Positions 1-64,000 of a DNA stretch of 64,000 nucleotides are shown one piece after another (the stretch's first letter is position 1; the number at the start of each line of letters is the position of its first letter). The stretch comes from Bacteroidales bacterium UBA3810. Its GTDB lineage: Bacteria; Bacteroidota; Bacteroidia; Bacteroidales; Paludibacteraceae. The stretch is from the NCBI GenBank assembly GCA_002368645.1, contig DFEE01000032.1, forward strand, positions 1,511 to 65,510, in the 5' to 3' direction. The notes under the pieces are model-generated. The model had not been told where the DNA came from. It was given only the letters and a program-made list of their open reading frames with translations, and made no database searches. The position numbers were made by a program, and so were the translations under genes.

Positions 1-50
1 ATAAAATTAAAATATTTTACTAAAAATTTGGTTGTTTGAAAAATTTTGTA

Positions 51-58
51 TAATTTTG
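51..58 (+). promoter_or_regulatory. Bacteroidetes-type -7 promoter box (TAATTTTG) upstream of the 93..4322 gene string
   Basis: TAATTTTG at 51-58 matches the TAnnTTTG -7 consensus. TTTG candidates for the -33 element lie at 27-30 and 35-38. The first ATG of the cassette is 35 nt downstream. Confidence 0.4.
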
Positions 59-92
59 CAGCAGAATTTTGAATATTTTAATTTTATAGTGT

Positions 93-326
93 ATGGAAAA
101 GACAGAAAAACGACAAAGATTTGAGAAAGTAGCAGGTGCGCGAGTACAGAAAGTGCTGGATACCTTACAGTTACTAAAAAATTGTTCTAACCGGAATAAT
201 TATGAGTACACAGCATCTGACGTGAATCAAATGTTCTCTGAAATATCTAAAGCCGTCAAAGGAGCACAGGCCGCATATGTCAGCGAACTAAATAAAGCCA
301 ACAAAAAAGGATTTACCTTTAAATAA
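93..326 (+). CDS. small (77 aa) Lys/Glu-rich, predicted all-helical protein of unknown function; first gene of the cassette
   Basis: The ORF starts 35 nt after the promoter box and ends 7 nt before the next ORF. There is no signal peptide and I recognise no family. Confidence 0.55.
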   Translation: MEKTEKRQRFEKVAGARVQKVLDTLQLLKNCSNRNNYEYTASDVNQMFSEISKAVKGAQAAYVSELNKANKKGFTFK

Positions 327-333
327 AAACACC

Positions 334-2325
334 ATGGACAATTCCTATATTTTCGGAAATCACACTTGGAATTTCTCTAAACAACTTGGCGGAAAAGATA
401 ATGCCGGGGATGTCGCAGAAAAATTATTTCTAAAAGATTATGCTCATTTAGTAAGAGAATCCATCCAAAATTCTCTAGATGTTGCTATAAACAAAACTAT
501 TCCGGTTAAAGTTACTTTTAGATTTGGAGAAATCACACTACGACCGGATGATGCCTTTTATAAATTGGAAGAATGGGTTGATGGCGGAATGAGAATGTAT
601 TCTAATCCTTCGACCAGGAGTTATAAAAATCTCAAAAATGTCAAAGAAGCTCTGCTAGAGATTAAAGAAAACGGTATTTTATATTATCTGGAAGTTTCTG
701 ATGAAAACACCAGAGGCATGGATTATACATCCGTAAAGAGCAAACAATCTGACACTCGTTTCTATTCATTTGCTCACAGCGAGGGAAATTCTTCAAAATC
801 CTCAAAAACAAGTGCCGGTTCGCATGGTGTCGGAAAGATTGTTTTTTACAAGATTTCTAAATTAAACACACTATTTGTGTCGTCCAAATGCGCAGAAAAC
901 GATCAGGTCCTGTTTGAAGGAATAAGCGAACTGTGTACTTCACTAGGAAAGGACGAAGAAACCAAATATCAATCTACCGGTTATTTCTGTTTAAAGCCGG
1001 ATGAGGAGCCAACAACCGCGTATGAGCTTATACCGGAACCTTTTAGACGTTCTAATTATGGAACCTCTGTATTTGCAATGGGGGTAAGTGGCGATGCAAG
1101 AGAAAAAGAGCGCAGCCTAAGGGCTATTGAAAAAGCAGTACTGGACAACTTCTGGTTATCTATTTTGCAAAACAAATTAACAGTTCAAATTGGTGATACA
1201 GAGATAAAGGGGGATGATATTTTAACTCTCGCCGACAAAATATACGGAAACCCAGAGTTATATATGACAAGTGGCTCTATAGACCCTCGCCCTTATATTG
1301 AAGCGGTTGCTTTTGCTGGCAACAAAAATCATTTACTAATCACCGACACGCTACCAGATTTAGGAGAAGTAAGTCTCTATATATCTAAAGATAAACAAGG
1401 AGATAATTATATCCAATTCATGCGTGAGACAAGAATGCTCATAAAAAAAGAAAAGCAATCAAATTATGGCTTCTATGGAGTCTTTGTATGTGATGGCGAA
1501 ATTGGAAATATTAATTTGCGAAATTCGGAAGATGCAACTCATACAAAATGGAACTCAAGCGAATGTGAAGATGAGAAGGAACGACTTAGTGCTCGAAGAT
1601 CTATTCAACAGATGAACAAATTTATTGAAGAAAATTTAGTTAAAATTTTTGGCGGAGCTAATGCCGGGAAATCAGATATCGCGGGTGCAGAAGAGTTTTT
1701 ATATATGGATGTTGCGTATGACGAGTTGGAAGATTCGGACATGGAAACCATAGTTGGTAAAACTAATGGTGAACTGCAAAAAGAAGAAAGTTCTTCCCAA
1801 ACTACATTGTTTGATGATATCTCTTTCGGCAAAAAGAACACGGAACAACATGGATATGTCAGTGTTGACAAAATCACAACAGCTTCCATTGATGAAGAAG
1901 GAGATTTGCAAGGCGGGCGTTCAGACACCCCACATATTCCAAATCCCGGTCCAATTCCACCTCCAAATCCCACTAACGAAAACAGATTCGCAGAAAACGA
2001 AGATGGTATTCAAGGACATTTTGTAAAAAATATACATGTAAAATATCGTCCTTATTTTCAGAAAGAAAACGGCACAATTTATCATTTTATCAGCCTAACT
2101 CCGTCGGAAGACTGTGAGAACGCTACAGTTGAAATAATGGTCAAGGGTGATGAAGACAAGGATAAGGACATAATATTTATCGAATCTGTCTCTATTGGGA
2201 CACCACATGAAAATAAAATAACAGACCTTTCATTTACCAAAGGTCAAAAGGTGTTGTTAAAGGTAAAATTTGAGGACAATCTTTTACACTCATTATCATT
2301 AAAAGCATATGAAGACAAAAGATAA
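334..2325 (+). CDS. GHKL-superfamily (HATPase_c / MORC-sacsin-like) ATPase, 663 aa, with acidic/Pro-rich linker and C-terminal beta-rich domain
   Basis: N-box-like VRESIQNSLDV (aa 40-50: E42, N46, D49). Degenerate G1 box VSDENTRGMD (aa 121-130). G2 box GSHGVGKIVFY (aa 162-172). Order and spacing are typical of the Bergerat fold. Pro-rich segment PHIPNPGPIPPPNPTNEN lies near aa 530-550. Confidence 0.7.
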   Translation: MDNSYIFGNHTWNFSKQLGGKDNAGDVAEKLFLKDYAHLVRESIQNSLDVAINKTIPVKVTFRFGEITLRPDDAFYKLEEWVDGGMRMYSNPSTRSYKNLKNVKEALLEIKENGILYYLEVSDENTRGMDYTSVKSKQSDTRFYSFAHSEGNSSKSSKTSAGSHGVGKIVFYKISKLNTLFVSSKCAENDQVLFEGISELCTSLGKDEETKYQSTGYFCLKPDEEPTTAYELIPEPFRRSNYGTSVFAMGVSGDAREKERSLRAIEKAVLDNFWLSILQNKLTVQIGDTEIKGDDILTLADKIYGNPELYMTSGSIDPRPYIEAVAFAGNKNHLLITDTLPDLGEVSLYISKDKQGDNYIQFMRETRMLIKKEKQSNYGFYGVFVCDGEIGNINLRNSEDATHTKWNSSECEDEKERLSARRSIQQMNKFIEENLVKIFGGANAGKSDIAGAEEFLYMDVAYDELEDSDMETIVGKTNGELQKEESSSQTTLFDDISFGKKNTEQHGYVSVDKITTASIDEEGDLQGGRSDTPHIPNPGPIPPPNPTNENRFAENEDGIQGHFVKNIHVKYRPYFQKENGTIYHFISLTPSEDCENATVEIMVKGDEDKDKDIIFIESVSIGTPHENKITDLSFTKGQKVLLKVKFEDNLLHSLSLKAYEDKR

Positions 2326-3199
2326 ATTATTACCATACCCTGTTCTTGGGAATTACGATGCAGTATATCCATTACTGACGAGCGATGCCGTTGTTTTTCC
2401 AGTTCCTGAAAGAGATGATAATGACTATATTTTTCATATTGAATTAAATCAGCGCAATCAAGATATTACCAAACTAATCAAGGAAGGGAAAGCGGAATAC
2501 CTCTGCGAAGTGTATTGTAAAAACACACTACTTCGACAACGGTACACATCATCTGAACCTATATTCGACTTTCGATTAGGGCGTAAAGTTGTTAATGGCC
2601 ATGTAGATTTAGAGTTTTATGTAGTCCTTACACAAGATATTCGATACACAAATATCGGATTTAACGATGACTTTGCCGGTTTATCATTTGATTTAGAGAG
2701 AGGCAATATTCTTGTTGCATTTCCTTCTGCTTGGTTTAATGCAAAAATTGAGAATGAAAAAATGTTTGCATTAGGTTCTTTCGTAAAGGTGATAGGCGCA
2801 GATGTACAAGATTTAAGTATTGATTTTGGCAAAAATGAAGCTGTTTATATACAGTTACCACGAAGGATGTATGAGCAGTACGAAAATACTATCAAACCAG
2901 ACCGAGATTTTAAAGAAATTATAATTTCATCTATTCTACATGATGCTTTAATAAGGATTATTACTAATTATAATAAAGAACGAGACGATGATAAAACCTG
3001 GGCAGATGCCCTCAAACGAAGAATTGAAGGTTTGAATGAAAAATCACACAAGACCTTCAGATTACGCCCTGAAGATGCTATTGACATTGCCGATGGCCTT
3101 CTTCAAAATCCTTATCCAAGACTATTTGATTCCCTCATCGTTCTTCATCAAAGACTAAAAATGAGTAATACCCAATCAGAACCTAATTCAGAGCAATAA
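2309..3199 (+). CDS. hypothetical protein (296 aa), overlaps the ATPase gene by 17 nt
   Basis: Long ORF in operon context with a 17-nt overlap on the upstream gene. I recognise no catalytic motif, signal peptide or TM segment. Confidence 0.65.
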   Translation: MKTKDKLLPYPVLGNYDAVYPLLTSDAVVFPVPERDDNDYIFHIELNQRNQDITKLIKEGKAEYLCEVYCKNTLLRQRYTSSEPIFDFRLGRKVVNGHVDLEFYVVLTQDIRYTNIGFNDDFAGLSFDLERGNILVAFPSAWFNAKIENEKMFALGSFVKVIGADVQDLSIDFGKNEAVYIQLPRRMYEQYENTIKPDRDFKEIIISSILHDALIRIITNYNKERDDDKTWADALKRRIEGLNEKSHKTFRLRPEDAIDIADGLLQNPYPRLFDSLIVLHQRLKMSNTQSEPNSEQ

Positions 3200-3201
3200 T
3201 T

Positions 3202-3948
3202 ATGGAACTGCAAAAGATTTATAAAACCAAGTATGTCAACTATTTAAGTGACAATTTTGTAAAGGAATCTTACCTTCAGGATAAATTTATCGCAGAAAAC
3301 CCGCAGGTTTTACCACTGAAAGATATATACAATAATGCAAGTGTATTAATAGAAAAAATGATTCCTGATAGTAAGCATGACTTTGAGTCTGCTGTTGCAC
3401 TTTATGAAGCATATCCGAATCTTACTCCCCTTGTTGCGTCTCAGGCTTCACTTTGGGTATATTTAGCTCACAACGAACTATTTAGTTACGTTCAGAAACG
3501 CTGGAAAGTCTCTGCTAATTCAACAGAAGAACGTATGAAAAAACAATGGTTTGATAATGGAGAAAGCGGAACATTATCCGGTTTATGGTGGGCTGTATAT
3601 TTAACTGTGGATGAGGATAGAGAAGATAAATACGAACTAACAAGAACATTATTCCAGAATCAAACTTTCAGAACTCGAACGTTCTTTACTTACCGTATAG
3701 GTAAATGTAGGGAAGCGCTACAAGGTGTTCTTGGTTTTATGACTGACAATAAAGAATTATTTAAAGGTCATGAAGAAGCTCGAGCAACGTATGTATCTCT
3801 ATATTTCAGCCGTCTTGGGACTACTAAGGAGTTGCCATATATGGATAAAGAATTCTTCTATAACGAATTAAATAAAAAACGTAGAGCAATTGAACTGGCT
3901 GTAGACAGAGAAAATGTCCGCCACAACCATGAAATTTGGAATATATAA
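3202..3948 (+). CDS. hypothetical Trp-rich helical protein (248 aa)
   Basis: Starts 2 nt after the previous stop. Conserved-looking segments are SLWVYLAHNELFSYVQKRW and LSGLWWAVYLTV. I cannot assign a family. Confidence 0.65.
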   Translation: MELQKIYKTKYVNYLSDNFVKESYLQDKFIAENPQVLPLKDIYNNASVLIEKMIPDSKHDFESAVALYEAYPNLTPLVASQASLWVYLAHNELFSYVQKRWKVSANSTEERMKKQWFDNGESGTLSGLWWAVYLTVDEDREDKYELTRTLFQNQTFRTRTFFTYRIGKCREALQGVLGFMTDNKELFKGHEEARATYVSLYFSRLGTTKELPYMDKEFFYNELNKKRRAIELAVDRENVRHNHEIWNI

Positions 3949-3959
3949 TACACACACCT

Positions 3960-4322
3960 ATGAAAAAACTATTTATCCTTTTAGCAGCGGCGATGATGAT
4001 ATTATCGGCATGCAACAACAAGTTAACCGTAGAACAGGCTGAATCGGCTGTGATGCAAGGCGAAAAAGACAGACTGCCATTACTATTGCAGACACTACCT
4101 TTCTTGGATGATATTACCATTGATAGTATTCGTCTAAATATAAAAGATGAACCAATGCAAGGTTATCTATATACCACTTGGAAAAGCGGCAAGAAAGAAA
4201 AGTTAATCATTGTACCGGTAGATAGTATTCAAACGGATGCCACTCGCAAAGATTATATCCAATGGCAAAGTCATTGGGATGATGCTGCGCGCGCATACCT
4301 CATGAAAAGTTTAGGACTTTAG
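3960..4322 (+). CDS. small lipoprotein (about 120 aa)
   Basis: Internal ATG at 3960 gives MKKLFILLAAAMMILSAC with a lipobox (LSAC). The track ORF start at 3936 overlaps the previous gene and lacks the signal peptide context. Confidence 0.55.
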   Translation: MKKLFILLAAAMMILSACNNKLTVEQAESAVMQGEKDRLPLLLQTLPFLDDITIDSIRLNIKDEPMQGYLYTTWKSGKKEKLIIVPVDSIQTDATRKDYIQWQSHWDDAARAYLMKSLGL

Positions 4323-4623
4323 CACCCGCACAACCCCCCAAAAAAGTTGTTTTTAAGGTGATAGATTCGGACTCTTTTTTGACTTATATATGGAGGGGTA
4401 TATAAAACACGAATCTATTAACACTAAACACAACCGCACATGAACACAACAACACATTTTGACCCTTGGCATGACAGGCACACAATCAATATGGAACCGG
4501 AACAGATGGACAGGTTCTCGGACGAGGACAGCCTGTTTGCCGGACAACCAACCGGAAAATGCACCGCCATGCCCTTGCAGCACTCACAAAACATATGAGT
4601 AATAAACTAAACATCCTTGTATT

Positions 4624-6048
4624 ATGACAAACAACTACACCGAAGGGAGCATACGGGAGATTGTTGCGGCGCAACGCCGGTTCTTCCGCTCCGGCGCGAC
4701 CCTGCCTGTCTCATGGCGTATCGAACAACTCAAGCGGCTCAAAGCGGCAGTCATCGCCTATGCGGACAGGTTTACCGCGGCATTGACAGAAGACCTCGGC
4801 AGAAGCGAGGTGGAGGCATACCTATGCGACGTAGGACCAAACATTGTGGAAATCAATGAAATGATTAGTCATCTCCGCCGCTGGGCAAGACCGGAGTTGC
4901 ATTTCAGCGGTCTGATGTGTTTTCCCAGTCTGTTCACAAAAGTATATAAGATGCCATACGGCGTAGCGCTCGTTATCAGTCCGTTCAATTTCCCGATCTT
5001 CCTGACTATCGGCGTAGTGGCAGCTGCTATGGCGGCAGGGAACACCGTCGTCATCAAATCAAGCTCCAAGTCCGCAGCCTGTACGGCGGTGCTGAAGCGG
5101 TTCTTCGCCGAAGCCTTTCCGCCGGAATACATCACGCTCATTGACGGTGGACACGACGTAGCGGATATGTGCCTGGCGCAGCGGTTTGACAAGATTTTCT
5201 ACACCGGCTCCCCTACCGTGGGCAGGCATGTAATGGCGGAAGCTGCCAAGAACCTGACGCCCGTAGCGTTGGAGTTAGGAGGAGAGACGGGTAACTGGGC
5301 GGTCGTTCGCAAGGACGCTGACCTCAAGGACACGGCGCGCAAGATAGCATGGTTCAAGTCCGTCAATGCCGGACAGATATGTATCAACATTAACCAGATA
5401 GCCGTAGCGGAAGAAATAGCAGAACTGTTCCTGGAGGAGCTGAAGCGCGCTTTTGTACAGCAGTTAGGCGAACATCCGGAGACGAACGATGAGTATCCGA
5501 AACTCATCATCGCCGCAGCGTACGACAAATGTGCACGAGAGGCGGAAGAGTACCGGGAGCGAATCATCTTCGGCGGGGTAGGAAACAAAGAGACGCGCAA
5601 GTACGCGCCGACCATCATCTACCCGGTGGGAATCCATGAGCCTGTTGTTCAGCACGAGTTGTTCTGTCCGCTGCTGCCGGTAGTGCCCTTCAAGGACGCG
5701 GAGGTAGATGCACTGATGGACGTGATAGCGGACCGCGAACACCCCTTGGCGATGTATCTCTTCACAAAAAACAGGAAGTGGGCGGACCGCGTGATGCAAA
5801 CCCGGCAGTTCGGAGGCGGCTGCATCAATGAAGTATGCATTCATATGATGGTCAAAGGAGTGCCGTTCAACGGTACAGGGCACTCGGGAATGGGTGTCTA
5901 CCACGGCGAATGGGGATTCAGGGAGTTCACCCACCCGCAGACAGTACTGCGTGGCAGCACAATCTTCAACCTGCCGCTGCGCGAACATCCCTACGGCGGA
6001 GAGAATGGCAAACGGAAAATGAGGCTGCTGAGGCTTTTCGAACGATAA
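4624..6048 (+). CDS. NAD(P)+-dependent aldehyde dehydrogenase (class-3-like ALDH family)
   Basis: 474 aa. Contains ELGGE (counterpart of the ELGGK motif), the catalytic-Cys region NAGQICIN and the C-terminal motif FGGVGNSGMG-like (NGTGHSGMGVYHG). Confidence 0.88.
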   Translation: MTNNYTEGSIREIVAAQRRFFRSGATLPVSWRIEQLKRLKAAVIAYADRFTAALTEDLGRSEVEAYLCDVGPNIVEINEMISHLRRWARPELHFSGLMCFPSLFTKVYKMPYGVALVISPFNFPIFLTIGVVAAAMAAGNTVVIKSSSKSAACTAVLKRFFAEAFPPEYITLIDGGHDVADMCLAQRFDKIFYTGSPTVGRHVMAEAAKNLTPVALELGGETGNWAVVRKDADLKDTARKIAWFKSVNAGQICININQIAVAEEIAELFLEELKRAFVQQLGEHPETNDEYPKLIIAAAYDKCAREAEEYRERIIFGGVGNKETRKYAPTIIYPVGIHEPVVQHELFCPLLPVVPFKDAEVDALMDVIADREHPLAMYLFTKNRKWADRVMQTRQFGGGCINEVCIHMMVKGVPFNGTGHSGMGVYHGEWGFREFTHPQTVLRGSTIFNLPLREHPYGGENGKRKMRLLRLFER

Positions 6049-6060
6049 ATAACAATACTA

Positions 6061-6845
6061 TGAAACGATTTCTTTATCTAACGGCAGTAATGGTATTAAC
6101 CATCAGCTGCCAGCATTCGGCAGATAGTCGTCCTGCTCCGCAGGCAGGCAGGGTAGAGCGGGACACATTGGCCGGAGTGCCTTGCTGCGTGTATCTGCCT
6201 GCCGGTTATAGCCAAGTGGCCGGGGCACAGAAATTTCCGGTGCTGTACCTGCAGCACGGGATGTACGGAAACGAAGATGACTGGACGTCAAAGGGTCGTT
6301 TGGTAGAGATAATGGACTCGCTGCTGCAGGCCGGCGAGGTGAAAGAGATGGTGGTAATCATGCCGGATAACTGTCCGTCTTATCCCACGTCGGAAGAGGA
6401 GCGTGCCCATGCGATGAACGGTGAATGGATAGCACGTTTTGTGGATTTCATGGCGGCCTCAGAAGCCCGGTACGCCATCAGCAGTGCGCCCTCGCAACGC
6501 GCCATCGCCGGGCTCTCTATGGGCGGGTTCCATACGATGCATGTCAGTCATCATCTCGCCGGAGAGTTCGCGTATGTAGGACTCTTCTCCGCGGCTATAC
6601 TACCTGTTGAAGCCCATCCGATATATGACAACTGGGAACAGGAAGTGCGCGAACAGATGCAGTCCACACGGCTCTACTGGATAGGTATCGGGCGAGAGGA
6701 TTTTCTGTATGACTTCAATACCGAATACCGCCGCTGGCTGGAGCAAAACGACATCGAATATACCTACTACGAGAGCCTGGGCGGACACACATGGGACAAC
6801 TGGCAGAAGTACCTATGCCGATTTCTGAAGAAAGTGACCTTTTAA
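6061..6845 (+). CDS. esterase-family alpha/beta hydrolase lipoprotein (esterase D / enterochelin-esterase-like)
   Basis: Start chosen at MKRFLYLTAVMVLTISC (lipobox). GLSMGG nucleophile elbow (GxSxG). The track ORF start at 5835 overlaps the ALDH gene by about 200 nt and is rejected. Confidence 0.8.
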
Positions 6846-6864
6846 CTTGCAAACAACAAATAAT

Positions 6865-7308
6865 ATGAAACGACTATTCTTTCTTTTCGCCGTTGCGGTA
6901 GTGGCTGCAGGAGCAATGGCACAAGGTCCTCAGGGGCCGCGTGGGCATCATAACGACCGGCACGGGCATGGCGACTCGCACCGCCGGCCGCCGATGGAAC
7001 AGCGGTATTACGATTGCGCATCTGCCGAACAGATGCAAGCGGTCATGGACGCACTCAACGGACAATCGTTTGACGACAAGAAACTGGAGATCGCCAAACT
7101 ATGCGTCACCATCGGCTATTTCTGCACGGCGGACATGGCACAGATGGCCACGGTGTTCTCCTTCGACGACAAACGGCTGGAGTTCCTCAAATACGCCTAC
7201 CCCTATTGCCTCGATAAAGAGAACTACCCCACGCTGCGCGAGAGTTTCTCCTTCAAGTCGAACTTCGACGCCTTGCTGGACTATATCTACCCGAATATGC
7301 GGAAATAA
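6865..7308 (+). CDS. secreted protein, DUF4476-like C-terminal domain (tentative)
   Basis: Signal peptide MKRLFFLFAVAVVAAGAMAQ, then a His/Arg-rich segment. The C-terminal FSFDDKRLEFLKYAYPYCLDKENY pattern resembles Bacteroidetes DUF4476 proteins from memory; not verified. Confidence 0.55.
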   Translation: MKRLFFLFAVAVVAAGAMAQGPQGPRGHHNDRHGHGDSHRRPPMEQRYYDCASAEQMQAVMDALNGQSFDDKKLEIAKLCVTIGYFCTADMAQMATVFSFDDKRLEFLKYAYPYCLDKENYPTLRESFSFKSNFDALLDYIYPNMRK

Positions 7309-7328
7309 TCCTATAAACACCAACAACT

Positions 7329-7484
7329 ATGTCCTGTTTACAAGTTCTATTAGCTGTTATCTTTCCGCCGCTGGCGGTGATTGACCGCGGATGCGGATCG
7401 GTACTGATTGTCTTTATCCTCACCTGTCTCGGATGGTTGCCGGGAGTGATTGGCGCGTTAATCATTCTCAATAAGAACAAGTGA
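7329..7484 (+). CDS. Pmp3/YqaE (UPF0057) family small membrane proteolipid, 51 aa
   Basis: Not in the ORF track because it is under 60 aa. Translation MSCLQVLLAVIFPPLAVIDRGCGSVLIVFILTCLGWLPGVIGALIILNKNK shows the family hallmarks: FPPLAV, two TM helices and GW-PG. Confidence 0.75.
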   Translation: MSCLQVLLAVIFPPLAVIDRGCGSVLIVFILTCLGWLPGVIGALIILNKNK

Positions 7485-7495
7485 TAACGAAAACA

Positions 7496-7876
7496 ATGAG
7501 AAAGACCATTGAGGTTGTAGCGGCGGTTATTTTTGACGAGCAAGGACGAATATTTGCCACGCAACGAGGCTACGGAGAATGGAAAGACTGGTGGGAGTTT
7601 CCGGGAGGCAAAATGGAAGCCGGCGAGACGCCCGAGCAGGCTTTACGCCGCGAAATACACGAAGAATTAGCCGCGGAGATAGAGGTTGGTGAGTTGCTGA
7701 GGACGATTGACTATGACTACCCTGATTTCCATTTGACGATGCATTGTTTTATGTGCAGGCTGGAGGGGCGCGTTACGCTTCTTGAGCATGAAGCCGCCAA
7801 ATGGCTTGCACCATCTGAACTCGATTCAGTACGCTGGCTGCCGGCAGATGAGGAGATAATCGAAAAACTGAAATAG
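7496..7876 (+). CDS. NUDIX hydrolase (MutT-like)
   Basis: Nudix box GGKMEAGETPEQALRREIHEELAAEI (Gx5Ex7REUxEExGU). The ATG at 7496 is preferred over the GTG at 7481. Confidence 0.85.
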   Translation: MRKTIEVVAAVIFDEQGRIFATQRGYGEWKDWWEFPGGKMEAGETPEQALRREIHEELAAEIEVGELLRTIDYDYPDFHLTMHCFMCRLEGRVTLLEHEAAKWLAPSELDSVRWLPADEEIIEKLK

Positions 7877-8068
7877 CAGTTTCTCTTCATTGCCGATTAT
7901 TAAGATTCGGACGAGATACCAACATCCGTCTAACTCTGCATAAACAATCTTTTTCGCTTATATTTTCCCCTATACAGGCAATGTATGAATAATACGGAGA
8001 TTTCTAACCGTAATTTAATGCAGATTTTCACTAAAATACGAATAAATAGCTCTAAAAACCGTTATTTA

Positions 8069-8082
8069 GTGCAAATTTGCAC
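8069..8082. promoter_or_regulatory. perfect 14-bp palindrome GTGCAAATTTGCAC (operator-like)
   Basis: Perfect dyad symmetry in the intergenic region. It is flanked by direct repeats AAAATACGAATAAA and AAAATACGGATAAA. Confidence 0.3.
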
Positions 8083-8099
8083 AAAAATACGGATAAACA

Positions 8100-8131
8100 T
8101 TTGCACAATTCAAAAAAAAGTAGTATCTTCG
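8100..8131 (+). promoter_or_regulatory. candidate promoter (-33 TTTG / -7 TATCTTCG, 20-nt spacer)
   Basis: TTTG at 8100-8103 and TATCTTCG at 8124-8131, one mismatch to TAnnTTTG. No protein-coding ORF follows; the 138-nt hairpin does. Confidence 0.35.
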
Positions 8132-8197
8132 GCACGCCCCTTAAAAGGGAACCCTCCGAAAATATGGTCGCATTATGCTGAGCATACGCGCTCATAA

Positions 8198-8335
8198 AAG
8201 TACATTTTTTTCGCAAAAGGGATGTATCCCTTCTATTTTATATCTGCTGACGGCTTATGTATGCAAGCATCCAAATCCGGCAACTGATATAAAATAATAG
8301 AATGAATTCTATTTTTTGCGAAAAAAAATGTACTT
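8198..8335. repeat. 138-nt imperfect inverted repeat (long hairpin)
   Basis: Outer arms AAGTACATTTTTTTCGCAAAA (8198-8218) and TTTTGCGAAAAAAAATGTACTT (8314-8335) are complementary with a 1-nt bulge. Inner arms CTATTTTATATC (8233-8244) and GATATAAAATAATAG (8286-8300) pair with a 3-nt bulge. Confidence 0.6.
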
Positions 8336-8338
8336 ATA

Positions 8339-8370
8339 TTTGCGTATGTGCAAAATTTGTTGTATCTTTG
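8339..8370 (+). promoter_or_regulatory. promoter of the 8439 ATPase gene (-33 TTTG, -7 TATCTTTG)
   Basis: TTTG at 8339-8342, a 20-nt spacer, then TATCTTTG at 8363-8370. Confidence 0.5.
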
Positions 8371-8438
8371 CACCCGAAAGCAAAATAACTCATTCTATTG
8401 AGTAAAAATACTAAGTGTATTGAGTAAAAATTTGAAGT

Positions 8439-9626
8439 ATGATGCAGCGTACTTATTTTGAATCGATTACGAAGCGATTAAATGAGCCAAGAAAGTTCAT
8501 TCAAATCATCGAAGGACCTCGTCAGGTCGGTAAATCAACGCTTATCAAGCAAGTACTAAAGAGCCTTTCGATGGCTTGGGTGCATTTCTCTGCAGATAAT
8601 GTGCCGGCAACTCGTTCAGCTTGGATCAGCGATTGTTGGGCTACGGCGCGCAATAAACTCCAGATGGAGAAACTTCCCGAGTTGCTGCTGGTTATTGATG
8701 AGGTACAAAAATTACTGAACTGGGGTGAAGTCGTCAAGAAAGAGTGGGATGACGATTCCTTCAATGATGTGCCCATCAAAGTAGTGCTGTTAGGTTCGTC
8801 CCGCGTACGTTTGGAAAAAGGACTAAGCGAAAGCCTCAAAGGACGTTTTGAGACCATTAAAATGCCAAACTGGTCTCTTGCAGAAATGCAAGAAGGCTTT
8901 GGGATGACCATCGACGAATATATCTATTTCGGGGCTTATCCGGGAGCTGCTGATTTGCGTCATGACTTGGATAGATGGCAGGAGTATATCAGTAGTTCCA
9001 TTGTGGACGCGACGATAAACAACGACATTTTGATGGACACTCCTATCGCCAAACCGGCGTTGTTACGTCAGACTTTTGAGTTAAGCAGCGCTTATTCCGG
9101 ACAAGAAGTGTCGCTGACTAAGATGATTGGACAGTTGCAAGACGCTGGAAACACCACTACACTCGCTCATTATTTAGATCTGCTCAAGCAAAGCGGCATG
9201 GTTTGTGGGCTTACTAAGTATGCCGTTGATAAAGCACGCCGCCGTAACTCTATCCCCAAGTATCAAGTCTATAACAATGCATTGATGAGTCTCTATTGCG
9301 AGCATGATTTTGAAGCGGCAAGGGCTGATCATAAATTATGGGGGCGGTTGTTTGAATCCGCAGTCGGAGCACATATCATGAATTGCGCTTATACCGGGCG
9401 GTTTAATGTTTATTATTGGCGCGATGGAGGAGATGAAGTAGATTTTGTATTAGTAAAAGATACAAAGGTCGTGGCTATAGAAGTGAAAAGTAATCACGAA
9501 AAAGACACTTCCGGTCTGCATACTTTCCAAGAGAAATTCCATCCTCATCGATCTGTTCTGGTGGGCGAAGAAGGCATTCCTATTGAGACTTTCTTGGAAT
9601 CAGACTTAAAAGAATTGTTTACGTAA
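8439..9626 (+). CDS. AAA_14 ATPase with C-terminal DUF4143 (PD-(D/E)xK-like) domain
   Basis: Walker A GPRQVGKST and Walker B LLVIDEVQ. The C-terminal DEVDFVLVKDTKVVAIEVKSN fits a D...ExK nuclease-fold signature. Confidence 0.85.
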   Translation: MMQRTYFESITKRLNEPRKFIQIIEGPRQVGKSTLIKQVLKSLSMAWVHFSADNVPATRSAWISDCWATARNKLQMEKLPELLLVIDEVQKLLNWGEVVKKEWDDDSFNDVPIKVVLLGSSRVRLEKGLSESLKGRFETIKMPNWSLAEMQEGFGMTIDEYIYFGAYPGAADLRHDLDRWQEYISSSIVDATINNDILMDTPIAKPALLRQTFELSSAYSGQEVSLTKMIGQLQDAGNTTTLAHYLDLLKQSGMVCGLTKYAVDKARRRNSIPKYQVYNNALMSLYCEHDFEAARADHKLWGRLFESAVGAHIMNCAYTGRFNVYYWRDGGDEVDFVLVKDTKVVAIEVKSNHEKDTSGLHTFQEKFHPHRSVLVGEEGIPIETFLESDLKELFT

Positions 9627-9677
9627 TTCAATGATTTGTAGCACTTTTGTTGTGAAATAAGGCTTACAATCCTAAAA

Positions 9678-9712
9678 CACACGGGCGACTCATTCTTTGA
9701 GCCGCCCGTGTG
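9678..9712 (-). terminator. GC-rich hairpin (copy 1 of a repeated module); T-run follows on the minus strand
   Basis: CACACGGGCG (9678-9687) pairs with CGCCCGTGTG (9703-9712). On the minus strand the stem is followed by TTTTAGG. The hairpin lies between two convergent genes. Confidence 0.5.
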
Positions 9713-9837
9713 AATAAATCTCAAATTAGAAAGTTCGCTTGCGTAAAACGTGTCCCTCAGGGCTAAGAATAATCGTTCGAACTATGCGAGATAAGAAATC
9801 CTCAAATTTCCAATGTAAAACTTTTGGCCGTTACGGT

Positions 9838-11049
9838 TTATAACTGATTCATGCTCAGGAAATGACGCAAATGGATGTGTTTGATTCCTTCCACATCAGA
9901 GATAGAATTGAGCGGATTCATTGAAATGGCCATCTTCGGATAGTTGTTTTTGATAGCTTGCAGATTTCCAAACTCTCTCTTCTCGGTCTCTTCGTCAGCT
10001 ATTAAATAGGCTACTTGTATATATATGGTCTCTTCTCCTTTTTCTGCCACAAAATCAATCTCCGCATTCCGTAACTGCCCGACATGCACGGTATAACCCA
10101 ACCTCAGAAGATGCAGATACACGGCATTCTCAATCCGCTTCTCAATATCATTCGTTTGACGCGTACGGACAAGTTTGTTGCGTATTCCAAGATCCTCGAA
10201 ATAGTACTTGTCATTGCTCTCTAACAGTTGTTTGCCATGAATGTCATACCGCTGAACCCGATAGGTGAGATATGCATTGCAAAGGTATTTGAGATAATTC
10301 TGAATAATGACCGAAGAAAGATTCTCTCCCTGCGAACGAAGGTATTTCATGATCGAGTTTGGAGAAACCAACTTGCCGATAGTATCGCTCACAAAACGGC
10401 TGAGATTGATAAACGAGGTGACATTCCGTATTTGTTCGCGCTGCACAATATCCTTCAACACTATGGTGTCATAAACGCTTTGGATATAGTTCTTTATCTG
10501 CTCCGTATGTTCTAGACCAATAAGTCGCAAATACGGCAGACCGCCCCACAGGAGGTATTTCTCCAAGGCTGCATCGCTGTCCTGCAACTGATGAAAATAG
10601 AGGAACTCGGTATAACTGAGCGCGTGAATAGGTATCTCAATATACCGTGCAGCCAGCAGTGTGGACAATTCGCTACTGAGCATCTTCGCATTGCTGCCGG
10701 TTATTACCACATCCGTTTCTGGCTGTTTGATCCAACTCCGCAACGAACGCTCGAACCCTAAAATATCTTGTATCTCGTCTATGAGGATATAGTTGTGTTT
10801 ACCTTGCGCAATATGAGCGGATAGGTACGCATTCAACTCCTCATGCGTGGTGATTGTATCAAACGCAGCGTCTTCCTTGTCAATATAGATGATATTGGCA
10901 TTAGGATCTGTCTGCTTCTCTTGCGCCAGCAAACGCAGGCACATACTTTTTCCCACACGGCGTTGCCCCGTGAGAACGATGATAATTTGTTTGCCGAGCC
11001 ATTGAGTGATTGCTTGCGTGTAGTACTCTCTGTGTAATAGTTCTTCCAT
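9838..11049 (-). CDS. AAA_14 ATPase with DUF4143-type C-terminal domain (nuclease motif degenerate)
   Basis: Walker A GQRRVGKS and Walker B YILIDEIQ. The C-terminal AEIDFVAEKGEETIYIQVAY has QVA where the paralog has EVK. Confidence 0.85.
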   Translation of the reverse strand: MEELLHREYYTQAITQWLGKQIIIVLTGQRRVGKSMCLRLLAQEKQTDPNANIIYIDKEDAAFDTITTHEELNAYLSAHIAQGKHNYILIDEIQDILGFERSLRSWIKQPETDVVITGSNAKMLSSELSTLLAARYIEIPIHALSYTEFLYFHQLQDSDAALEKYLLWGGLPYLRLIGLEHTEQIKNYIQSVYDTIVLKDIVQREQIRNVTSFINLSRFVSDTIGKLVSPNSIMKYLRSQGENLSSVIIQNYLKYLCNAYLTYRVQRYDIHGKQLLESNDKYYFEDLGIRNKLVRTRQTNDIEKRIENAVYLHLLRLGYTVHVGQLRNAEIDFVAEKGEETIYIQVAYLIADEETEKREFGNLQAIKNNYPKMAISMNPLNSISDVEGIKHIHLRHFLSMNQL

Positions 11050-11072
11050 AGTACTTTTTTTTAAAATCGCTG

Positions 11073-11080
11073 CAAAGATA
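11073..11080 (-). promoter_or_regulatory. -7 box TATCTTTG (minus strand) for the 9838..11049 gene
   Basis: The plus strand reads CAAAGATA, 24 nt upstream of the ATG at 11049. Confidence 0.45.
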
Positions 11081-11185
11081 TAAATTTAATTTAATATATG
11101 CAAATTATTTTGCAAAAATCTAAAGTATATTTAATATTTTATGTGTTTTTGTCGAAAATATTAAGTATATTTACCATTAATACAA

Positions 11186-11216
11186 CACACGGGCGACTCA
11201 TCGAGCCGCCCGTGTG
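11186..11216 (-). terminator. GC-rich hairpin (copy 2 of the repeated module)
   Basis: Same arms as copy 1: CACACGGGCG and CGCCCGTGTG. Same 3' flank GTGAATAAATCTCAAAT as the copy at 9678-9727. Confidence 0.45.
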
Positions 11217-11503
11217 AATAAATCTCAAATGTGAAATCTCAAATCTAAAATGTAAAACAGAGTTTACCTTACCTCTTGTCCTTGGAGAGTATATACCATC
11301 AGCGCAGCGTCAGCGCAAGGTTTGCTGATTTATGGTCATTTGAAACGGGATGGATTCGAGATGATAGCGGTAATGGTTAATGATGACTAAGAATATATAA
11401 GAACAACTAACGCTCAATTTTTGAACATAGCGTTCGAAAAAAAATGCTCTGCTCTATTTGCACTACTGCACTTTGGAGGGGGAAAGTGCAGAAAGTGCAA
11501 CAC

Positions 11504-11544
11504 AAAAAAAATCCCACATATGCAAATATATGCGGGACTTTTTT
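11504..11544. terminator. bidirectional-looking hairpin flanked by an A-run and a T-run
   Basis: The sequence reads A8, then TCCCACATAT, then the loop, then ATATGCGGGA, then CTTTTTT. There is one mismatch in a 10-bp stem. It lies about 30 nt downstream of the small minus-strand ORF. Confidence 0.45.
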
Positions 11545-11572
11545 GGTGAATTATACACAATTTTGTGTAATA

Positions 11573-11698
11573 TTACCACTGTACTGGGTTGACGGTAGAA
11601 CCTTTATCCATGGTCATATTGGCACTTCCGGGGTTCATCAATGCCGAACTTTCGATATGTGCTACTTGCACTTCGGGTTGATTATACGTACGTTTCAT
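11573..11698 (-). CDS. candidate 41-aa small ORF downstream of the 917-aa surface protein gene
   Basis: Not in the track because it is under 60 aa. Translation: MKRTYNQPEVQVAHIESSALMNPGSANMTMDKGSTVNPVQW. It sits 33 nt after the upstream stop and is followed by a terminator-like hairpin. It resembles short MKKxYxxPxxxV ORFs I recall from Bacteroidales genomes; unverified. Confidence 0.3.
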   Translation of the reverse strand: MKRTYNQPEVQVAHIESSALMNPGSANMTMDKGSTVNPVQW

Positions 11699-11731
11699 AA
11701 AATCTCAAATTTTAAATTTCAAATATCAAAT

Positions 11732-14485
11732 TTATTTGATCACCTGGCCCTGTGCGTTGTACTTCACACCGTTCTTGATGATGAACAATTGACCATTCTC
11801 GATGACCTTCTGAGAGCTGATAGCTGAAGGCTGAACGCTCTCCATGCCTGTTGCGGTCTGTTCCTCGCTGAAGACGAAGCGCAGACGACGCGGTGCGTTA
11901 TTAGCACCACCGGGCAGGTTATCGAGGTCGATATATGCCTTGTGTGCCGAGAGTGTATACGGAGCTGACAACGGATAGAAACCAACGAATCCGTCTGCGC
12001 CACTCAATACGTAGCAATGCTCAGAAGGAACTTCCATATTCACATCGGTACCGCGCAAAGCGTTGTTCTCTACGGAAACCGGACTTGCTGCACTCGGGGT
12101 GAGGGTGAAGTCGGCCTGCGATGCTCTGAGAACCACAGCCGTTGCTGCAGGCAGGATATCGCCTGCACCCGCCACTTTCTTGAGCAGCATCTTGTCACCG
12201 CTTACGGTAGCTGTATATGCCTCTACATTAGCCGGCAGTTGCAGCTGACGCGAACCGTCATAGAACGTGCTGTAGTAAACACCATCGTTCACCGGATCCG
12301 GTTTGGCTGTGATATCGACATTCAATGAAGCATATGCATCTTCGGCATCAGTCAGCTTCTGAAGCGTACTTGCATCTATGAGATTTTTCTGAGCCTGCGT
12401 CAAGTTGTTATAAGCCTCACGTGCATCCAGTATTTCTTGGTGGCATGCGTCTGTATAAACAACCGGGTCGTCAATAGCGTTGATCAGATCGATAACTGCA
12501 TCCGCAGCCGCGTGATCAGCCACTAATGCCGCATAAGCAGCCTCGGCATCGGTCAGTTTCTGAAGCGTGGTTGCATCTACGAGTGCTTTCTGTTCTGCGG
12601 TCAGCGCTTCATACGCCGTGCGTGCGGCCGTGATCTCGTCATGACAAGCGGTGGTATAAACAACCGGGTCGTCGATAGCGTTAATCAGATTGACTACTGC
12701 GAGTGCGGCTTCGGCATCGGTCAATTCGCTACAGTTGGTTACATAACCCTTTTGTGTATCGGTCAGCGCGTTGTAAGCCGCACGTGCATCTTCGATAGCC
12801 GTTTGGCTGGTAGCAGTAATCGGCGAACCGATAGCATTAATCTTATCGATCACTGCATCCGCAGCCGCGTGATCAGTCACTAAGGTATTATATGCGGCTT
12901 CCGCATCGGTCAGTGTAGCGTAGTTACCCACCAAAGCTTGCTGGTCGTCGGTCAGCGCGTTGTAAGCTGTACGAACGTCAGCAATAGTAGAACCGCTACT
13001 TAAAGTTACCTCTCCGATGGCAGCAATCTGATTGACTACTGCGAGTGCAGCCTCGGCATCGGTCAGGGTGCTTAAGTTACCTACCAATGCTTTCTGGTCA
13101 TCGGTCAAGTGGTCGTAAGCGTTATGAGCGGCATCGATAGCCGTTTGGCTTGCTGCGGTAATCGGCGAACCGATAGCATTAATCTGATTGACTACTGCGA
13201 GTGCTGCTTCGGCATCGGTCAGGGTGGTGTAGTTGGTAACCAGTGCTTTCTGTTCTGCGGTTAGCGCATTATATGCCGTACGAGCGGAAGAGATAGCCGT
13301 TTGGCTCGCTGCTGTAATCGGCGAACCGATAGCGTTAATCTGAGCAATAACGGCATCCGCTTTCTGCTGATCACTCTGGGCGATGGTCACTTGGAAGTTG
13401 GAACCGCTGTTACCGTTATAATTGGTGTTACCTACTACTTGATAATACACGGTATAGGTGCCCACGTCCGTTCCGGTAGGAATAGATGTGCCCCACGAAC
13501 CGTTGCCTACCTTATATTGCATCGTACCACCGGTAGTTGAACCGGCGTTGACCAATGCTTGTGCCGAACCGGTGTATTTCAATCCTGATTTAGCCGTCGG
13601 AGCAGTTACCGACGGATTGGCTTTGGCGATTGTAACTTGTACACTTCCTGTTCCACTATCTGAAGCACCACCGGTTCCTTTTGCATAGTATTGAACGGTA
13701 TAAGTGCCGGCATTGGTAGCTGTAGGAATAGATGTGCTCCAAGAACCGCTGCCTACCTTATAATACATCGTACCATTCGAAGCTACACCGGCGTTGACCA
13801 ATGCTTTCGCGGAACCGTCATAAGTAAGACCGGTCTTAGCTGTAGGAGCAGTCGTCACCGAAGCTTGATTGACTTGCCAGTTAGCGGTGTAACTCTTGTT
13901 GCCGGTCGAACCTTTGGCAATCGAAACGCTGGTTTGTTTCGTATTACCATTACTTCCAGTCCAACCGGTAAACGTGTAACCGCTACGCGTCGGGTTCTTG
14001 AGCGTAAAAGTAGCGGTCTCGATGTTATAACTCGTCGGGTTACCACTTACCGTACCGCTGTTGAGCGTATAAGAGATCGTGTAGTTTACAGGCGCATAGT
14101 TAACCTGTATCTGGTCGGCAATGTAGTTACCATAGGATGACAAGGTAGTGCTAGTGCTGTTGACATTGCTGACGGTAACGGTGGTACCCGCAGTAGGGTT
14201 GGTGTTACTTAGGGTTCCCGGAGAAGCATTGATATCGTAACTATTATCATAAGCAGAATAAACTCTAAATTCAACTGAGGTAATAGTATATCCCGCCGAT
14301 ACGGAAATCTCTACAGGCATACTCATTAAAACTTTATTAGCACTAACTTGCCAGCACTTCACAGTAACCGGAATGTCTGTATTATCGCCTTTCACAAAAC
14401 TGGTGAACGTCTTGGTGCCTGCCCACATACCCTGCGCTATCGCTAATAGCGCTGTTAGTAAGAAAAATAGTTTAACTTTTCTCAT
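11732..14485 (-). CDS. secreted cell-surface repeat protein (Listeria-Bacteroides repeat, two Ig-like repeats, six helical repeats, C-terminal sorting-like motif)
   Basis: Signal peptide MRKVKLFFLLTALLAIAQG. YTISYTLNSGTVSGNPTSYNIETATFTLKNPTRSGYTFTGWTG matches the Listeria-Bacteroides (Flg_new) repeat. There are two roughly 80-aa copies of TAPTAK.GL.Y.GSA.ALVNAG...GTM.YKVG.GSW and six helical repeats. The C-terminus is ENGQLFIIKNGVKYNAQGQVIK. Confidence 0.85.
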   Translation of the reverse strand: MRKVKLFFLLTALLAIAQGMWAGTKTFTSFVKGDNTDIPVTVKCWQVSANKVLMSMPVEISVSAGYTITSVEFRVYSAYDNSYDINASPGTLSNTNPTAGTTVTVSNVNSTSTTLSSYGNYIADQIQVNYAPVNYTISYTLNSGTVSGNPTSYNIETATFTLKNPTRSGYTFTGWTGSNGNTKQTSVSIAKGSTGNKSYTANWQVNQASVTTAPTAKTGLTYDGSAKALVNAGVASNGTMYYKVGSGSWSTSIPTATNAGTYTVQYYAKGTGGASDSGTGSVQVTIAKANPSVTAPTAKSGLKYTGSAQALVNAGSTTGGTMQYKVGNGSWGTSIPTGTDVGTYTVYYQVVGNTNYNGNSGSNFQVTIAQSDQQKADAVIAQINAIGSPITAASQTAISSARTAYNALTAEQKALVTNYTTLTDAEAALAVVNQINAIGSPITAASQTAIDAAHNAYDHLTDDQKALVGNLSTLTDAEAALAVVNQIAAIGEVTLSSGSTIADVRTAYNALTDDQQALVGNYATLTDAEAAYNTLVTDHAAADAVIDKINAIGSPITATSQTAIEDARAAYNALTDTQKGYVTNCSELTDAEAALAVVNLINAIDDPVVYTTACHDEITAARTAYEALTAEQKALVDATTLQKLTDAEAAYAALVADHAAADAVIDLINAIDDPVVYTDACHQEILDAREAYNNLTQAQKNLIDASTLQKLTDAEDAYASLNVDITAKPDPVNDGVYYSTFYDGSRQLQLPANVEAYTATVSGDKMLLKKVAGAGDILPAATAVVLRASQADFTLTPSAASPVSVENNALRGTDVNMEVPSEHCYVLSGADGFVGFYPLSAPYTLSAHKAYIDLDNLPGGANNAPRRLRFVFSEEQTATGMESVQPSAISSQKVIENGQLFIIKNGVKYNAQGQVIK
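12320..13369 (-). repeat. six intragenic tandem repeats (52-67 aa each) inside the surface protein gene
   Basis: Repeat starts at aa 379, 431, 483, 545, 597 and 664. Consensus: V(I/V)xxINAIGxxxxxSxxxIxxARxAYxxLTxxQKxLVxNxxxLTDAEAA. Long near-identical DNA segments are visible, for example CCGATAGCATTAATCTGATTGACTACTGCGAGTGC. Confidence 0.8.
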
Positions 14486-14562
14486 AATTGAAATTGTTTT
14501 TAGTTAATATTTAATTAGCTATATATACACGAAAAAAGCGTGCGTTTTGCGTTCGCTTCAAT

Positions 14563-14700
14563 TTGATGATTTGAGGTCCTAGACTTACCTTAACTATTCA
14601 AATTTACGCACGGAAAACTCACGCTGACACGTGAGCGTGCATAAACCGTGCTTGAATAGTTAATGATTTTGTAAACTTGTCTAGGGTTTCAAATCATCAA
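14563..14700. repeat. 138-nt multi-stem inverted repeat in the 5' region of the surface protein gene
   Basis: Outer arms 14563-14584 and 14679-14700 give 22 positions, 19 Watson-Crick plus 3 that are G-U only in a plus-sense transcript. Inner perfect 12-bp stem pairs 14590-14601 with 14652-14663. The inner hairpin CTCACG/CGTGAG pairs 14618-14623 with 14630-14635. Confidence 0.6.
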
Positions 14701-15316
14701 GTCGGGCTTATTACGCTTAAGTATGTATGTGGCGCACGCTTGCGCCAACGATGCAAAAATCCTTTGCGCTGCAAAGGTACACAAAAAAAATGACATATGC
14801 AAGAAAATATGTCATTTTTGTATATTTTTAGTGTTTTTCGGCTTATAACGCTATTTATGGCGCACGCTTTGCGCCTATTTGCTATGTCCTCCTGTTTAAC
14901 GTCAGTGAGTGACGGTGGTTTATGCTTTGGGCAATTGAGGTAGCCCAGAGATATTGTTGGTTATTGCATTTTGCGCTGCAAAGATACTATTTTTTAATGA
15001 GTTCTGCAAAAAAAAGTGAGAATTTTGCACTTATTGGTGCAAAACGTTGCAAGAAAGAAAATAAATGTATATCTTTGCAGGCAAAGATGGATTGTGTAGG
15101 CGCGTAGCTGACGTTGCTTGCAGCCGACGAAGAGAGACAGATAGGTAAGAGGAGAAAAATCAGAGGGTATCAGAGGGGAAAGGTAATGATTAATGGAGAT
15201 GCGGCGTTGAAGCGGCTTAGCCAGGGACCATGAACCCAAGTACCCTATATTAATGGTGACAGGTGAAGGATGAAGCCTATATGATAAGTGCATGAAGAGT
15301 CGGGGATCTATGCAGA

Positions 15317-15393
15317 ATTGTGCGTTTATTGTGCGTTTATTGTCCGTTTATTGTGCGGTTATTGTCCGGTTATTGTGCGGTTATTGTGCGGTG
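15317..15393. repeat. 11-bp tandem repeat x7 (ATTGTSCGKTT)
   Basis: Seven contiguous units: ATTGTGCGTTT x2, ATTGTCCGTTT, ATTGTGCGGTT, ATTGTCCGGTT, ATTGTGCGGTT, ATTGTGCGGTG. Confidence 0.85.
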
Positions 15394-15428
15394 TGGTCGC
15401 GTTACAGTCAGCGTGATTTTCGTTATCA

Positions 15429-15476
15429 GGATACCGGGATACCAGGATACCAGGATGCCGGGTAACCGGTGACCGG
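15429..15476. repeat. 8-bp tandem repeat x6 (GGATACCR-type)
   Basis: Six units: GGATACCG, GGATACCA, GGATACCA, GGATGCCG, GGTAACCG, GTGACCGG. Confidence 0.8.
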
Positions 15477-15509
15477 AGTGGAAGTCATAGAGGCGGGATG
15501 TAAGGAGTC

Positions 15510-15587
15510 GGAGAAGTGGGAGGTTAGAGAAGTGGTAGAGTTGGAGAAGTGGGAGGTTAGAGAAGTGAGAGGTTGGAGAAGTGGGAG
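15510..15587. repeat. purine-rich 32/33-bp tandem repeat x2.4
   Basis: GGAGAAGTGGGAGGTTAGAGAAGTGGTAGAGTT, then GGAGAAGTGGGAGGTTAGAGAAGTGAGAGGTT, then GGAGAAGTGGGAG. It overlaps the 3' end of the DUF1294 gene. Confidence 0.85.
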
Positions 15588-15868
15588 TAGTAATAGTAAC
15601 CTGCGGTGAGGGCGATGGCGATTTGGAGGATGAGGATGAGCGGGATGCCGATTCGGAACTTGGTGTGGAGGGTTTTATGGTGCCAGAGTTTCATGCCGAA
15701 GAGAGCACCCATACTTCCGCCGGCAACGGCTATCCAGAGTAGTGCGGCTTCCGTGATGCGCCATTTGCTATGTTTGGACTTCCATTTATCAACGCCGTAC
15801 AAGAAAAACGCGACAATGTTCATTGCCGCGAGGTAAAGCAGTATGGCATACAGTAGATATTGGCGCAT
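15557..15868 (-). CDS. DUF1294 family membrane protein
   Basis: The pattern YGVDKWKSKHSKWRITEAALLWIAVAGGSMGALFGMKLWHHKTLHTKF is characteristic of DUF1294. The last roughly 10 codons are encoded by the purine-rich repeat. Confidence 0.75.
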   Translation of the reverse strand: MRQYLLYAILLYLAAMNIVAFFLYGVDKWKSKHSKWRITEAALLWIAVAGGSMGALFGMKLWHHKTLHTKFRIGIPLILILQIAIALTAGYYYYSHFSNLSLL

Positions 15869-15876
15869 TCAATAGG

Positions 15877-16362
15877 TTACTTGTTCATCAAAAGACCATC
15901 CTGCCAATTGAGCGTGGGGTAGTTTTGGCGCAAGTATTTGACCGACTGCTCGATAGTACTGCTGCCGCTGGTGGCAAATGGAATGAGTGTTTTGCCCTCC
16001 AACTGCGGCAAGTTATTGTCAAGCCATGAGTTGATTATTCGCGGGCAGATTCCCCACCAGATGGGATAACCGAGATAGATGGTGTCATAGGGTGTAATGT
16101 CGGTGCATTGTTTGATAGCTGGTCGCGCTTCGGGGTCGCTCATCTCCAAAGAAGAACGTGACTGTTTATTGCGCCAGTCGAGGTCGGCAGCCGAATATGG
16201 TTCGGCGGCTTCAATCTCCCAGATGGCGGCGTTGTGTTCTTTAGCAATCAGTTGTGCTGCGGCTTTGGTTGTTCCTGTCGCGGAGAAATAGGCAACTAAT
16301 GTTTTGGCTTGCATGCCGGTTGTTAACAAGGCGGCTGCAAAAAGGATAAATAATTGTTTCAT
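15877..16362 (-). CDS. flavodoxin-family protein with N-terminal signal peptide
   Basis: Start chosen at MKQLFILFAAALLTTGMQA. KTLVAYFSATGTTK is the FMN phosphate-binding loop. YLGYPIWWG and PFATSGSS are typical of the flavodoxin_4 type. Confidence 0.75.
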   Translation of the reverse strand: MKQLFILFAAALLTTGMQAKTLVAYFSATGTTKAAAQLIAKEHNAAIWEIEAAEPYSAADLDWRNKQSRSSLEMSDPEARPAIKQCTDITPYDTIYLGYPIWWGICPRIINSWLDNNLPQLEGKTLIPFATSGSSTIEQSVKYLRQNYPTLNWQDGLLMNK

Positions 16363-16388
16363 ATGGAGATTCGTTTTGTAGTCGGCAG

Positions 16389-16396
16389 CAAAGTTA
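16389..16396 (-). promoter_or_regulatory. -7 box TAACTTTG (minus strand) for the flavodoxin gene
   Basis: The plus strand reads CAAAGTTA, 27 nt upstream of the ATG at 16362. This also argues against the longer track ORF start at 16431. Confidence 0.4.
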
Positions 16397-16639
16397 CTAC
16401 ATTCTTCTGAGATATGCAAATAAATTAGCAAAATTCATTCAATTTACTCCTTTTTGGTGAATTATGCCGAGATTTTTCTTTGCGTTTTCGTGCATGGAAT
16501 ACAGTAAGGTGGTAGTGCGAGTAAGTGAAATGACAAGACGGGTAAGAAAAATAAGAAAATTTTTAGTAAACAATTGAATTTCATCGGCATTTTTTTAGGG
16601 CGGGTAAGTAAAAAATTTGCATATGTCAAAAAAAAGCAG

Positions 16640-16647
16640 TAATTTTG
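16640..16647 (+). promoter_or_regulatory. -7 box TAATTTTG for the 16688 gene
   Basis: TAATTTTG lies 41 nt upstream of the ATG. Confidence 0.45.
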
Positions 16648-16687
16648 CATCGTTTTTTGATACTGCAAAAACTAACTTTTCACAATA

Positions 16688-19600
16688 ATGAAACAAACTA
16701 TTTTTAACGTACTAACAGTTCTCTTGCTGCTCAATGCTGCAACATTATTTCATCACGCGTATGCGCAAGGACTCGAAGACTATACGTGGCGGCTCGACGC
16801 GATCCGTAACAGGGATTCTTATTATTACGATGAGGCATCGGGTGATACTGTGAAAACCGGGAGTATAACGCGATTCCACTATGACTCTACTTCCTTCTAT
16901 ACGCTAAATTTTAGGGGTGTGAGTGAGTGGGCTGACTCCGTAGAAGTGTTTGGGCGTGCTGAGCAGACAATCTACAGCCATATAGGCCCTAACGGAAAGC
17001 ATATGGAACAAGTTTTAGTCATACGTGGTTCAGCTAAGGTTATGTCGGCGGATTCGTTTGCGGCATATAATCCGTTATCGGATACCATAGTGCGCAATAA
17101 TAAGTATAGTGATTACAAGTATGACACTTATCGCAATGTGTATGACGCCAATGGGGCACTCATCCGGCAAATCCGTAACTATGATGTTATAAGCTACACG
17201 TTGGACTTTGATTCGCTGATAGTCGTGCTATCAGATACCGCACGGCATTATACGGATGAGGAGGTGTTGGCGTTGTATAACCGCTTGCCGTACTACATCA
17301 ACGGGCGGACCATTGTCACACAGACAGATTCCACGGCAGAAGAGGTCAATTTAATTCCTTATTATGATTACGAAATAGACTCCTTCTATGTTTCCAGCGA
17401 GAAGAAAGAGCGCTATGAGCAGCAACGGTGTGTCTATTCGGAGAGCAGGAAATATACTTACTATAATGGCAAAACAATCACGACGACTATTAATGAATAC
17501 AACCTCTCCGGTGCAACCACCGCCACGGGTACCATCACCGAAAAATGGAGCAAAGACTCGTTGCCGACCAATTATACTTTGAGTCGTCAAGAGTTTGATT
17601 TAGGTATAAAGACGCGTGACTTGTACGATTGGCGCACCTTTTCCAACGGCGTAATGACGAAGAAATCTTATACGGATATAGTCTATGGGCAAGACAGTAT
17701 TTGGGACTTGAGAGAGACCTATAGTTATACCTATGACTCGTTAGGTATGGACTCTTCCATCACACGCACAGAACGAATTTATGACCGTCAGACGCAAAAG
17801 GACCTCTATTTGGCTAAATCCACCTTTGCCAACGGCGCATGGCGGCTCAATAGCGTGCAGGCATGGCAATTATTCCCTGCGCCACAAGGTGCTGTCACTA
17901 AGTTGACACGCGATTATGCCTACCATTGTATGCAATATCATCCAAGATATACTTGCTACGTTGACAAGGATTTGACCTTTGCCTATGACCGGGACGGCCA
18001 ACTGACCTTCGCGCAAGATTCATCGTCATATCTGAAATCAAGGTATGTGAAAGACAGTTTAGGAGTATATCACTGGTATTATGACACTATCTATGTCTAT
18101 AGCAATAGAGTTTTGGAAGGCGGTAAACTCACGCACGGACAGAACTACCAATATCATTTCTTGGACGACCTGACCTTGGTCAATGACACTATTGTGACTG
18201 ATGCGTACACCCGGATAGCCGTCATTAATACCCAAGATACCACAAGAACCACTACCATGAGTTATCATATGCCCTTCGGCGGCAGCAAAAGTGTGAAAGA
18301 GAAACGCAATGCCCTTACCGGCGAATGGGAATTGGTGTCAGAGAGCGACTATACGGTCTTGACCAATCAAAATGGTGTGCCGCAATCCGCCACTTTATCT
18401 ACGGTTAATGCGAATGGTGAAATAACCGATGCAGACTACTATCTCTTTAAGCCTTGGGATAATGAAAAACAATGCTATACCCGTAACCAAATCGGGTGGG
18501 CTTATTTGTATAAAGGTGAATTGCATACCCATTTCTATGACAGTGAATCCTATACCTTCTACAACCGCCAAGGGGAGGTGACGGGTAGCTTCCATAATAC
18601 CTGCTCAAGTTGCGAACTGACCAACGTAAATATCTATGGTATCTATAAAAAAGAGCAACGCGACGAATCGGGACGAATAGATACTGTCAAATGGTACGCT
18701 TTCTACGGTGCGTGGTATCCGATACGGTATGATGTCTATACCTATGTGCCGGAAGGCGACGGAACAGATGTGGCTTCTATTGCCCATTATACCATCGACG
18801 CCTCCAACTATTGGTATGAGTCGGACTATAAAGTGGATAATGAATGGTGCGCCGGTTGGTGGCACAGACACTTGAGAGGTGAGGAAGAAACTACCGATAT
18901 GCACCATTTCCGCACGGATAGTCTCGCCCACACCTATAGTACCTATAACGAAGCAGGTTGGGTCATCGAAACGCGTCAATATAAAGGAGAGTACGGCCCC
19001 GTTGTGCGGCACCCCAATGTATTTACCTACAATGAGCAAGGGCGCGTCACAGAGCATATTACCTACACGGACACACTACCCACTACCCGCAAACTGTATT
19101 TCTACGACGAGGCAATGACCCAAGACGCTGTAGCATGCGTCACCTGGAGCAAATATGATACAGCTACTGAGACATGGAAAAGTCCGTCGGCAACTATCTA
19201 TGGTGCGTCTATCTATGACGAAGCGGGCAGAGTAACAGTCTCTGTGCAGTATAAAGCGAGCAGTGATTATTTGAGTATTCAACCCACCGAACGTTATGAG
19301 TATCAGTACGAAGGTGATAATCGGGACTGGGTCTTGCGCGATTATTATAAATGGGCTAACGACCAATGGATATGCCAAACGCCTACCTACCGCGGGAAAG
19401 ATCTTAATCCGGTAGAGATGGACGCAAAGGGCAATTTAATATCCCGCTCTACAGGCACAATCGGATGCGGAGGTGTACACCAAGCTCAATATTCGTGGCG
19501 GTTCGACTATGACACCTCGCTTGGCGGCAGCCAACCTATTCTATCTCCGGCAGCTTATGGGGTTGAGGAGTCAACAATCTATGGTCTTTTCAACGGGCAT

Positions 19601-20287
19601 CATAATGTCTCGCGTCCTGTGAGTGGCGCCTATCAACGCGGTACAAGTCAGGAATACGACATAGAATTCCGCTACACCCAATTGAAGAACCTGCCCGCAG
19701 ACACCATCCCCGAGGAGATTATTCCTTCCGACACCATTGCTACGGACACCATTCCTCAAGAACCGCAAGAACAAATCGGATATGTCACGGTAGAGCCCGC
19801 TGAGACAACTGCCTATTTCACATGGCCGACAGACGAAGCGGCGGAGAAGTATATCATCGATATCCGCAAAGACGGTGAGGTGTTCTGCCACTTGACATTG
19901 GACGCGATAGGGCGACTCATCAGCATTTCCTTTGCTCCGGATAGAGGAGGCTCGCAGAGCGTAGGAGAAACAATGCGTTTCTTGGTGACCGGTCTTGCCC
20001 GAGCGACCAAGTATAATTACACAGTAGCCACTCTTGGCGAAAACGATGTGGTGCTGCATGTCTATCAGGGTGAGTTTGCGACATTGGGATATAGCGGTCC
20101 GCTCAATCCCGGGGGTATAGAGGTGACTCCGACTCCGCCTGTAGTGCCTTATGACCCGATGGAGATAGAGTCCGGAATAGAGGAGACCATTCTCTCGGGA
20201 CCTTATTCCAAGGCGCTCTACAAAGGTCAGATAGTCATCATTCGTGACGGAAAGTGGTATAACTTACAAGGTGTGCGGATACTATGA
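16688..20287 (+). CDS. large secreted protein (1199 aa) with degenerate YD/RHS-like repeats and C-terminal sorting-like motif
   Basis: Signal peptide MKQTIFNVLTVLLLLNAATLFHHAYA. Recurrent xY(D/N)xxG(R/Q)(V/L)T segments include YTYDSLG, FAYDRDGQLT, FYNRQGEVTG, TYNEAGWVIE, TYNEQGRVTEH and IYDEAGRVTV. The C-terminus is YKGQIVIIRDGKWYNLQGVRIL. Confidence 0.8.
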   Translation: MKQTIFNVLTVLLLLNAATLFHHAYAQGLEDYTWRLDAIRNRDSYYYDEASGDTVKTGSITRFHYDSTSFYTLNFRGVSEWADSVEVFGRAEQTIYSHIGPNGKHMEQVLVIRGSAKVMSADSFAAYNPLSDTIVRNNKYSDYKYDTYRNVYDANGALIRQIRNYDVISYTLDFDSLIVVLSDTARHYTDEEVLALYNRLPYYINGRTIVTQTDSTAEEVNLIPYYDYEIDSFYVSSEKKERYEQQRCVYSESRKYTYYNGKTITTTINEYNLSGATTATGTITEKWSKDSLPTNYTLSRQEFDLGIKTRDLYDWRTFSNGVMTKKSYTDIVYGQDSIWDLRETYSYTYDSLGMDSSITRTERIYDRQTQKDLYLAKSTFANGAWRLNSVQAWQLFPAPQGAVTKLTRDYAYHCMQYHPRYTCYVDKDLTFAYDRDGQLTFAQDSSSYLKSRYVKDSLGVYHWYYDTIYVYSNRVLEGGKLTHGQNYQYHFLDDLTLVNDTIVTDAYTRIAVINTQDTTRTTTMSYHMPFGGSKSVKEKRNALTGEWELVSESDYTVLTNQNGVPQSATLSTVNANGEITDADYYLFKPWDNEKQCYTRNQIGWAYLYKGELHTHFYDSESYTFYNRQGEVTGSFHNTCSSCELTNVNIYGIYKKEQRDESGRIDTVKWYAFYGAWYPIRYDVYTYVPEGDGTDVASIAHYTIDASNYWYESDYKVDNEWCAGWWHRHLRGEEETTDMHHFRTDSLAHTYSTYNEAGWVIETRQYKGEYGPVVRHPNVFTYNEQGRVTEHITYTDTLPTTRKLYFYDEAMTQDAVACVTWSKYDTATETWKSPSATIYGASIYDEAGRVTVSVQYKASSDYLSIQPTERYEYQYEGDNRDWVLRDYYKWANDQWICQTPTYRGKDLNPVEMDAKGNLISRSTGTIGCGGVHQAQYSWRFDYDTSLGGSQPILSPAAYGVEESTIYGLFNGHHNVSRPVSGAYQRGTSQEYDIEFRYTQLKNLPADTIPEEIIPSDTIATDTIPQEPQEQIGYVTVEPAETTAYFTWPTDEAAEKYIIDIRKDGEVFCHLTLDAIGRLISISFAPDRGGSQSVGETMRFLVTGLARATKYNYTVATLGENDVVLHVYQGEFATLGYSGPLNPGGIEVTPTPPVVPYDPMEIESGIEETILSGPYSKALYKGQIVIIRDGKWYNLQGVRIL

Positions 20288-21798
20288 AAAAGTTGGTAAT
20301 AGTACTCTGTATAACGGCACTATGGGGGTGTAAGGGCGGCAAAGAGGCTGAGCCTCAGTTCCGAGAGAAGGTGATGCAAGAGATAAGCCTTTTCCGGCAG
20401 GGGCAAGTGCCCTCCGACAGCACCATCAATGCGCTCCTCCGGAAAGCACGTGAGACAGGCGACTCCCCAAGCCTCTGCTATGCCCTATACCTGCAAGGAA
20501 GCGTGTATAACTATACGCTACGGTTCAATCAGGTCATAGAACCCTTGAAAGAAGCGGAAAGTCTCATCCCCTCACTGCCAGATGGTGACCCGATAGCCGG
20601 TATGATTTATATGGTCCAGGGCTCAGCGCTTGAACAAAATGACTACCTATGGGCTCAAGCGCGTGAGAAGTACGAAGCGGCTTTACCCTATTTTGAGCGA
20701 ATCGGTGATACGCTCAGGTTGGCATCGTGTTACCGAGATATCGGACGGATGAGCCTTTGGCGAGGCGACACGGCACTATACGAAACGGCATTCGGGGAAG
20801 CGATTCGTTTGGCAGAACGGCAACCTAATCGGCTCATTTATCACGATATATGTATCCAGTACCTGCTTAATCACCTCCCGGCAGATACCGCGGCGATGAT
20901 GGCCGAAAGTCAAATTCTATGTGACTCATTCGGGCTATATCGATACGCGTGGATTGAAGCGGAATACTATCTGAGGAAGGGTGATGCCGAAAACTCAGCA
21001 CGGTGGATTGAGAGCTTTGCTGCCGACACGGCATATTCTCGGTGGAGTTTGGAGAAATATCATCAATTACGAAGTGCCTTACTCAATGAAAGGGGTGACC
21101 CGCAGGGGGCTTATAATGAATTGAGGCATCTCTATGAGGCGTCAATGCACCGTATTTATGAGGAAGGCTTAAGCAGGACCTATGCGGTGGCACGACAATA
21201 TGATTTGGAGCGAGAGCGGCAGAAAACGCTAAGGCTTACTATTGAGAAACAACGTCTTTACTTGGCATTAGGCGGTATAGTGCTGCTATTGCTTATCAGT
21301 TTGCTGTGGCTTCTATGGGAGCGCAGCAAACGTCTTAGTAGGGAGCATGAGAAGGAGTTGGCACAAGTTCAAGCCGCAGAGACTGCCCGGCAATTGGCGG
21401 ATAGGCGCGCCACACTAAAGCAGATATTGCAACAGCGTGTGGCGCTGGCGGTGCGACTTAAGCGGCAAGCTAATGTTCTGCCCAAAGAAATACCGGCTTG
21501 GGTGATGAATTATATAGAAGAAAATGCTTTTACCAACGACACAAACTGGCAAGACTTTCTCCATGAGTTCCAAGGTGCCTATGGTGATCTTCTCACCCGA
21601 CTCCATAAACAGTATCCGGCTCTAACACAGCAAGATGACCAATATCTCGCATTGGCGATTCTCGGACTCGATAATAATGAAATAGCTGTACTGCTCAATT
21701 CCTCCGATAGAACGATTTGGAACAGGCGGCAGAAAATAAAAACCCGACTCGGAAATAGCAAACTGGATTTGGATACCTTCCTTGCCCATTTGCCCTAA
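20284..21798 (+). CDS. membrane-anchored regulator: lipoprotein signal, TPR-like helical ectodomain, one TM helix, coiled coil, LuxR/GerE-type HTH
   Basis: ATGA start/stop overlap with the upstream gene. N-terminus MKKLVIVLCITALWGC. TM segment LYLALGGIVLLLLISLLWLLW. C-terminal LTQQDDQYLALAILGLDNNEIAVLLNSSDRTIWNRRQKIKTRLG fits a LuxR-type HTH. Confidence 0.75.
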   Translation: MKKLVIVLCITALWGCKGGKEAEPQFREKVMQEISLFRQGQVPSDSTINALLRKARETGDSPSLCYALYLQGSVYNYTLRFNQVIEPLKEAESLIPSLPDGDPIAGMIYMVQGSALEQNDYLWAQAREKYEAALPYFERIGDTLRLASCYRDIGRMSLWRGDTALYETAFGEAIRLAERQPNRLIYHDICIQYLLNHLPADTAAMMAESQILCDSFGLYRYAWIEAEYYLRKGDAENSARWIESFAADTAYSRWSLEKYHQLRSALLNERGDPQGAYNELRHLYEASMHRIYEEGLSRTYAVARQYDLERERQKTLRLTIEKQRLYLALGGIVLLLLISLLWLLWERSKRLSREHEKELAQVQAAETARQLADRRATLKQILQQRVALAVRLKRQANVLPKEIPAWVMNYIEENAFTNDTNWQDFLHEFQGAYGDLLTRLHKQYPALTQQDDQYLALAILGLDNNEIAVLLNSSDRTIWNRRQKIKTRLGNSKLDLDTFLAHLP

Positions 21799-21881
21799 CA
21801 AGGCACCACGGCTCTTTTCAACATACATCTATTTTTTGGCGACAAAAGAAAAAATTATTTGCATATATAAAAAGAAATGCT

Positions 21882-21889
21882 TATCTTTG
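21882..21889 (+). promoter_or_regulatory. -7 box TATCTTTG for the 21913 gene
   Basis: TATCTTTG lies 24 nt upstream of the ATG. Confidence 0.45.
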
Positions 21890-21912
21890 CGCTCCAAATA
21901 GTTATATAACTT

Positions 21913-23211
21913 ATGAGAAAAGTGTTCGTGTTGGTCTTTAGTGCCATTGTATGTCAAAGTTGTTTTTTAGCCAGTATTGTGACAACGACTCCTCCTGCGC
22001 AGCCGGTACAGCAGACAAATGTCGTTTATTCCCAGCCTGTTACGACGGTAGTCAATACTAATCATAATCGTACGCAAACGACTACGGTTGTGGAGGTTAC
22101 ACCGCTGACGCGTGATATCTGTCTCTATTTAGATTTGCGTGCGGTAGGTGCTGCGTTTGCGCAATCAAGGTCGGTTCAGGACTTTGAACATATACTCAAT
22201 TCCAATGCCTACTTGATGTCTAACCTTGACTTGAACCGCGACGGGTATATCGATTATTTGCGCGTATTAGAGATGCGACAAGGATATAATCATGTGTTGC
22301 TGATACAAGCGGTCTTGGGTGCTAATTATTACCAAGATGTGGCGACCATTGTGGCGGAAATGAGCTATAACACTCCCTATGTACAGGTTATAGGTGCTCC
22401 CTATATCTATGGTGCCAACTATATCATAGAGCCTGTATTCTACAATAGACCGCCTATGTTTGACGCTTGGGGAAGGTCAAGTTATGCTACATGGCGCTCA
22501 CCCTACTATTGGGATTACTATCCGTCTTATTATAACCGCCATGCGCCTTATGAACTTAGTCATTACCAAGCATATGTCAAAACGTATATGCAGCACCATC
22601 GCTACTGCCAAGAGACGCATTATGCAAACCAGTATCATTACGCCAACTATAAGAATATCTATCAACACGAGTCACGTAATGACTACGCTGCGGCTCACCC
22701 GGAACAGTCTTTTAGCCGCCGTGCCGAGTCCTTAGCAAAGGATGCATTGCGGGCATCGGGTGGGGTGACATTGAGTAACGCGCGCGCACTGCAAGAAGAG
22801 GTCGCTCGGTCGGCTACACGCACTACCACCACAACGACCACCAAAGCGAGTGCCTCTACTGCTAACCCCGCTGCGTCCACTACTACTAAGCCGGCTTCTT
22901 CAACAACTTCTAAACAGGCTTCGTCTTCTACCTCGAAACCTGTCTCTGTGACCGCCGGAACCCGTACTCAGACAACGCAACCGCAAACGCAATCCCGTCC
23001 TTCAACGCCCAAGGCAGAGCCCGTAACCACCATTAAACCGGTGATGACGACCAGTAAAGTGCGTTCTTCGGGGGCGGCAAGCACAACCCGCTCTTCAACT
23101 CCAATGCGTACCACACCGACTGGTACGGCAACATCAACTCAACAAAAAGCTCCGACGACTTCAACATCAACGGGGACACGAACATCGGTATCAGCCGGAA
23201 CAAGAAGATAA
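21913..23211 (+). CDS. secreted/lipoprotein-like protein with EF-hand-like loop, Tyr/His-rich segment and long Thr/Ser/Pro-rich tail
   Basis: N-terminus MRKVFVLVFSAIVCQSC. DLNRDGYIDYLRV fits a DxNxDGxID calcium-loop pattern. The C-terminal roughly 150 aa are mostly T/S/P/A. Confidence 0.7.
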   Translation: MRKVFVLVFSAIVCQSCFLASIVTTTPPAQPVQQTNVVYSQPVTTVVNTNHNRTQTTTVVEVTPLTRDICLYLDLRAVGAAFAQSRSVQDFEHILNSNAYLMSNLDLNRDGYIDYLRVLEMRQGYNHVLLIQAVLGANYYQDVATIVAEMSYNTPYVQVIGAPYIYGANYIIEPVFYNRPPMFDAWGRSSYATWRSPYYWDYYPSYYNRHAPYELSHYQAYVKTYMQHHRYCQETHYANQYHYANYKNIYQHESRNDYAAAHPEQSFSRRAESLAKDALRASGGVTLSNARALQEEVARSATRTTTTTTTKASASTANPAASTTTKPASSTTSKQASSSTSKPVSVTAGTRTQTTQPQTQSRPSTPKAEPVTTIKPVMTTSKVRSSGAASTTRSSTPMRTTPTGTATSTQQKAPTTSTSTGTRTSVSAGTRR

Positions 23212-23217
23212 GTCCTT

Positions 23218-25017
23218 TTACTCGTCCGAGAAATGGACGAGTACATGACGGTAGGAGTTGAAGATTTGGGACTTGGAAACCATTCCTTTATAGTGTCTGG
23301 ATTGGTCCACGACCGGTAAGTTCCATGCCCCTGTGTCTTCAAAGGTCTTCATGACCTTTTCCATTGACCAATCATCGCGAATAACGGCTTGCGGATAGGA
23401 CATCAAGTCCTTGACCGTGAACCGCTTATAGAGTCGTGGCTGGAACATGATATTGCGGACTTCATCAAGCAGTAATATGCCCTGCAGGCGTCCGCGTTGG
23501 TCCACTACGGGGAAGATATTGCGGTGGGAAGCGGCGATAACCTTGACCAATTGGCCTAAAGTCATATCGGGTGTGACGGTCGTGAGATCAGTTTCCAATA
23601 CGGAGTCCATCTTGAGCAGCGTCAAGACCGAACGGTCTTTGTTGTGGGTCAAAAGTTCGCCCTTTTGGGCAAGTCGCATCGCATAGAGAGAGTGCTTCTC
23701 AAAGAGCATAATGGTCATATATGAAAAGACCGAGACAATCATCAAAGGCATAAAGAGGTGGTAACCTCCTGTCAATTCTGCAATTAGAAATATTCCCGTC
23801 AGCGGGGCGTGCATGACTCCTGACATCAGTCCTGCCATGCCCGCCATAATGAAGTTCGCCTCAGGTGCTACCGCTAAAGCAGGATGCGCAAAACAAATGA
23901 TATTGTAAAGACGGATAAACACAAACCCCGTAATGGCCCCCATGAAGAGCGAAGGCGCAAAAATACCGCCAACACCGCCACCACCATTGGTGGCTACGGA
24001 AGCCACTATCTTAATTAACACAATGACAGCATAATAGACCAACACCATCCAAATGGTCGAGTTGAGGCTTGCAATAGGAGACATGGCAAAGTCTTGAAGA
24101 ATATGGCCATCCATAAGGTGCTGAATAACAGTATAACCTTCACCATAAAGCGGCGGGAAAAGGTAAATAAGTATCCCTAAAGTTACGCCTCCAACCAATG
24201 CTTTGCCCCAGAAGGAAGTTATATGTTCTTTGAACCAAGTCTCCAGCCCATTCATGCCCCTTGTAAAGTACAGACTGACAAAGCCGCAAAGGACCCCTAA
24301 TAGCAGGTAGAGCGGGATACGGCTCAAGGTGAATGGCTCTGTAACCTCCAAGGGGAACATCGGCTCCATCCCGTTGAAAACATAGGCAATTGCCGTTGCA
24401 GTGATGGAAGAGATGAGCAAGGGGGATATGTTGGTCATTGTCAGGTCAATAAGCAGTACTTCAAGGGTGAAAACCAATCCCGCTATCGGGGCTTCAAAAA
24501 TGCCTCCGATAGCTCCGGCAGCACCGCAACCGACCATGAGCATAAGCGTTTTTTGGTCCAAGTGGAAGAGTTTGCCCAAATTAGACCCGATAGCTGCGCC
24601 CGTGAGCACAATAGGCGCTTCGGCACCGACGGAACCTCCAAAACCGATTGTCAATGCCGAACCTACGACTGAGGACCACATATTATGTGCCTTGATGATG
24701 GATTTGCGTTGGGAGATGGCGTAGAGAATCTTAGTAACACCATGCCCGATGTCGTCTTTGACGATATACCGAACGAAAAGAGCGGACAAAATTATACCCA
24801 CCATGGGGGTTAGAAAATACCAATAGGTGTGGGTGTCGTGCACCAAGATATTTTCCACAAACAACTGAATCCAATGGATAAATGTCTTCAGAAGAACAGC
24901 TGCTAATGCCGAAAAAGCACCGACGAAGAAAGAGAGAATAAGAATAAGTGAACGCTCGGAGAGATACTTTTCCCTCCATTCAATCAGTACATTATAGAAC
25001 CGAAAGCCTTTTTTCAT
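23218..25017 (-). CDS. ClC-family voltage-gated chloride channel / H+-Cl- antiporter with C-terminal CBS pair
   Basis: ClC selectivity motifs GGSVGAEAP, GIFEAPIAG and GIFAPSLFMG. The C-terminal roughly 140 aa are CBS-like. Confidence 0.9.
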   Translation of the reverse strand: MKKGFRFYNVLIEWREKYLSERSLILILSFFVGAFSALAAVLLKTFIHWIQLFVENILVHDTHTYWYFLTPMVGIILSALFVRYIVKDDIGHGVTKILYAISQRKSIIKAHNMWSSVVGSALTIGFGGSVGAEAPIVLTGAAIGSNLGKLFHLDQKTLMLMVGCGAAGAIGGIFEAPIAGLVFTLEVLLIDLTMTNISPLLISSITATAIAYVFNGMEPMFPLEVTEPFTLSRIPLYLLLGVLCGFVSLYFTRGMNGLETWFKEHITSFWGKALVGGVTLGILIYLFPPLYGEGYTVIQHLMDGHILQDFAMSPIASLNSTIWMVLVYYAVIVLIKIVASVATNGGGGVGGIFAPSLFMGAITGFVFIRLYNIICFAHPALAVAPEANFIMAGMAGLMSGVMHAPLTGIFLIAELTGGYHLFMPLMIVSVFSYMTIMLFEKHSLYAMRLAQKGELLTHNKDRSVLTLLKMDSVLETDLTTVTPDMTLGQLVKVIAASHRNIFPVVDQRGRLQGILLLDEVRNIMFQPRLYKRFTVKDLMSYPQAVIRDDWSMEKVMKTFEDTGAWNLPVVDQSRHYKGMVSKSQIFNSYRHVLVHFSDE

Positions 25018-25020
25018 GCC

Positions 25021-26196
25021 TTATTCGTCCCAACCGATACCTTTGTATTTGGAGAGATCCCATTCCTCATCTACTTCGTTGAGATAGATGGTTTCGGGCT
25101 CCTCTTCCTCCGTTTCAGACTCATCGGGGCGTTCAATCTGTTTAACCTCAATGGGGGCGTGGGAGATTTCGATGATGCGGTTCTGCTCTTTTTGGAGTTC
25201 AGCCCAAAGGGCATCCTTCAGTTCTTGTATGCCGATTCCCGCAACGGAGGAAATCTTATAGACAGGGATGTCAATGTCCAATTGGTCAATAGACTGCTTA
25301 GGTGCGGTCACTTCCTCCGAGGCTTCGTCCGGCTCGATATCGCACTTAGTGACGGCTAATATGCGGGCTTTAGTGAGCAGTTCCGGATTATATTTTTCAA
25401 GCTCTGCGAGCAAAATATGATATTCTTTGACAATGTCTTCAGAGGTGATGGGCACCATGAAGAGCAGGACGGCATTGCGCTCAATATGTCTGAGGAACCG
25501 CAAGCCGAGTCCTTTACCTTCTGCTGCTCCCTCAATAATACCGGGAATGTCAGCCATGCAGAAGGATTGATTGTCCCTCACCGAAACAATTCCAAGTTGC
25601 GGTGTCAGGGTTGTGAAGGGGTAGTCTGCTATCTCCGGTTTAGCGGCAGAAACGACCGAGAGAAGCGTTGATTTACCGGCATTGGGGAAACCGACCAGTC
25701 CTACATCAGCGAGGACTTTGAGTTGTAAAATGATGTTGCGTTCAATGGCAGGTTCTCCGGGTTGGGCATAGCGCGGGGTTTGGTTTGTCGCGGTTTTGAA
25801 ATGCCAGTTACCGAGTCCGCCACGACCGCCTTTAAGGAGGACTATACGCTCGCCGTGCTCCTTTACTTCGGTGAGGAACTCACCTGTGTCACCGTCATAG
25901 ACGACTGTTCCGCAAGGCACCTGGATAATCTTATCCTCGCCGTCCTTGCCGGTTGAACGGTCCTTGGACCCGTTTCCTCCATCCGTCGCCATGATATGTT
26001 TCTGGTACTTAAGATGGAGGAGGGTCCATAGATTGCGATTGCCTTCTAAAATGATATGCCCGCCTCGTCCTCCATCGCCACCGTCAGGACCACCTTTCGG
26101 TACATACTTGGCGCGGTGCAAGTGCATGGCACCTGCGCCTCCCTTGCCGGAACGGCAATAAATCTTGACATAATCGATGAAGTTGGGTTGTGACAT
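25021..26196 (-). CDS. obg: GTPase Obg/CgtA
   Basis: N-terminal Gly-rich Obg fold: [46 protein letters not shown]1 motif GFPNAGKST, plus DIPG and TKCD motifs. Confidence 0.95.
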
Positions 26197-26208
26197 AATG
26201 CGGCAAAC

Positions 26209-26829
26209 TTATTTTACAGGATTGGCAGGTGCAGGAGCGGGAACCTTACCGGCATTAGCTACGATAGGATCCAAGATGTGCTGCATCTGTGCAAATGTGC
26301 AATCGGGGTTAATATTGGAGTTTACCATGAAATACTCGTGGCGCTTGATGTAATATTCACTTACAGCCATGGTCACCTCGTGGTAAACACGCATTCTTTT
26401 CTTAATAGTCGGATAATTGTCATCGGCACGACCGGATGTCTTTCCGCGGTTGAGAAGGCGCTCAATGATAACATCTTCGTCGGCATAGAGCTCGATCATG
26501 ACAGCTTTCATCTTGCGACGTTTCATCATGAGCGTGAGGGCTTCAGCCTGCTCTACTGTACGGGGATAACCATCAAGAATAACGCCGGGGCACTTCGGAT
26601 CGAGGTCATCGAAATAATGCTCAAGCAAGTGAATCATCTTATGGTCCGGAACGAGTTGGCCGGCAGCGATGATGGACTCTAACTCTTTACCGAGTTCGGT
26701 TCCCGCTTTGATTTCGCTACGGAGAAGGTCACCCGTTGAGAGGTGCTCGAGATGATACTTTTTAACAATGGAGTCCGAAATGGTTCCTTTACCTGACCCC
26801 GGAGGGCCTCCTAAAATAATGTTAAACAT
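26209..26829 (-). CDS. adk: adenylate kinase (short-lid type) with Pro/Ala-rich C-terminal tail
   Basis: P-loop GGPPGSGKGT. HLSTGDLLR and DGYPRT motifs are present. Confidence 0.9.
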   Translation of the reverse strand: MFNIILGGPPGSGKGTISDSIVKKYHLEHLSTGDLLRSEIKAGTELGKELESIIAAGQLVPDHKMIHLLEHYFDDLDPKCPGVILDGYPRTVEQAEALTLMMKRRKMKAVMIELYADEDVIIERLLNRGKTSGRADDNYPTIKKRMRVYHEVTMAVSEYYIKRHEYFMVNSNINPDCTFAQMQHILDPIVANAGKVPAPAPANPVK

Positions 26830-26877
26830 AGTAGTAGTGATTAGAAGTTATAGTTATTTGTGTATTGTTTTTTTTTG

Positions 26878-26910
26878 ACAAAAAACGAGTTGTCCTTACG
26901 AACAACTCGT
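26878..26910 (-). terminator. rho-independent terminator downstream of hup
   Basis: Stem ACGAGTTGT (26885-26893) pairs with ACAACTCGT (26902-26910). It is followed on the minus strand by a T-run (plus-strand A-run at 26880-26885). Confidence 0.6.
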
Positions 26911-26929
26911 CTTAAAGCAAAGTTGCTTA

Positions 26930-27193
26930 TTAGAGAGCCATTTTGGCGCCGGCTTTGAATTTAACAACCTTCTTAGCAGGGATTTGGATTTTAGCCTTGG
27001 TAGCAGGATTGATACCTTCGTGAGCAGGTTTGTTCACTACGTTGAAGGAACCAAAACCAATGAGTTGAACGCTCTCATCTTTCTTAAGAGCTTCAATAAC
27101 GGCTTCCATTGCAGCGTCAATAACGGCAGCGGCATTTACTTTTGAAACCTCAGCTTTAGCTGCAACGGCAGCTACGAGTTCAGCTTTATTCAT
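26930..27193 (-). CDS. hup: HU-family nucleoid DNA-binding protein
   Basis: 87 aa. Starts MNKAELVAAVA. Contains GFGSF and a PATKAKIQIPAKKVVKFKAG arm. Confidence 0.9.
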   Translation of the reverse strand: MNKAELVAAVAAKAEVSKVNAAAVIDAAMEAVIEALKKDESVQLIGFGSFNVVNKPAHEGINPATKAKIQIPAKKVVKFKAGAKMAL

Positions 27194-27261
27194 AACGATT
27201 GAATTTAAAGTTAATAATTAAACGTTTAATTATAATCCGGCTCTCAAACCGAATTCGACTG

Positions 27262-27269
27262 CAAAGATA
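27262..27269 (-). promoter_or_regulatory. -7 box TATCTTTG (minus strand) for hup
   Basis: The plus strand reads CAAAGATA, 69 nt upstream of the ATG at 27193. Confidence 0.4.
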
Positions 27270-27384
27270 TAAAAAAAAATACACTTATGCAAAAATTTGC
27301 CTCCAAAAAATGACAATTTTATGCAAAAATCGTTTTTTTTAGTATTTTTGCATGATTTTTGTTGGTTATATCAGAAAAAAATAC

Positions 27385-27392
27385 TAATTTTG
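27385..27392 (+). promoter_or_regulatory. -7 box TAATTTTG for the rhomboid gene
   Basis: TAATTTTG lies 24 nt upstream of the ATG at 27416. This argues against the longer track ORF start at 27359. Confidence 0.45.
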
Positions 27393-27415
27393 CAGCCCGT
27401 AAAGTTTATTACACT

Positions 27416-28147
27416 ATGAGAAATTTACCGACTATAACCAAAGCGATTCTTTTATTGAATGTGTTGATGTGGCTGGCGGATATGCTGGCGCGGCAGAGTG
27501 GGGTGGCGCTCTACTCCGTATTAGGATTGCATTATGTGACAGCAGATAGTTTTCACTTCTGGCAGCCGCTGACCTATATGTTTATGCACAGCAATTTCAG
27601 CCACCTGTTTTGCAATATGTTTGCCGTGCTGATGTTTGCTCCTGTCTTGGAGCAATCCTGGGGAGGAAATAAATTCCTTATATATTATATAGTGTCCGGT
27701 TTAGGCGCAGCGCTGACCCAAGAGGCTGTTTGGGCTATCCAACTACATTCGTTGGCAGGAACCTATGGAGACTTATATGCCGCCGGAATGGCTGAGCAAA
27801 TGGTAACCATCGGTGCCAGCGGAGCTGTCTTCGGCATCCTTCTTGCTTTCGCATGGCTCTTCCCCGAAGTCAGTATGTTCCTGCTCTTCATCCCTATCCC
27901 CATACGCGCGCGCACATTCGTATTAATATACGCGGCAATCGAACTTCTGGCGGGTTTCAGCTCCCTCCCCGGGGATAATGTGGCGCATTTCGCCCACTTA
28001 GGCGGTATGCTCTTTGGCTACTTATTGCTGCTCTGGTGGCGGAATAAAGACAAATGGACACGCGGTTTCCAATGGCGCAAACATGACGAAGCTGAAGAAG
28101 ACCAACGCGCTGATAACCGCGGCTGGCATTACCATAAAAGGGTATAA
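27416..28147 (+). CDS. rhomboid-family intramembrane serine protease
   Basis: Multiple TM helices. Catalytic GASGAVFG and downstream HLGGMLFG (Ser/His dyad context). Confidence 0.85.
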   Translation: MRNLPTITKAILLLNVLMWLADMLARQSGVALYSVLGLHYVTADSFHFWQPLTYMFMHSNFSHLFCNMFAVLMFAPVLEQSWGGNKFLIYYIVSGLGAALTQEAVWAIQLHSLAGTYGDLYAAGMAEQMVTIGASGAVFGILLAFAWLFPEVSMFLLFIPIPIRARTFVLIYAAIELLAGFSSLPGDNVAHFAHLGGMLFGYLLLLWWRNKDKWTRGFQWRKHDEAEEDQRADNRGWHYHKRV

Positions 28148-28204
28148 AATGCTAAAATTCTGCAAAAAAATAAAAATAAATTTGCACACTTCAAAAATTA
28201 ATTG

Positions 28205-28212
28205 TAATTTTG
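28205..28212 (+). promoter_or_regulatory. -7 box TAATTTTG for the rpsF-rpsR-rplI operon
   Basis: TAATTTTG lies about 78 nt upstream of the rpsF ATG. Confidence 0.4.
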
Positions 28213-28289
28213 CAGGCTTTTTCGCGCGAATCGGGCTTTGCCACGCCGCGGAAAGCATAGTATTAATAACTAATTAATTATTTAAATTT

Positions 28290-28655
28290 ATGTTAAACCA
28301 TTATGAAGCTGCCTTCGTGCTAACTCCCGTTTTGTCTGAGGCTCAGATGAAGGAGGCAGTTGACAAATTCGAGAAACTTCTCACGGATAATGGAGCAGCC
28401 ATCCTAAACCGCGAGGAGTGGGGTCTGCGCAAACTCGCTTATCCCATCCAAGGCAAAACAACCGGTTTCTATGCTATCATGCAATTTGATGTTGAACCGG
28501 CTATTATTGCGACTCTCGAGACTGAATTCCGTCGTGATGAGCGCGTTATCCGTTTCTTAACGACCCGTCTCGACAAGTATGCGTACGAGTACGCTCAAAA
28601 ACGTCGTCATGCAAAAACGGCAGATGTTGAACCCGCTAAAGTAGAGGAGGCTTAA
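28290..28655 (+). CDS. rpsF: 30S ribosomal protein S6
   Basis: Starts [13 protein letters not shown]. Conserved S6/S18/L9 gene order. Confidence 0.93.
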
Positions 28656-28657
28656 TT

Positions 28658-28918
28658 ATGGCAGAAGAAGTTCGTTATCTCACTCCACAAACCAATTTGG
28701 AGAAGAAGAAAAAGTACTGCCGCTTCAAGAAAGCAGGTATTAAGTACATTGATTACAAAGACCCTGAGTTCCTTAAGAAGTTCCTCAACGAGCAAGGTAA
28801 AATCCTGCCCCGTCGCATCACCGGTACTTCCCTTAAGTTCCAACGCAAAGTGGCCCAAGCTGTTAAGAAAGCACGCCATCTCGCTTTGCTGCCTTACGTA
28901 ACTGATATGATGAAGTAA
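28658..28918 (+). CDS. rpsR: 30S ribosomal protein S18
   Basis: Contains [19 protein letters not shown] and LPRRITGTS. Confidence 0.93.
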
Positions 28919-28963
28919 TCGTTTAATAATGTTTAAGTTTAATCATTTAAAGAGTTAAAGATT

Positions 28964-29407
28964 ATGGAAATTATATTAGTTCAAGACGTAGCCAATCTCG
29001 GTTACAAAAACGATATCGTTAAGGTTAAGGACGGTTATGGCCGCAACTACTTGATCCCGAACAAATTGGCTATCATCGCCAATGAGTCTAACAAGAAACA
29101 GCTGGCTGAGAACCTCAAACAACAAGCTAAGAAAATCGCGCAAGCTTTGGCTGATGCTCAAGCTCTCGCTGAGAAATTGGCTGCCACTACCATTACTCTT
29201 GCTGCTAAAGCGAATGAGAATGGTAAAATCTTCGGTACCATCACGACCGCACAGGTTAGTGAAGCTCTCGCAGCGCAAGGTATTGAGATTGATAAGAAAG
29301 TTATCAGCATTGATGAACCTATCCGCGAAATCGGCGAAGCCGTTGCTAACGCTCGTCTGCACCGCGAGGTTAAAGCTGAAATTAAGTTAAACGTAGTAGC
29401 AGAATAA
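28964..29407 (+). CDS. rplI: 50S ribosomal protein L9
   Basis: Starts MEIILVQDVANLGYKNDIVKVKDGYGRNYLIP. Confidence 0.93.
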   Translation: MEIILVQDVANLGYKNDIVKVKDGYGRNYLIPNKLAIIANESNKKQLAENLKQQAKKIAQALADAQALAEKLAATTITLAAKANENGKIFGTITTAQVSEALAAQGIEIDKKVISIDEPIREIGEAVANARLHREVKAEIKLNVVAE

Positions 29408-29500
29408 GGTGGAGAAATGACGGTTCGTGCAAGTCGAGTGTAAACGTGTTTACACAACTCGATGAAGCCGAAGCTCCAAAATTTAAATGGATTTTAAATT

Positions 29501-29755
29501 ATGAAACAAGGAATTCATCCGGACAACTACCGTATAGTAGTGTTCAAAGACATGAGTAATGGTACTCAGTTCTTCAGCCGCTCTACTGCTGCTACGAAGG
29601 ACACCATTGATGTTGATGGCAAAACTTATCCGCTCATTAAGCTGGAAATCTCCAATACTTCGCACCCCTTCTATACCGGTAAGTCGAAGTTGGTTGATAC
29701 CGCCGGACGTGTTGATAAGTTCATGAGCCGTTACGGTGAACGCAAACGCAAATAA
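29501..29755 (+). CDS. rpmE: 50S ribosomal protein L31 (type B, no zinc CxxC)
   Basis: Starts [10 protein letters not shown] and contains [11 protein letters not shown]. No Cys pairs are present. Confidence 0.9.
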
Positions 29756-29770
29756 GCGTTTCTAACTTAA

Positions 29771-29798
29771 GGGCAGGCTCATTCAGTCTGCCCTTTTT
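29771..29798 (+). terminator. rho-independent terminator after rpmE
   Basis: GGGCAG, then the loop, then CTGCCC followed by TTTTT. Confidence 0.7.
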
Positions 29799-29823
29799 AT
29801 TAACCTTTTAAGACGAATACACT

Positions 29824-30624
29824 ATGAAAAAACAACTTTGGTTAGAGATGGGCAAACAAACACTCCTCTCAATAGCAATCTTTGCTTGCTTATTTGTTGC
29901 ACTGTACCTCGTGGAGCTTTTCATCCCAAGCCTTCATGGTAAACTACTCCAATGGGATAACCTCGCCTTTATTGTCGGTATTCCTGCCTCGGTCATTGGT
30001 ACGGCATATGTCCTCACGATTAAAAACCCCAATAACTACCTGGGTTTCTATTTGGGTATTGTGATGTCGCTACTCCTCGCGTGGCAGTTTTACTTACAAG
30101 GGCAATATGACTTGGTTATACTATATACTTTATTGTTTGTGCCCTTCCTACTGCGGTCACTTATGACATGGCGCAAGGCGACACTCAATCCCGAGCCTGA
30201 TGCAGAACCCTTTGTGCCGTCATTCTTGCATACTAAACAAGTCTTTATCACGCGAATTATATACTGGATCATTATATTGGCGGATTTTGGAGTGGTCACT
30301 TACTTGAGTATGCGCAATCCGGACGCCGTTATAACGTTGAAAGGCATATTTATCAACCTCACGGGAGCTATGCTTATAGGAAGTTCCATCTTCGCTAACT
30401 ACTGGCTTATCCATAAATCCAACGATGCATGGATTTATTGGGTAATTTACAGCTTAGCCGGTATAGTACTTAACGCCTTGATAGGTAATGCCTTCTCGTT
30501 CGTCCTCTTTACCATGTTCTTGATTATCAATGGTAGCGCACAGGTGGCATGGATTAAAATAACGGACGAACAACACTTAGGTTGGACTGAGCCAATCCAC
30601 CGTATACTAAATAGAACTAAATAA
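29824..30624 (+). CDS. pnuC: nicotinamide riboside transporter PnuC-like membrane protein
   Basis: Seven or eight TM helices. Trp-rich motifs (AWQFYLQGQYDLV, NDAWIYWVIYS, AQVAWIK) recall the PnuC family. Assigned from memory, not searched. Confidence 0.55.
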   Translation: MKKQLWLEMGKQTLLSIAIFACLFVALYLVELFIPSLHGKLLQWDNLAFIVGIPASVIGTAYVLTIKNPNNYLGFYLGIVMSLLLAWQFYLQGQYDLVILYTLLFVPFLLRSLMTWRKATLNPEPDAEPFVPSFLHTKQVFITRIIYWIIILADFGVVTYLSMRNPDAVITLKGIFINLTGAMLIGSSIFANYWLIHKSNDAWIYWVIYSLAGIVLNALIGNAFSFVLFTMFLIINGSAQVAWIKITDEQHLGWTEPIHRILNRTK

Positions 30625-30686
30625 TTAGCTTGGAAAATAGGGCACCCGGCATCCTGGTAACCTGGATAAATAAAACAACTGAACTA

Positions 30687-31595
30687 ATGAGAAAACCCAA
30701 AAACGACACAGTCTTGAGAGTCAATGAGGAAACGCTCTTACTTCCTTTCCTCATAGCTAAACTCGGAGGAATGACCCGTACAAGTGCTAAACTGCTCTTA
30801 TCGCACCGCCAAGTCCTCATCAACCGAACCGTACAGACGCGGCATGATACGCCTCTACACGTTGGCGATGAGGTTACTATCTTAACCGGAAAAGGGAACA
30901 TTGAACTGAAGCATCCGAAACTCAAGATTATTTACGAGGACGACCACCTTATTGTTGTTGATAAGAAAGAGGGCTTGCTGACCGTAGCTGCGCAACCCGG
31001 AAGTGCAGAAATGACGGTATTTTCAATCCTCAAAAATTATGTCCGTAAGCAAAATCCCCGCAATGGAATCTTTGTGGTACACCGCCTTGATAGAGAAACA
31101 AGCGGCGTGTTAGTCTTCGCTAAAAGCCCTGAACTGCAACACTATATGCGAGATTACTGGCGACAGCTTGTCACCAAACGGACCTATATCGCCGTCGTGG
31201 AAGGAGAAATGGACGAGCCCAAAGGCACTATCCGCTCTTGGTTTACAGAGGATAAAAAAAACGCTGTGGTGTATTCTTCACCGGTGGATGATGGTGGCGA
31301 CTTGGCAATAACGCATTACGAAACAATTTCTTCTTCCGAGCACGAGGGACAAATTTATTCGCTCCTCGAACTGCACTTGGAAACTGGTCGTACCAACCAG
31401 ATTCGTGTCCACTTGGCGTCTAAAGGTCATCCCGTAGTGGGCGACCGTAAGTATGGACATGGCAATGAGACTTCACCTATTGACAGACTCTGCCTGCATG
31501 CTAAGGTCTTGGAGTTCATTCATCCTGCAACTGAACAAGTAGTCCACTTCGAAAGCCCCGTACCCAAAACCTTCCGCATCCTCGTTAAAGGATAA
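30687..31595 (+). CDS. RluA-family pseudouridine synthase with N-terminal S4 domain
   Basis: Catalytic HRLDRETSGVLVFAK, and RTNQIRVHL near the C-terminus. The ATG at 30687 is preferred over the TTG at 30630. Confidence 0.85.
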   Translation: MRKPKNDTVLRVNEETLLLPFLIAKLGGMTRTSAKLLLSHRQVLINRTVQTRHDTPLHVGDEVTILTGKGNIELKHPKLKIIYEDDHLIVVDKKEGLLTVAAQPGSAEMTVFSILKNYVRKQNPRNGIFVVHRLDRETSGVLVFAKSPELQHYMRDYWRQLVTKRTYIAVVEGEMDEPKGTIRSWFTEDKKNAVVYSSPVDDGGDLAITHYETISSSEHEGQIYSLLELHLETGRTNQIRVHLASKGHPVVGDRKYGHGNETSPIDRLCLHAKVLEFIHPATEQVVHFESPVPKTFRILVKG

Positions 31596-31683
31596 TCCCG
31601 TCTTTTGCAATTCATATGTCATGCATAAAAAAATACGCCACGCACCCGCGTGACGTATTTTATTATTCTTTCACCTCTTGTTA

Positions 31684-34194
31684 TCACTCTCGCACCTCTT
31701 GTCCCTGCAAAGTATATACCTTCTCTCCTCTACGAATAAGTATCTGCCCGTTGCGGAAGAATTTGGAAGTGCTTCCTGCCGTGGTGCTCTCTATTGTCTC
31801 AATGGCTTCAGGGGCGTCCTCCTCATAGGTACCTTGGGTGGTGAAGGTCTGCTCCGTGCCATAATAATATTGGTCACCTACCTTGCCATATACACGGTAG
31901 CGATAGACCGTACCGGCATCAAGGTCTGTGAGTGTCGCACGCAAGGCAATACCATCAGCTTGTACAAAGATATGATTTCCGAGTTCCGAAGACATGCGTG
32001 CAGGAGCATTTGCCTCCTCATTAACTCGGCTTTCGGTCCAATATTCAAATCCTTGTTCGTCAAAATCCTCTGAACCGGCAAGGGCATAACCGCTAATAGT
32101 GGCCTCGTCCTCACGCACTATGGTTGCTCCGTATGTATATAGAACCGGCTCAAATGCTACTGTTGCATCGCCGGTGAAGATATACTGCCAGTCGCCGTAG
32201 TACATATTTCCCGCAGCGGACTGATAGAACGCACGGTATTTATAGTATGTGTCGTCGCGAAGATTCTTCAACCGTCCTGCCATTTGTCCTGAAGCCACAG
32301 GGCAAAAGACTTTAGTCCCCGCCATATCATCCGGAGCATCATTGCGCTTGTACTCAAATCCGCAATTCACTTCCGCATCCGACATATTCGTCTCTGCCAA
32401 CAAAATAGCCGTTGTGCTCGACACCGGCTTGGACGCTTTGGTCGTCAGTTCAAGAGCGGTGGTAGTGAAAGAGACATTGATTGTCTCTGTCTCACCGGTA
32501 TTGGCTGTCAGTACTACTGGAACATCATTATATTCGCTATTGGGCTCCAAACCGATATACTCCAATACATTCCCCGCTTGCTGCTCTCCACCTTCAATAC
32601 CGATAGAAGCGATAGTAAGATTATCTAACTCCCAAAAATTATGTTGTAACTCCATGGAAAAAGATGTCGTGCCCACAGATTGAACAGAACTATACGCATC
32701 CATTTCTATGTAATTCAGCCCTGTCCAGTATTGAGCATTCTGATACGTATTGGCAGACCCAACCGGCACATATACGGTTATTCCTTCAGGAAAGGCATAT
32801 CCGCTCGTACCATCATCACGACTTGGAGGTGTAGTTGGATATGCGTAAATTCGTTCTAAATGAGTGCACCCCTGGAAAACCGAATTACCCATAACACGCA
32901 CGGTACTTGGAAGTGTAATCGAAGTCATGTGAGAGCATCTATAGAATGCTTTTTCATAAATATGCGTTACTCCTTGAGGAATTGTTACTCGACCGCTAAC
33001 CGCGGCAGAACAGGCTTCTATAGTTTTTTTTGCACTGCTGCCATATACTAAATAACCCTCCACATATCCATTTAGATACCTCGCTCCCCAAGGTGAACCA
33101 TTTGCTGTGCCGGTATAATTTATATTAGGAATATCTTCAAATGCGTAATCACCAATCGTTGTTACATCGTGAGGAATTGTGACGGACACTACTCTGTAAC
33201 ATTTTCTGAACGCTTTTGATTTTATGGTATTTACATTGTCATCAACACTTATTTCGCCTTCTGCGACTGACAAACAAGCCCGCAATTCTGTTTTGGATTC
33301 GTCGTTATAGACAAAGTTTCCCTCTACGTAGCCATTGACACTTTTGGCATTCCAAGGTGCGCCCGAAGCTGAACCGGAATAATTAATATTAGGAACATCT
33401 TGAAAATCGTGCAATTCTGTTACGCTATTCGGAATATCTATAGTCAAGGAGGTGCAACCTGGGAAAACTTCGTAAAGCGATGTTATATTGGCAGGTAATG
33501 TAACATCCTTTAAATTAATGCAATTTTGAAAAGCACCATTTAAGATTTTTGTATCTGCGCTTTGAAAAGAAACAGATTCTAAATTCTCACATCCTGCAAA
33601 GGTGAAAAAACCTAATTTCTCTACTTGAGCAGGGATTACTAAATTTCTAACCAACTCTCCGTTCAAATATAAATTATGTGCATACATCAAAGGATTTGTT
33701 CCATCCCCATAATCATAGAAATCACTTTCGCACCATGCTACTAAATCATAGATATACACAGCCTCCAACCGATTACAATATGCGAATGCATCAACACCAA
33801 TACTTATTTTACCGTGGAAAGTTACTGTTTTTAATTTGGGACAATTTCGAAACGCTGCTCGTCCAATTTCCTTAAGACAATTCGGAAATGTCGCAGAAGA
33901 GAGGTCTTGACATCTATCAAATGCGTATGATTCAACACTTGTCACATTGTATGTGACGCCATCGTGTTGAACTGTTTCTGGGATATTTACCGCTGTAATA
34001 TCCCATCCTTCGTTATAATAATATACAGAATTTGTGTAAGTTACACTTTTGTATGTAACGGATGCTTGATTTGTTTCTGTGTCTAAATTGTAGTATAAAT
34101 CACCAATTTGAACACGCTCAATGATTTCTGCAAACACCATCCCCACACTCGCCACTACCGCAAACAATAAAGTAAATAGTTTTTTTCTCATCAT
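31684..34194 (-). CDS. BspA-type leucine-rich-repeat surface protein with C-terminal beta domains and sorting-like motif
   Basis: Signal peptide MMRKKLFTLLFAVVASVGMVFA. Repeated LRR_5-type units: IP..V..I...AF..C..L..V.. The C-terminus is FFRNGQILIRRGEKVYTLQGQEVRE. Confidence 0.85.
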   Translation of the reverse strand: MMRKKLFTLLFAVVASVGMVFAEIIERVQIGDLYYNLDTETNQASVTYKSVTYTNSVYYYNEGWDITAVNIPETVQHDGVTYNVTSVESYAFDRCQDLSSATFPNCLKEIGRAAFRNCPKLKTVTFHGKISIGVDAFAYCNRLEAVYIYDLVAWCESDFYDYGDGTNPLMYAHNLYLNGELVRNLVIPAQVEKLGFFTFAGCENLESVSFQSADTKILNGAFQNCINLKDVTLPANITSLYEVFPGCTSLTIDIPNSVTELHDFQDVPNINYSGSASGAPWNAKSVNGYVEGNFVYNDESKTELRACLSVAEGEISVDDNVNTIKSKAFRKCYRVVSVTIPHDVTTIGDYAFEDIPNINYTGTANGSPWGARYLNGYVEGYLVYGSSAKKTIEACSAAVSGRVTIPQGVTHIYEKAFYRCSHMTSITLPSTVRVMGNSVFQGCTHLERIYAYPTTPPSRDDGTSGYAFPEGITVYVPVGSANTYQNAQYWTGLNYIEMDAYSSVQSVGTTSFSMELQHNFWELDNLTIASIGIEGGEQQAGNVLEYIGLEPNSEYNDVPVVLTANTGETETINVSFTTTALELTTKASKPVSSTTAILLAETNMSDAEVNCGFEYKRNDAPDDMAGTKVFCPVASGQMAGRLKNLRDDTYYKYRAFYQSAAGNMYYGDWQYIFTGDATVAFEPVLYTYGATIVREDEATISGYALAGSEDFDEQGFEYWTESRVNEEANAPARMSSELGNHIFVQADGIALRATLTDLDAGTVYRYRVYGKVGDQYYYGTEQTFTTQGTYEEDAPEAIETIESTTAGSTSKFFRNGQILIRRGEKVYTLQGQEVRE

Positions 34195-34326
34195 TAGTTC
34201 CCTAAATACGTGTCGGGCGCAACTTTTAATAGGTTAATAATTTATGTTTATTTTGTTGGCTTATTTCTTAATTAAGAGTACCTTTGCCTGCTATCTATAG
34301 CTGGTACTAAAACAAAAGCGCGAACA

Positions 34327-34748
34327 TTATCCACGCTCATTCTCCTTAACTAGGTTCTGGTAATTTCCTTCATCCAACATCATTAGTTCTACATGTTAAT
34401 AATCTGTTCCGTCAACAGATATACGTTTTTGCCGTTCCATAAAAGCGAAACCTTGTCCCAACTCAAGGATAGAACGCTCCATCTGCTGAAGAATAGCATT
34501 CTCTAAATCTTTTTCTGAATAGTTTCAGTGTAATCCTAAATAATCCACTATATAAGAGCTACGTAATACCATTTCGGGGGGCAACTCTCCCGGCTCTAAC
34601 TCTTTCATAGTAGCTATTTGGGTTTCCTCTGGTTCCGCAGCAATAAGCGAGCGCTCATATAACACGGCATCTTCGTACTTGCTTAACTGGCGCAAACTCC
34701 AGCGTTGCTTCTTTGTGCGCTAACAATATCAATCCACTTCAGTTTCAT
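34327..34748 (-). pseudogene. degraded fragment of a DUF1016/YhcG-type PDDEXK nuclease gene
   Basis: Minus-strand frame reads KQRWSLRQLSKYEDAVLYERSL...VDYLGLH*NYSEKDLENAILQQMERSILELGQGFAFMERQKRISVDGTDY*HVEL. In-frame stops are at 34525-34527 (TGA) and 34396-34398 (TAA). The N- and C-terminal parts of the family are missing. Confidence 0.65.
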
Positions 34749-34860
34749 ATTTGTTTAGGGAATTAATAAGGTTTGTTAATTATGGGTTATTCTTTGATAA
34801 TCTGTGCTCTATGCTACATTCGTTTGCTCCTGTCCCGCACCGCTGCAGACGCTGTGTTCA

Positions 34861-36417
34861 TTATCCGACCCAATCGGGTCTATCAATAGAGCGATAAGAG
34901 AGAGCCTCCATGAGATGCGGAATCGCTATGTCCTTTGCTCCTGCAACATCCGCTATTGTGCGGGCTACCTTCAAAATGCGGTCATAAGCACGTGCGGATA
35001 AGCCTAACTTCGTCATGGATGCTTCTAACAACTTGTCGCATTGTGCATCTAATACACAATACTGCCGTACCTGTTTAGGCGACATCTGGGCATTGCAATA
35101 AATCCCGGTTCCGGCGAAACGTGTTTGCTGCACTTTGCGGGCTTTTACAACGCGCTCGCGAATAGTAGCTGAAGACTCGCCCGGCTGGATAGATTTGAGT
35201 TTCTCATACGGCACCGAGGCAATCTCGCACTGGATATCTATACGATCCAATAGCGGTCCGCTGATTTTGGTGAGATACCGATGAACTTGTGCCGGCGTGC
35301 AGGTACAAGGGTGCGCGGGGTTATTTTCACCATAGTGCCCGCAGGGACATGGGTTCATTGCGGCGACAAGCATAAAAGATGCAGGATACTCAACAGAGAG
35401 TTTGGCACGGGAGATAGTAATCTTCCGGTCCTCAAGCGGCTGCCTCAGTACCTCTAATGCGCTACGCTTGTATTCGGGTAACTCGTCTAAAAACAGTACT
35501 CCGTTATGGGCAAGAGAAATCTCTCCGGGATGCGGATTTTGTCCCGCTCCCGCTAACGCTACATCGGTTATCGTGTGGTGCGGACTGCGGAATGGACGCC
35601 TCACTATCAGCGTCTCGGACTCGCGGTCTCCCTTTTTAGTTAGTAAACCGGCAACAGAATGTATCTTTGTCGTCTCTAATGCTTCTTCCAAGGTCAAGGG
35701 TGGTAATATGGAGGGCAATCGCTTTGCCATCATCGATTTACCGGCTCCCGGAGGACCTACCATCAACATATTATGACCGCCTGCTGCGGCTATTTCCATC
35801 GCTCTACGCACATTCTCTTGACCGCGAACATCCGCAAAATCCAAATCCGTCTGTAAGGCCTCTGTCTGGAATAATGCTTCTGTATCAACGACGGTTGGCT
35901 TTAAAGTCCCCGTATCACGAAGGAAATCAATAACTTGTTGCAATGAACTGACGCCATAAACCGATAAACCATCTACGATAGCCGCTTCGCGGACATTCTC
36001 TTCCGGCACAATGAGCCCCGCAAAACCTTCTTTGCGCGCACATAGAGCAATAGGCAATACACCCTTAATGGGACGTACCGAACCATCTAAACTCAACTCC
36101 CCCATGATGATATAGTCTTGCAAATGAGCGGTTGGCACAATCTCAGCACCTGCCAACTCTCCAATCGCGATGGGCAGGTCGTAAGCGGAACCTTCTTTCT
36201 TAATATCTGCTGGAGCTAAATTGATGGTAAGGGCACGATGAGGATAGGCTTTGCAGGTCAACTCAATTGCGGCCTTGATACGCTCATAGCTCTCTTTGAT
36301 AGCTGTATCTGGAAGACCAACTAACGTAAAGTCAAAACCTGGGACTGCATATACCTCTATGGTCACTTTGACGGCATCTATTCCAATAGGAGCGGCGCCA
36401 TATACTTTTGTCAACAT
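34861..36417 (-). CDS. comM: YifB/ComM family Mg-chelatase-like AAA+ ATPase
   Basis: 518 aa. N-terminal Lon-protease-like domain, Walker A GPPGAGKS, FLDELPEY, and CPCG..G zinc-ribbon-like insert. Confidence 0.9.
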   Translation of the reverse strand: MLTKVYGAAPIGIDAVKVTIEVYAVPGFDFTLVGLPDTAIKESYERIKAAIELTCKAYPHRALTINLAPADIKKEGSAYDLPIAIGELAGAEIVPTAHLQDYIIMGELSLDGSVRPIKGVLPIALCARKEGFAGLIVPEENVREAAIVDGLSVYGVSSLQQVIDFLRDTGTLKPTVVDTEALFQTEALQTDLDFADVRGQENVRRAMEIAAAGGHNMLMVGPPGAGKSMMAKRLPSILPPLTLEEALETTKIHSVAGLLTKKGDRESETLIVRRPFRSPHHTITDVALAGAGQNPHPGEISLAHNGVLFLDELPEYKRSALEVLRQPLEDRKITISRAKLSVEYPASFMLVAAMNPCPCGHYGENNPAHPCTCTPAQVHRYLTKISGPLLDRIDIQCEIASVPYEKLKSIQPGESSATIRERVVKARKVQQTRFAGTGIYCNAQMSPKQVRQYCVLDAQCDKLLEASMTKLGLSARAYDRILKVARTIADVAGAKDIAIPHLMEALSYRSIDRPDWVG

Positions 36418-36491
36418 AATGGGACTGTATTAGATTTTGGGCGCAAAGATAATATATTTATCGGATATGAGCAAATAGAAATGCGATTTTT

Positions 36492-37328
36492 TTATAATTT
36501 TGCCGTTAATGCCTCATAATACCGCGGTGATACTGGAATGGCTTTCTGTTGAGGTGCATCTAATTCCGCACTTATTGCACCTTCTTTGTCCTTGCGTAAT
36601 GCCTTGACATGAGTCGGGTTTATATAGTAAGAGCGCTGACAGCGGACAAAACCGTGTTTGACCATCAGTGGCTCTAATCCCGCCATTGAGGAACGTAATG
36701 AATACTCCTTGATTACAGAACCGTCAAGATATTTTATCAGCACATAGTTCTCTTGTGCCTCTATGTACAGTACTGCTGAGGAGGCAATCATGAACTTCAC
36801 TTGCTTCTGCGAATCTAAAAAACGCATTAGCGAATCATCCTCTACCGGCGTCAACTCTTTCTGTTCCGCATAAACAAGACCTAAGCCGATGGCTAAATAG
36901 GAATACAAGTTGACGGCGCCTAACATAACTAAAGTCTTACCCACAACCACATAAAACGGATAATCTGCTATATCGTGGTACATCAGGGTAATGTACATTG
37001 CCACAAATAGAGCCATTGTAATCAACTCCACTAATTGCCATAACACCCAAAAGCGAAAATGCGTTGCTGAACTATGAACGATTAACAGGTAAATACCCCG
37101 AGACACAATCATCACACCTAATATAATCAAGGTGATAATAGTCACATTAAACCCGTATGGATAATTATGTATCGTCAGGAATGAAACTAACCTTTCCGGC
37201 CTGTATAGTATCGTAAATCCCAAGAAGAAAAGAGGCACAATCACCACATACAACACTTGCGATGCGATATTCGTAAAGGCTGAATTTAATCCCAATTTAT
37301 GCTGGGACGAAAAATAATTGCTTGCCAT
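36492..37328 (-). CDS. membrane protein with C-terminal LytTR DNA-binding domain
   Basis: About five N-terminal TM helices. The C-terminal LYIEAQENYVLIKYLDGSVIKEYSLRSSMAGLEPLM...FVRCQRSYYINPTHV fits LytTR. Confidence 0.8.
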   Translation of the reverse strand: MASNYFSSQHKLGLNSAFTNIASQVLYVVIVPLFFLGFTILYRPERLVSFLTIHNYPYGFNVTIITLIILGVMIVSRGIYLLIVHSSATHFRFWVLWQLVELITMALFVAMYITLMYHDIADYPFYVVVGKTLVMLGAVNLYSYLAIGLGLVYAEQKELTPVEDDSLMRFLDSQKQVKFMIASSAVLYIEAQENYVLIKYLDGSVIKEYSLRSSMAGLEPLMVKHGFVRCQRSYYINPTHVKALRKDKEGAISAELDAPQQKAIPVSPRYYEALTAKL

Positions 37329-37471
37329 TTTGTCACTATATTTTGATTTTAATCCCTATATTCCTATTTTCATCAAAAATTATGCCACTATGTCACAGAA
37401 ATTTGGTCACATGACAAAAAAGCTGTAATTTTGCACCGTCTTACGACAAACATATTTTGATTATTAACTTT

Positions 37472-38158
37472 ATGAATGTGGTTATTCACTTAATGAACAA
37501 GACTATGTTAACAGTATTTGGAGATTCAATTATGAAAAAAGGCATCGTTGAGCGATGCGGAGAAAATTTAGGCATACGTACAACTAATTATGCGCGCATA
37601 GACGGAACCGCTGAAAAATGCGAAGAGTGGGTTGCCCGTTACGAACAACGATTAGGCCCGGACCATATTGTATTGATTGAGTTCGGCGGTAACGACAGTA
37701 ACTATGATTGGACGGCAATAGCAGCCGATCCGGAAGGAGAACATTATCCCCGAACCCGCATAGAGGACTTTAAAAACATTTATACGCGCATTATACAACA
37801 AGTGCGGAGCACAGGTGCTACACCGGTTGTACTGAGCCTGCCGCCTATTGATGCTGAACGTTACTTTAGGTATTTCAGCCATTTCTGGACTGATGACGAG
37901 AGGGAGAACGTGATGCATTGGCTGGGCGGCAGTACCAGTCATATTGTCGCGGGGCATGAGGAATATAATCGGGTAATCTACCGCCTTTCTGCCGAACAGG
38001 GAGTGCAATTGATTGACATCACTACCGAGCTTGCAACAGATAGAGAATATGTCAACTTCCTCTGCGAAGACGGTATTCACCCCAACGAGCGAGGGCAAGA
38101 GAAGATTGCTCAAATCATCTCACGCAACCTCAGTCGAGACGTAAAAGGTGTTGCATAA
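37472..38158 (+). CDS. SGNH/GDSL-family hydrolase
   Basis: Block I FGDS, block III GGND, block V DGIHPN. A -7 box TAATTTTG lies at 37426-37433. The start is uncertain: ATGs at 37472, 37493 and 37505 are all in frame. Confidence 0.75.
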   Translation: MNVVIHLMNKTMLTVFGDSIMKKGIVERCGENLGIRTTNYARIDGTAEKCEEWVARYEQRLGPDHIVLIEFGGNDSNYDWTAIAADPEGEHYPRTRIEDFKNIYTRIIQQVRSTGATPVVLSLPPIDAERYFRYFSHFWTDDERENVMHWLGGSTSHIVAGHEEYNRVIYRLSAEQGVQLIDITTELATDREYVNFLCEDGIHPNERGQEKIAQIISRNLSRDVKGVA

Positions 38159-38223
38159 TACCTGTTTTTACGTAAAAAATGAAAAAAATACAACATTTTC
38201 TTGCATATGTCAGGAAAATGTTG

Positions 38224-38231
38224 TACTTTTG
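38224..38231 (+). promoter_or_regulatory. -7 box TACTTTTG for rpsP
   Basis: TACTTTTG lies about 92 nt upstream of the rpsP ATG. Confidence 0.4.
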
Positions 38232-38322
38232 TCGGCTCTTTCGTGAAAAGAGCATACCATTAATTAATATTAACCCGGAGCATCGATTCGAGTAATCACA
38301 GCTCCATAAAACAACAAAACAA

Positions 38323-38886
38323 ATGGCAACAAAAATTCGTTTGGCTCGTCATGGCCACAAAGACTATGCTTACTACCACATTGTAGTAGCTGACAGCCGT
38401 TCACCACGTGACGGTAAGTACATTGAACGTATCGGTTCGTACAACCCGAACTTGAATCCTGCAGGTATCGACCTCAATTTTGAGCGCGCACTCTATTGGA
38501 TTGAAGTTGGTGCACAACCTACTGACACTGTACGCCACATCTTGAGCACCGAAGGAGTACTGCTCATGAAGCACCTCAAAGGTGGTATCGCGAAAGGCGC
38601 TTTCGATGAAGCTGCCGCCCAGAAGAAATTCGACGCTTGGAAAGCTGAGAAAGATGCTAAGAACGGCAAAATTAGCAAAGACGAAGCCAACAAAAAGCTT
38701 GAAGCTGCTAAGAAGCTCCACGCGCAAGAGGTAGAGACCAATAAGGCGAAAGCCGAGGCACTTGCCGCTAAGCGTAAAGCTGAAGCTGAAGCTCTCGCTG
38801 CTGCTGCCGTTGAGGCTGCTAAGGAAGCTGCTGCCGCTGAGGCAGAGGCTAATGGTGAGGCTCCCGCTGCTGAAGCAGAAGCGTAA
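38323..38886 (+). CDS. rpsP: 30S ribosomal protein S16 with long Ala/Lys/Glu-rich C-terminal extension
   Basis: The N-terminus starts [42 protein letters not shown]. The C-terminal roughly 90 aa are low-complexity A/K/E. Confidence 0.9.
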
Positions 38887-38947
38887 ACTTGCAATGTGCC
38901 GATATACCGGATCTTCGTTATAACGGCATATTGGAAAATTACTGAGA

Positions 38948-38971
38948 AAGCGACCAAAAGTCGCTTTTTTT
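38948..38971 (+). terminator. rho-independent terminator after rpsP
   Basis: AGCGAC, then the loop CAAA, then GTCGCT followed by a T-run. Confidence 0.65.
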
Positions 38972-39013
38972 ATGCAAAAAAAAGAATTATTTGCATATAT
39001 GCAAAATTTGTAG

Positions 39014-39021
39014 TATCTTTG
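39014..39021 (+). promoter_or_regulatory. -7 box TATCTTTG for the polysaccharide operon
   Basis: TATCTTTG lies 20 nt upstream of the ATG at 39041. Confidence 0.45.
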
Positions 39022-39040
39022 CACGTTTATATTGCCTCAT

Positions 39041-40303
39041 ATGCAAATAGGACTAAATAAATATCTGCATGAGATTAAAGACACCTTGTGGCTTATTTTA
39101 CTGCAGGGATTGAATTATCTGATACCGCTTTTCATATGGCCGTATCTAATGGTGACTTTAGGTGCGGATGGGTTCGGAAGAATAAGCTTCGGGTTAACCG
39201 TTGCGCAATTGTTGATGTTGTTGGTGGACTTCGGCTTTAATTGGACGGCTACAAAGATAATCAGTCAAAATAAGGATAACCAACAAATCATTGATTATAC
39301 TTTTAGCACTACTATGGCGGCTAAACTTTGTTTATTAGCATGTAGTGCAATCATTTTGGGCGGTCTTATGTGTATGCCTAAGTTCGCTATATACCGTTGG
39401 GTATTACTGATATTCTTCATTATGGTATTAGGCAATACTTTTACCTATGTTTGGCTGTATCAGGGGTTCGGACACATTCGGGAAGTGTCTATTGTAACTG
39501 GAGTTATCAAAATCATGGTACTGCCCCTGACATTTATTTTTGTCCATGACATGGGAGATTTATGGAAAGCAGCCCTGATATTAAGTATTGTCCATCTCAT
39601 TAGTGGCGTTGTCATGACCATATGGACCAAGCACCGCCGTTGGGTACATTGGGTGGCGGTCGGCAGAAAAGATATCTTGGCGACTTGCAAAAATAGTTTT
39701 CCGATATTTCTTTCCAATGCCGTAGGAAGCGTCTATACCTTGTTATTCGTTTTCTTACTGACTTATTTCGCATCTCCTGTCGAAGTAGGGAAATATGCAG
39801 CAGTAGAAAAGATTATTCGTGCAGGGTGCTTCTGCTTGTTAACGCCGATTATACAGTCCTTTTATCCCAAAATAAGCCAAATGGCGATTGGTAGCAAACA
39901 AGAGGCTTGTCGATTAATTACCAAGATTATAATGGTGATTATACCTATTCTGGGAGTTTTTGGAGGATTATTGTTCTTTGCTTCGGATTGGCTGATGCAA
40001 TTATTGGGGAAGGATTATGAAGGAACTCAAGTGATTTTTAGAATTTTAGCATTTGTGCCTATCTTTATTGCGATGGGTGGAGTGACCGGCCAATTAGGAT
40101 TATTGGCTATCGGCAATGAACAGGATAAAAAATATTTTAGTAGAGTATATGTGTTTTCAGCATTCTTTGCCCTTGCAGGTATATTGGCATTATCCCAAGG
40201 ACTGAATGCAATACTCACAGCGTGGTTGTTATTTGCGGTGGAACTGATAACAATGTTAGTTATGTGCACATTATATTACAAGAGAATAGTAATCGCAGAA
40301 TGA
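39041..40303 (+). CDS. wzx: Wzx-type oligosaccharide flippase (MOP superfamily)
   Basis: About 12 TM helices. The N-terminal pattern LWLILLQGLNYLIPLFIWPYLMVTLGADGFG is typical of polysaccharide biosynthesis (Polysacc_synt) proteins. Confidence 0.8.
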   Translation: MQIGLNKYLHEIKDTLWLILLQGLNYLIPLFIWPYLMVTLGADGFGRISFGLTVAQLLMLLVDFGFNWTATKIISQNKDNQQIIDYTFSTTMAAKLCLLACSAIILGGLMCMPKFAIYRWVLLIFFIMVLGNTFTYVWLYQGFGHIREVSIVTGVIKIMVLPLTFIFVHDMGDLWKAALILSIVHLISGVVMTIWTKHRRWVHWVAVGRKDILATCKNSFPIFLSNAVGSVYTLLFVFLLTYFASPVEVGKYAAVEKIIRAGCFCLLTPIIQSFYPKISQMAIGSKQEACRLITKIIMVIIPILGVFGGLLFFASDWLMQLLGKDYEGTQVIFRILAFVPIFIAMGGVTGQLGLLAIGNEQDKKYFSRVYVFSAFFALAGILALSQGLNAILTAWLLFAVELITMLVMCTLYYKRIVIAE

Positions 40304-40313
40304 TGATATATCC

Positions 40314-41513
40314 ATGATTAGCCTTATTGTCATATGTCTCATTATCTTCATAGTAGGCTACTACTTCTCTAAGCGTGCAATTTTTTCTCCGGCTGTAGTG
40401 AGCAGTTTGCTATGGGGAGGGACGGTATTGTTATATCTCTTGCTTTATCGCGAATGTGCCTTGCCGATGCTGGGACATAAGTTCGTTATGGGGGCTGCCT
40501 TATGGATAATCTCCTTTGCCGTAGGTTCCTTATTACTGCAAACTACTAAGTTGAAACCAATCTACTCCGCCGAATGTAGTGGAAGTGTTATGAATTTTTT
40601 CTTTGCACTGAGTTTATGTTGTGTGCCTTTGCTGATAGAGCATTTAATGAGTGCGTTATCATCCGGATTGACTTCATCGTGGGCATATAATCTAAGATTG
40701 TCGGCTTTAGGTATGAATGAACAAGGTGAAGTTTACACGCCTATATACTACTATCTATGGGTGGCGACTTATATACTGTCCCTCATGAAAGCGGATAAGA
40801 AAACATGGTACCAGCCTGTTATCATGGGACTCTTGTTATTACTTTTTGCTGTGGTGATGATGGCAAAGCTAAATATATTGATATTCTTCGTGATAACATT
40901 GTTCTTGCTACACTACAAAGGAATCTTGAAGATTGGACAAATTGTGGTCGGTGGAGCATTAATGGTAGGGGTTATGATCTTGCTATTTGCTATAAGACAA
41001 GATTCTGATACTTCTGTGTTGGAGACTATTATTGACATGGTAGATATATATGCACTGCGTAGTTGTGCTGCGTTTGAAACATTGCTTCCTGCCTCATCGG
41101 CTCATTGGGGGGAGAATGTCTTCCGAATTGTCTATGCCATTAAATATAAATTAGGCTTCTCACCTATTGAACCGATCGAGACGATGTTACCTTGGATATC
41201 CGAACCGGCTGAGACGAATACCTATACTTGTATGTATCCCTTCTACAAGGATTTTGGATTTGCAGGAATTGCTATTTTCGGTTTCTTGGAAGGCGCAGTA
41301 TTAGGATGGCTCTTCCGTATGCACCAGAAAGGAAGTCAATATTGCACCGCGTTATATGCCTATCTATTCTATTGTGTTGTGATGCAGTTTGATAGCGAAT
41401 TGATGGTTACGATATTATCAGCGCATATCAAGTTTGCTATCATGATATGGCTACCCTTTGTGGTATCTCGGTATCATTTGTTGGATATCCGTCCTTTATC
41501 CCGTCTGAAATGA
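40314..41513 (+). CDS. wzy: Wzy-type O-antigen/oligosaccharide repeat-unit polymerase (polytopic membrane protein)
   Basis: About 10-11 TM helices with a larger loop, and no other motif. The call rests on position between wzx and the glycosyltransferases. Confidence 0.55.
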   Translation: MISLIVICLIIFIVGYYFSKRAIFSPAVVSSLLWGGTVLLYLLLYRECALPMLGHKFVMGAALWIISFAVGSLLLQTTKLKPIYSAECSGSVMNFFFALSLCCVPLLIEHLMSALSSGLTSSWAYNLRLSALGMNEQGEVYTPIYYYLWVATYILSLMKADKKTWYQPVIMGLLLLLFAVVMMAKLNILIFFVITLFLLHYKGILKIGQIVVGGALMVGVMILLFAIRQDSDTSVLETIIDMVDIYALRSCAAFETLLPASSAHWGENVFRIVYAIKYKLGFSPIEPIETMLPWISEPAETNTYTCMYPFYKDFGFAGIAIFGFLEGAVLGWLFRMHQKGSQYCTALYAYLFYCVVMQFDSELMVTILSAHIKFAIMIWLPFVVSRYHLLDIRPLSRLK

Positions 41514-42268
41514 GTGAATATTTATTCATATTAGTGCTATATCGTTGCACTTTAGAGCAATCTAAAGCGTGGCAAGGATTATCTGTTTTATTGGAAAAGG
41601 GTGAAATAGGTAGAGACAATATCTTTATTCGGGACAATACGGAGCGCAATATCTACTTAGCCGAAGCCTATAATAACGGTCTTATTGAAGCTCAGAAAAG
41701 GGGACTGAAAATGGTAGTCCTATTAGATCAAGATACTGTTCTTACTACATCTTATTTTGAGAAATTGTGCAGTTTAAAAGAGGATGATTCTGTTTGGGCT
41801 CCGACATTAGTTGCGCACTCAGGCGAGCAACTCTCACCCTACTATTATTCTGGCACTTGGGGACCGTGGTGGTCTAAACATAAGACGCCTGATAATAATG
41901 ATCTTCCGATGGTGTTTAACTCTTGTTTAGTGCTACCGTTGAGTGTCTGCCGCCTAATAGGAGGTTTCAACCGAAACTACCCTATGGATTATTTGGACTT
42001 TGATACGTGCCGCCGTTTGGTAAAAGCCGGAGTCGAACTTAAATCTTTAGGAGTAACATTAGAGCATAATCTGTCTATGGCAGATAAATCAAACTATGTC
42101 TCTAAAGAAAGGTATATCCTTTTCCTTTCTGCTGAAAAACAATACGCGGCCGATTTAGGCTGGCGAGCACAAATAGCCTATCGGCTTCGATTAGCGCTAC
42201 GAGCAATTAAATGGACTATTATCCGTCATCAATACTGGCAGGAAACATGGAAATCAATGTTTGTATAA
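41510..42268 (+). CDS. glycosyltransferase family 2-like (rhamnosyltransferase-like)
   Basis: The ATG at 41510 overlaps the wzy stop (ATGA). Starts FILVLYRC, contains RDNT and a LLDQDT (DxD) motif. Confidence 0.6.
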   Translation: MSEYLFILVLYRCTLEQSKAWQGLSVLLEKGEIGRDNIFIRDNTERNIYLAEAYNNGLIEAQKRGLKMVVLLDQDTVLTTSYFEKLCSLKEDDSVWAPTLVAHSGEQLSPYYYSGTWGPWWSKHKTPDNNDLPMVFNSCLVLPLSVCRLIGGFNRNYPMDYLDFDTCRRLVKAGVELKSLGVTLEHNLSMADKSNYVSKERYILFLSAEKQYAADLGWRAQIAYRLRLALRAIKWTIIRHQYWQETWKSMFV

Positions 42269-43089
42269 TACACTATAACTCACAAGACACCATTGTCTGC
42301 TTGGAGAGTTTAATGAGGCAAACTTGTCCCTGCCGCGTTGTGTTAGTCGATAACCACTCTACCGATGGCTCGATAACTCATTTGGAACAGTATATCGCGG
42401 ATAAAACAAATATTGTCTTACTTAAAGCACCCGTCAACGGAGGCTTTGCTGCAGGCAATAATCTCGCTCTCCGTTGGGCGAAAAAAAATACCCCGGACTC
42501 ATGGAATCTGCTGCTCAATAACGATACCTATCTTCCCGCTGATTTTATAGAAAAATTAACATCCGTAGCGAAAAAAAATCAAATAGAGACCAACTCCCTC
42601 TTTGCTTTAGGAGCGACAGAGTACAAATACGGGACAGAACAGAAGAACCATTCTGGAATCCATTATATCAGTTTGCCGACGGGGTTAGCTATGACACAAA
42701 CTGGGTGGCTGAGAAAACCGTATATCTGCGGTGCCTGCCTACTGCTCAATCCGGCAGCACCTCTTCTGAACGAAACGTATTTTCTCTATTTCGAGGATGC
42801 TGATTATGGAGAATTGCTCCGGCAACATGGCTATCAGCTGCTTACCACAGACGAAACCCATTACTACCATAAAGTTGGAGGTTCTACACGACTCAATCCA
42901 GATAAATTGCGCATTGAATATACAAGTTTATGGCATTTCTATGACCTGCATTATCCGAAGTGGAAACCTATAGTCAAGTTGTTTAGAGTGATAGAAAACG
43001 CTTTTCGCGGCAGATGGGAGGTCGTGAAGATTATTAAGGATACTTATAACCATAAAAATAATGAACCGAAATCAAGTTATACTCATTAA
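42247..43089 (+). CDS. glycosyltransferase family 2
   Basis: Starts MEINVCIIHYNS and contains VVLVDNHSTDGS, GFAAGNN and LLNNDT. Confidence 0.8.
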   Translation: MEINVCIIHYNSQDTIVCLESLMRQTCPCRVVLVDNHSTDGSITHLEQYIADKTNIVLLKAPVNGGFAAGNNLALRWAKKNTPDSWNLLLNNDTYLPADFIEKLTSVAKKNQIETNSLFALGATEYKYGTEQKNHSGIHYISLPTGLAMTQTGWLRKPYICGACLLLNPAAPLLNETYFLYFEDADYGELLRQHGYQLLTTDETHYYHKVGGSTRLNPDKLRIEYTSLWHFYDLHYPKWKPIVKLFRVIENAFRGRWEVVKIIKDTYNHKNNEPKSSYTH

Positions 43090-44107
43090 TGGTCGATTCT
43101 TATCGCAGCAGATGACTGGCGTTCATCGCTATGCCTATGAAATATGCTGTGCCCTTCACCAACAAGGGGTTCCGATTAAAGTCTTGGCTCCGGACTATAT
43201 TCAGGAACAATACCAATGCCCGTTTGAGGTCGTCAAGATTGGAGGAAAAGGATCACATTGGTGGGAACAAGTCACCCTCCCTCGTTATGTCAAAAAACAT
43301 TATGGAGGCCAACGACTGCTTTCCTTAACCGGACTTAGCCCGATTATCTATCCCCATAATATCTTGACCATCCATGATGTGTCCTATTTGGTTGAACCTA
43401 AGTGGTTTAGTAAGGCATATTACTACTTATATAAAATCCTAACCCCGATTGCCGCACGTAAAGCTGAAAAGATTATTACAGTTAGCGAGTTCTCAAAACA
43501 AGAGTTAGTCCGATACCTGCACTTGCCGGAGGAAAAAATAAATATCGTTTATTGTGGTGCTCGGAAATGGGAAAAAGCACCGGGGAAAATAGATGAGAAA
43601 TATATCTTATCGGTATGTTCCATGGATCCGCGCAAAAACCTTAAACGCCTTTTAGAAGCCTATTTGAAAGCCGACGTCGATTATAAACTCTACTTGGCGG
43701 GGGGTACCTATGCCGCCTTTGCAGACAATGATATTCAGCGCTATCGTCAAAACAAAAATATTGTCTTCTTGGGGTATGTAACCGATGATAGACTCCAATT
43801 GCTATATCGGTGTGCGGAGGCGTTTGTCAATGTGTCACTCTATGAGGGCTTTGGTATCCCGAATATAGAAGCAATGCAGCAAGGGACTCCGCTCTTGCTA
43901 TCGGACATCCCGGTATACCACGAGATTTGCTCTGAGGCGGCTCTCTATGTTGACCCTAATGATACAACGGCGATTAGTCGGGGTATTGAGCGTATTGTAA
44001 AGGACGAAGATTTACGCTCCCGACTAACGGAGAAGGGAGAATCTCTATATAAGAAATATAATTGGCCTACATCGGCAATACAAATAAAAGATTTATATGA
44101 AGACTAA
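43061..44107 (+). CDS. glycosyltransferase family 4 (GT-B, Glycos_transf_1)
   Basis: Contains EGFGIPNIEAMQQGTPLLLSDIPVYHEI (E-x7-E region). Confidence 0.85.
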   Translation: MNRNQVILINGRFLSQQMTGVHRYAYEICCALHQQGVPIKVLAPDYIQEQYQCPFEVVKIGGKGSHWWEQVTLPRYVKKHYGGQRLLSLTGLSPIIYPHNILTIHDVSYLVEPKWFSKAYYYLYKILTPIAARKAEKIITVSEFSKQELVRYLHLPEEKINIVYCGARKWEKAPGKIDEKYILSVCSMDPRKNLKRLLEAYLKADVDYKLYLAGGTYAAFADNDIQRYRQNKNIVFLGYVTDDRLQLLYRCAEAFVNVSLYEGFGIPNIEAMQQGTPLLLSDIPVYHEICSEAALYVDPNDTTAISRGIERIVKDEDLRSRLTEKGESLYKKYNWPTSAIQIKDLYED

Positions 44108-45206
44108 GAAGATAGCGCTGGTTGGCAATAGCGCATTAACCATGCTGAACTTCCGTTTAGGCGTTATGACCGAACTGAGCAAAACTTATGACGTAACGAT
44201 GATTACGCCTAAGGACTGCGATACCGCTATCCTCGCTAAACGTGGCATTCACTTTATCCCGATTGATGTGGATTGTAAGGGACTAAACCCGTTTAGAGAC
44301 CTTAATTTAGTTCATGTCCTAAATCGTATATACCGGCAAGAACACTTTGATTTTGTCTTCCATTATACCATTAAACCGATTATCTATGGTTCCTTTGTTG
44401 CTGGAAGAGCTGGTATTCCTTTTATATCCATTGTCACAGGATTAGGCTACTCCTTCATCCGGCGCAATTGGCTTTTTCATCTCTCCCGCTTGATGCATAA
44501 ATGGGCGCTGAAGAAAGCTGACTCGGTCTGGTTCCTCAATCAAGACGATTGTGATTCCTTTGTCAACTGGCATATCGTTGACAGAGACCATACACATGTC
44601 ATTCACGGCGAAGGTGTTAATACCGATTTGTTTACGGCGAAACCGAAAATGGACAATGTCTTTCGCTTCTTATTTTGCGGACGCATGCTACGTAGTAAAG
44701 GCGTTGAATTATATGTAGAAGCAGCAAGAAGACTGAAACACGAATATCCCGAAGTGGAGTTCCAGTTATTAGGCCCCCTTGATTCACCCAATCCTGATGC
44801 CATTACTCCAGAGGAAATAGAAACGTGGATTAAAGAAGGTTATGTGTCCTATTTGGGGGTTACTAAGGATGTTCGCCCATACCTTGAAAAGTGTTCTTGT
44901 ATGGTATTGCCATCCTATTATATGGAAGGCGTTCCACGCTCACTCATGGAGGCGGCCAGTATGGAACGCCCGATTATTACTACGGACTCTGTCGGCTGTA
45001 AAGAGGTCGTCGAAGATGGCGTTAATGGGTTCCTCTGTGTGAAACGAAACGTAGAGAGCCTCTACCAAGCGATGCATAAAATGCTCTCTTTAAGCGAGGA
45101 AGAATTAAATGCTATGGGCTCTAATGGCAGGAAATTAATGGTCGCTAAATTTGATGAGAAAATTATTCTCCAAGAATATGTTCAATATCTCAATCGTTCT
45201 ATATAA
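44097..45206 (+). CDS. glycosyltransferase family 4 (GT-B)
   Basis: Contains EGVPRSLMEAASMERPIITTDSVGCKEVVEDGVNGFL. Confidence 0.85.
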   Translation: MKTKKIALVGNSALTMLNFRLGVMTELSKTYDVTMITPKDCDTAILAKRGIHFIPIDVDCKGLNPFRDLNLVHVLNRIYRQEHFDFVFHYTIKPIIYGSFVAGRAGIPFISIVTGLGYSFIRRNWLFHLSRLMHKWALKKADSVWFLNQDDCDSFVNWHIVDRDHTHVIHGEGVNTDLFTAKPKMDNVFRFLFCGRMLRSKGVELYVEAARRLKHEYPEVEFQLLGPLDSPNPDAITPEEIETWIKEGYVSYLGVTKDVRPYLEKCSCMVLPSYYMEGVPRSLMEAASMERPIITTDSVGCKEVVEDGVNGFLCVKRNVESLYQAMHKMLSLSEEELNAMGSNGRKLMVAKFDEKIILQEYVQYLNRSI

Positions 45207-46011
45207 ACCCGACAAACTGCAAGTGATAAATCTTTTGGAGACGTTGCTTCAATCGCAATTTCTTCATAAAATTTATCTCATAGACAATTCTCCTAATCCG
45301 GTGGAGAATTGGCAGTTTTCATCGGACAAAATTGTTTATCAGTGGAACGATGGAAAGAACCTTGGCTATGGTGCAGCGCATAATATTGCCATTCGCGAAT
45401 CGGTATTTGATGATATTGCCTTCCACTTGGTGATGAATGCCGATATACTTGTTCGGCCTAAAGACCTTGATAAACTCAATCTTTTTATGCGGCAGAATTA
45501 TGAGGTGGGTTTGGTACAGCCTAAAATCCTCAATCCGGATGGCACGGTCCAGCATGTAGCCAAACTCTTGCCACGCCCTTGGGATGTGTTCGCACGCCGT
45601 TTTCTTCCCGCGGCTTGGACGCGGAAAAGCAATGAGCGATATGAACTGCAACGTAATAAAAAGGGACAATTAGTCAATGCCGATTACCACCTTTCCCTGA
45701 ATGTTCCTTATCTCAGCGGTTGCTTCATGTTTTTAAGAACCAAAGCGGTTCTTGAAGCGCATCTCTTTGATGAGAGGTACTTTATGTATCCCGAGGATAT
45801 AGACTTAACGCGTAGTATTCATCGAAACTTTTTAACGCTATTCCTGCCGAATATCACCATCGTTCATAATCATGAAAAAGGGTCTTACAAAAGCTTTAAG
45901 CTCCTATGGATTCACATTGTTAATATGTGCCGCTATTTCAATAAATACGGCTGGCTTTTTGATAAAGAACGCCGCGTAATTAACCGTAAAACAATAGACC
46001 AACTGCCATGA
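45178..46011 (+). CDS. glycosyltransferase family 2
   Basis: Starts MFNISIVLYKP and contains YLIDNSPN, GYGAAHN and MNADILV. Confidence 0.8.
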   Translation: MFNISIVLYKPDKLQVINLLETLLQSQFLHKIYLIDNSPNPVENWQFSSDKIVYQWNDGKNLGYGAAHNIAIRESVFDDIAFHLVMNADILVRPKDLDKLNLFMRQNYEVGLVQPKILNPDGTVQHVAKLLPRPWDVFARRFLPAAWTRKSNERYELQRNKKGQLVNADYHLSLNVPYLSGCFMFLRTKAVLEAHLFDERYFMYPEDIDLTRSIHRNFLTLFLPNITIVHNHEKGSYKSFKLLWIHIVNMCRYFNKYGWLFDKERRVINRKTIDQLP

Positions 46012-46700
46012 AACTTTTCCTTTTTGCTATCTACTATGTCCTCTGTTTAGGAAATTCCTTTACTTACTTTCACGATTGTCCGGCTATGTTGACAGAAATA
46101 GCCGCTTCACAAGGCGATTCCCTTGTTGTGCGTGCCGAGACAGTGGGCGGATATTCTTTTTACCGTCACCTGCATGACCTCAACTCCATTAGTGCCATCG
46201 AGGCACGTGCATATGACTATGTCTTCTTGCAAGACCAGAGTCAAGCCGCTGCGCGCTATGCCTCTGACCGTAAACGGTATCGTCAGTTGCTACAAGACGC
46301 ATGGGATCTTGTCCGCCGAATTCGTATATACAGCCCCGATGCCCATATCTTTATAGAGCGTACGTGGGCGTATAAGGGCAATAATAATGGGGGATTTGAG
46401 TCTTTGGAAACATTCGACAGGCTCCTCGCTGACGGAACACGACAAGTTACCCGCAAAACCCGGACATCGCTTTCACCTATCGGAGAAGCGTTTATGATAT
46501 GTCGCTGGGAACGCTCGGATATTAACCTCTTTGAAGAGGACCTTAAACACCAAACAGCTTATGGCTCCTATCTGAAGTCATGCATCAACTACCTTGAGAT
46601 GGTGCAGCGACCGTTTGTGGAAAATGCTCCAACTCTTGATTTAGACGAGGAAAAATGTGCATATCTTCGAAACTTAGCTGAGCGGGTTGTGTTGCAATGA
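46008..46700 (+). CDS. SGNH-hydrolase-like protein (DUF4886-like), possible polysaccharide esterase
   Basis: Contains LGNSFTY (block I-like G-N-S), YDYVFLQDQSQ and DLKHQTAYGSYL (DxxH-like block V). ATGA overlap with the previous gene. Confidence 0.55.
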   Translation: MKLFLFAIYYVLCLGNSFTYFHDCPAMLTEIAASQGDSLVVRAETVGGYSFYRHLHDLNSISAIEARAYDYVFLQDQSQAAARYASDRKRYRQLLQDAWDLVRRIRIYSPDAHIFIERTWAYKGNNNGGFESLETFDRLLADGTRQVTRKTRTSLSPIGEAFMICRWERSDINLFEEDLKHQTAYGSYLKSCINYLEMVQRPFVENAPTLDLDEEKCAYLRNLAERVVLQ

Positions 46701-48517
46701 AAACATTACTCCTCTTATTACTCCTCTCAGCAGTCAATATCGATGGAATTATCGAGGATATTTATAACCAACTTACAGAGTTGGAGTACACCGATTATGA
46801 AGAATTGCAAAATACTCTCTATGAGTTAGCAGACCACCCGATTGACCTTAACCACACTTCGGAGCGTGAACTTCAGCGGATTCCGTTTTTGACATCACTC
46901 CAGATAGACAATATCCTCCTTTATGTCCATGATCATCCCATGGAGGAGACAACTGAACTATATCTCGTTCCGGGGTTCCGTGAATATGAAGTACTTAACC
47001 TCTTGCCTTTTGTTACGGTTTCTGCTGCAAAAGTGGATGATAAAATGTATGCTCGGGAGGTCTTTCAATATGCAGGGCACGAAATCAACCTGCGCGTTGA
47101 TACCCGTAGATTGGAAGATTTTAAGGGAGATCCGGTCTATATTCAAGGCAAATACAAATTTAATTATGCCAATCGAGTGCAATTCGGAGCCGTGTTGAGA
47201 CGTCCGGCTGGGGGAGATGGACAGGACATCCGATATGGTGGGTATCTGCAGCTCAATAATATCGGTATTCTTCGGGAGTTTGTTGCCGGTGAGTTTCAAG
47301 CGCAGTTTGGAACAGGTTTGGTTTTTAGTAGTGTTTTTCATCTTGGTAAAAAGAACTATGTCCTTAACATCGGTACTAAACGGGAAGGACTCACGAAATA
47401 CACTTCCCCGGACGGCGAGGGATTGCAAGGGGTGGGAGCTACGCTGGAATTTGGCGATGCCCATAAAGCCCTTATCAGTACATCTTCCCTCTATTCTATT
47501 AAACGTGCTAATGATTCTATTATCCTTCATAACATCGGCGCCAATGTTACCTTAACGCACAATAATTTTAAGATAGGACTTACCTTAAACGAGAAGATTT
47601 ACTCCGATTCCATCGGATATTTTCATGAACCCGAATATACTCGTACCTACTTTCATGGTACTCGTCAAGCCGTCCTCGGTCTTAATGCGCGATACCATTG
47701 GCAGTGGTTTGATATCTTTGGCGAAGTCGCAGCAGCGCAAAATACCCGTTGGGGTGTAGGAATAAATGTCGGGGCACGCTTCAGTCCGGTTGAGACTGTT
47801 GGACTTGTATTACTTTACCGTTACTACTCCCCATACTTTGATAATATAGATGGATATGCCTTTTCGGAGACCGATCGGTTACATGATGAAAACGGGGGCT
47901 ATGTCGGTATTGAGTGGAAACCCGCCTACTGGAGAATTGCTGCTTATGGTGATGTGTTCTATTTTAGTGGCGTTAAATACGGTATTCCTTTTGCTCCGTC
48001 TATAGGCTATGACACCTATCTGGAGGCACAATGGTTGCCTCAAAAAGACTACTATATGCTTTGGCAACTTCGCGCACGGGAAAAAGGAATGACGGGCTTG
48101 TACTCAGTACGCTACCAATTTAATATTACCAAAAGGCAGTGGCGCTTCAGAACGCAGGCGGATGCCAATATGGCGAAAGATAAGGAGGGTACCTTGACTT
48201 GGGGCGCTTCTGTTTATCAAGATGTACAATATATTTTTCATTTTCCGCTTTCCATCACAGGACGGTTACAGGCTTTTCATGCCAAGGAATGGGCGAATAG
48301 AATCTACACATTTGAGAATGATGTCCTATATGGTTTTTCCATTCCTGCTTTATATGGCCAGGGGCTGCGGGCGTATATCAATATGAAGTACCAACCCGTT
48401 GACAGGTTGGCACTATATTTGAGAGTTAGCAATACTTTCTATTATAATCGTTTACAATCCGGCACTGACTCTCCTACGCAAACGGATATCCATTTATTAG
48501 CGCGAATTAAATTATAA
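46697..48517 (+). CDS. helix-hairpin-helix domain protein fused to a predicted outer-membrane beta-barrel
   Basis: Signal peptide MKTLLLLLLLSAV. HhH-like NHTSERELQRIPFLTSLQIDNILLY. Then about 450 aa of alternating-hydrophobic strands rich in aromatic girdle residues, such as YVGIEWKPAYWRIAAYGDVFYF and LALYLRVSNTFYY. Confidence 0.65.
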   Translation: MKTLLLLLLLSAVNIDGIIEDIYNQLTELEYTDYEELQNTLYELADHPIDLNHTSERELQRIPFLTSLQIDNILLYVHDHPMEETTELYLVPGFREYEVLNLLPFVTVSAAKVDDKMYAREVFQYAGHEINLRVDTRRLEDFKGDPVYIQGKYKFNYANRVQFGAVLRRPAGGDGQDIRYGGYLQLNNIGILREFVAGEFQAQFGTGLVFSSVFHLGKKNYVLNIGTKREGLTKYTSPDGEGLQGVGATLEFGDAHKALISTSSLYSIKRANDSIILHNIGANVTLTHNNFKIGLTLNEKIYSDSIGYFHEPEYTRTYFHGTRQAVLGLNARYHWQWFDIFGEVAAAQNTRWGVGINVGARFSPVETVGLVLLYRYYSPYFDNIDGYAFSETDRLHDENGGYVGIEWKPAYWRIAAYGDVFYFSGVKYGIPFAPSIGYDTYLEAQWLPQKDYYMLWQLRAREKGMTGLYSVRYQFNITKRQWRFRTQADANMAKDKEGTLTWGASVYQDVQYIFHFPLSITGRLQAFHAKEWANRIYTFENDVLYGFSIPALYGQGLRAYINMKYQPVDRLALYLRVSNTFYYNRLQSGTDSPTQTDIHLLARIKL

Positions 48518-49369
48518 GATTAAGCGTTGCTCTTTCTGTTGAGCAACAACCAATGCGTCAAAATCGTGGTATGGATCAATCATGCCGTGATCTAAGTCCA
48601 GTTCTTCAATCCGTGCCATCTCCTCGGCGCTCAAGTCAAAATCTAAACTGTTGAAATTTTCTGCCATACGTGCCTTATGCACCGACTTAGGAATAACGAC
48701 GATGTCCTGTTGAGTCAAAAATCGTAAGGCTACCTGGGCAGCCGTTTTTCCATGAACTGAACCAATCTCGGTCAGAACAGGGTGGGTGAATAATCCGTTC
48801 TTACCCTCTGCCATCGGTGCCCAAGCGGTTACAATGGTATTGTAGCGCTTACAGATGGCTCTATTAGCTTTCTGCTGACAGAATACAGAAGTCTCTATTT
48901 GATTCACTGCGGGCACAATCTCCACATTGTCTGCTAAGTCGGGGAATCGGTCATAGTAGAAATTGGACACCCCTAACGCCCTTGCTTTGCCCGCCTTGAG
49001 GGCTTCTTCCATAGCACGATAGGTGCCATAGTAATCACCATAGGCGCGGTGAATGAGTAATAAATCCACATAATCGGTCTGTAATTTGCGAAGAGATTCG
49101 TCGATTGAACGCTTGGCTCGTTCATACCCGGAATTGGAAACCCAAATCTTGGTGGTCAGAAACAAATCTTCTCGATGAATACCCGAAGCGCGCCAACCTT
49201 CGCCGACACCTTCCTCGTTGCGGTATATTTGAGCCGTATCTATGGCACGATAGCCTACCGCTATAGCATCTTGAACACAGCGAGAACATGCTTCTGGAGC
49301 AATCTTATAGACTCCATAACCGATAAGAGGCATCGCAACACCATTGTTGAGCGTAATTGTAGATTTCAT
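48512..49369 (-). CDS. aldo/keto reductase (2,5-diketo-D-gluconate reductase-like)
   Basis: Starts MKSTITLNNGVAMPLIGYGVYK. Contains the AKR signatures IDTAQIYRNEEGVG, LFLTTKIW and the C-terminal IPKSVHKARMAENF. The start is trimmed from 49441 to 49369. Confidence 0.88.
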   Translation of the reverse strand: MKSTITLNNGVAMPLIGYGVYKIAPEACSRCVQDAIAVGYRAIDTAQIYRNEEGVGEGWRASGIHREDLFLTTKIWVSNSGYERAKRSIDESLRKLQTDYVDLLLIHRAYGDYYGTYRAMEEALKAGKARALGVSNFYYDRFPDLADNVEIVPAVNQIETSVFCQQKANRAICKRYNTIVTAWAPMAEGKNGLFTHPVLTEIGSVHGKTAAQVALRFLTQQDIVVIPKSVHKARMAENFNSLDFDLSAEEMARIEELDLDHGMIDPYHDFDALVVAQQKEQRLIL

Positions 49370-49485
49370 AAATTTGAATGCTTTTATTGGATTAAAAGAT
49401 AAAAGTGGTGCAAAAATACATTTTTTTTTGCACATGTCCAAGAATTTTTATACTTTTGCAGCCGATTTGGTTAAAAACAGATATT

Positions 49486-49914
49486 ATGTTGAAAAACATC
49501 TTAGCTATTACCGGTAAACCCGGATTGTTTAAGCTTATCAGCCGTGGTAATAACATGCTGATTGTAGAATCTTTAGTGGATGGTAAACGCTTGCCGACTT
49601 ATGCCCGCGATAAAATTGTGTCATTAGCCGATGTATCGATGTACACAACCGGAGATGACATCCCCTTGAGCGAGGTATTGACCAAATTAGGCGCTAAAGA
49701 AGAACTCAAACCGGTGACCATGGACTTAAAGAAAGCTGATAATGATGCGTTAAGAGTTGCTTTTGCCGAGGTCTTGCCGGACTTTGATCGCGACCGTGTG
49801 TATCCTTCCGATATCCGTAAATTATTCTCCTGGTATAATATCCTGATTAATGCCGGTATTACCGACTTCACTGTAGAAGAGGGAGAGACCGAGGAAGAAC
49901 CTAAAAAAGATTGA
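49486..49914 (+). CDS. DUF5606-like conserved Bacteroidetes protein
   Basis: Starts MLKNILAITGKPGLFKLISRGNNMLIVESL. A -7 box TACTTTTG lies at 49451-49458. The family name is from memory. Confidence 0.6.
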   Translation: MLKNILAITGKPGLFKLISRGNNMLIVESLVDGKRLPTYARDKIVSLADVSMYTTGDDIPLSEVLTKLGAKEELKPVTMDLKKADNDALRVAFAEVLPDFDRDRVYPSDIRKLFSWYNILINAGITDFTVEEGETEEEPKKD

Positions 49915-50684
49915 TACTTAGCGATATATTGAATATCATCGAGTCTGCTGCGCCCTTGAAGTGGCAAGAACAATGGGATAACTCGGGGCTGCAAGTAGGT
50001 GATTTAAACGCGAATATTCAAAAGGCGTTATTGACCACAGACCTCACGGAGACGGTGGTCAATGAGGCTATTTCATGTGGCTGCCAACTCATTATCAGCC
50101 ATCATCCCTTACTCTTTCATGGACTCAAACACCTGACGGGCGCGACCCCGCAGGAGAGGATTGTTGAAACCGCGCTTAAAAACGGTATTGCCATCTACTC
50201 CTCTCATACCGCCATGGATAGTTACATCCATGGAGTTAGTGGTCGTATGGCGGAAAAGATAGGACTGAACCGGTACCGGATCTTAGTCCCTTCCGTGACC
50301 TATGGGGAAGAAGTCGGCTTGGGTGTCATAGGGACGCTCCCGCAAGCCGTTAAAACGGTTGACTTCGTGCAGCATGTCAAGACTGTTTTTGGCGCGCAAT
50401 GGATTCGCTATACCGAAGGTAAAAACTCCGTTCAAACCGTCGCTCTATGCGGTGGAGCCGGCGCTGAGTTCGTTTCCGAAGCTATCCGGCAAGGAGCTGA
50501 CGCCTATATCTCTGCTGACTTTAAGTACCACGATTTGCAGGCTGTCGCAGACCAATTAGTGGTCATTGACATGGACCATTGGGTTTCAGAGCATTTTACT
50601 CGCGAAATATTCCAAGAATTATTGGCGGGAAAAGTTGAAACCATTATTTCTAAAGAAGACAGAAGTCCGATTAAAACACTATAA
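49911..50684 (+). CDS. Nif3-like dinuclear metal center protein (YbgI family)
   Basis: Contains QEQWDNSGLQVG, LIISHHPLLF and SSHTAMD. TTG start. Confidence 0.85.
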   Translation: MILSDILNIIESAAPLKWQEQWDNSGLQVGDLNANIQKALLTTDLTETVVNEAISCGCQLIISHHPLLFHGLKHLTGATPQERIVETALKNGIAIYSSHTAMDSYIHGVSGRMAEKIGLNRYRILVPSVTYGEEVGLGVIGTLPQAVKTVDFVQHVKTVFGAQWIRYTEGKNSVQTVALCGGAGAEFVSEAIRQGADAYISADFKYHDLQAVADQLVVIDMDHWVSEHFTREIFQELLAGKVETIISKEDRSPIKTL

Positions 50685-50696
50685 ATATATATAACT

Positions 50697-51449
50697 ATGG
50701 CAAAAGAAGTAAAAGAAATGACCGTAGAAGAGAAACTCAAAACTCTCTACGAACTGCAGCAAGTTGACTCGAAGATTGATGAGTTGCGTATTCTCGCCGG
50801 AGAACTCCCCCAGGAGGTGAAGGATATGTCCGACGAAGTAGAAGGACTGCAGACCCGTCTCAGCAATATCAATGCCGAGATTAAAGAGTGCGATGTTCAA
50901 ATCGCCGATCGTAAGGTGAAGATTGATAATGCCAAAGCTGCTATTGCCCGCTATAAGGAACAGCAGGATAATGTGCGCAACAATCGTGAGTTTGATAACC
51001 TTTCTAAGGAGATTGAGTATCAAGAGACCGATATTGAGTTGAGCCAGAAGAATATCCGTCGCTACGAAGAGCAGAAAGAAGCCGCTGTCGCCGAGAAAGA
51101 CCGCACTACCCAGGCTATCACCGAGAAGAGTGCTGACCTGAATCAGAAGAAGGAAGAGCTCGATAAAATCCTCCAAGAGACCAAAGCCGAAACCGACACC
51201 CTCATGCTTCAAGCGGCAGAGTTGGAGAAGAAGATTGACGAGCGGCACTTAGCTGCCTTCAAAAGGATCCGCAAAAATGCCCATAACGGATTGGCTGTCG
51301 TTAAAGTAGAACGCGACTCTTGTGGTGGTTGCCACGCTAAGGTTCCGGCACAAAGACAATTGGATATCCGCTTGCATAAGAAGATTATCGTTTGCGAGTT
51401 CTGCGGACGTATCCTCGTCGATAGCGAAATGGTGGATAAGAAAAAGTAA
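50697..51449 (+). CDS. coiled-coil protein with C-terminal C4 zinc ribbon (COG1579-type, usual Nif3 neighbour)
   Basis: Long heptad region, then CGGCHAKVPAQ...VCEFCGRIL. Confidence 0.8.
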   Translation: MAKEVKEMTVEEKLKTLYELQQVDSKIDELRILAGELPQEVKDMSDEVEGLQTRLSNINAEIKECDVQIADRKVKIDNAKAAIARYKEQQDNVRNNREFDNLSKEIEYQETDIELSQKNIRRYEEQKEAAVAEKDRTTQAITEKSADLNQKKEELDKILQETKAETDTLMLQAAELEKKIDERHLAAFKRIRKNAHNGLAVVKVERDSCGGCHAKVPAQRQLDIRLHKKIIVCEFCGRILVDSEMVDKKK

Positions 51450-51484
51450 ACTTAAACCCAAAATGGTCTAATGGCCGATTTGGC

Positions 51485-54103
51485 TTAAAATAAACTCAAT
51501 TGGTCGTCCACAGGTTTAGACGATTCCGGAACGGAAGCATCTATCTCAATGGGGACATCTAAAACGGAAGGAACATCTGCTGCAGTGGGTGTTTCTTTGT
51601 TTTCATCGGGATTTTCGGAAGCCTCTTCTGGTTCAGGATCCGGCTCCGGCGTGATATCATTGATGGCGGATACCTCCAAGGTCGTAATTCGTTTGCCTTT
51701 TGCTTTGGGGGACTTGGCATCGATAAAATCCTCCATGTTGATAATCATTTTTTCCCTGTTTTCATCGGCATAAATGACCTCAAAGATAGGAGCATCCTTG
51801 TCGGTTAAAATAGTGATGGAACTGTCCTTGTTGTTGCCCAGGAAGTTTTGAACTTTTGCTGTGGCGTCAAAAGTGAATCGTTTGCCGTAGTAATACCCTA
51901 ACTCCGCATTCCACATTGCCAAGGTCCATATCTTCTCTGGTGCAAACTTCTCAATCCGTAACCAGCCTGCTTCAAAGTGCGCCGTTTCTTCAAACGTGTT
52001 GAGATAATAATCTCCATTAGGCATGATTACCAATATCCGGTCTTCCTCTTGGAACTCACCGAGATACGTGCCCTGCCCGTCGTAATTGATACGAAGCACA
52101 TCGGGGTCGAACCATACCTTGCGACCGCCTAAGGTCGAATGACCTTTTTGCTTGAGGGTGATTGACTTTATTTCGTATTTCGTGAGTAAATTGCCTCGGG
52201 CGCTGCGGCTCTTGACGGCCAACTCGGAAAGGTCCTTGTAGGATTCCATTTTCTTCAAATGAAGTGCCGGCTTTAACGCAACTTTTATCACTTCAGCCTC
52301 TCCGTTGGGGTTGGCGGTGAAATAAACAACCTTACTGCCTTCTTTGCCTTGTGTCAAGTCGTATTCTTTATCTTTCGCTACCCCCGATACATAGAAGCGC
52401 TTCATGTAATACGCCCCCTTCTTACCGTCGCGATACACTACATTATAAATTGTGCGGGTGTCGTTCTTCTTGAATATATCCACATGCAGAATATCCGTGC
52501 CGATAAATATCTTGTCCGCCACTTTGGTAATCTTGTATTTACCATCTTTGTGGAAGATAATAATGTCGTCTAAATCGGAGCAATTGCATAGGAACTTATC
52601 TTTCTTGAGACCGGTCCCGATGAAACCTTCTTCGAGATTGATATAGAGCTTTTCATTCGCTTCGACAACGGTCTTGACATTGATGGATGCGAAATTGCGC
52701 ACCTCGGTCTTGCGAGGGTAGCGCTCGCCATACTTGGCTTTAAGATTTTCAAACCACCGTATAGTGTACTCCGTGAGATGAGCGAGATTTTTCTCGCACG
52801 CCTTTATCTTACGCTCCAGCTCCTTCATCAGTTCATCCGCTTTCTTGGCATCAAACTTCGTGATGCGAATCATGCGAATCTCAAAGAGCTTCTCTATATC
52901 CTCTGTACGAACCTCGCGAATGAGTTGCAACTTGAACGGCTCTAACGCTTTGTCCACAAAGGCTATTAACTTCTCTTTGTTGGGCGCCTCCTCGTAGCCT
53001 TGTTCCTTATAAATGCGGTTCTCAATAAAGATGCGCTCCAAGGAGGTGTAGAAATACTGCTCTTGTAACTCGGATTTCTCTATCTCTAATTCCCATTTGA
53101 GCAACTCTTTGGTGTGCTCCGTGGACATCTTCAAGAGCGTCGTGATATTGGTGAAAATCGGTTTCTTGTTCTCAATAACGCAACAGTTCGGTGAGATAGA
53201 CGTCTCGCAATCCGTGAAGGCATATAAAGCATCTATCGTCTTGTCCGACGAAGCGCCCGGAGCAAGTTGAACAACCACTTTTGCCTCGTTCGTCGTGAAA
53301 TCGTCAACTTTGCGAATTTTTATCTTCCCCTTCTCCTGAGCTTTGATAATGGTCTCTATAATCTTGGTCGAAGTGGTACCATAGGGCACTTGGCTGATGA
53401 TAAGGGTCTTATTATCATCGGCTTTCGTTATTTTGGAGCGCAACTTAATGCTTCCCCCACGCTCACCGTCATTATATCGGCTGACGTCAACTTCGCCGCC
53501 CGTCGGGAAATCTGGATATAATTGAAACTCTTCACCGCGTAAATAGGCCAACGACGCATCGCATAACTCGTTGAAATTATGCGGCATAATCTTAACGCTT
53601 AGGCCTACGGCAATACCTTCGGCACCTTGGGCTAAGAGTAGGGGAAACTTAATCGGTAGATTGATGGGCTCTTTCTTGCGACCGTCATACGACAGCATCC
53701 AATGGGTCGTCTTGGCGTTAAAAACCGTTTCGAGGGCGAACTTACTAAGCCGGGCTTCTATGTAACGAGGAGCGGCTGCACCGTCTCCCGTCAGGATATT
53801 TCCCCAGTTCCCTTGACAATCAATCAGCAAGTCTTTTTGCCCCAATTGCACCAACGCATCACCTATCGACGCATCGCCGTGAGGGTGATATTGCATGGTC
53901 TGACCAACGATATTCGCCACCTTGTTGTACTTGCCGTCATCGACCATCTTCATCGCATGAAGTATACGGCGTTGCACAGGCTTAAGACCGTCCTCTATTG
54001 CTGGGACGGCCCGCTCTAATATCACATACGAAGCATAGTCCAAGAACCAATCTTGGTACATGCCGTTAAGATGATATTTAATGCTGTCGTTGAACTCGGC
54101 CAT
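51485..54103 (-). CDS. parC: DNA topoisomerase IV subunit A (type IIA topoisomerase A subunit)
   Basis: Contains DGLKPVQRRILHAM, active-site AAPRYIEARL, and a C-terminal beta-pinwheel region plus acidic tail. The ParC versus GyrA call rests on length and the absence of a recognisable GyrA box, so it is moderately certain. Confidence 0.85.
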   Translation of the reverse strand: MAEFNDSIKYHLNGMYQDWFLDYASYVILERAVPAIEDGLKPVQRRILHAMKMVDDGKYNKVANIVGQTMQYHPHGDASIGDALVQLGQKDLLIDCQGNWGNILTGDGAAAPRYIEARLSKFALETVFNAKTTHWMLSYDGRKKEPINLPIKFPLLLAQGAEGIAVGLSVKIMPHNFNELCDASLAYLRGEEFQLYPDFPTGGEVDVSRYNDGERGGSIKLRSKITKADDNKTLIISQVPYGTTSTKIIETIIKAQEKGKIKIRKVDDFTTNEAKVVVQLAPGASSDKTIDALYAFTDCETSISPNCCVIENKKPIFTNITTLLKMSTEHTKELLKWELEIEKSELQEQYFYTSLERIFIENRIYKEQGYEEAPNKEKLIAFVDKALEPFKLQLIREVRTEDIEKLFEIRMIRITKFDAKKADELMKELERKIKACEKNLAHLTEYTIRWFENLKAKYGERYPRKTEVRNFASINVKTVVEANEKLYINLEEGFIGTGLKKDKFLCNCSDLDDIIIFHKDGKYKITKVADKIFIGTDILHVDIFKKNDTRTIYNVVYRDGKKGAYYMKRFYVSGVAKDKEYDLTQGKEGSKVVYFTANPNGEAEVIKVALKPALHLKKMESYKDLSELAVKSRSARGNLLTKYEIKSITLKQKGHSTLGGRKVWFDPDVLRINYDGQGTYLGEFQEEDRILVIMPNGDYYLNTFEETAHFEAGWLRIEKFAPEKIWTLAMWNAELGYYYGKRFTFDATAKVQNFLGNNKDSSITILTDKDAPIFEVIYADENREKMIINMEDFIDAKSPKAKGKRITTLEVSAINDITPEPDPEPEEASENPDENKETPTAADVPSVLDVPIEIDASVPESSKPVDDQLSLF

Positions 54104-54117
54104 GTCAAATCACCTCC

Positions 54118-54285
54118 TTAATCGAGCTTACGATTAAGAATGATATGGCACAGAATACCTACTACTTCTAACACTAAACTGGTAATCAACAATGCGTTAG
54201 AAGGCAGTGCAAAACGATAAACTACCAAACAGCATACTCCCAGCAAAACAAGAATAATGCCTAAAAATCTTAAGAATGTATTCAT
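54118..54285 (-). CDS. small two-TM membrane protein (55 aa) upstream of parC
   Basis: Translation MNTFLRFLGIILVLLGVCCLVVYRFALPSNALLITSLVLEVVGILCHIILNRKLD. A -7 box TATATTTG (plus strand CAAATATA, 54326-54333) argues against the longer ORF. Confidence 0.5.
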   Translation of the reverse strand: MNTFLRFLGIILVLLGVCCLVVYRFALPSNALLITSLVLEVVGILCHIILNRKLD

Positions 54286-54455
54286 AATGGTATAAGTATA
54301 ATAAGCGCTCCAATCTTTGCGGCTGCAAATATACAACAAATTTTTGGAATACGCAAATAAAAGTGCAAAATTTTTGAATTTATGCAAATATAGATAGAAT
54401 TTCACTTCTTCAAAAGAATTTTGTAAATATTTTTGCAAATTTGAGAAAAATACTA

Positions 54456-54463
54456 TAACTTTG
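54456..54463 (+). promoter_or_regulatory. -7 box TAACTTTG for fprA
   Basis: TAACTTTG lies 20 nt upstream of the ATG at 54483. Confidence 0.45.
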
Positions 54464-54482
54464 CAGAAAATTTTTAGGAATT

Positions 54483-55631
54483 ATGAAAAATATCAAGTAT
54501 GTAGGGTGCGATGATGCAACTTTGGATTTGTTTGAAAGCCAATATGTATTGCCGGAAGGCATGTGTTACAATAGTTATGTACTACTCGGTGAGGCGCGCG
54601 TGGCGGTGATGGATGCGGTGGATGCGCGTTGCTGCGAGGAGTGGCTCAAAAAGGTTGAAGAAATACTCGGCAACCGCAAACCCGATTACCTCGTTTGCCA
54701 TCACATGGAACCCGACCATAGCGGCTCAATAAATGCCTTTTTGACGAAATACCCCGAAACAATTGTCCTTTGCTCCAAACAGGCTACGGTCATGGCAGCG
54801 CAGTTTGGAATTGACATAAAGAACCTGCAAGTGGTAGCCGAAGGACAGGTTATTGACCTCGGTGGACAAACACTGCAATTCGTTGCGGCGCCGATGATTC
54901 ACTGGCCCGAAGTGATGATGTCCTATTGCCCCGAAGAACAAGTCCTCTTCTCTGCGGATGCCTTTGGTAAATTCGGTGTGTATCACGCGGACGAAGATGA
55001 TTGGGCATGCGAAGCAAGACGCTACTACTTCAATATCGTCGGCAAATACGGAGCGCAAGTCGCCAATCTCCTTAAGAAATTGGCTGATAAGCCGATAACG
55101 ACAATTGCCCCCTTGCACGGATATATGCTTGAAGGCGAGAAAAAAGACGAAGCTCTGCGGCTTTATAATATATGGAGTACATATGGCGTGGAGACCGAAG
55201 GGGTCTTAGTCGCTTATGCTTCTATCCACGGAAATACCGCTAAAGCCGCTCAGCAATTGGCAGAAATCCTCAAAACAAAAGGTGCTGGTAAAGTGGCTAT
55301 TACTGATTTAACGCGGGACGACATGGCGGAGGCAATTGAGGATGCTTTCCGAATGGATAAGTTGGTGCTTTGCTGTGCTACGTATGATGGTGACATCTTC
55401 CCCCCTATGCATATGTTCCTGCATAAACTCCGCCTCAAAGGCTACCAAAATAGACGTGTCGCACTGGTTGAGAACGGCTCTTGGGCACCGCAAGCCGTAC
55501 GCATCATGAAGGAAATGCTTGCTGCTTGCAAGAATATTGAGATTGTTGAACCGACCCTTACCATCCGAGGCGCACTCAAGCCCGAACAATCGGCGCAACT
55601 TGAGACACTCGCTGACGCATTGTTAGCATAA
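54483..55631 (+). CDS. fprA: FprA-family flavodiiron protein (metallo-beta-lactamase-like plus flavodoxin-like domains)
   Basis: Di-iron motif HHMEPDHSG. C-terminal flavodoxin-like YASIHGNTAKAA. Confidence 0.88.
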   Translation: MKNIKYVGCDDATLDLFESQYVLPEGMCYNSYVLLGEARVAVMDAVDARCCEEWLKKVEEILGNRKPDYLVCHHMEPDHSGSINAFLTKYPETIVLCSKQATVMAAQFGIDIKNLQVVAEGQVIDLGGQTLQFVAAPMIHWPEVMMSYCPEEQVLFSADAFGKFGVYHADEDDWACEARRYYFNIVGKYGAQVANLLKKLADKPITTIAPLHGYMLEGEKKDEALRLYNIWSTYGVETEGVLVAYASIHGNTAKAAQQLAEILKTKGAGKVAITDLTRDDMAEAIEDAFRMDKLVLCCATYDGDIFPPMHMFLHKLRLKGYQNRRVALVENGSWAPQAVRIMKEMLAACKNIEIVEPTLTIRGALKPEQSAQLETLADALLA

Positions 55632-55655
55632 AGAGCACTGCCCCCTTCCGACCCC

Positions 55656-55728
55656 CTGATATCTAGGCCTCCTGGTCCCCCGGCATCCTAGTATCCCGGT
55701 CTCCCGGCACCCTGGGCATCCTGGCAAC
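55656..55728. repeat. 8-bp tandem repeat x9 (CYRGNNTC), reverse complement of the 15429-15476 repeat type
   Basis: Nine units: CTGATATC, TAGGCCTC, CTGGTCCC, CCGGCATC, CTAGTATC, CCGGTCTC, CCGGCACC, CTGGGCATC, CTGGCAAC. The reverse complement of the first locus unit GATACCGG is CCGGTATC. Confidence 0.7.
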
Positions 55729-55769
55729 CAATTAACCAATATATTAACCCCCTTAAAAATCTAAACAGT

Positions 55770-55928
55770 ATGGCAAAGTACATTTGTGAAGTATGCGGGT
55801 ACGAGTATGACCCCGCAGTTGGTGATCCTGATAACGGCATTGCACCCGGCACTCCGTTTGAAGAACTTCCCGAAGATTGGACCTGTCCTCTCTGCGGCGT
55901 CGGAAAAGACCAATTCGCAGAAGCGTAA
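55770..55928 (+). CDS. rubredoxin (52 aa)
   Basis: Not in the ORF track because it is under 60 aa. Translation [52 protein letters not shown] carries both CxxCG knuckles. Confidence 0.92.
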
Positions 55929-55938
55929 AATTCCCAAA

Positions 55939-55970
55939 GCGGGTGTGTCAATACTGGCACACCCGCTTTT
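55939..55970 (+). terminator. rho-independent terminator after rubredoxin
   Basis: GCGGGTGTG, then the loop, then CACACCCGC followed by TTTT. Confidence 0.7.
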
Positions 55971-56435
55971 CAACTATTCCCCTCACCCTCACGCTCATCA
56001 TGTAATACTTGCGCCGTATCCGCATCGGGTGCTGATCGGGTGCTCACCGAACCGTCCAAGAACCATCCGTGAACCATCGCCGAACAATCCCCTAAAAACC
56101 GCCCTGTAGTACACCTGCCTCTTGCGGCATGATGTGGCTTATTCTTGCCTAATTCTGCCAACGGGTAAATGTCCACAAACTATATTTTCTGCATGCAAAG
56201 TGCAGATTTTTTTTGATATAGCCAAATAATCTTATATTTTTTATAATCGAAAAATCTTATGATTTTGCTTGCATGAAGCAAAAATAGAGCTTCTTATCCG
56301 AAAATTGGCATGAGACGGTGTTAATAATCGGCATAATTCATAATGGAACTATAACGGATCTATAAAGGTGCTACGGGGATAGATAGGGTAGTGAAACCTA
56401 ATCGCAAAGACCTATGCAGGCTGGGTAAAGATTAC

Positions 56436-56507
56436 AAAAAAAAGAAGGGTTGTCATCTCGACAACCACAATCTTTACTTAACCTTAAATCTAATACCATG
56501 AAAAACA
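56436..56507 (-). ncRNA. candidate ~70-nt small RNA defined by consensus promoter and intrinsic terminator
   Basis: All elements are on the minus strand. -33 TTTG, a 20-nt spacer, then -7 TACTTTTG (plus-strand coordinates 56513-56520). A 5' hairpin ACCGUG/CAUGGU is followed by an AU-rich linker. The terminator GGUUGUC-GAGA-GACAACC is followed by CUUCU8. No plausible ORF: the longest is 8 codons. Confidence 0.35.
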
Positions 56508-56656
56508 CGGTGCAAAAGTACTGCTAATTTTTGATATATGCAAATTTTTAACGAAAAAAGTGCAAAATATCTTTTTTTTGAAAACTCCACTTTGCAAAAA
56601 AATGCTAATTTGCGACAAAATTATAAATTTTATTTGCATATGTCAAAACATATTTG

Positions 56657-56664
56657 TAACTTTG
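56657..56664 (+). promoter_or_regulatory. -7 box TAACTTTG for the 56710 gene
   Basis: TAACTTTG lies 46 nt upstream of the ATG at 56710. This argues against the longer track ORF start at 56560. Confidence 0.45.
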
Positions 56665-56709
56665 CACGCCAAATCAGGTACTAAGCAAACAGTATTAAAT
56701 AATATAAAC

Positions 56710-57228
56710 ATGAAAAAACAATTTCTTCTGCCCCTCTTTGTGCTTCTTGCCTGCATGGGAGCACGTGCTGAAGTGCCCGCCGGCGCGGCACTAATCAGTA
56801 CCCGTAACCAATCAATGGATGATTCCTCATTAAGTATCGTCAGTCTGCAACGAATTGAATTGGCGCTTAGTGAACAAAACCAAGTGCAATCCGTTTTCAT
56901 CTTCGAGGATAACACTTCCGTGAGTTTCGATAATGTGGATGCAATATCTTTCGCGAGTGACAATAACGCTGTCACCGTAGAGCAAAAGGCTTTAACCGGA
57001 CTGGATAATGCGACCGAAAAGAAAATCCATATCTACCCCAATCCGGCTACTGAGAAGATTTATTTCTCCGGTATGAATGAACAGAGTAGAGGTTGTGTGA
57101 TTAATGCTAATGCGCAGAGGGTGTGTGAGATAAATGGCGAGCAGACAGATTTGGATGTGTCTTCCTGGCCGGTAGGTACCTATATTATCTGCATAGACAA
57201 TGAGATTTTCAAACTGATTAAACAATAA
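56710..57228 (+). CDS. small secreted protein with T9SS (Por) C-terminal sorting domain
   Basis: Signal peptide MKKQFLLPLFVLLACMGARA. The C-terminal IHIYPNPATEKIYFSG...LDVSSWPVGTYIICIDNEIFKLIKQ matches the type A T9SS CTD pattern. Confidence 0.8.
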   Translation: MKKQFLLPLFVLLACMGARAEVPAGAALISTRNQSMDDSSLSIVSLQRIELALSEQNQVQSVFIFEDNTSVSFDNVDAISFASDNNAVTVEQKALTGLDNATEKKIHIYPNPATEKIYFSGMNEQSRGCVINANAQRVCEINGEQTDLDVSSWPVGTYIICIDNEIFKLIKQ

Positions 57229-57234
57229 CGAGCC

Positions 57235-59091
57235 ATGAAAAAGAGTTTATTAAGCATCATTATAGCCGGTTGCTGTATTGCCGTACAAGCCGAAGAATTG
57301 TGGCATGTAGTTGGGACGGATGATTATATAAAGAAAGAGTGTTTAGATAAAATTCAGGTTGTGTTGGATAGTTCAATGGACTATTCTTTTAACTTAAGTC
57401 ACATCCCGTATATCGCCCGAGTTAGTGATTTGCAGCAACTATACGCCAATGTGTTTGACCGTTTGGTCCAGACCGGTGCCATAATGCCGGCGGGAGATGG
57501 AGATATAGCTTCCATAGATGAGGGCACAACCAGTTTCTATCGCACCTTATGGTATCTTAACGAGTTCCCTGCTGATGGTGGCTCTTGGATTTGGCAAGAT
57601 CCCGGCATATCGGATTTACAGGAGTGTAGATGGAATAGTAATAATATCTTAATAATAGGTACCTATGCGCGTCTGATATACAATTTAAATCTCCAAAATG
57701 CATTTCTTGAGGTAGCGAGTTCGAATAATGTTTATGAGGAGGAGCAGAAACAAGTGCGTTTTGTGCGTGCTTTGACGGCATGGTATTTATTGGATTTATT
57801 TCCTGCATCTCATTTTACCACGCAGGTTGTGACATATAGGACGAGCTCTATGAGCAGAGAACAACTATATTGTTGGTTGGAAAATGAGTTGTTAGAGTTA
57901 GCGTTGATACTCCCGCAAACTCGTACAGATTTATACCATGTTGATGCGGATGCAGCCAAAATGCTATTGGCGCGTCTATATCTTAATGCAGAAGTATATA
58001 CGGGCACGCCTCAATGGGAGAAAGCTTCCTTGTATGCAGAGCAAGTCATGAATGGTCAGCATCCTTTGCATACCATATCATCCGGAGCCTATTCTCCTTA
58101 TCAAGAACTATTTATGGGGGATAATGATGCGAATGGCTCTGCTGAGGAAGTGCTCTTTATGCTTAAGCAAGATGGCATTAATGCCTATTCTTATGGAGGT
58201 TCAACGTTTGTCATAAATATGACCCGTAACGGCAGCGAAATGCCTTATTTTGGATTGTCCGGTTCCGGTTGGGGATGTTGGCGTGCTGGTTATCGGTTGT
58301 TACAGGCTTTTGCGTCTGAAGATGCGTTGAATACGTTGAAGGGCACGGAGTTCAGTATGCCGTCGGCATTAGGCGATGACCGAGCCTTATTCTATGCTGA
58401 TCAGTCATATCAAGTTCCCTCTTTGAGTCACGATTACACTAATTTTACGGCAACATGGTCCGTCAATAAGTTCACTAACCGCTATTCAACAGAGCCTATT
58501 GACGCTTTTTCAACACCGTCTTCATGGCCGGATACGGATATACCTTTGATGCGTAGTGCCGAGGCATGGCTGACTTATGCGGAGGCACAGTTCCGATTAG
58601 GGAATCCTCAAATTGCGCGCAACACCATAGCTGTGCTTCGCAGTCGTGCACATGCCGATACGCCGGCTGCGATTTCGGAAGAGTATATCTTGGATGAGTG
58701 GTTGCGTGAGTTCCATACAGAAGGGCGTCGCCGTGTCGATTTGGTGCGTTTTCATCAGTTTGCCGGTTCAAGTGCCATTCGGACTTGGGAAAATCACACG
58801 CAACGATTTGCAGACTCGCGCCAAACTTTTCCTATGCCTGAGTTAACAAGTGTATTCGCCCCTAAACACTATATTCTACCGAATTATTTTGCGCAGATCA
58901 TATCGTGTGAGAACTGCAATCCCGTTGAATATTATAATGCGGAGAATAATACCTACTATACTGTCAATAATTGGCTTAATGTGGTAGTAGGAGGTGCATC
59001 TTTAGGAACGGTATATCCTATTATGATGGATGCTCCTTTCCAATTAGAGTTGGTAGATGTTCCGTTTACGCCGGCTATAGACGGGGAGTAG
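57235..59091 (+). CDS. RagB/SusD-family outer-membrane lipoprotein (no adjacent SusC)
   Basis: Lipobox IIAGC. SusD hallmarks: RFVRALTAWYLLDLF, ARLYLNAEVYTG, PLMRSAEAWLTYAEAQFRLGN and EWLREFHTEGRRRVDLVRF. There is an extra roughly 65 aa after the usual C-terminus. Confidence 0.82.
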   Translation: MKKSLLSIIIAGCCIAVQAEELWHVVGTDDYIKKECLDKIQVVLDSSMDYSFNLSHIPYIARVSDLQQLYANVFDRLVQTGAIMPAGDGDIASIDEGTTSFYRTLWYLNEFPADGGSWIWQDPGISDLQECRWNSNNILIIGTYARLIYNLNLQNAFLEVASSNNVYEEEQKQVRFVRALTAWYLLDLFPASHFTTQVVTYRTSSMSREQLYCWLENELLELALILPQTRTDLYHVDADAAKMLLARLYLNAEVYTGTPQWEKASLYAEQVMNGQHPLHTISSGAYSPYQELFMGDNDANGSAEEVLFMLKQDGINAYSYGGSTFVINMTRNGSEMPYFGLSGSGWGCWRAGYRLLQAFASEDALNTLKGTEFSMPSALGDDRALFYADQSYQVPSLSHDYTNFTATWSVNKFTNRYSTEPIDAFSTPSSWPDTDIPLMRSAEAWLTYAEAQFRLGNPQIARNTIAVLRSRAHADTPAAISEEYILDEWLREFHTEGRRRVDLVRFHQFAGSSAIRTWENHTQRFADSRQTFPMPELTSVFAPKHYILPNYFAQIISCENCNPVEYYNAENNTYYTVNNWLNVVVGGASLGTVYPIMMDAPFQLELVDVPFTPAIDGE

Positions 59092-59144
59092 AATATTCTA
59101 TGTACTGTAGATGCCGCTGATTATCAGGAAGAAAACTCTTATAA

Positions 59145-59765
59145 TCAGCGGTAAAGAAAATAACCGATACAACCGGATGCAAGGATGAGGACAATCGGGT
59201 GCGAGATAAACGCTAACACCCGTTGGGCTCGTCCGGATACTTGAGAATGTGTCGGACTGGAGATGTGTTTCTCAACCAATTTAGCCCCGTCGGGTAGGAG
59301 CATCAAGGCGATGACAAGCGCATAAATGACCCAACTATAATTGTCTATAAACGAGGCGGGAGTAATCAGCGTCCACGCGGCATGGGCAATCAGAAAAACT
59401 ACTGCAATACGTATAAGGCGCATCACCCATATATAAATAGGATTGGCTTGCCAGCGCTCGCTAATCTTGTTGTAAATGTAGCAGATAATGCCCATGATAA
59501 TGAGACTTGGGAGGATGATGGCTCCTGAAGCGATGAGACTTCCCCATACCGTACCCGTTGCGGTATATCCGACATACGTGGCGCAGTTGATGCCGATTGG
59601 ACCCGGAGTGACTTGTGATATGGCAACTATGTCCACAAACTCAGTCTCAGTCATCCAACCGCGGGATAGAACTTCATTTTGGATAAGCGAGATAATCGCC
59701 ATCCCGCCTCCAAAGCCTAAAAAGCCCACTTTGATGAATAGCAGTAGCAGTTGCCAGTAAATCAT
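59145..59765 (-). CDS. chromate transporter (CHR) family protein, second half-size subunit
   Basis: Contains FGGGMAIISLIQNEVLSRGWMTETEF, plus TM helices. Confidence 0.8.
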   Translation of the reverse strand: MIYWQLLLLFIKVGFLGFGGGMAIISLIQNEVLSRGWMTETEFVDIVAISQVTPGPIGINCATYVGYTATGTVWGSLIASGAIILPSLIIMGIICYIYNKISERWQANPIYIWVMRLIRIAVVFLIAHAAWTLITPASFIDNYSWVIYALVIALMLLPDGAKLVEKHISSPTHSQVSGRAQRVLAFISHPIVLILASGCIGYFLYR

Positions 59766-59776
59766 AGAAAAACGTA

Positions 59777-60202
59777 TTACCAGATATTTTTTATTGAACG
59801 AATAACGGTGGCGGTGATGAGTGCTACGACAGCGGGGCGTACTCCCTTAAAGATAGCCTCTATGGAAGGATTGTCCTTTAGATCCGTAAAATACATGGCA
59901 ATCAGTAAAATAATTACGATACTCGGAAGAACTGCCCCCATGACACATGCTATTACACCGGCCCATCCCCGCAGGCGATGACCGATAAAAATAGCGGAGT
60001 TCACCGCAATAAGACCCGGTGCCGCTTGGGCTAAAGCAATCATGTTAAGGAATTCCTTTTCGTCAAGCCAATGCTTGACATCGCACACCTCTTTTTGGAT
60101 TAGGGACAACATGGCATAACCTCCACCGATGGTGAAAGTGCCTATCTTGAGATAGGTCCAAAAGAGTTGAAGTATAGTCGCTTTGGGGCGCGGATCAGTC
60201 AT
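59777..60202 (-). CDS. chromate transporter (CHR) family protein, first half-size subunit
   Basis: Contains GTFTIGGGYAMLSLIQKEVCDVKHWLDEKEF. Confidence 0.8.
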   Translation of the reverse strand: MTDPRPKATILQLFWTYLKIGTFTIGGGYAMLSLIQKEVCDVKHWLDEKEFLNMIALAQAAPGLIAVNSAIFIGHRLRGWAGVIACVMGAVLPSIVIILLIAMYFTDLKDNPSIEAIFKGVRPAVVALITATVIRSIKNIW

Positions 60203-60824
60203 TGTCGTTTTCAGAAGCCGCCAATTGCTGTTTGATAAACTTAGCCATTACGTTGATTGCCGCATTATTATGTCCTCCTTGCGGAATAATCATGTCGGCA
60301 TATCGCTTGCAGGGCTCAATGAATTGCTGGTGCATGGGTTTGAGAATCCGTTGGTACCGTTCAATGACCGTCTCGGTCGTGCGTCCGCGTTCAACGATGT
60401 CACGCTTGATTACGCGCACAAGTCGGTCGTCGGCATCTGCATCAACGAAGACCTTAAGGTCCATCATGTCGCGCAATGGCTTGTCCCACAGGCACATAAT
60501 ACCCTCGATAATCACCACTTTTTTGGGGTCAACATGATTTGTGGCCTTCTGTCTGGTTGAGGTGATGTAATCATAGATAGGCTCCTCAATGGCACGCCCT
60601 TCTTTGAGCTCCTGAATATGGTGCCTCAAGAGCCGCCATTCGAAAGCATCCGGGTGGTCAAAGTTAATCTTTTGACGGTCCTCTGGCGGAACATTAGAAG
60701 AGTCGTTGTAGTACGAGTCAAGGGATAAAATAGCTACTTCGCCTTTCGGCATGCGTTCAATGAGTTTGCGGACTACTGTGGTCTTGCCCGAACCGGTTCC
60801 GCCTGCAATTCCGATAATAAACAT
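60195..60824 (-). CDS. udk: uridine kinase
   Basis: Starts MFIIGIAGGTGSGKTTV and contains DSYY, FDHPDAF and IIEGI. A -7 box TAATTTTG (plus strand CAAAATTA, 60848-60855) supports the trimmed start. Confidence 0.88.
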   Translation of the reverse strand: MFIIGIAGGTGSGKTTVVRKLIERMPKGEVAILSLDSYYNDSSNVPPEDRQKINFDHPDAFEWRLLRHHIQELKEGRAIEEPIYDYITSTRQKATNHVDPKKVVIIEGIMCLWDKPLRDMMDLKVFVDADADDRLVRVIKRDIVERGRTTETVIERYQRILKPMHQQFIEPCKRYADMIIPQGGHNNAAINVMAKFIKQQLAASENDND

Positions 60825-60887
60825 AAGAAGTTTCTCTAATCGGGACGCAAAATTACAAAAATATTTGCATAATTGCAAAAAAAATAT

Positions 60888-60895
60888 TACTTTTG
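60888..60895 (+). promoter_or_regulatory. -7 box TACTTTTG for ftsH
   Basis: TACTTTTG lies 41 nt upstream of the ATG at 60936. Confidence 0.45.
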
Positions 60896-60935
60896 CACGA
60901 TTTTTGACAGATTATAACGGATAAAGTAATTTTTT

Positions 60936-62906
60936 ATGGATAATAGTAACCAAAAGAACAAACCGCAACGCAAAGGTTTTGGATGGGGATGGCTGTTATA
61001 TACGGCTGTATTTTTGATTTTTGCATGGTATTTCTTGAAGCCGAATGGCGACGAACAGACTATGGATAAGGGACTTAGTTATACCCAGCTAATGTCCTAT
61101 ATTGAGCATAACCAGATTAGTTCTATAGTCGTCTATGATGACAATCACGTGGAAGCAACGGTTCGCATGGACGCTTATACGTTGGTCTTTGGGGATGCTA
61201 CTAAAGGCGTGGAGAAGAAAGGTATTATCACCTGCCTTGTGCCTTCCGTAGAGGAGTTTTGCAAGTACATGGGGACTGTCAATGTGACACGGGCGGAAAC
61301 GCATCTGCCCGCTATTGATGTCAGTATCAAGAAAAGTCATGACTATTGGTATCTTATTTTGGTCAATGTACTCCCGTGGGTATTTATCATCTTCTTCTTT
61401 GTGATGATGACTCGCAATATCGGCGGAGTGGGCGGTGGCATATTCGGTGTCGGACGCGCAAAAGCGGAAGTCTTTGATAAAGACAAGAAAGACAAAGTGA
61501 CTTTTAAGGATGTTGCCGGTTTGGAAGGTGCTAAACAGGAAGTGGAAGAGATTGTTTCGTTCCTCAAGAACCCTGAGAAATATACCAAATTGGGGGGCAA
61601 AATCCCCAAGGGAGCATTGCTGGTAGGTCCTCCCGGAACCGGTAAAACCCTGCTTGCTAAAGCCGTAGCAGGCGAAGCTAATGTCCCCTTCTTCTCCATG
61701 TCCGGCTCTGACTTCGTCGAGATGTTTGTGGGGGTTGGAGCAAGTCGTGTACGTGACCTCTTTAGGCAAGCCAAAGAGAAAGCACCCGCCATCATCTTTA
61801 TTGATGAGATAGATGCTGTGGGTAAATCCCGAGGAAAAGGGGCTATAACCGGCTCTAATGATGAACGCGAATCTACCCTAAACCAGTTGTTGACCGAGAT
61901 GGATGGCTTCGGCACCAACTCCGGTGTCATTATTCTTGCAGCCACGAACAGGGCGGAGATACTGGATCCTGCTTTACTGCGAGCCGGACGTTTTGATAGA
62001 CAGATTCATGTCGAACTGCCTGACTTGCAGGAGCGAAAGGAGATTTTCCAAGTGCACTTGAGACCGCTCAAACTCAATAAGAATGTCGATATTGATTTCT
62101 TAGCCAAACAAACTCCGGGGTTCTCTGGAGCCGATATTGCCAATGTCTGCAACGAGGCTGCATTGATAGCCGCACGCAATAACCATAAAGCGGTCGGGAA
62201 ACAGGATTTCATGGACGCCGTGGATAGGATAATCGGCGGTCTGGAGCGCAAAACGAAAATCATGACTCCTGAAGAGAAAAAATCCATTGCCTACCATGAG
62301 GCGGGACATGCTACTATCAGTTGGATGCTCCAATATGGTAATCCGCTGGTTAAGGTTACCATTGTGCCTCGAGGACAAGCGCTTGGTGCAGCATGGTACT
62401 TGCCGGAAGAAAGGCAACTCACCAATAAAGAACATATCCTCGATGACCTCTGCTCCCTCTTAGGCGGACGCGCTGCCGAGGAACTCTTCTTGAAACAAAC
62501 CTCTACAGGGGCTCTCAATGATTTGGAACGAGCCACCAAGCAGGCATATGCCATGGTTGCCTATTACGGTATGAGCCCTAAACTGAAGGACCTCTCCTTC
62601 TATGACTCAACCGGACGATATGATTACGGTATTGCTAAACCTTATTCGGAGGAAACAGCCAAGATTATTGACGCGGAAACGTCCCGCATTATCTCGGAAC
62701 AGATGAAACGGGCTAAAGAGGTTCTTAAACAATATGAAGAAGGGCACCATCAGATGGCGGAACTGCTTATCGAAAAGGAAGTTATCACGTCTGAAGATGT
62801 TGAGCGTATCTTGGGACCGCGTCCTTGGAAAAGCCGGGGTGACGAGATGTTAGAGTTGAATGAGAAAGAATCAACCGCTAAGACTGACAAATCTGCAGAT
62901 GCTTAA
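60936..62906 (+). CDS. ftsH: ATP-dependent zinc metalloprotease FtsH
   Basis: Two TM helices. AAA module [22 protein letters not shown], second region of homology (SRH), and zinc site HEAGHA. Confidence 0.95.
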
Positions 62907-64000
62907 ATTCTTCTTGATAGCAGGAGAGGCTTCCGGGGACTTACATGCCTCAAACCTCATTAAGGCAATTCGGGCGCAAGAGCCCGAAGCCTTTTTTGTA
63001 GGACTTGGCGGAGACAAAATGCGAGAGGCCGGTTGCACCCTCTACCAAGATTACCGCCACATGGCGTTTATGGGCTTTGTGGCGGTCATACAGAACATGG
63101 GAGAGGTCAGACGTAATTTCCGTATAGCGGAACAAGCACTTCTCAAAGAACGCCCCGATGTGCTGATACTTATTGATTATCCGTCCTTTAACTTGAGGAT
63201 TGCGGCTTTCTGTAAGAATCACCTTCCCGACACGAAAATAGTCTATTACATACCGCCGAAGATATGGGCATGGAAAAAACGCCGCGTTCATACCATTGCG
63301 CGTCTTTGCGATGCGGTCCTGGGCATATTCCCCTTTGAACCGGCCTTTTATGCCCGCTATGGCTACCAATGTACCTATGTCGGCAATCCTACGGCAGAAC
63401 TCCTCCGCCACACGCAGTTACCAAAACGCACTCACCAACAGCCCTCCGAGCTCGCAGTGACCAACAAGGCGAAGCCGTTCATAGCACTTTTGCCGGGCTC
63501 ACGACAGGAGGAAATTAAACATTGTCTGCCGATGATGCTTGCTGCGGCACGCGCCTTCCCTAATTATCCCATTGTAGTTACGGCTGCTCCCGGTCTGGAC
63601 GATGCCTTCTATCTTCCCTATCTGAAGGACGGCGAGTCTTTGCGCCGGGATACCTATCAGGTACTTGCCTCGGCACAGGCTGCTGTCGTCAACTCTGGCA
63701 CCGCTACCTTGGAGACTGCTTTATTAGGTTGCCCGCAAGAGGCTGTCTATCACGTCGCTACAGGAAGAGTATTGGGCTTCCTGAAACCCCTGCTCTTTAC
63801 AATACCGTATTTCACATTGGTCAATATAATCCTTGGCAAAGAAGTGATAAAAGAGCAAGTCGCATATCATTTTACAGAGCGGGATGTGCGCGAGGAATTA
63901 GACCGACTACTGCATGATGAGCACTATCGGGCGGCAATGCAACATTCCTACGCAGAGTTAAGCACTGCCTTAGGCTCTTCCGATGCCTCCCAATATGCCG
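62899..64000 (+). CDS. lpxB: lipid-A-disaccharide synthase (3'-truncated by window end)
   Basis: Not in the ORF track because there is no stop in the window. My translation: [25 protein letters not shown]...LLPGSRQEEIKHCLPMML...VVNSGTATLETALLGCPQ...FTLVNIILGKEVIKE. The ATG overlaps the ftsH stop. Confidence 0.88.
   Translation, partial: MLKFFLIAGEASGDLHASNLIKAIRAQEPEAFFVGLGGDKMREAGCTLYQDYRHMAFMGFVAVIQNMGEVRRNFRIAEQALLKERPDVLILIDYPSFNLRIAAFCKNHLPDTKIVYYIPPKIWAWKKRRVHTIARLCDAVLGIFPFEPAFYARYGYQCTYVGNPTAELLRHTQLPKRTHQQPSELAVTNKAKPFIALLPGSRQEEIKHCLPMMLAAARAFPNYPIVVTAAPGLDDAFYLPYLKDGESLRRDTYQVLASAQAAVVNSGTATLETALLGCPQEAVYHVATGRVLGFLKPLLFTIPYFTLVNIILGKEVIKEQVAYHFTERDVREELDRLLHDEHYRAAMQHSYAELSTALGSSDASQYA

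Follow-up and report, generated by a model that had tools for sequence, protein, structure and literature searches.

Described systems related to the locus

MutL- and MORC-like GHKL ATPases associate with cytosine methylases (DCM) and Vsr in restriction–modification operons, an association already known in 2008 (Iyer, Abhiman, Aravind 2008, PMC2292703), and the same work discusses the participation of E. coli MutL in Vsr-dependent very-short-patch repair. VcSduA (Shedu type I-D, paraMORC3) is a GHKL-nuclease protein with proven anti-phage activity, for which the ATPase is needed (PMC12137116). In addition, PDC-M33, defined as FAM_02818>>FAM_02838>>FAM_01881, is one of 145 'guilt-by-embedding' phage defence candidates (Payne et al., bioRxiv 10.1101/2024.01.29.577857). 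A literature search found no paper naming PDC-M33 or DUF6339, the Pfam family of one of the proteins described below.

Gene content and limits of the unit

The window analysed here is a stretch of 64,000 nucleotides from Bacteroidales bacterium UBA3810, and the locus of interest occupies its left end, with the following features:

1..92, + strand: right-hand portion of the regulatory intergenic region that separates the 77-aa gene from the C5 methylase upstream of it (outside the window)
51..58, + strand: Bacteroidota-type -7 promoter box TAATTTTG (TAnnTTTG), 35 nt 5' of the ATG of the 77-aa gene
93..326, + strand: p77, the 77-aa gene, encoding a helical, basic protein
334..2325, + strand: PDC-M33A (663 aa), GHKL (Bergerat) ATPase with an S5-like transducer
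2309..3199, + strand: PDC-M33B (296 aa), beta-sandwich and helical bundle
3202..3948, + strand: PDC-M33C (248 aa), DUF6339 protein
3960..4322, + strand: 120-aa lipoprotein with lipobox LSAC and signal MKKLFILLAAAMMILSAC

The five ORFs lie on the same strand as the earlier note had described, with its junctions (a 7-nt gap, a 17-nt overlap, a 2-nt gap and an 11-nt gap), and the AT-richness it had remarked upon is confirmed by a GC content of 0.32–0.40 over positions 1–4250 against 0.51–0.57 over 4500–7000. These observations stand, as do the promoter box and the ATPase fold discussed below, whereas the five-gene unit and the absence of a methyltransferase do not. The low-GC island begins some 1.8 kb to the left of window base 1, and window positions 1–12325 correspond to 9668–21992 of locus L081 with 100% identity. 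Directly upstream of the 77-aa gene, L081 encodes Vsr (7891–8268) and a PF00145 C5 DNA methylase (8255–9610), so that the supposed lack of a methyltransferase was an artefact of the window edge: the methylase and vsr are directly upstream on the window's own contig. The segment from vsr through C (L081 7842–13644) has counterparts with 98% identity in L001 and L002, where the flanks differ, and this vsr-dcm-p77-A-B-C unit of about 5.8 kb is thus found in three genomic contexts. The AT-rich block is a gene cassette that moves horizontally and has a MutL/MORC-like ATPase at its centre. The window holds its right-hand two thirds, with vsr and dcm left of base 1, and the methyltransferase is transferred with the rest of the unit.

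PADLOC, run on the locus, gave full-length matches of the three large proteins (hereafter A, B and C) to PDC-M33A (3e-69, 663 aa), PDC-M33B (6.5e-43, 296 aa) and PDC-M33C (1e-26, 248 aa). The trio comprises the same three families as PDC-M33 in the same order (GHKL ATPase, B, and the DUF6339 protein C), and is therefore already catalogued, contrary to the initial view that no named system matched. The proposed co-occurrence of the 296- and 248-aa partners with the ATPase holds, in conserved order, in every uncut locus among the 80 examined; the start of B overlaps the stop of A in 74/74 loci (median -14 nt), and the junction between B and C has a median of +2 nt. Compared with the three-gene candidate, the window locus also has the p77 gene, preceded by a palindromic putative operator, and is co-transferred with dcm and vsr; neither feature was found described for PDC-M33 in our literature search.

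The lipoprotein has to be set apart from the other genes. A homologue lies 3' of the system in only two of the 80 related loci (L002 and L003), and the gene is outside the 98%-identical segment common to L001 and L002, being replaced in the former and displaced by an insertion in the latter. It is probably a passenger of low GC content at the island's right edge and not a component of the system. The original idea of a previously unnamed five-gene operon (77-aa protein, ATPase, 296-aa protein, 248-aa protein and lipoprotein) without a methylase can draw on the shared direction, low GC and close spacing of all five ORFs, and on the two loci with a lipoprotein in the same place. This is nevertheless highly improbable, since it is contradicted by the absence of the lipoprotein from 78/80 loci and from the shared unit, by the PADLOC assignment of the trio, and by the methylase and Vsr immediately upstream in L081. 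The parts of that interpretation that are retained are the co-occurrence of B and C with the ATPase and the defence-island context.

The GHKL ATPase and its partners

A has no Pfam match. Its assignment as a Bergerat-fold ATPase, made in the earlier note, is confirmed by sequence conservation and by the modelled structure. The protein is organised in a GHKL and S5-like transducer region (residues 1–440), an acidic disordered linker (442–509) and a beta-rich C-terminal domain (510–660). In 75 homologues, E42, N46, D49, D123, G128, G162, G165, G167 and K168 are 100% conserved, and so are E399xxxH403 and W406. The AlphaFold model (pLDDT 76.6 overall, about 90 over residues 1–440) gives Foldseek matches to Topo VI-B, GyrB, Topo II ATPase, MORC3 and PMS2, and the family includes 6409 representatives at 50% identity (E<=1e-3).

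The GHKL plus S5 transducer architecture is common to A and the MORC/paraMORC proteins (PMC2292703), whose neighbourhoods, with cytosine methylases, Vsr and HNH endonucleases, and whose sporadic, laterally mobile distribution also resemble those of the trio. The invariant E399/H403 pair recalls the ExxxH described at the C-terminal end of the paraMORC2 transducer, a likeness drawn from described features, and paraMORC2 is found mainly in cyanobacteria and Gram-positives (PMC2292703) whereas the A family is mainly from Bacteroidota. A lacks the MORC-specific GhXhhpXXRhl motif, and the cassette has neither the superfamily II helicase nor the restriction-endonuclease-fold partner of MORC/paraMORC operons. 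VcSduA, in which an N-terminal GHKL ATPase, with a clamp-like middle domain, is required for defence, provides a precedent for GHKL-controlled immunity. However, VcSduA has its nuclease (DUF4263, PD-(D/E)xK) at the C-terminus of the same single protein, whereas the ATPase here has two or three separate partners, and no DUF4263 or other recognisable nuclease was detected in these proteins with Pfam, PADLOC and Foldseek.

B consists of a conserved N-terminal peptide (LPYPVLG), a beta-sandwich (about 39–184) and a helical bundle (185–289). Its AlphaFold model (pLDDT 78.9) matches only generic FnIII-like sandwiches, the best Foldseek PDB match having an E-value of 4e-3; a PDB sequence profile search was empty, and neither approach indicated a recognisable catalytic fold. 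B probably serves as an adaptor or as an effector of unrecognised type. C matches Pfam DUF6339 (6e-41), and its conserved residues are mainly aromatic (W85, Y96, W129, W130). In L035, the C homologue is extended at its C-terminus by a domain that matches the phosphorothioate-DNA reader SBDHga1 (PDB 8h0l, E 1e-9), and from this fusion we propose that C may be a subunit sensing DNA or a DNA modification. Searches of Pfam, PADLOC and PDB (for C by sequence alone) did not reveal a nuclease or another effector fold in any of the four proteins p77, A, B and C, and no hypervariable, target-recognition-like region was found in A, B or C.

p77 and the upstream palindrome

Controller (C) proteins with C-box operators regulate type II restriction–modification systems, for example C.PvuII, C.AhdI and C.Esp1396I. 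Like them, p77 is small (about 80 aa); its gene immediately precedes presumed toxic genes in the same orientation and has a dyad-symmetric putative operator on its 5' side, and a mobile cassette links the p77–palindrome pair with a methylase. Unlike them, p77 has no Xre-type helix-turn-helix, or any other detectable by Pfam or a PDB profile search, and its predicted operator differs from the C-box in sequence and in distance to the promoter.

In the protein database, the p77 family (motif pattern KRxRFEKVAxxRV...NCSNRNNYEY...DVxxMF) makes up 3935 clusters; 3/3 sampled members are upstream of GHKL-B-DUF6339. In 25/80 loci the gene immediately precedes the GHKL gene, and its presence is patchy on the tree of A, with about 11 losses or gains; p77 is a dispensable, accessory fourth gene of the system. 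The palindrome ACTAYA-N9-TRTAGT precedes p77 in 18 of these 25 loci, with about 0.1 chance occurrences expected, and is found upstream of A in none of the 55 loci without p77. In the case of the window, the conserved palindrome ACTATATTTTGAAAATGTAGT is about 22–42 nt left of base 1 (about L081 9625–9645), and a perfect 17-nt inverted repeat (window 1–16 and 72–88) flanks the promoter box on both sides. The box TAATTTTG noted earlier does fit the Bacteroidota -7 consensus TAnnTTTG, is one of only two + strand matches within 1–4322, and has an equivalent (TAtaTTTG) about 30–40 nt 5' of the ATG in nearly all p77-carrying related loci. A Deinococcus plasmid encodes, in GC-rich DNA, a p77 homologue (34% identical; hhalign 98%, E 3e-14) with the same palindrome, and a Paenarthrobacter plasmid has a homologue with a version carrying one mismatch. 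This co-occurrence fits a controller-type autoregulator acting on the upstream palindrome, which we propose for p77 on the basis of sequence.

Linkage to C5 methylases and other defence genes

The expected restriction–modification and defence-island neighbourhoods were found around the related loci, with type I and II restriction–modification, McrBC-like, Mrr, HNH, Schlafen, WYL, Fic and AbiGI/II genes. A C5 methylase occurs within 6 kb in 39/80 loci (18/36 of those with >=5 kb on both sides), and C5 methylases (19) and Vsr (11) are the two commonest kinds among 121 immediate neighbours. Also, dcm adjoins homologues of the trio on Deinococcus (with vsr and p77), actinobacterial Paenarthrobacter and archaeal Halorussus plasmids.

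These data bear on whether the trio acts with the methylase. A self-contained defence formed by A-B-C, with or without p77, that is independent of the neighbouring methylase and inserts preferentially in or beside m5C restriction–modification loci, is a credible alternative, though we consider it rather doubtful; such a complex, likened to BrxU in BREX and GmrSD in Hma, may be type IV-like, modification-dependent or otherwise foreign-DNA-sensing, and complement the host restriction–modification. PDC-M33 was itself defined through embedding in known systems, and the trio is nested between methylase and Vsr, or endonuclease and methylase, in L046, L050, L063, L008 and L089–L092. In about half of the loci, the p77-positive L093–L096 among them, no C5 methylase lies within 6 kb, and on a Lactococcus plasmid the copy is flanked by an AlwI endonuclease on one side and AbiGI/II on the other, no dcm being listed there. 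Many of the linked methylases come with a candidate endonuclease of their own (HNH_2, Sau3AI/MutH-like, HpaII, a McrBC-like pair, annotated type II) and may therefore be part of a separate, neighbouring restriction–modification system, the trio being no more than embedded in it. Clustering at 40% identity divides the linked methylases into at least 14 groups; this diversity, with no variable region in A, B or C, speaks against the trio reading a single methylation pattern in a sequence-specific way, and the SBD fused to C in L035 is typical of modification-dependent enzymes. Against this alternative, the 5.8-kb shared unit contains dcm and vsr with no other endonuclease, the bias for C5 (39 loci) over HsdM-type N6 methylases (about 6 loci) recurs in four phyla, archaea included, and the controller-like p77 is commonest exactly where a methylase is linked (20/25 loci with p77 against 19/55 without; odds ratio 7.6, p = 2e-4). 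The LlaJI/McrBC-like m5C modules are likewise NTP-dependent, multi-subunit restriction systems beside C5 methylases, and adjoin the trio in L007, L015, L021 and L031 (C5 methylase, 194-aa protein, AAA_5 McrB-like and DUF2357/PDDEXK_7 McrC-like proteins). They are distinct systems in the neighbourhood and possess a P-loop NTPase and a PD-(D/E)xK nuclease, both of which the trio lacks.

The encoding together of a MutL-like GHKL ATPase, Vsr and Dcm also recalls very-short-patch repair, and A-B-C might support DNA repair for m5C methylation and not immunity, assisting Vsr in T:G repair and travelling with mobile dcm-vsr pairs. The role of E. coli MutL, the frequency of vsr and dcm as immediate neighbours, the linkage to the C5 methylase class and not to one specificity, and the lack of a nuclease in A-B-C, whereas Vsr is one, are all compatible with this. 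We regard it as unlikely, because Vsr occurs close to the trio in no more than about 20/80 loci and both Vsr and a C5 methylase are missing from half of them, because the trio is also found inside type I restriction–modification systems and beside Abi genes, and because its sporadic distribution, low GC and plasmid or island location are typical of defence genes. In addition, a dedicated putative autoregulator with a predicted operator suggests a toxic product. A also differs from MutL in having no MutL C-terminal domain or Pfam MutL match, in having two dedicated partners, and in often occurring without Vsr or Dcm.

Proposed mode of action

We tentatively favour, at somewhat short of even confidence, a controller-regulated, methylation-linked, GHKL-driven restriction-like defence. 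Points against it are the lack of a nuclease or effector fold in the searches above, the missing helix-turn-helix in p77, the loci with no C5 methylase nearby, and the diversity and own candidate endonucleases of the linked methylases. The mechanism we infer is as follows. A would be a dimerising GHKL/MutL-like ATPase whose transducer allows ATP-dependent clamping or looping of DNA, C would read DNA or its modification state, and B would bridge A and C, possibly with an unrecognised effector activity. The three genes are translationally coupled, and their products probably form one complex acting on incoming DNA. The linked Dcm would mark the host genome so that the complex spares it, and Vsr would repair the T:G mismatches caused by 5-methylcytosine. 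Once the cassette has entered a new cell, p77 may time A-B-C expression by binding the palindrome upstream of its own promoter, in the way that C proteins control restriction genes.

Gene content of the cassette

Five co-directional ORFs were called at the left end of the window, as follows:

93-326, + strand: p77, the 77-aa protein encoded directly upstream of A (ORF call)
334-2325, + strand: A, the 663-aa GHKL ATPase (ORF call)
2309-3199, + strand: B, 296 aa (ORF call)
3202-3948, + strand: C, the 248-aa DUF6339 protein (ORF call)
3960-4322, + strand: lipoprotein, 120 aa, with the lipobox LSAC

The junctions are those given in the earlier note (a 7-nt gap, a 17-nt overlap, a 2-nt gap and an 11-nt gap), and the AT-rich character of the block, which had been judged by eye, is borne out by the computed GC content, of 0.32-0.40 over 1-4250 and 0.51-0.57 from ~4500. 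The proposed promoter box, TAATTTTG at window 51-58, agrees with the Bacteroidota -7 box TAnnTTTG and is one of just two + strand matches to it in window 1-4322, and related loci have similar -7 boxes equally far from their start codons. A sigma-70 promoter and terminator scan, of a type that excludes Bacteroidota promoters, performed no better than on shuffled sequences. Within the reach of the window, the earlier description is accurate.

A perfect 17-nt inverted repeat, TATAAAATTAAAATATT / AATATTTTAATTTTATA, is present at window 1-16 and 72-88 (9667-9683 and 9739-9755 of L081, a metagenome scaffold locus that extends the window leftwards), bracketing the box at 51-58 and ending 4 nt 5' of the p77 ATG. 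Being made up of A and T only, it has a non-negligible probability of arising by chance, and its conservation in the related locus L003 is not obvious.

A, B and C correspond to the defence candidate PDC-M33

The three larger proteins have full-length matches to the PADLOC models of PDC-M33: A to PDC-M33A (E 3e-69, residues 11-660 against model positions 4-625 of 627), B to PDC-M33B (E 6.5e-43, residues 1-279 against 1-282 of 289) and C to PDC-M33C (PDLC04586, E 1.1e-26). C also matches Pfam DUF6339 (6e-41), being the sole protein of the window cassette that Pfam recognises, and for the 77-, 663-, 296- and 120-aa proteins no significant Pfam, NCBIfam or PHROGs family was found, just weak sub-threshold matches. 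PDC-M33 is the cassette CAS_00129, composed of three families in the order A>>B>>C, and is one of 145 guilt-by-embedding "phage defence candidates", which are candidates only (Payne et al., bioRxiv 10.1101/2024.01.29.577857). This order, with adjacent and co-directional genes, is found at window 334-3948, and the suggestion that the genes match no named system has to be given up, since by sequence the trio is already catalogued as a defence candidate. The window locus is a member of PDC-M33 with p77, a candidate operator and a linkage to dcm (C5 cytosine methylase gene) and vsr (mismatch nuclease gene) as extras. Neither "PDC-M33" nor "DUF6339" turned up a paper in the literature searches.

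A genome scan identified 257 loci, of which 80 were fetched for locus analysis. Wherever a locus is not truncated by the end of its contig, all three genes are present and keep the order A-B-C, which answers the co-occurrence check that had been proposed for the 296- and 248-aa partners, and the short median junctions (-14 nt from A to B, +2 nt from B to C) fit translational coupling and the formation of a complex. The lipoprotein, initially counted as a component, is not part of this conserved set: a homologue follows the trio in just two of the 80 loci, L002 and L003, and the gene lies outside a segment that is 98% identical between loci (see below). What occupies its position, at the right-hand end of the cassette, differs between loci (window 3960-4322; L001 13628-14029; L002 ~7960-8781): L001 has a different 133-aa ORF, with the first ~18 nt alone in common, and L002 has this same 133-aa ORF plus a 90%-identical lipoprotein copy. 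The inclusion of p77 stands in part: it is encoded directly upstream of A in 25 of the 80 loci, and its patchy presence on the A tree (~11 changes) indicates a dispensable accessory. The p77 family comprises 3935 clusters, and the three members sampled are all found upstream of GHKL-B-DUF6339, indicating that p77 is specific to this system and not a regulator common to other systems.

Protein A is a GHKL ATPase of the MORC/paraMORC class

The assignment of A to the Bergerat/GHKL fold is confirmed by invariant motifs and by fold matches. In 75 homologues the N box (ExxxNxxD; E42, N46, D49) and the G1 box (DxGxG-type; D123...G128) are 100% conserved, and the G2 box (GxxGxG; G162, G165, G167), followed by K168, is invariant; the ATP site is intact. 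The AlphaFold model has a pLDDT of ~90 over residues 1-440, and Foldseek matches it with a probability of 1.0 to Topo VI-B, GyrB/ParE, Topo II ATPase, MORC3, GRP94 and PMS2, at TM-scores on the target of just 0.3-0.48. The transducer ends in an invariant E399xxxH403..W406 (E399 and H403 being 100% conserved in the 75 sequences) and is followed by a disordered acidic linker (442-509) and a beta-rich C-terminal domain. The family is large, with 6409 representatives at 50% identity for E<=1e-3 and 1767 for E<=1e-30.

The ExxxH motif of A is typical of the C-terminal part of the S5 domain in paraMORC2 (Iyer et al. 2008), whereas the S5 motif of MORC proper, GhXhhpXXRhl (Iyer 2008), is absent from A, as judged by eye on the alignment consensus: around the invariant R364 this consensus reads KDKxAxDxILYMRKxxMLIK, without G at -8 and without a hydrophobic pair after R. 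A belongs to the broad MORC/paraMORC ATPase class that was placed in restriction-modification operons with DCM and Vsr (Iyer et al. 2008). We also considered H584, D648, H652 and E660, invariant in 30 close homologues, as a speculative metal site; D648 alone stays at >=93% in the 75 broader sequences, and the idea was rejected.

Proteins B and C and the search for an effector

The AlphaFold model of B, a beta-sandwich with a helical bundle, has a pLDDT of 78.9, against just 58-65 for the other four models. Its structural neighbours in Foldseek are generic FnIII-like proteins alone (best E 4e-3), and an N-terminal peptide, LPYPVLG, is strongly conserved. A Topo VI-A/Spo11-like or PD-(D/E)xK nuclease was considered for B and rejected on the basis of this model and the FnIII-like matches. 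No nuclease family or fold was detected in p77, A or B (Pfam, NCBIfam, PADLOC, PHROGs, PDB profile search and Foldseek), nor in C by sequence searches, in agreement with the earlier note, which had recognised no nuclease among the partners. PDB-sequence searches with A, B, C and p77, both single-sequence and profile, gave nothing meaningful. VcSduA (paraMORC3/Shedu), the only experimentally validated GHKL defence that we found, has a DUF4263 nuclease, whereas none of the five window proteins has a DUF4263/Shedu match in Pfam or PADLOC.

The conserved residues of C are mostly aromatic. In L035 (12796-14457) C is extended to 554 aa, and its C-terminal 140 residues match SBDHga1 (PDB 8h0l; E 1e-9), a sulfur-binding domain that reads phosphorothioate DNA. 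Together, this fusion and the aromatic residues suggest that C may contact DNA or read its modification state. The extra domains of the long C variants in L047 (N-terminal extension) and L076 (C-terminal extension) have no detectable relatives.

A methylase and Vsr travel with the cassette

An exact look-up of the 663-aa protein led to L081, a 268-kb scaffold in which positions 9668-21992 correspond to window 1-12325 at 100% identity. Around the left edge of the window it encodes:

L081 7891-8268: Vsr, upstream of p77
L081 8255-9610: C5 DNA methylase, 451 aa, PF00145, upstream of p77
L081 9760: start of the p77 gene

The earlier note had listed no methyltransferase among the partners; the PF00145 methylase and Vsr lie directly upstream, just outside the window. 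It was right that the window cuts the island, the low-GC region of which starts at ~L081 7500-7850. The segment from vsr through C (L081 7842-13644) recurs at 98% identity in two MAGs with otherwise unrelated flanks, L001 from Paludibacteraceae and L002 from a rumen Bacteroidales, indicating that the transferred unit is vsr-dcm-p77-A-B-C, of ~5.8 kb, in place of the five genes first proposed, and leaves the lipoprotein outside. No direct repeats were found flanking the island, and when the flanking aldehyde dehydrogenase was used to look for an unoccupied insertion site, every site recovered was occupied. To the left of the island, two tandem 41-nt elements with 85% identity and 44-nt spacing are present at L081 7466-7550, and a structured-looking GC-rich stretch of ~200 nt (L081 7640-7840) ends at the start of the mobile cassette; Rfam and tRNA scans of the left border, including this stretch, gave nothing. 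Within the window, a lower-GC patch (0.33-0.40 at ~8000-8500 and 10750-11500) holds two AAA_14/DUF4143 ATPase genes, at 8439-9626 (+) and ~9838-11049 (-), the second flanked by a ~54-nt repeat (9673-9726 and 11181-11230, 91% identical).

The linkage to C5 methylases extends across phyla. Of the 80 loci, 39 encode a C5 methylase no more than 6 kb away, as do 18 of the 36 with at least 5 kb on both sides; loci with p77 have it more often (20/25) than loci without (19/55; odds ratio 7.6, p = 2e-4). DNA_methylase (19) and Vsr (11) are the commonest Pfam families among 121 immediate neighbours, and the remaining content (HNH_2, HpaII, MutH/Sau3AI-like, Mrr_cat, GIY-YIG_2, HsdM, Schlafen, WYL and Fic) is typical of restriction-modification and defence islands. 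A Deinococcus plasmid carries dcm-vsr-x-p77-A-B-C, a conjugative plasmid of Paenarthrobacter has p77-A-B-DUF6339 beside a type II endonuclease and dcm, and in an archaeal (Halorussus) plasmid dcm is divergent from A-B-DUF6339. Conjugative plasmids of dairy Lactococcus, such as pS127 of Lactococcus lactis (L101; NZ_CP061323.1 106588-110213), carry a distant GHKL-B-DUF6339 trio, its A being ~25% identical, with an AlwI-family endonuclease on one side and abiGI/abiGII on the other.

Some neighbouring modules are observed repeatedly. In L031 (9860-15700) a C5 methylase, a 194-aa protein, a ~622-aa AAA_5/PDC-M26A-like (McrB-like) protein and a ~781-aa DUF2357 + PDDEXK_7 (McrC-like) protein form what looks like an LlaJI/McrBC-type m5C restriction-modification system; the same module is beside the trio in L007, L015 and L021, and a similar one in L008, L027, L030, L051, L054, L058 and L065. 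In L089 (1549-11742), and also in L090-L092, the four-gene system lies between a 467-aa Sau3AI/MutH-like protein, with Vsr, and two C5 methylases, and a second, different GHKL protein (HATPase_c_3 + Hypoth_Ymh) then follows.

A methyltransferase is encoded alongside the trio, on the same contig and co-transferred, and is putatively cognate to A-B-C. We tentatively favour a restriction-modification-like reading of the cassette, while rating its chances as somewhat below even. A recognisable endonuclease domain was found neither in p77, A and B, by sequence and fold, nor in C, by sequence. Roughly half of the loci lack a linked C5 methylase, and many linked methylases have a candidate endonuclease of their own (HNH_2, the Sau3AI-like gene of L089-L092, or the McrB/McrC-like pair of L031 and others), which argues against a one-to-one pairing. 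The principal alternative sees the trio as a separate system, possibly modification-dependent, that is simply embedded in loci for m5C restriction-modification; we regard this as possible but rather doubtful. The linked methylases fall into at least 14 clusters at 40% identity, on which a single specificity common to all loci was rejected, and A, B and C contain no hypervariable, target-recognition-like region by which they could be matched to different target sequences, with just the linker and early C-terminal domain of A (461-560) being less conserved; both observations also speak against a one-to-one pairing. A role of the trio in repair together with Vsr fits the distribution poorly, and is very unlikely.

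p77 and a co-inherited palindrome

Alignment of the regions upstream of p77 revealed a dyad, ACTAYA-N9-TRTAGT, with the extended form CTAYATTT-nnn-AAATRTAG. Of the 25 loci with p77, 18 have the core CTAYA-N9-TRTAG in the 260 nt preceding the gene, and none of the 55 that lack p77 has it upstream of A. The remainder of the 1.26 Mb contains 15 scattered matches, most of them within ORFs, from which ~0.1 upstream matches would be expected by chance. In the contig of the window the palindrome is ACTATATTTTGAAAATGTAGT, at L081 9625-9645, ~22-42 nt left of window base 1, and it is also found at L102 5729-5749 and L097 6833. It is conserved upstream of every p77 clade, including that of the Deinococcus plasmid, where the p77 homologue has 34% identity (hhalign 98%, E 3e-14) and the copy ACTATATTTCATATATGTAGT is located 13 nt 5' of its ATG in DNA that is otherwise GC-rich; the Paenarthrobacter homologue has the palindrome with one mismatch.

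p77 is small, basic, highly conserved and at the head of the operon, its stop codon preceding the A start by 7 nt (median gap 5 nt in 24 loci). Controller (C) proteins of restriction-modification systems are likewise encoded by a small gene just upstream of, and co-oriented with, the restriction genes, with a dyad-symmetric operator upstream of their own gene. No helix-turn-helix of the Xre-type C protein fold was found in p77 by Pfam or PDB profile matches. From a small, dispensable, basic head gene with a co-inherited candidate operator in a methylase-linked mobile cassette we infer, by analogy, that p77 may have a controller role, with the palindrome as the candidate operator of a new regulator family.

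Proposed mechanism and implications

In the restriction-modification-like reading, A would dimerise on ATP binding and clamp or loop DNA, C would sense DNA or its modification, and B would bridge A and C or act as an unrecognised effector. The linked Dcm would mark self DNA, Vsr would limit the mutagenic cost of 5-methylcytosine, and p77 would delay or limit A-B-C expression. The defence-type interpretation of the earlier note is reasonable, although the note misjudged the boundaries of a system that had already been catalogued and did not include the methylase, which lies just outside the window.

The locus provides a compact, natural, 98%-conserved unit of six genes (methylase, Vsr, regulator and three structural genes) that lends itself to clear-cut experiments, raising the questions of whether A-B-C is toxic without the methylase, whether methylation protects DNA and where the effector resides. 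The family is common in gut and rumen Bacteroidota and also occurs on Lactococcus, Deinococcus, actinobacterial and haloarchaeal plasmids, of which the Lactococcus plasmid offers an experimentally tractable PDC-M33 host. Its interest, which we consider moderate, rests on the effector, on the methylation link across domains of life and on the new regulator-operator pair. Together, p77 and its palindrome would constitute a new family of controllers, giving insight into how such cassettes become established in new hosts.

In eukaryotes, GHKL/MORC ATPases couple DNA methylation to foreign-DNA silencing. Their bacterial relatives have been tied to restriction-modification by gene context alone since 2008 (Iyer et al. 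2008). We consider it quite unlikely, but of consequence, that A-B-C is a nuclease-free MORC-like machine that tells host 5-methylcytosine DNA from incoming DNA and disarms the incoming DNA, either by silencing it through ATP-driven clamping or compaction or by means of a wholly new catalytic fold, housed in B, in C or in A's C-terminal domain, with its own new controller class (p77) and operator, conserved from Bacteroidota to Deinococcota and Actinomycetota. If so, it would be a prokaryotic counterpart, and possibly an ancestor, of methylation-linked MORC silencing in eukaryotes.
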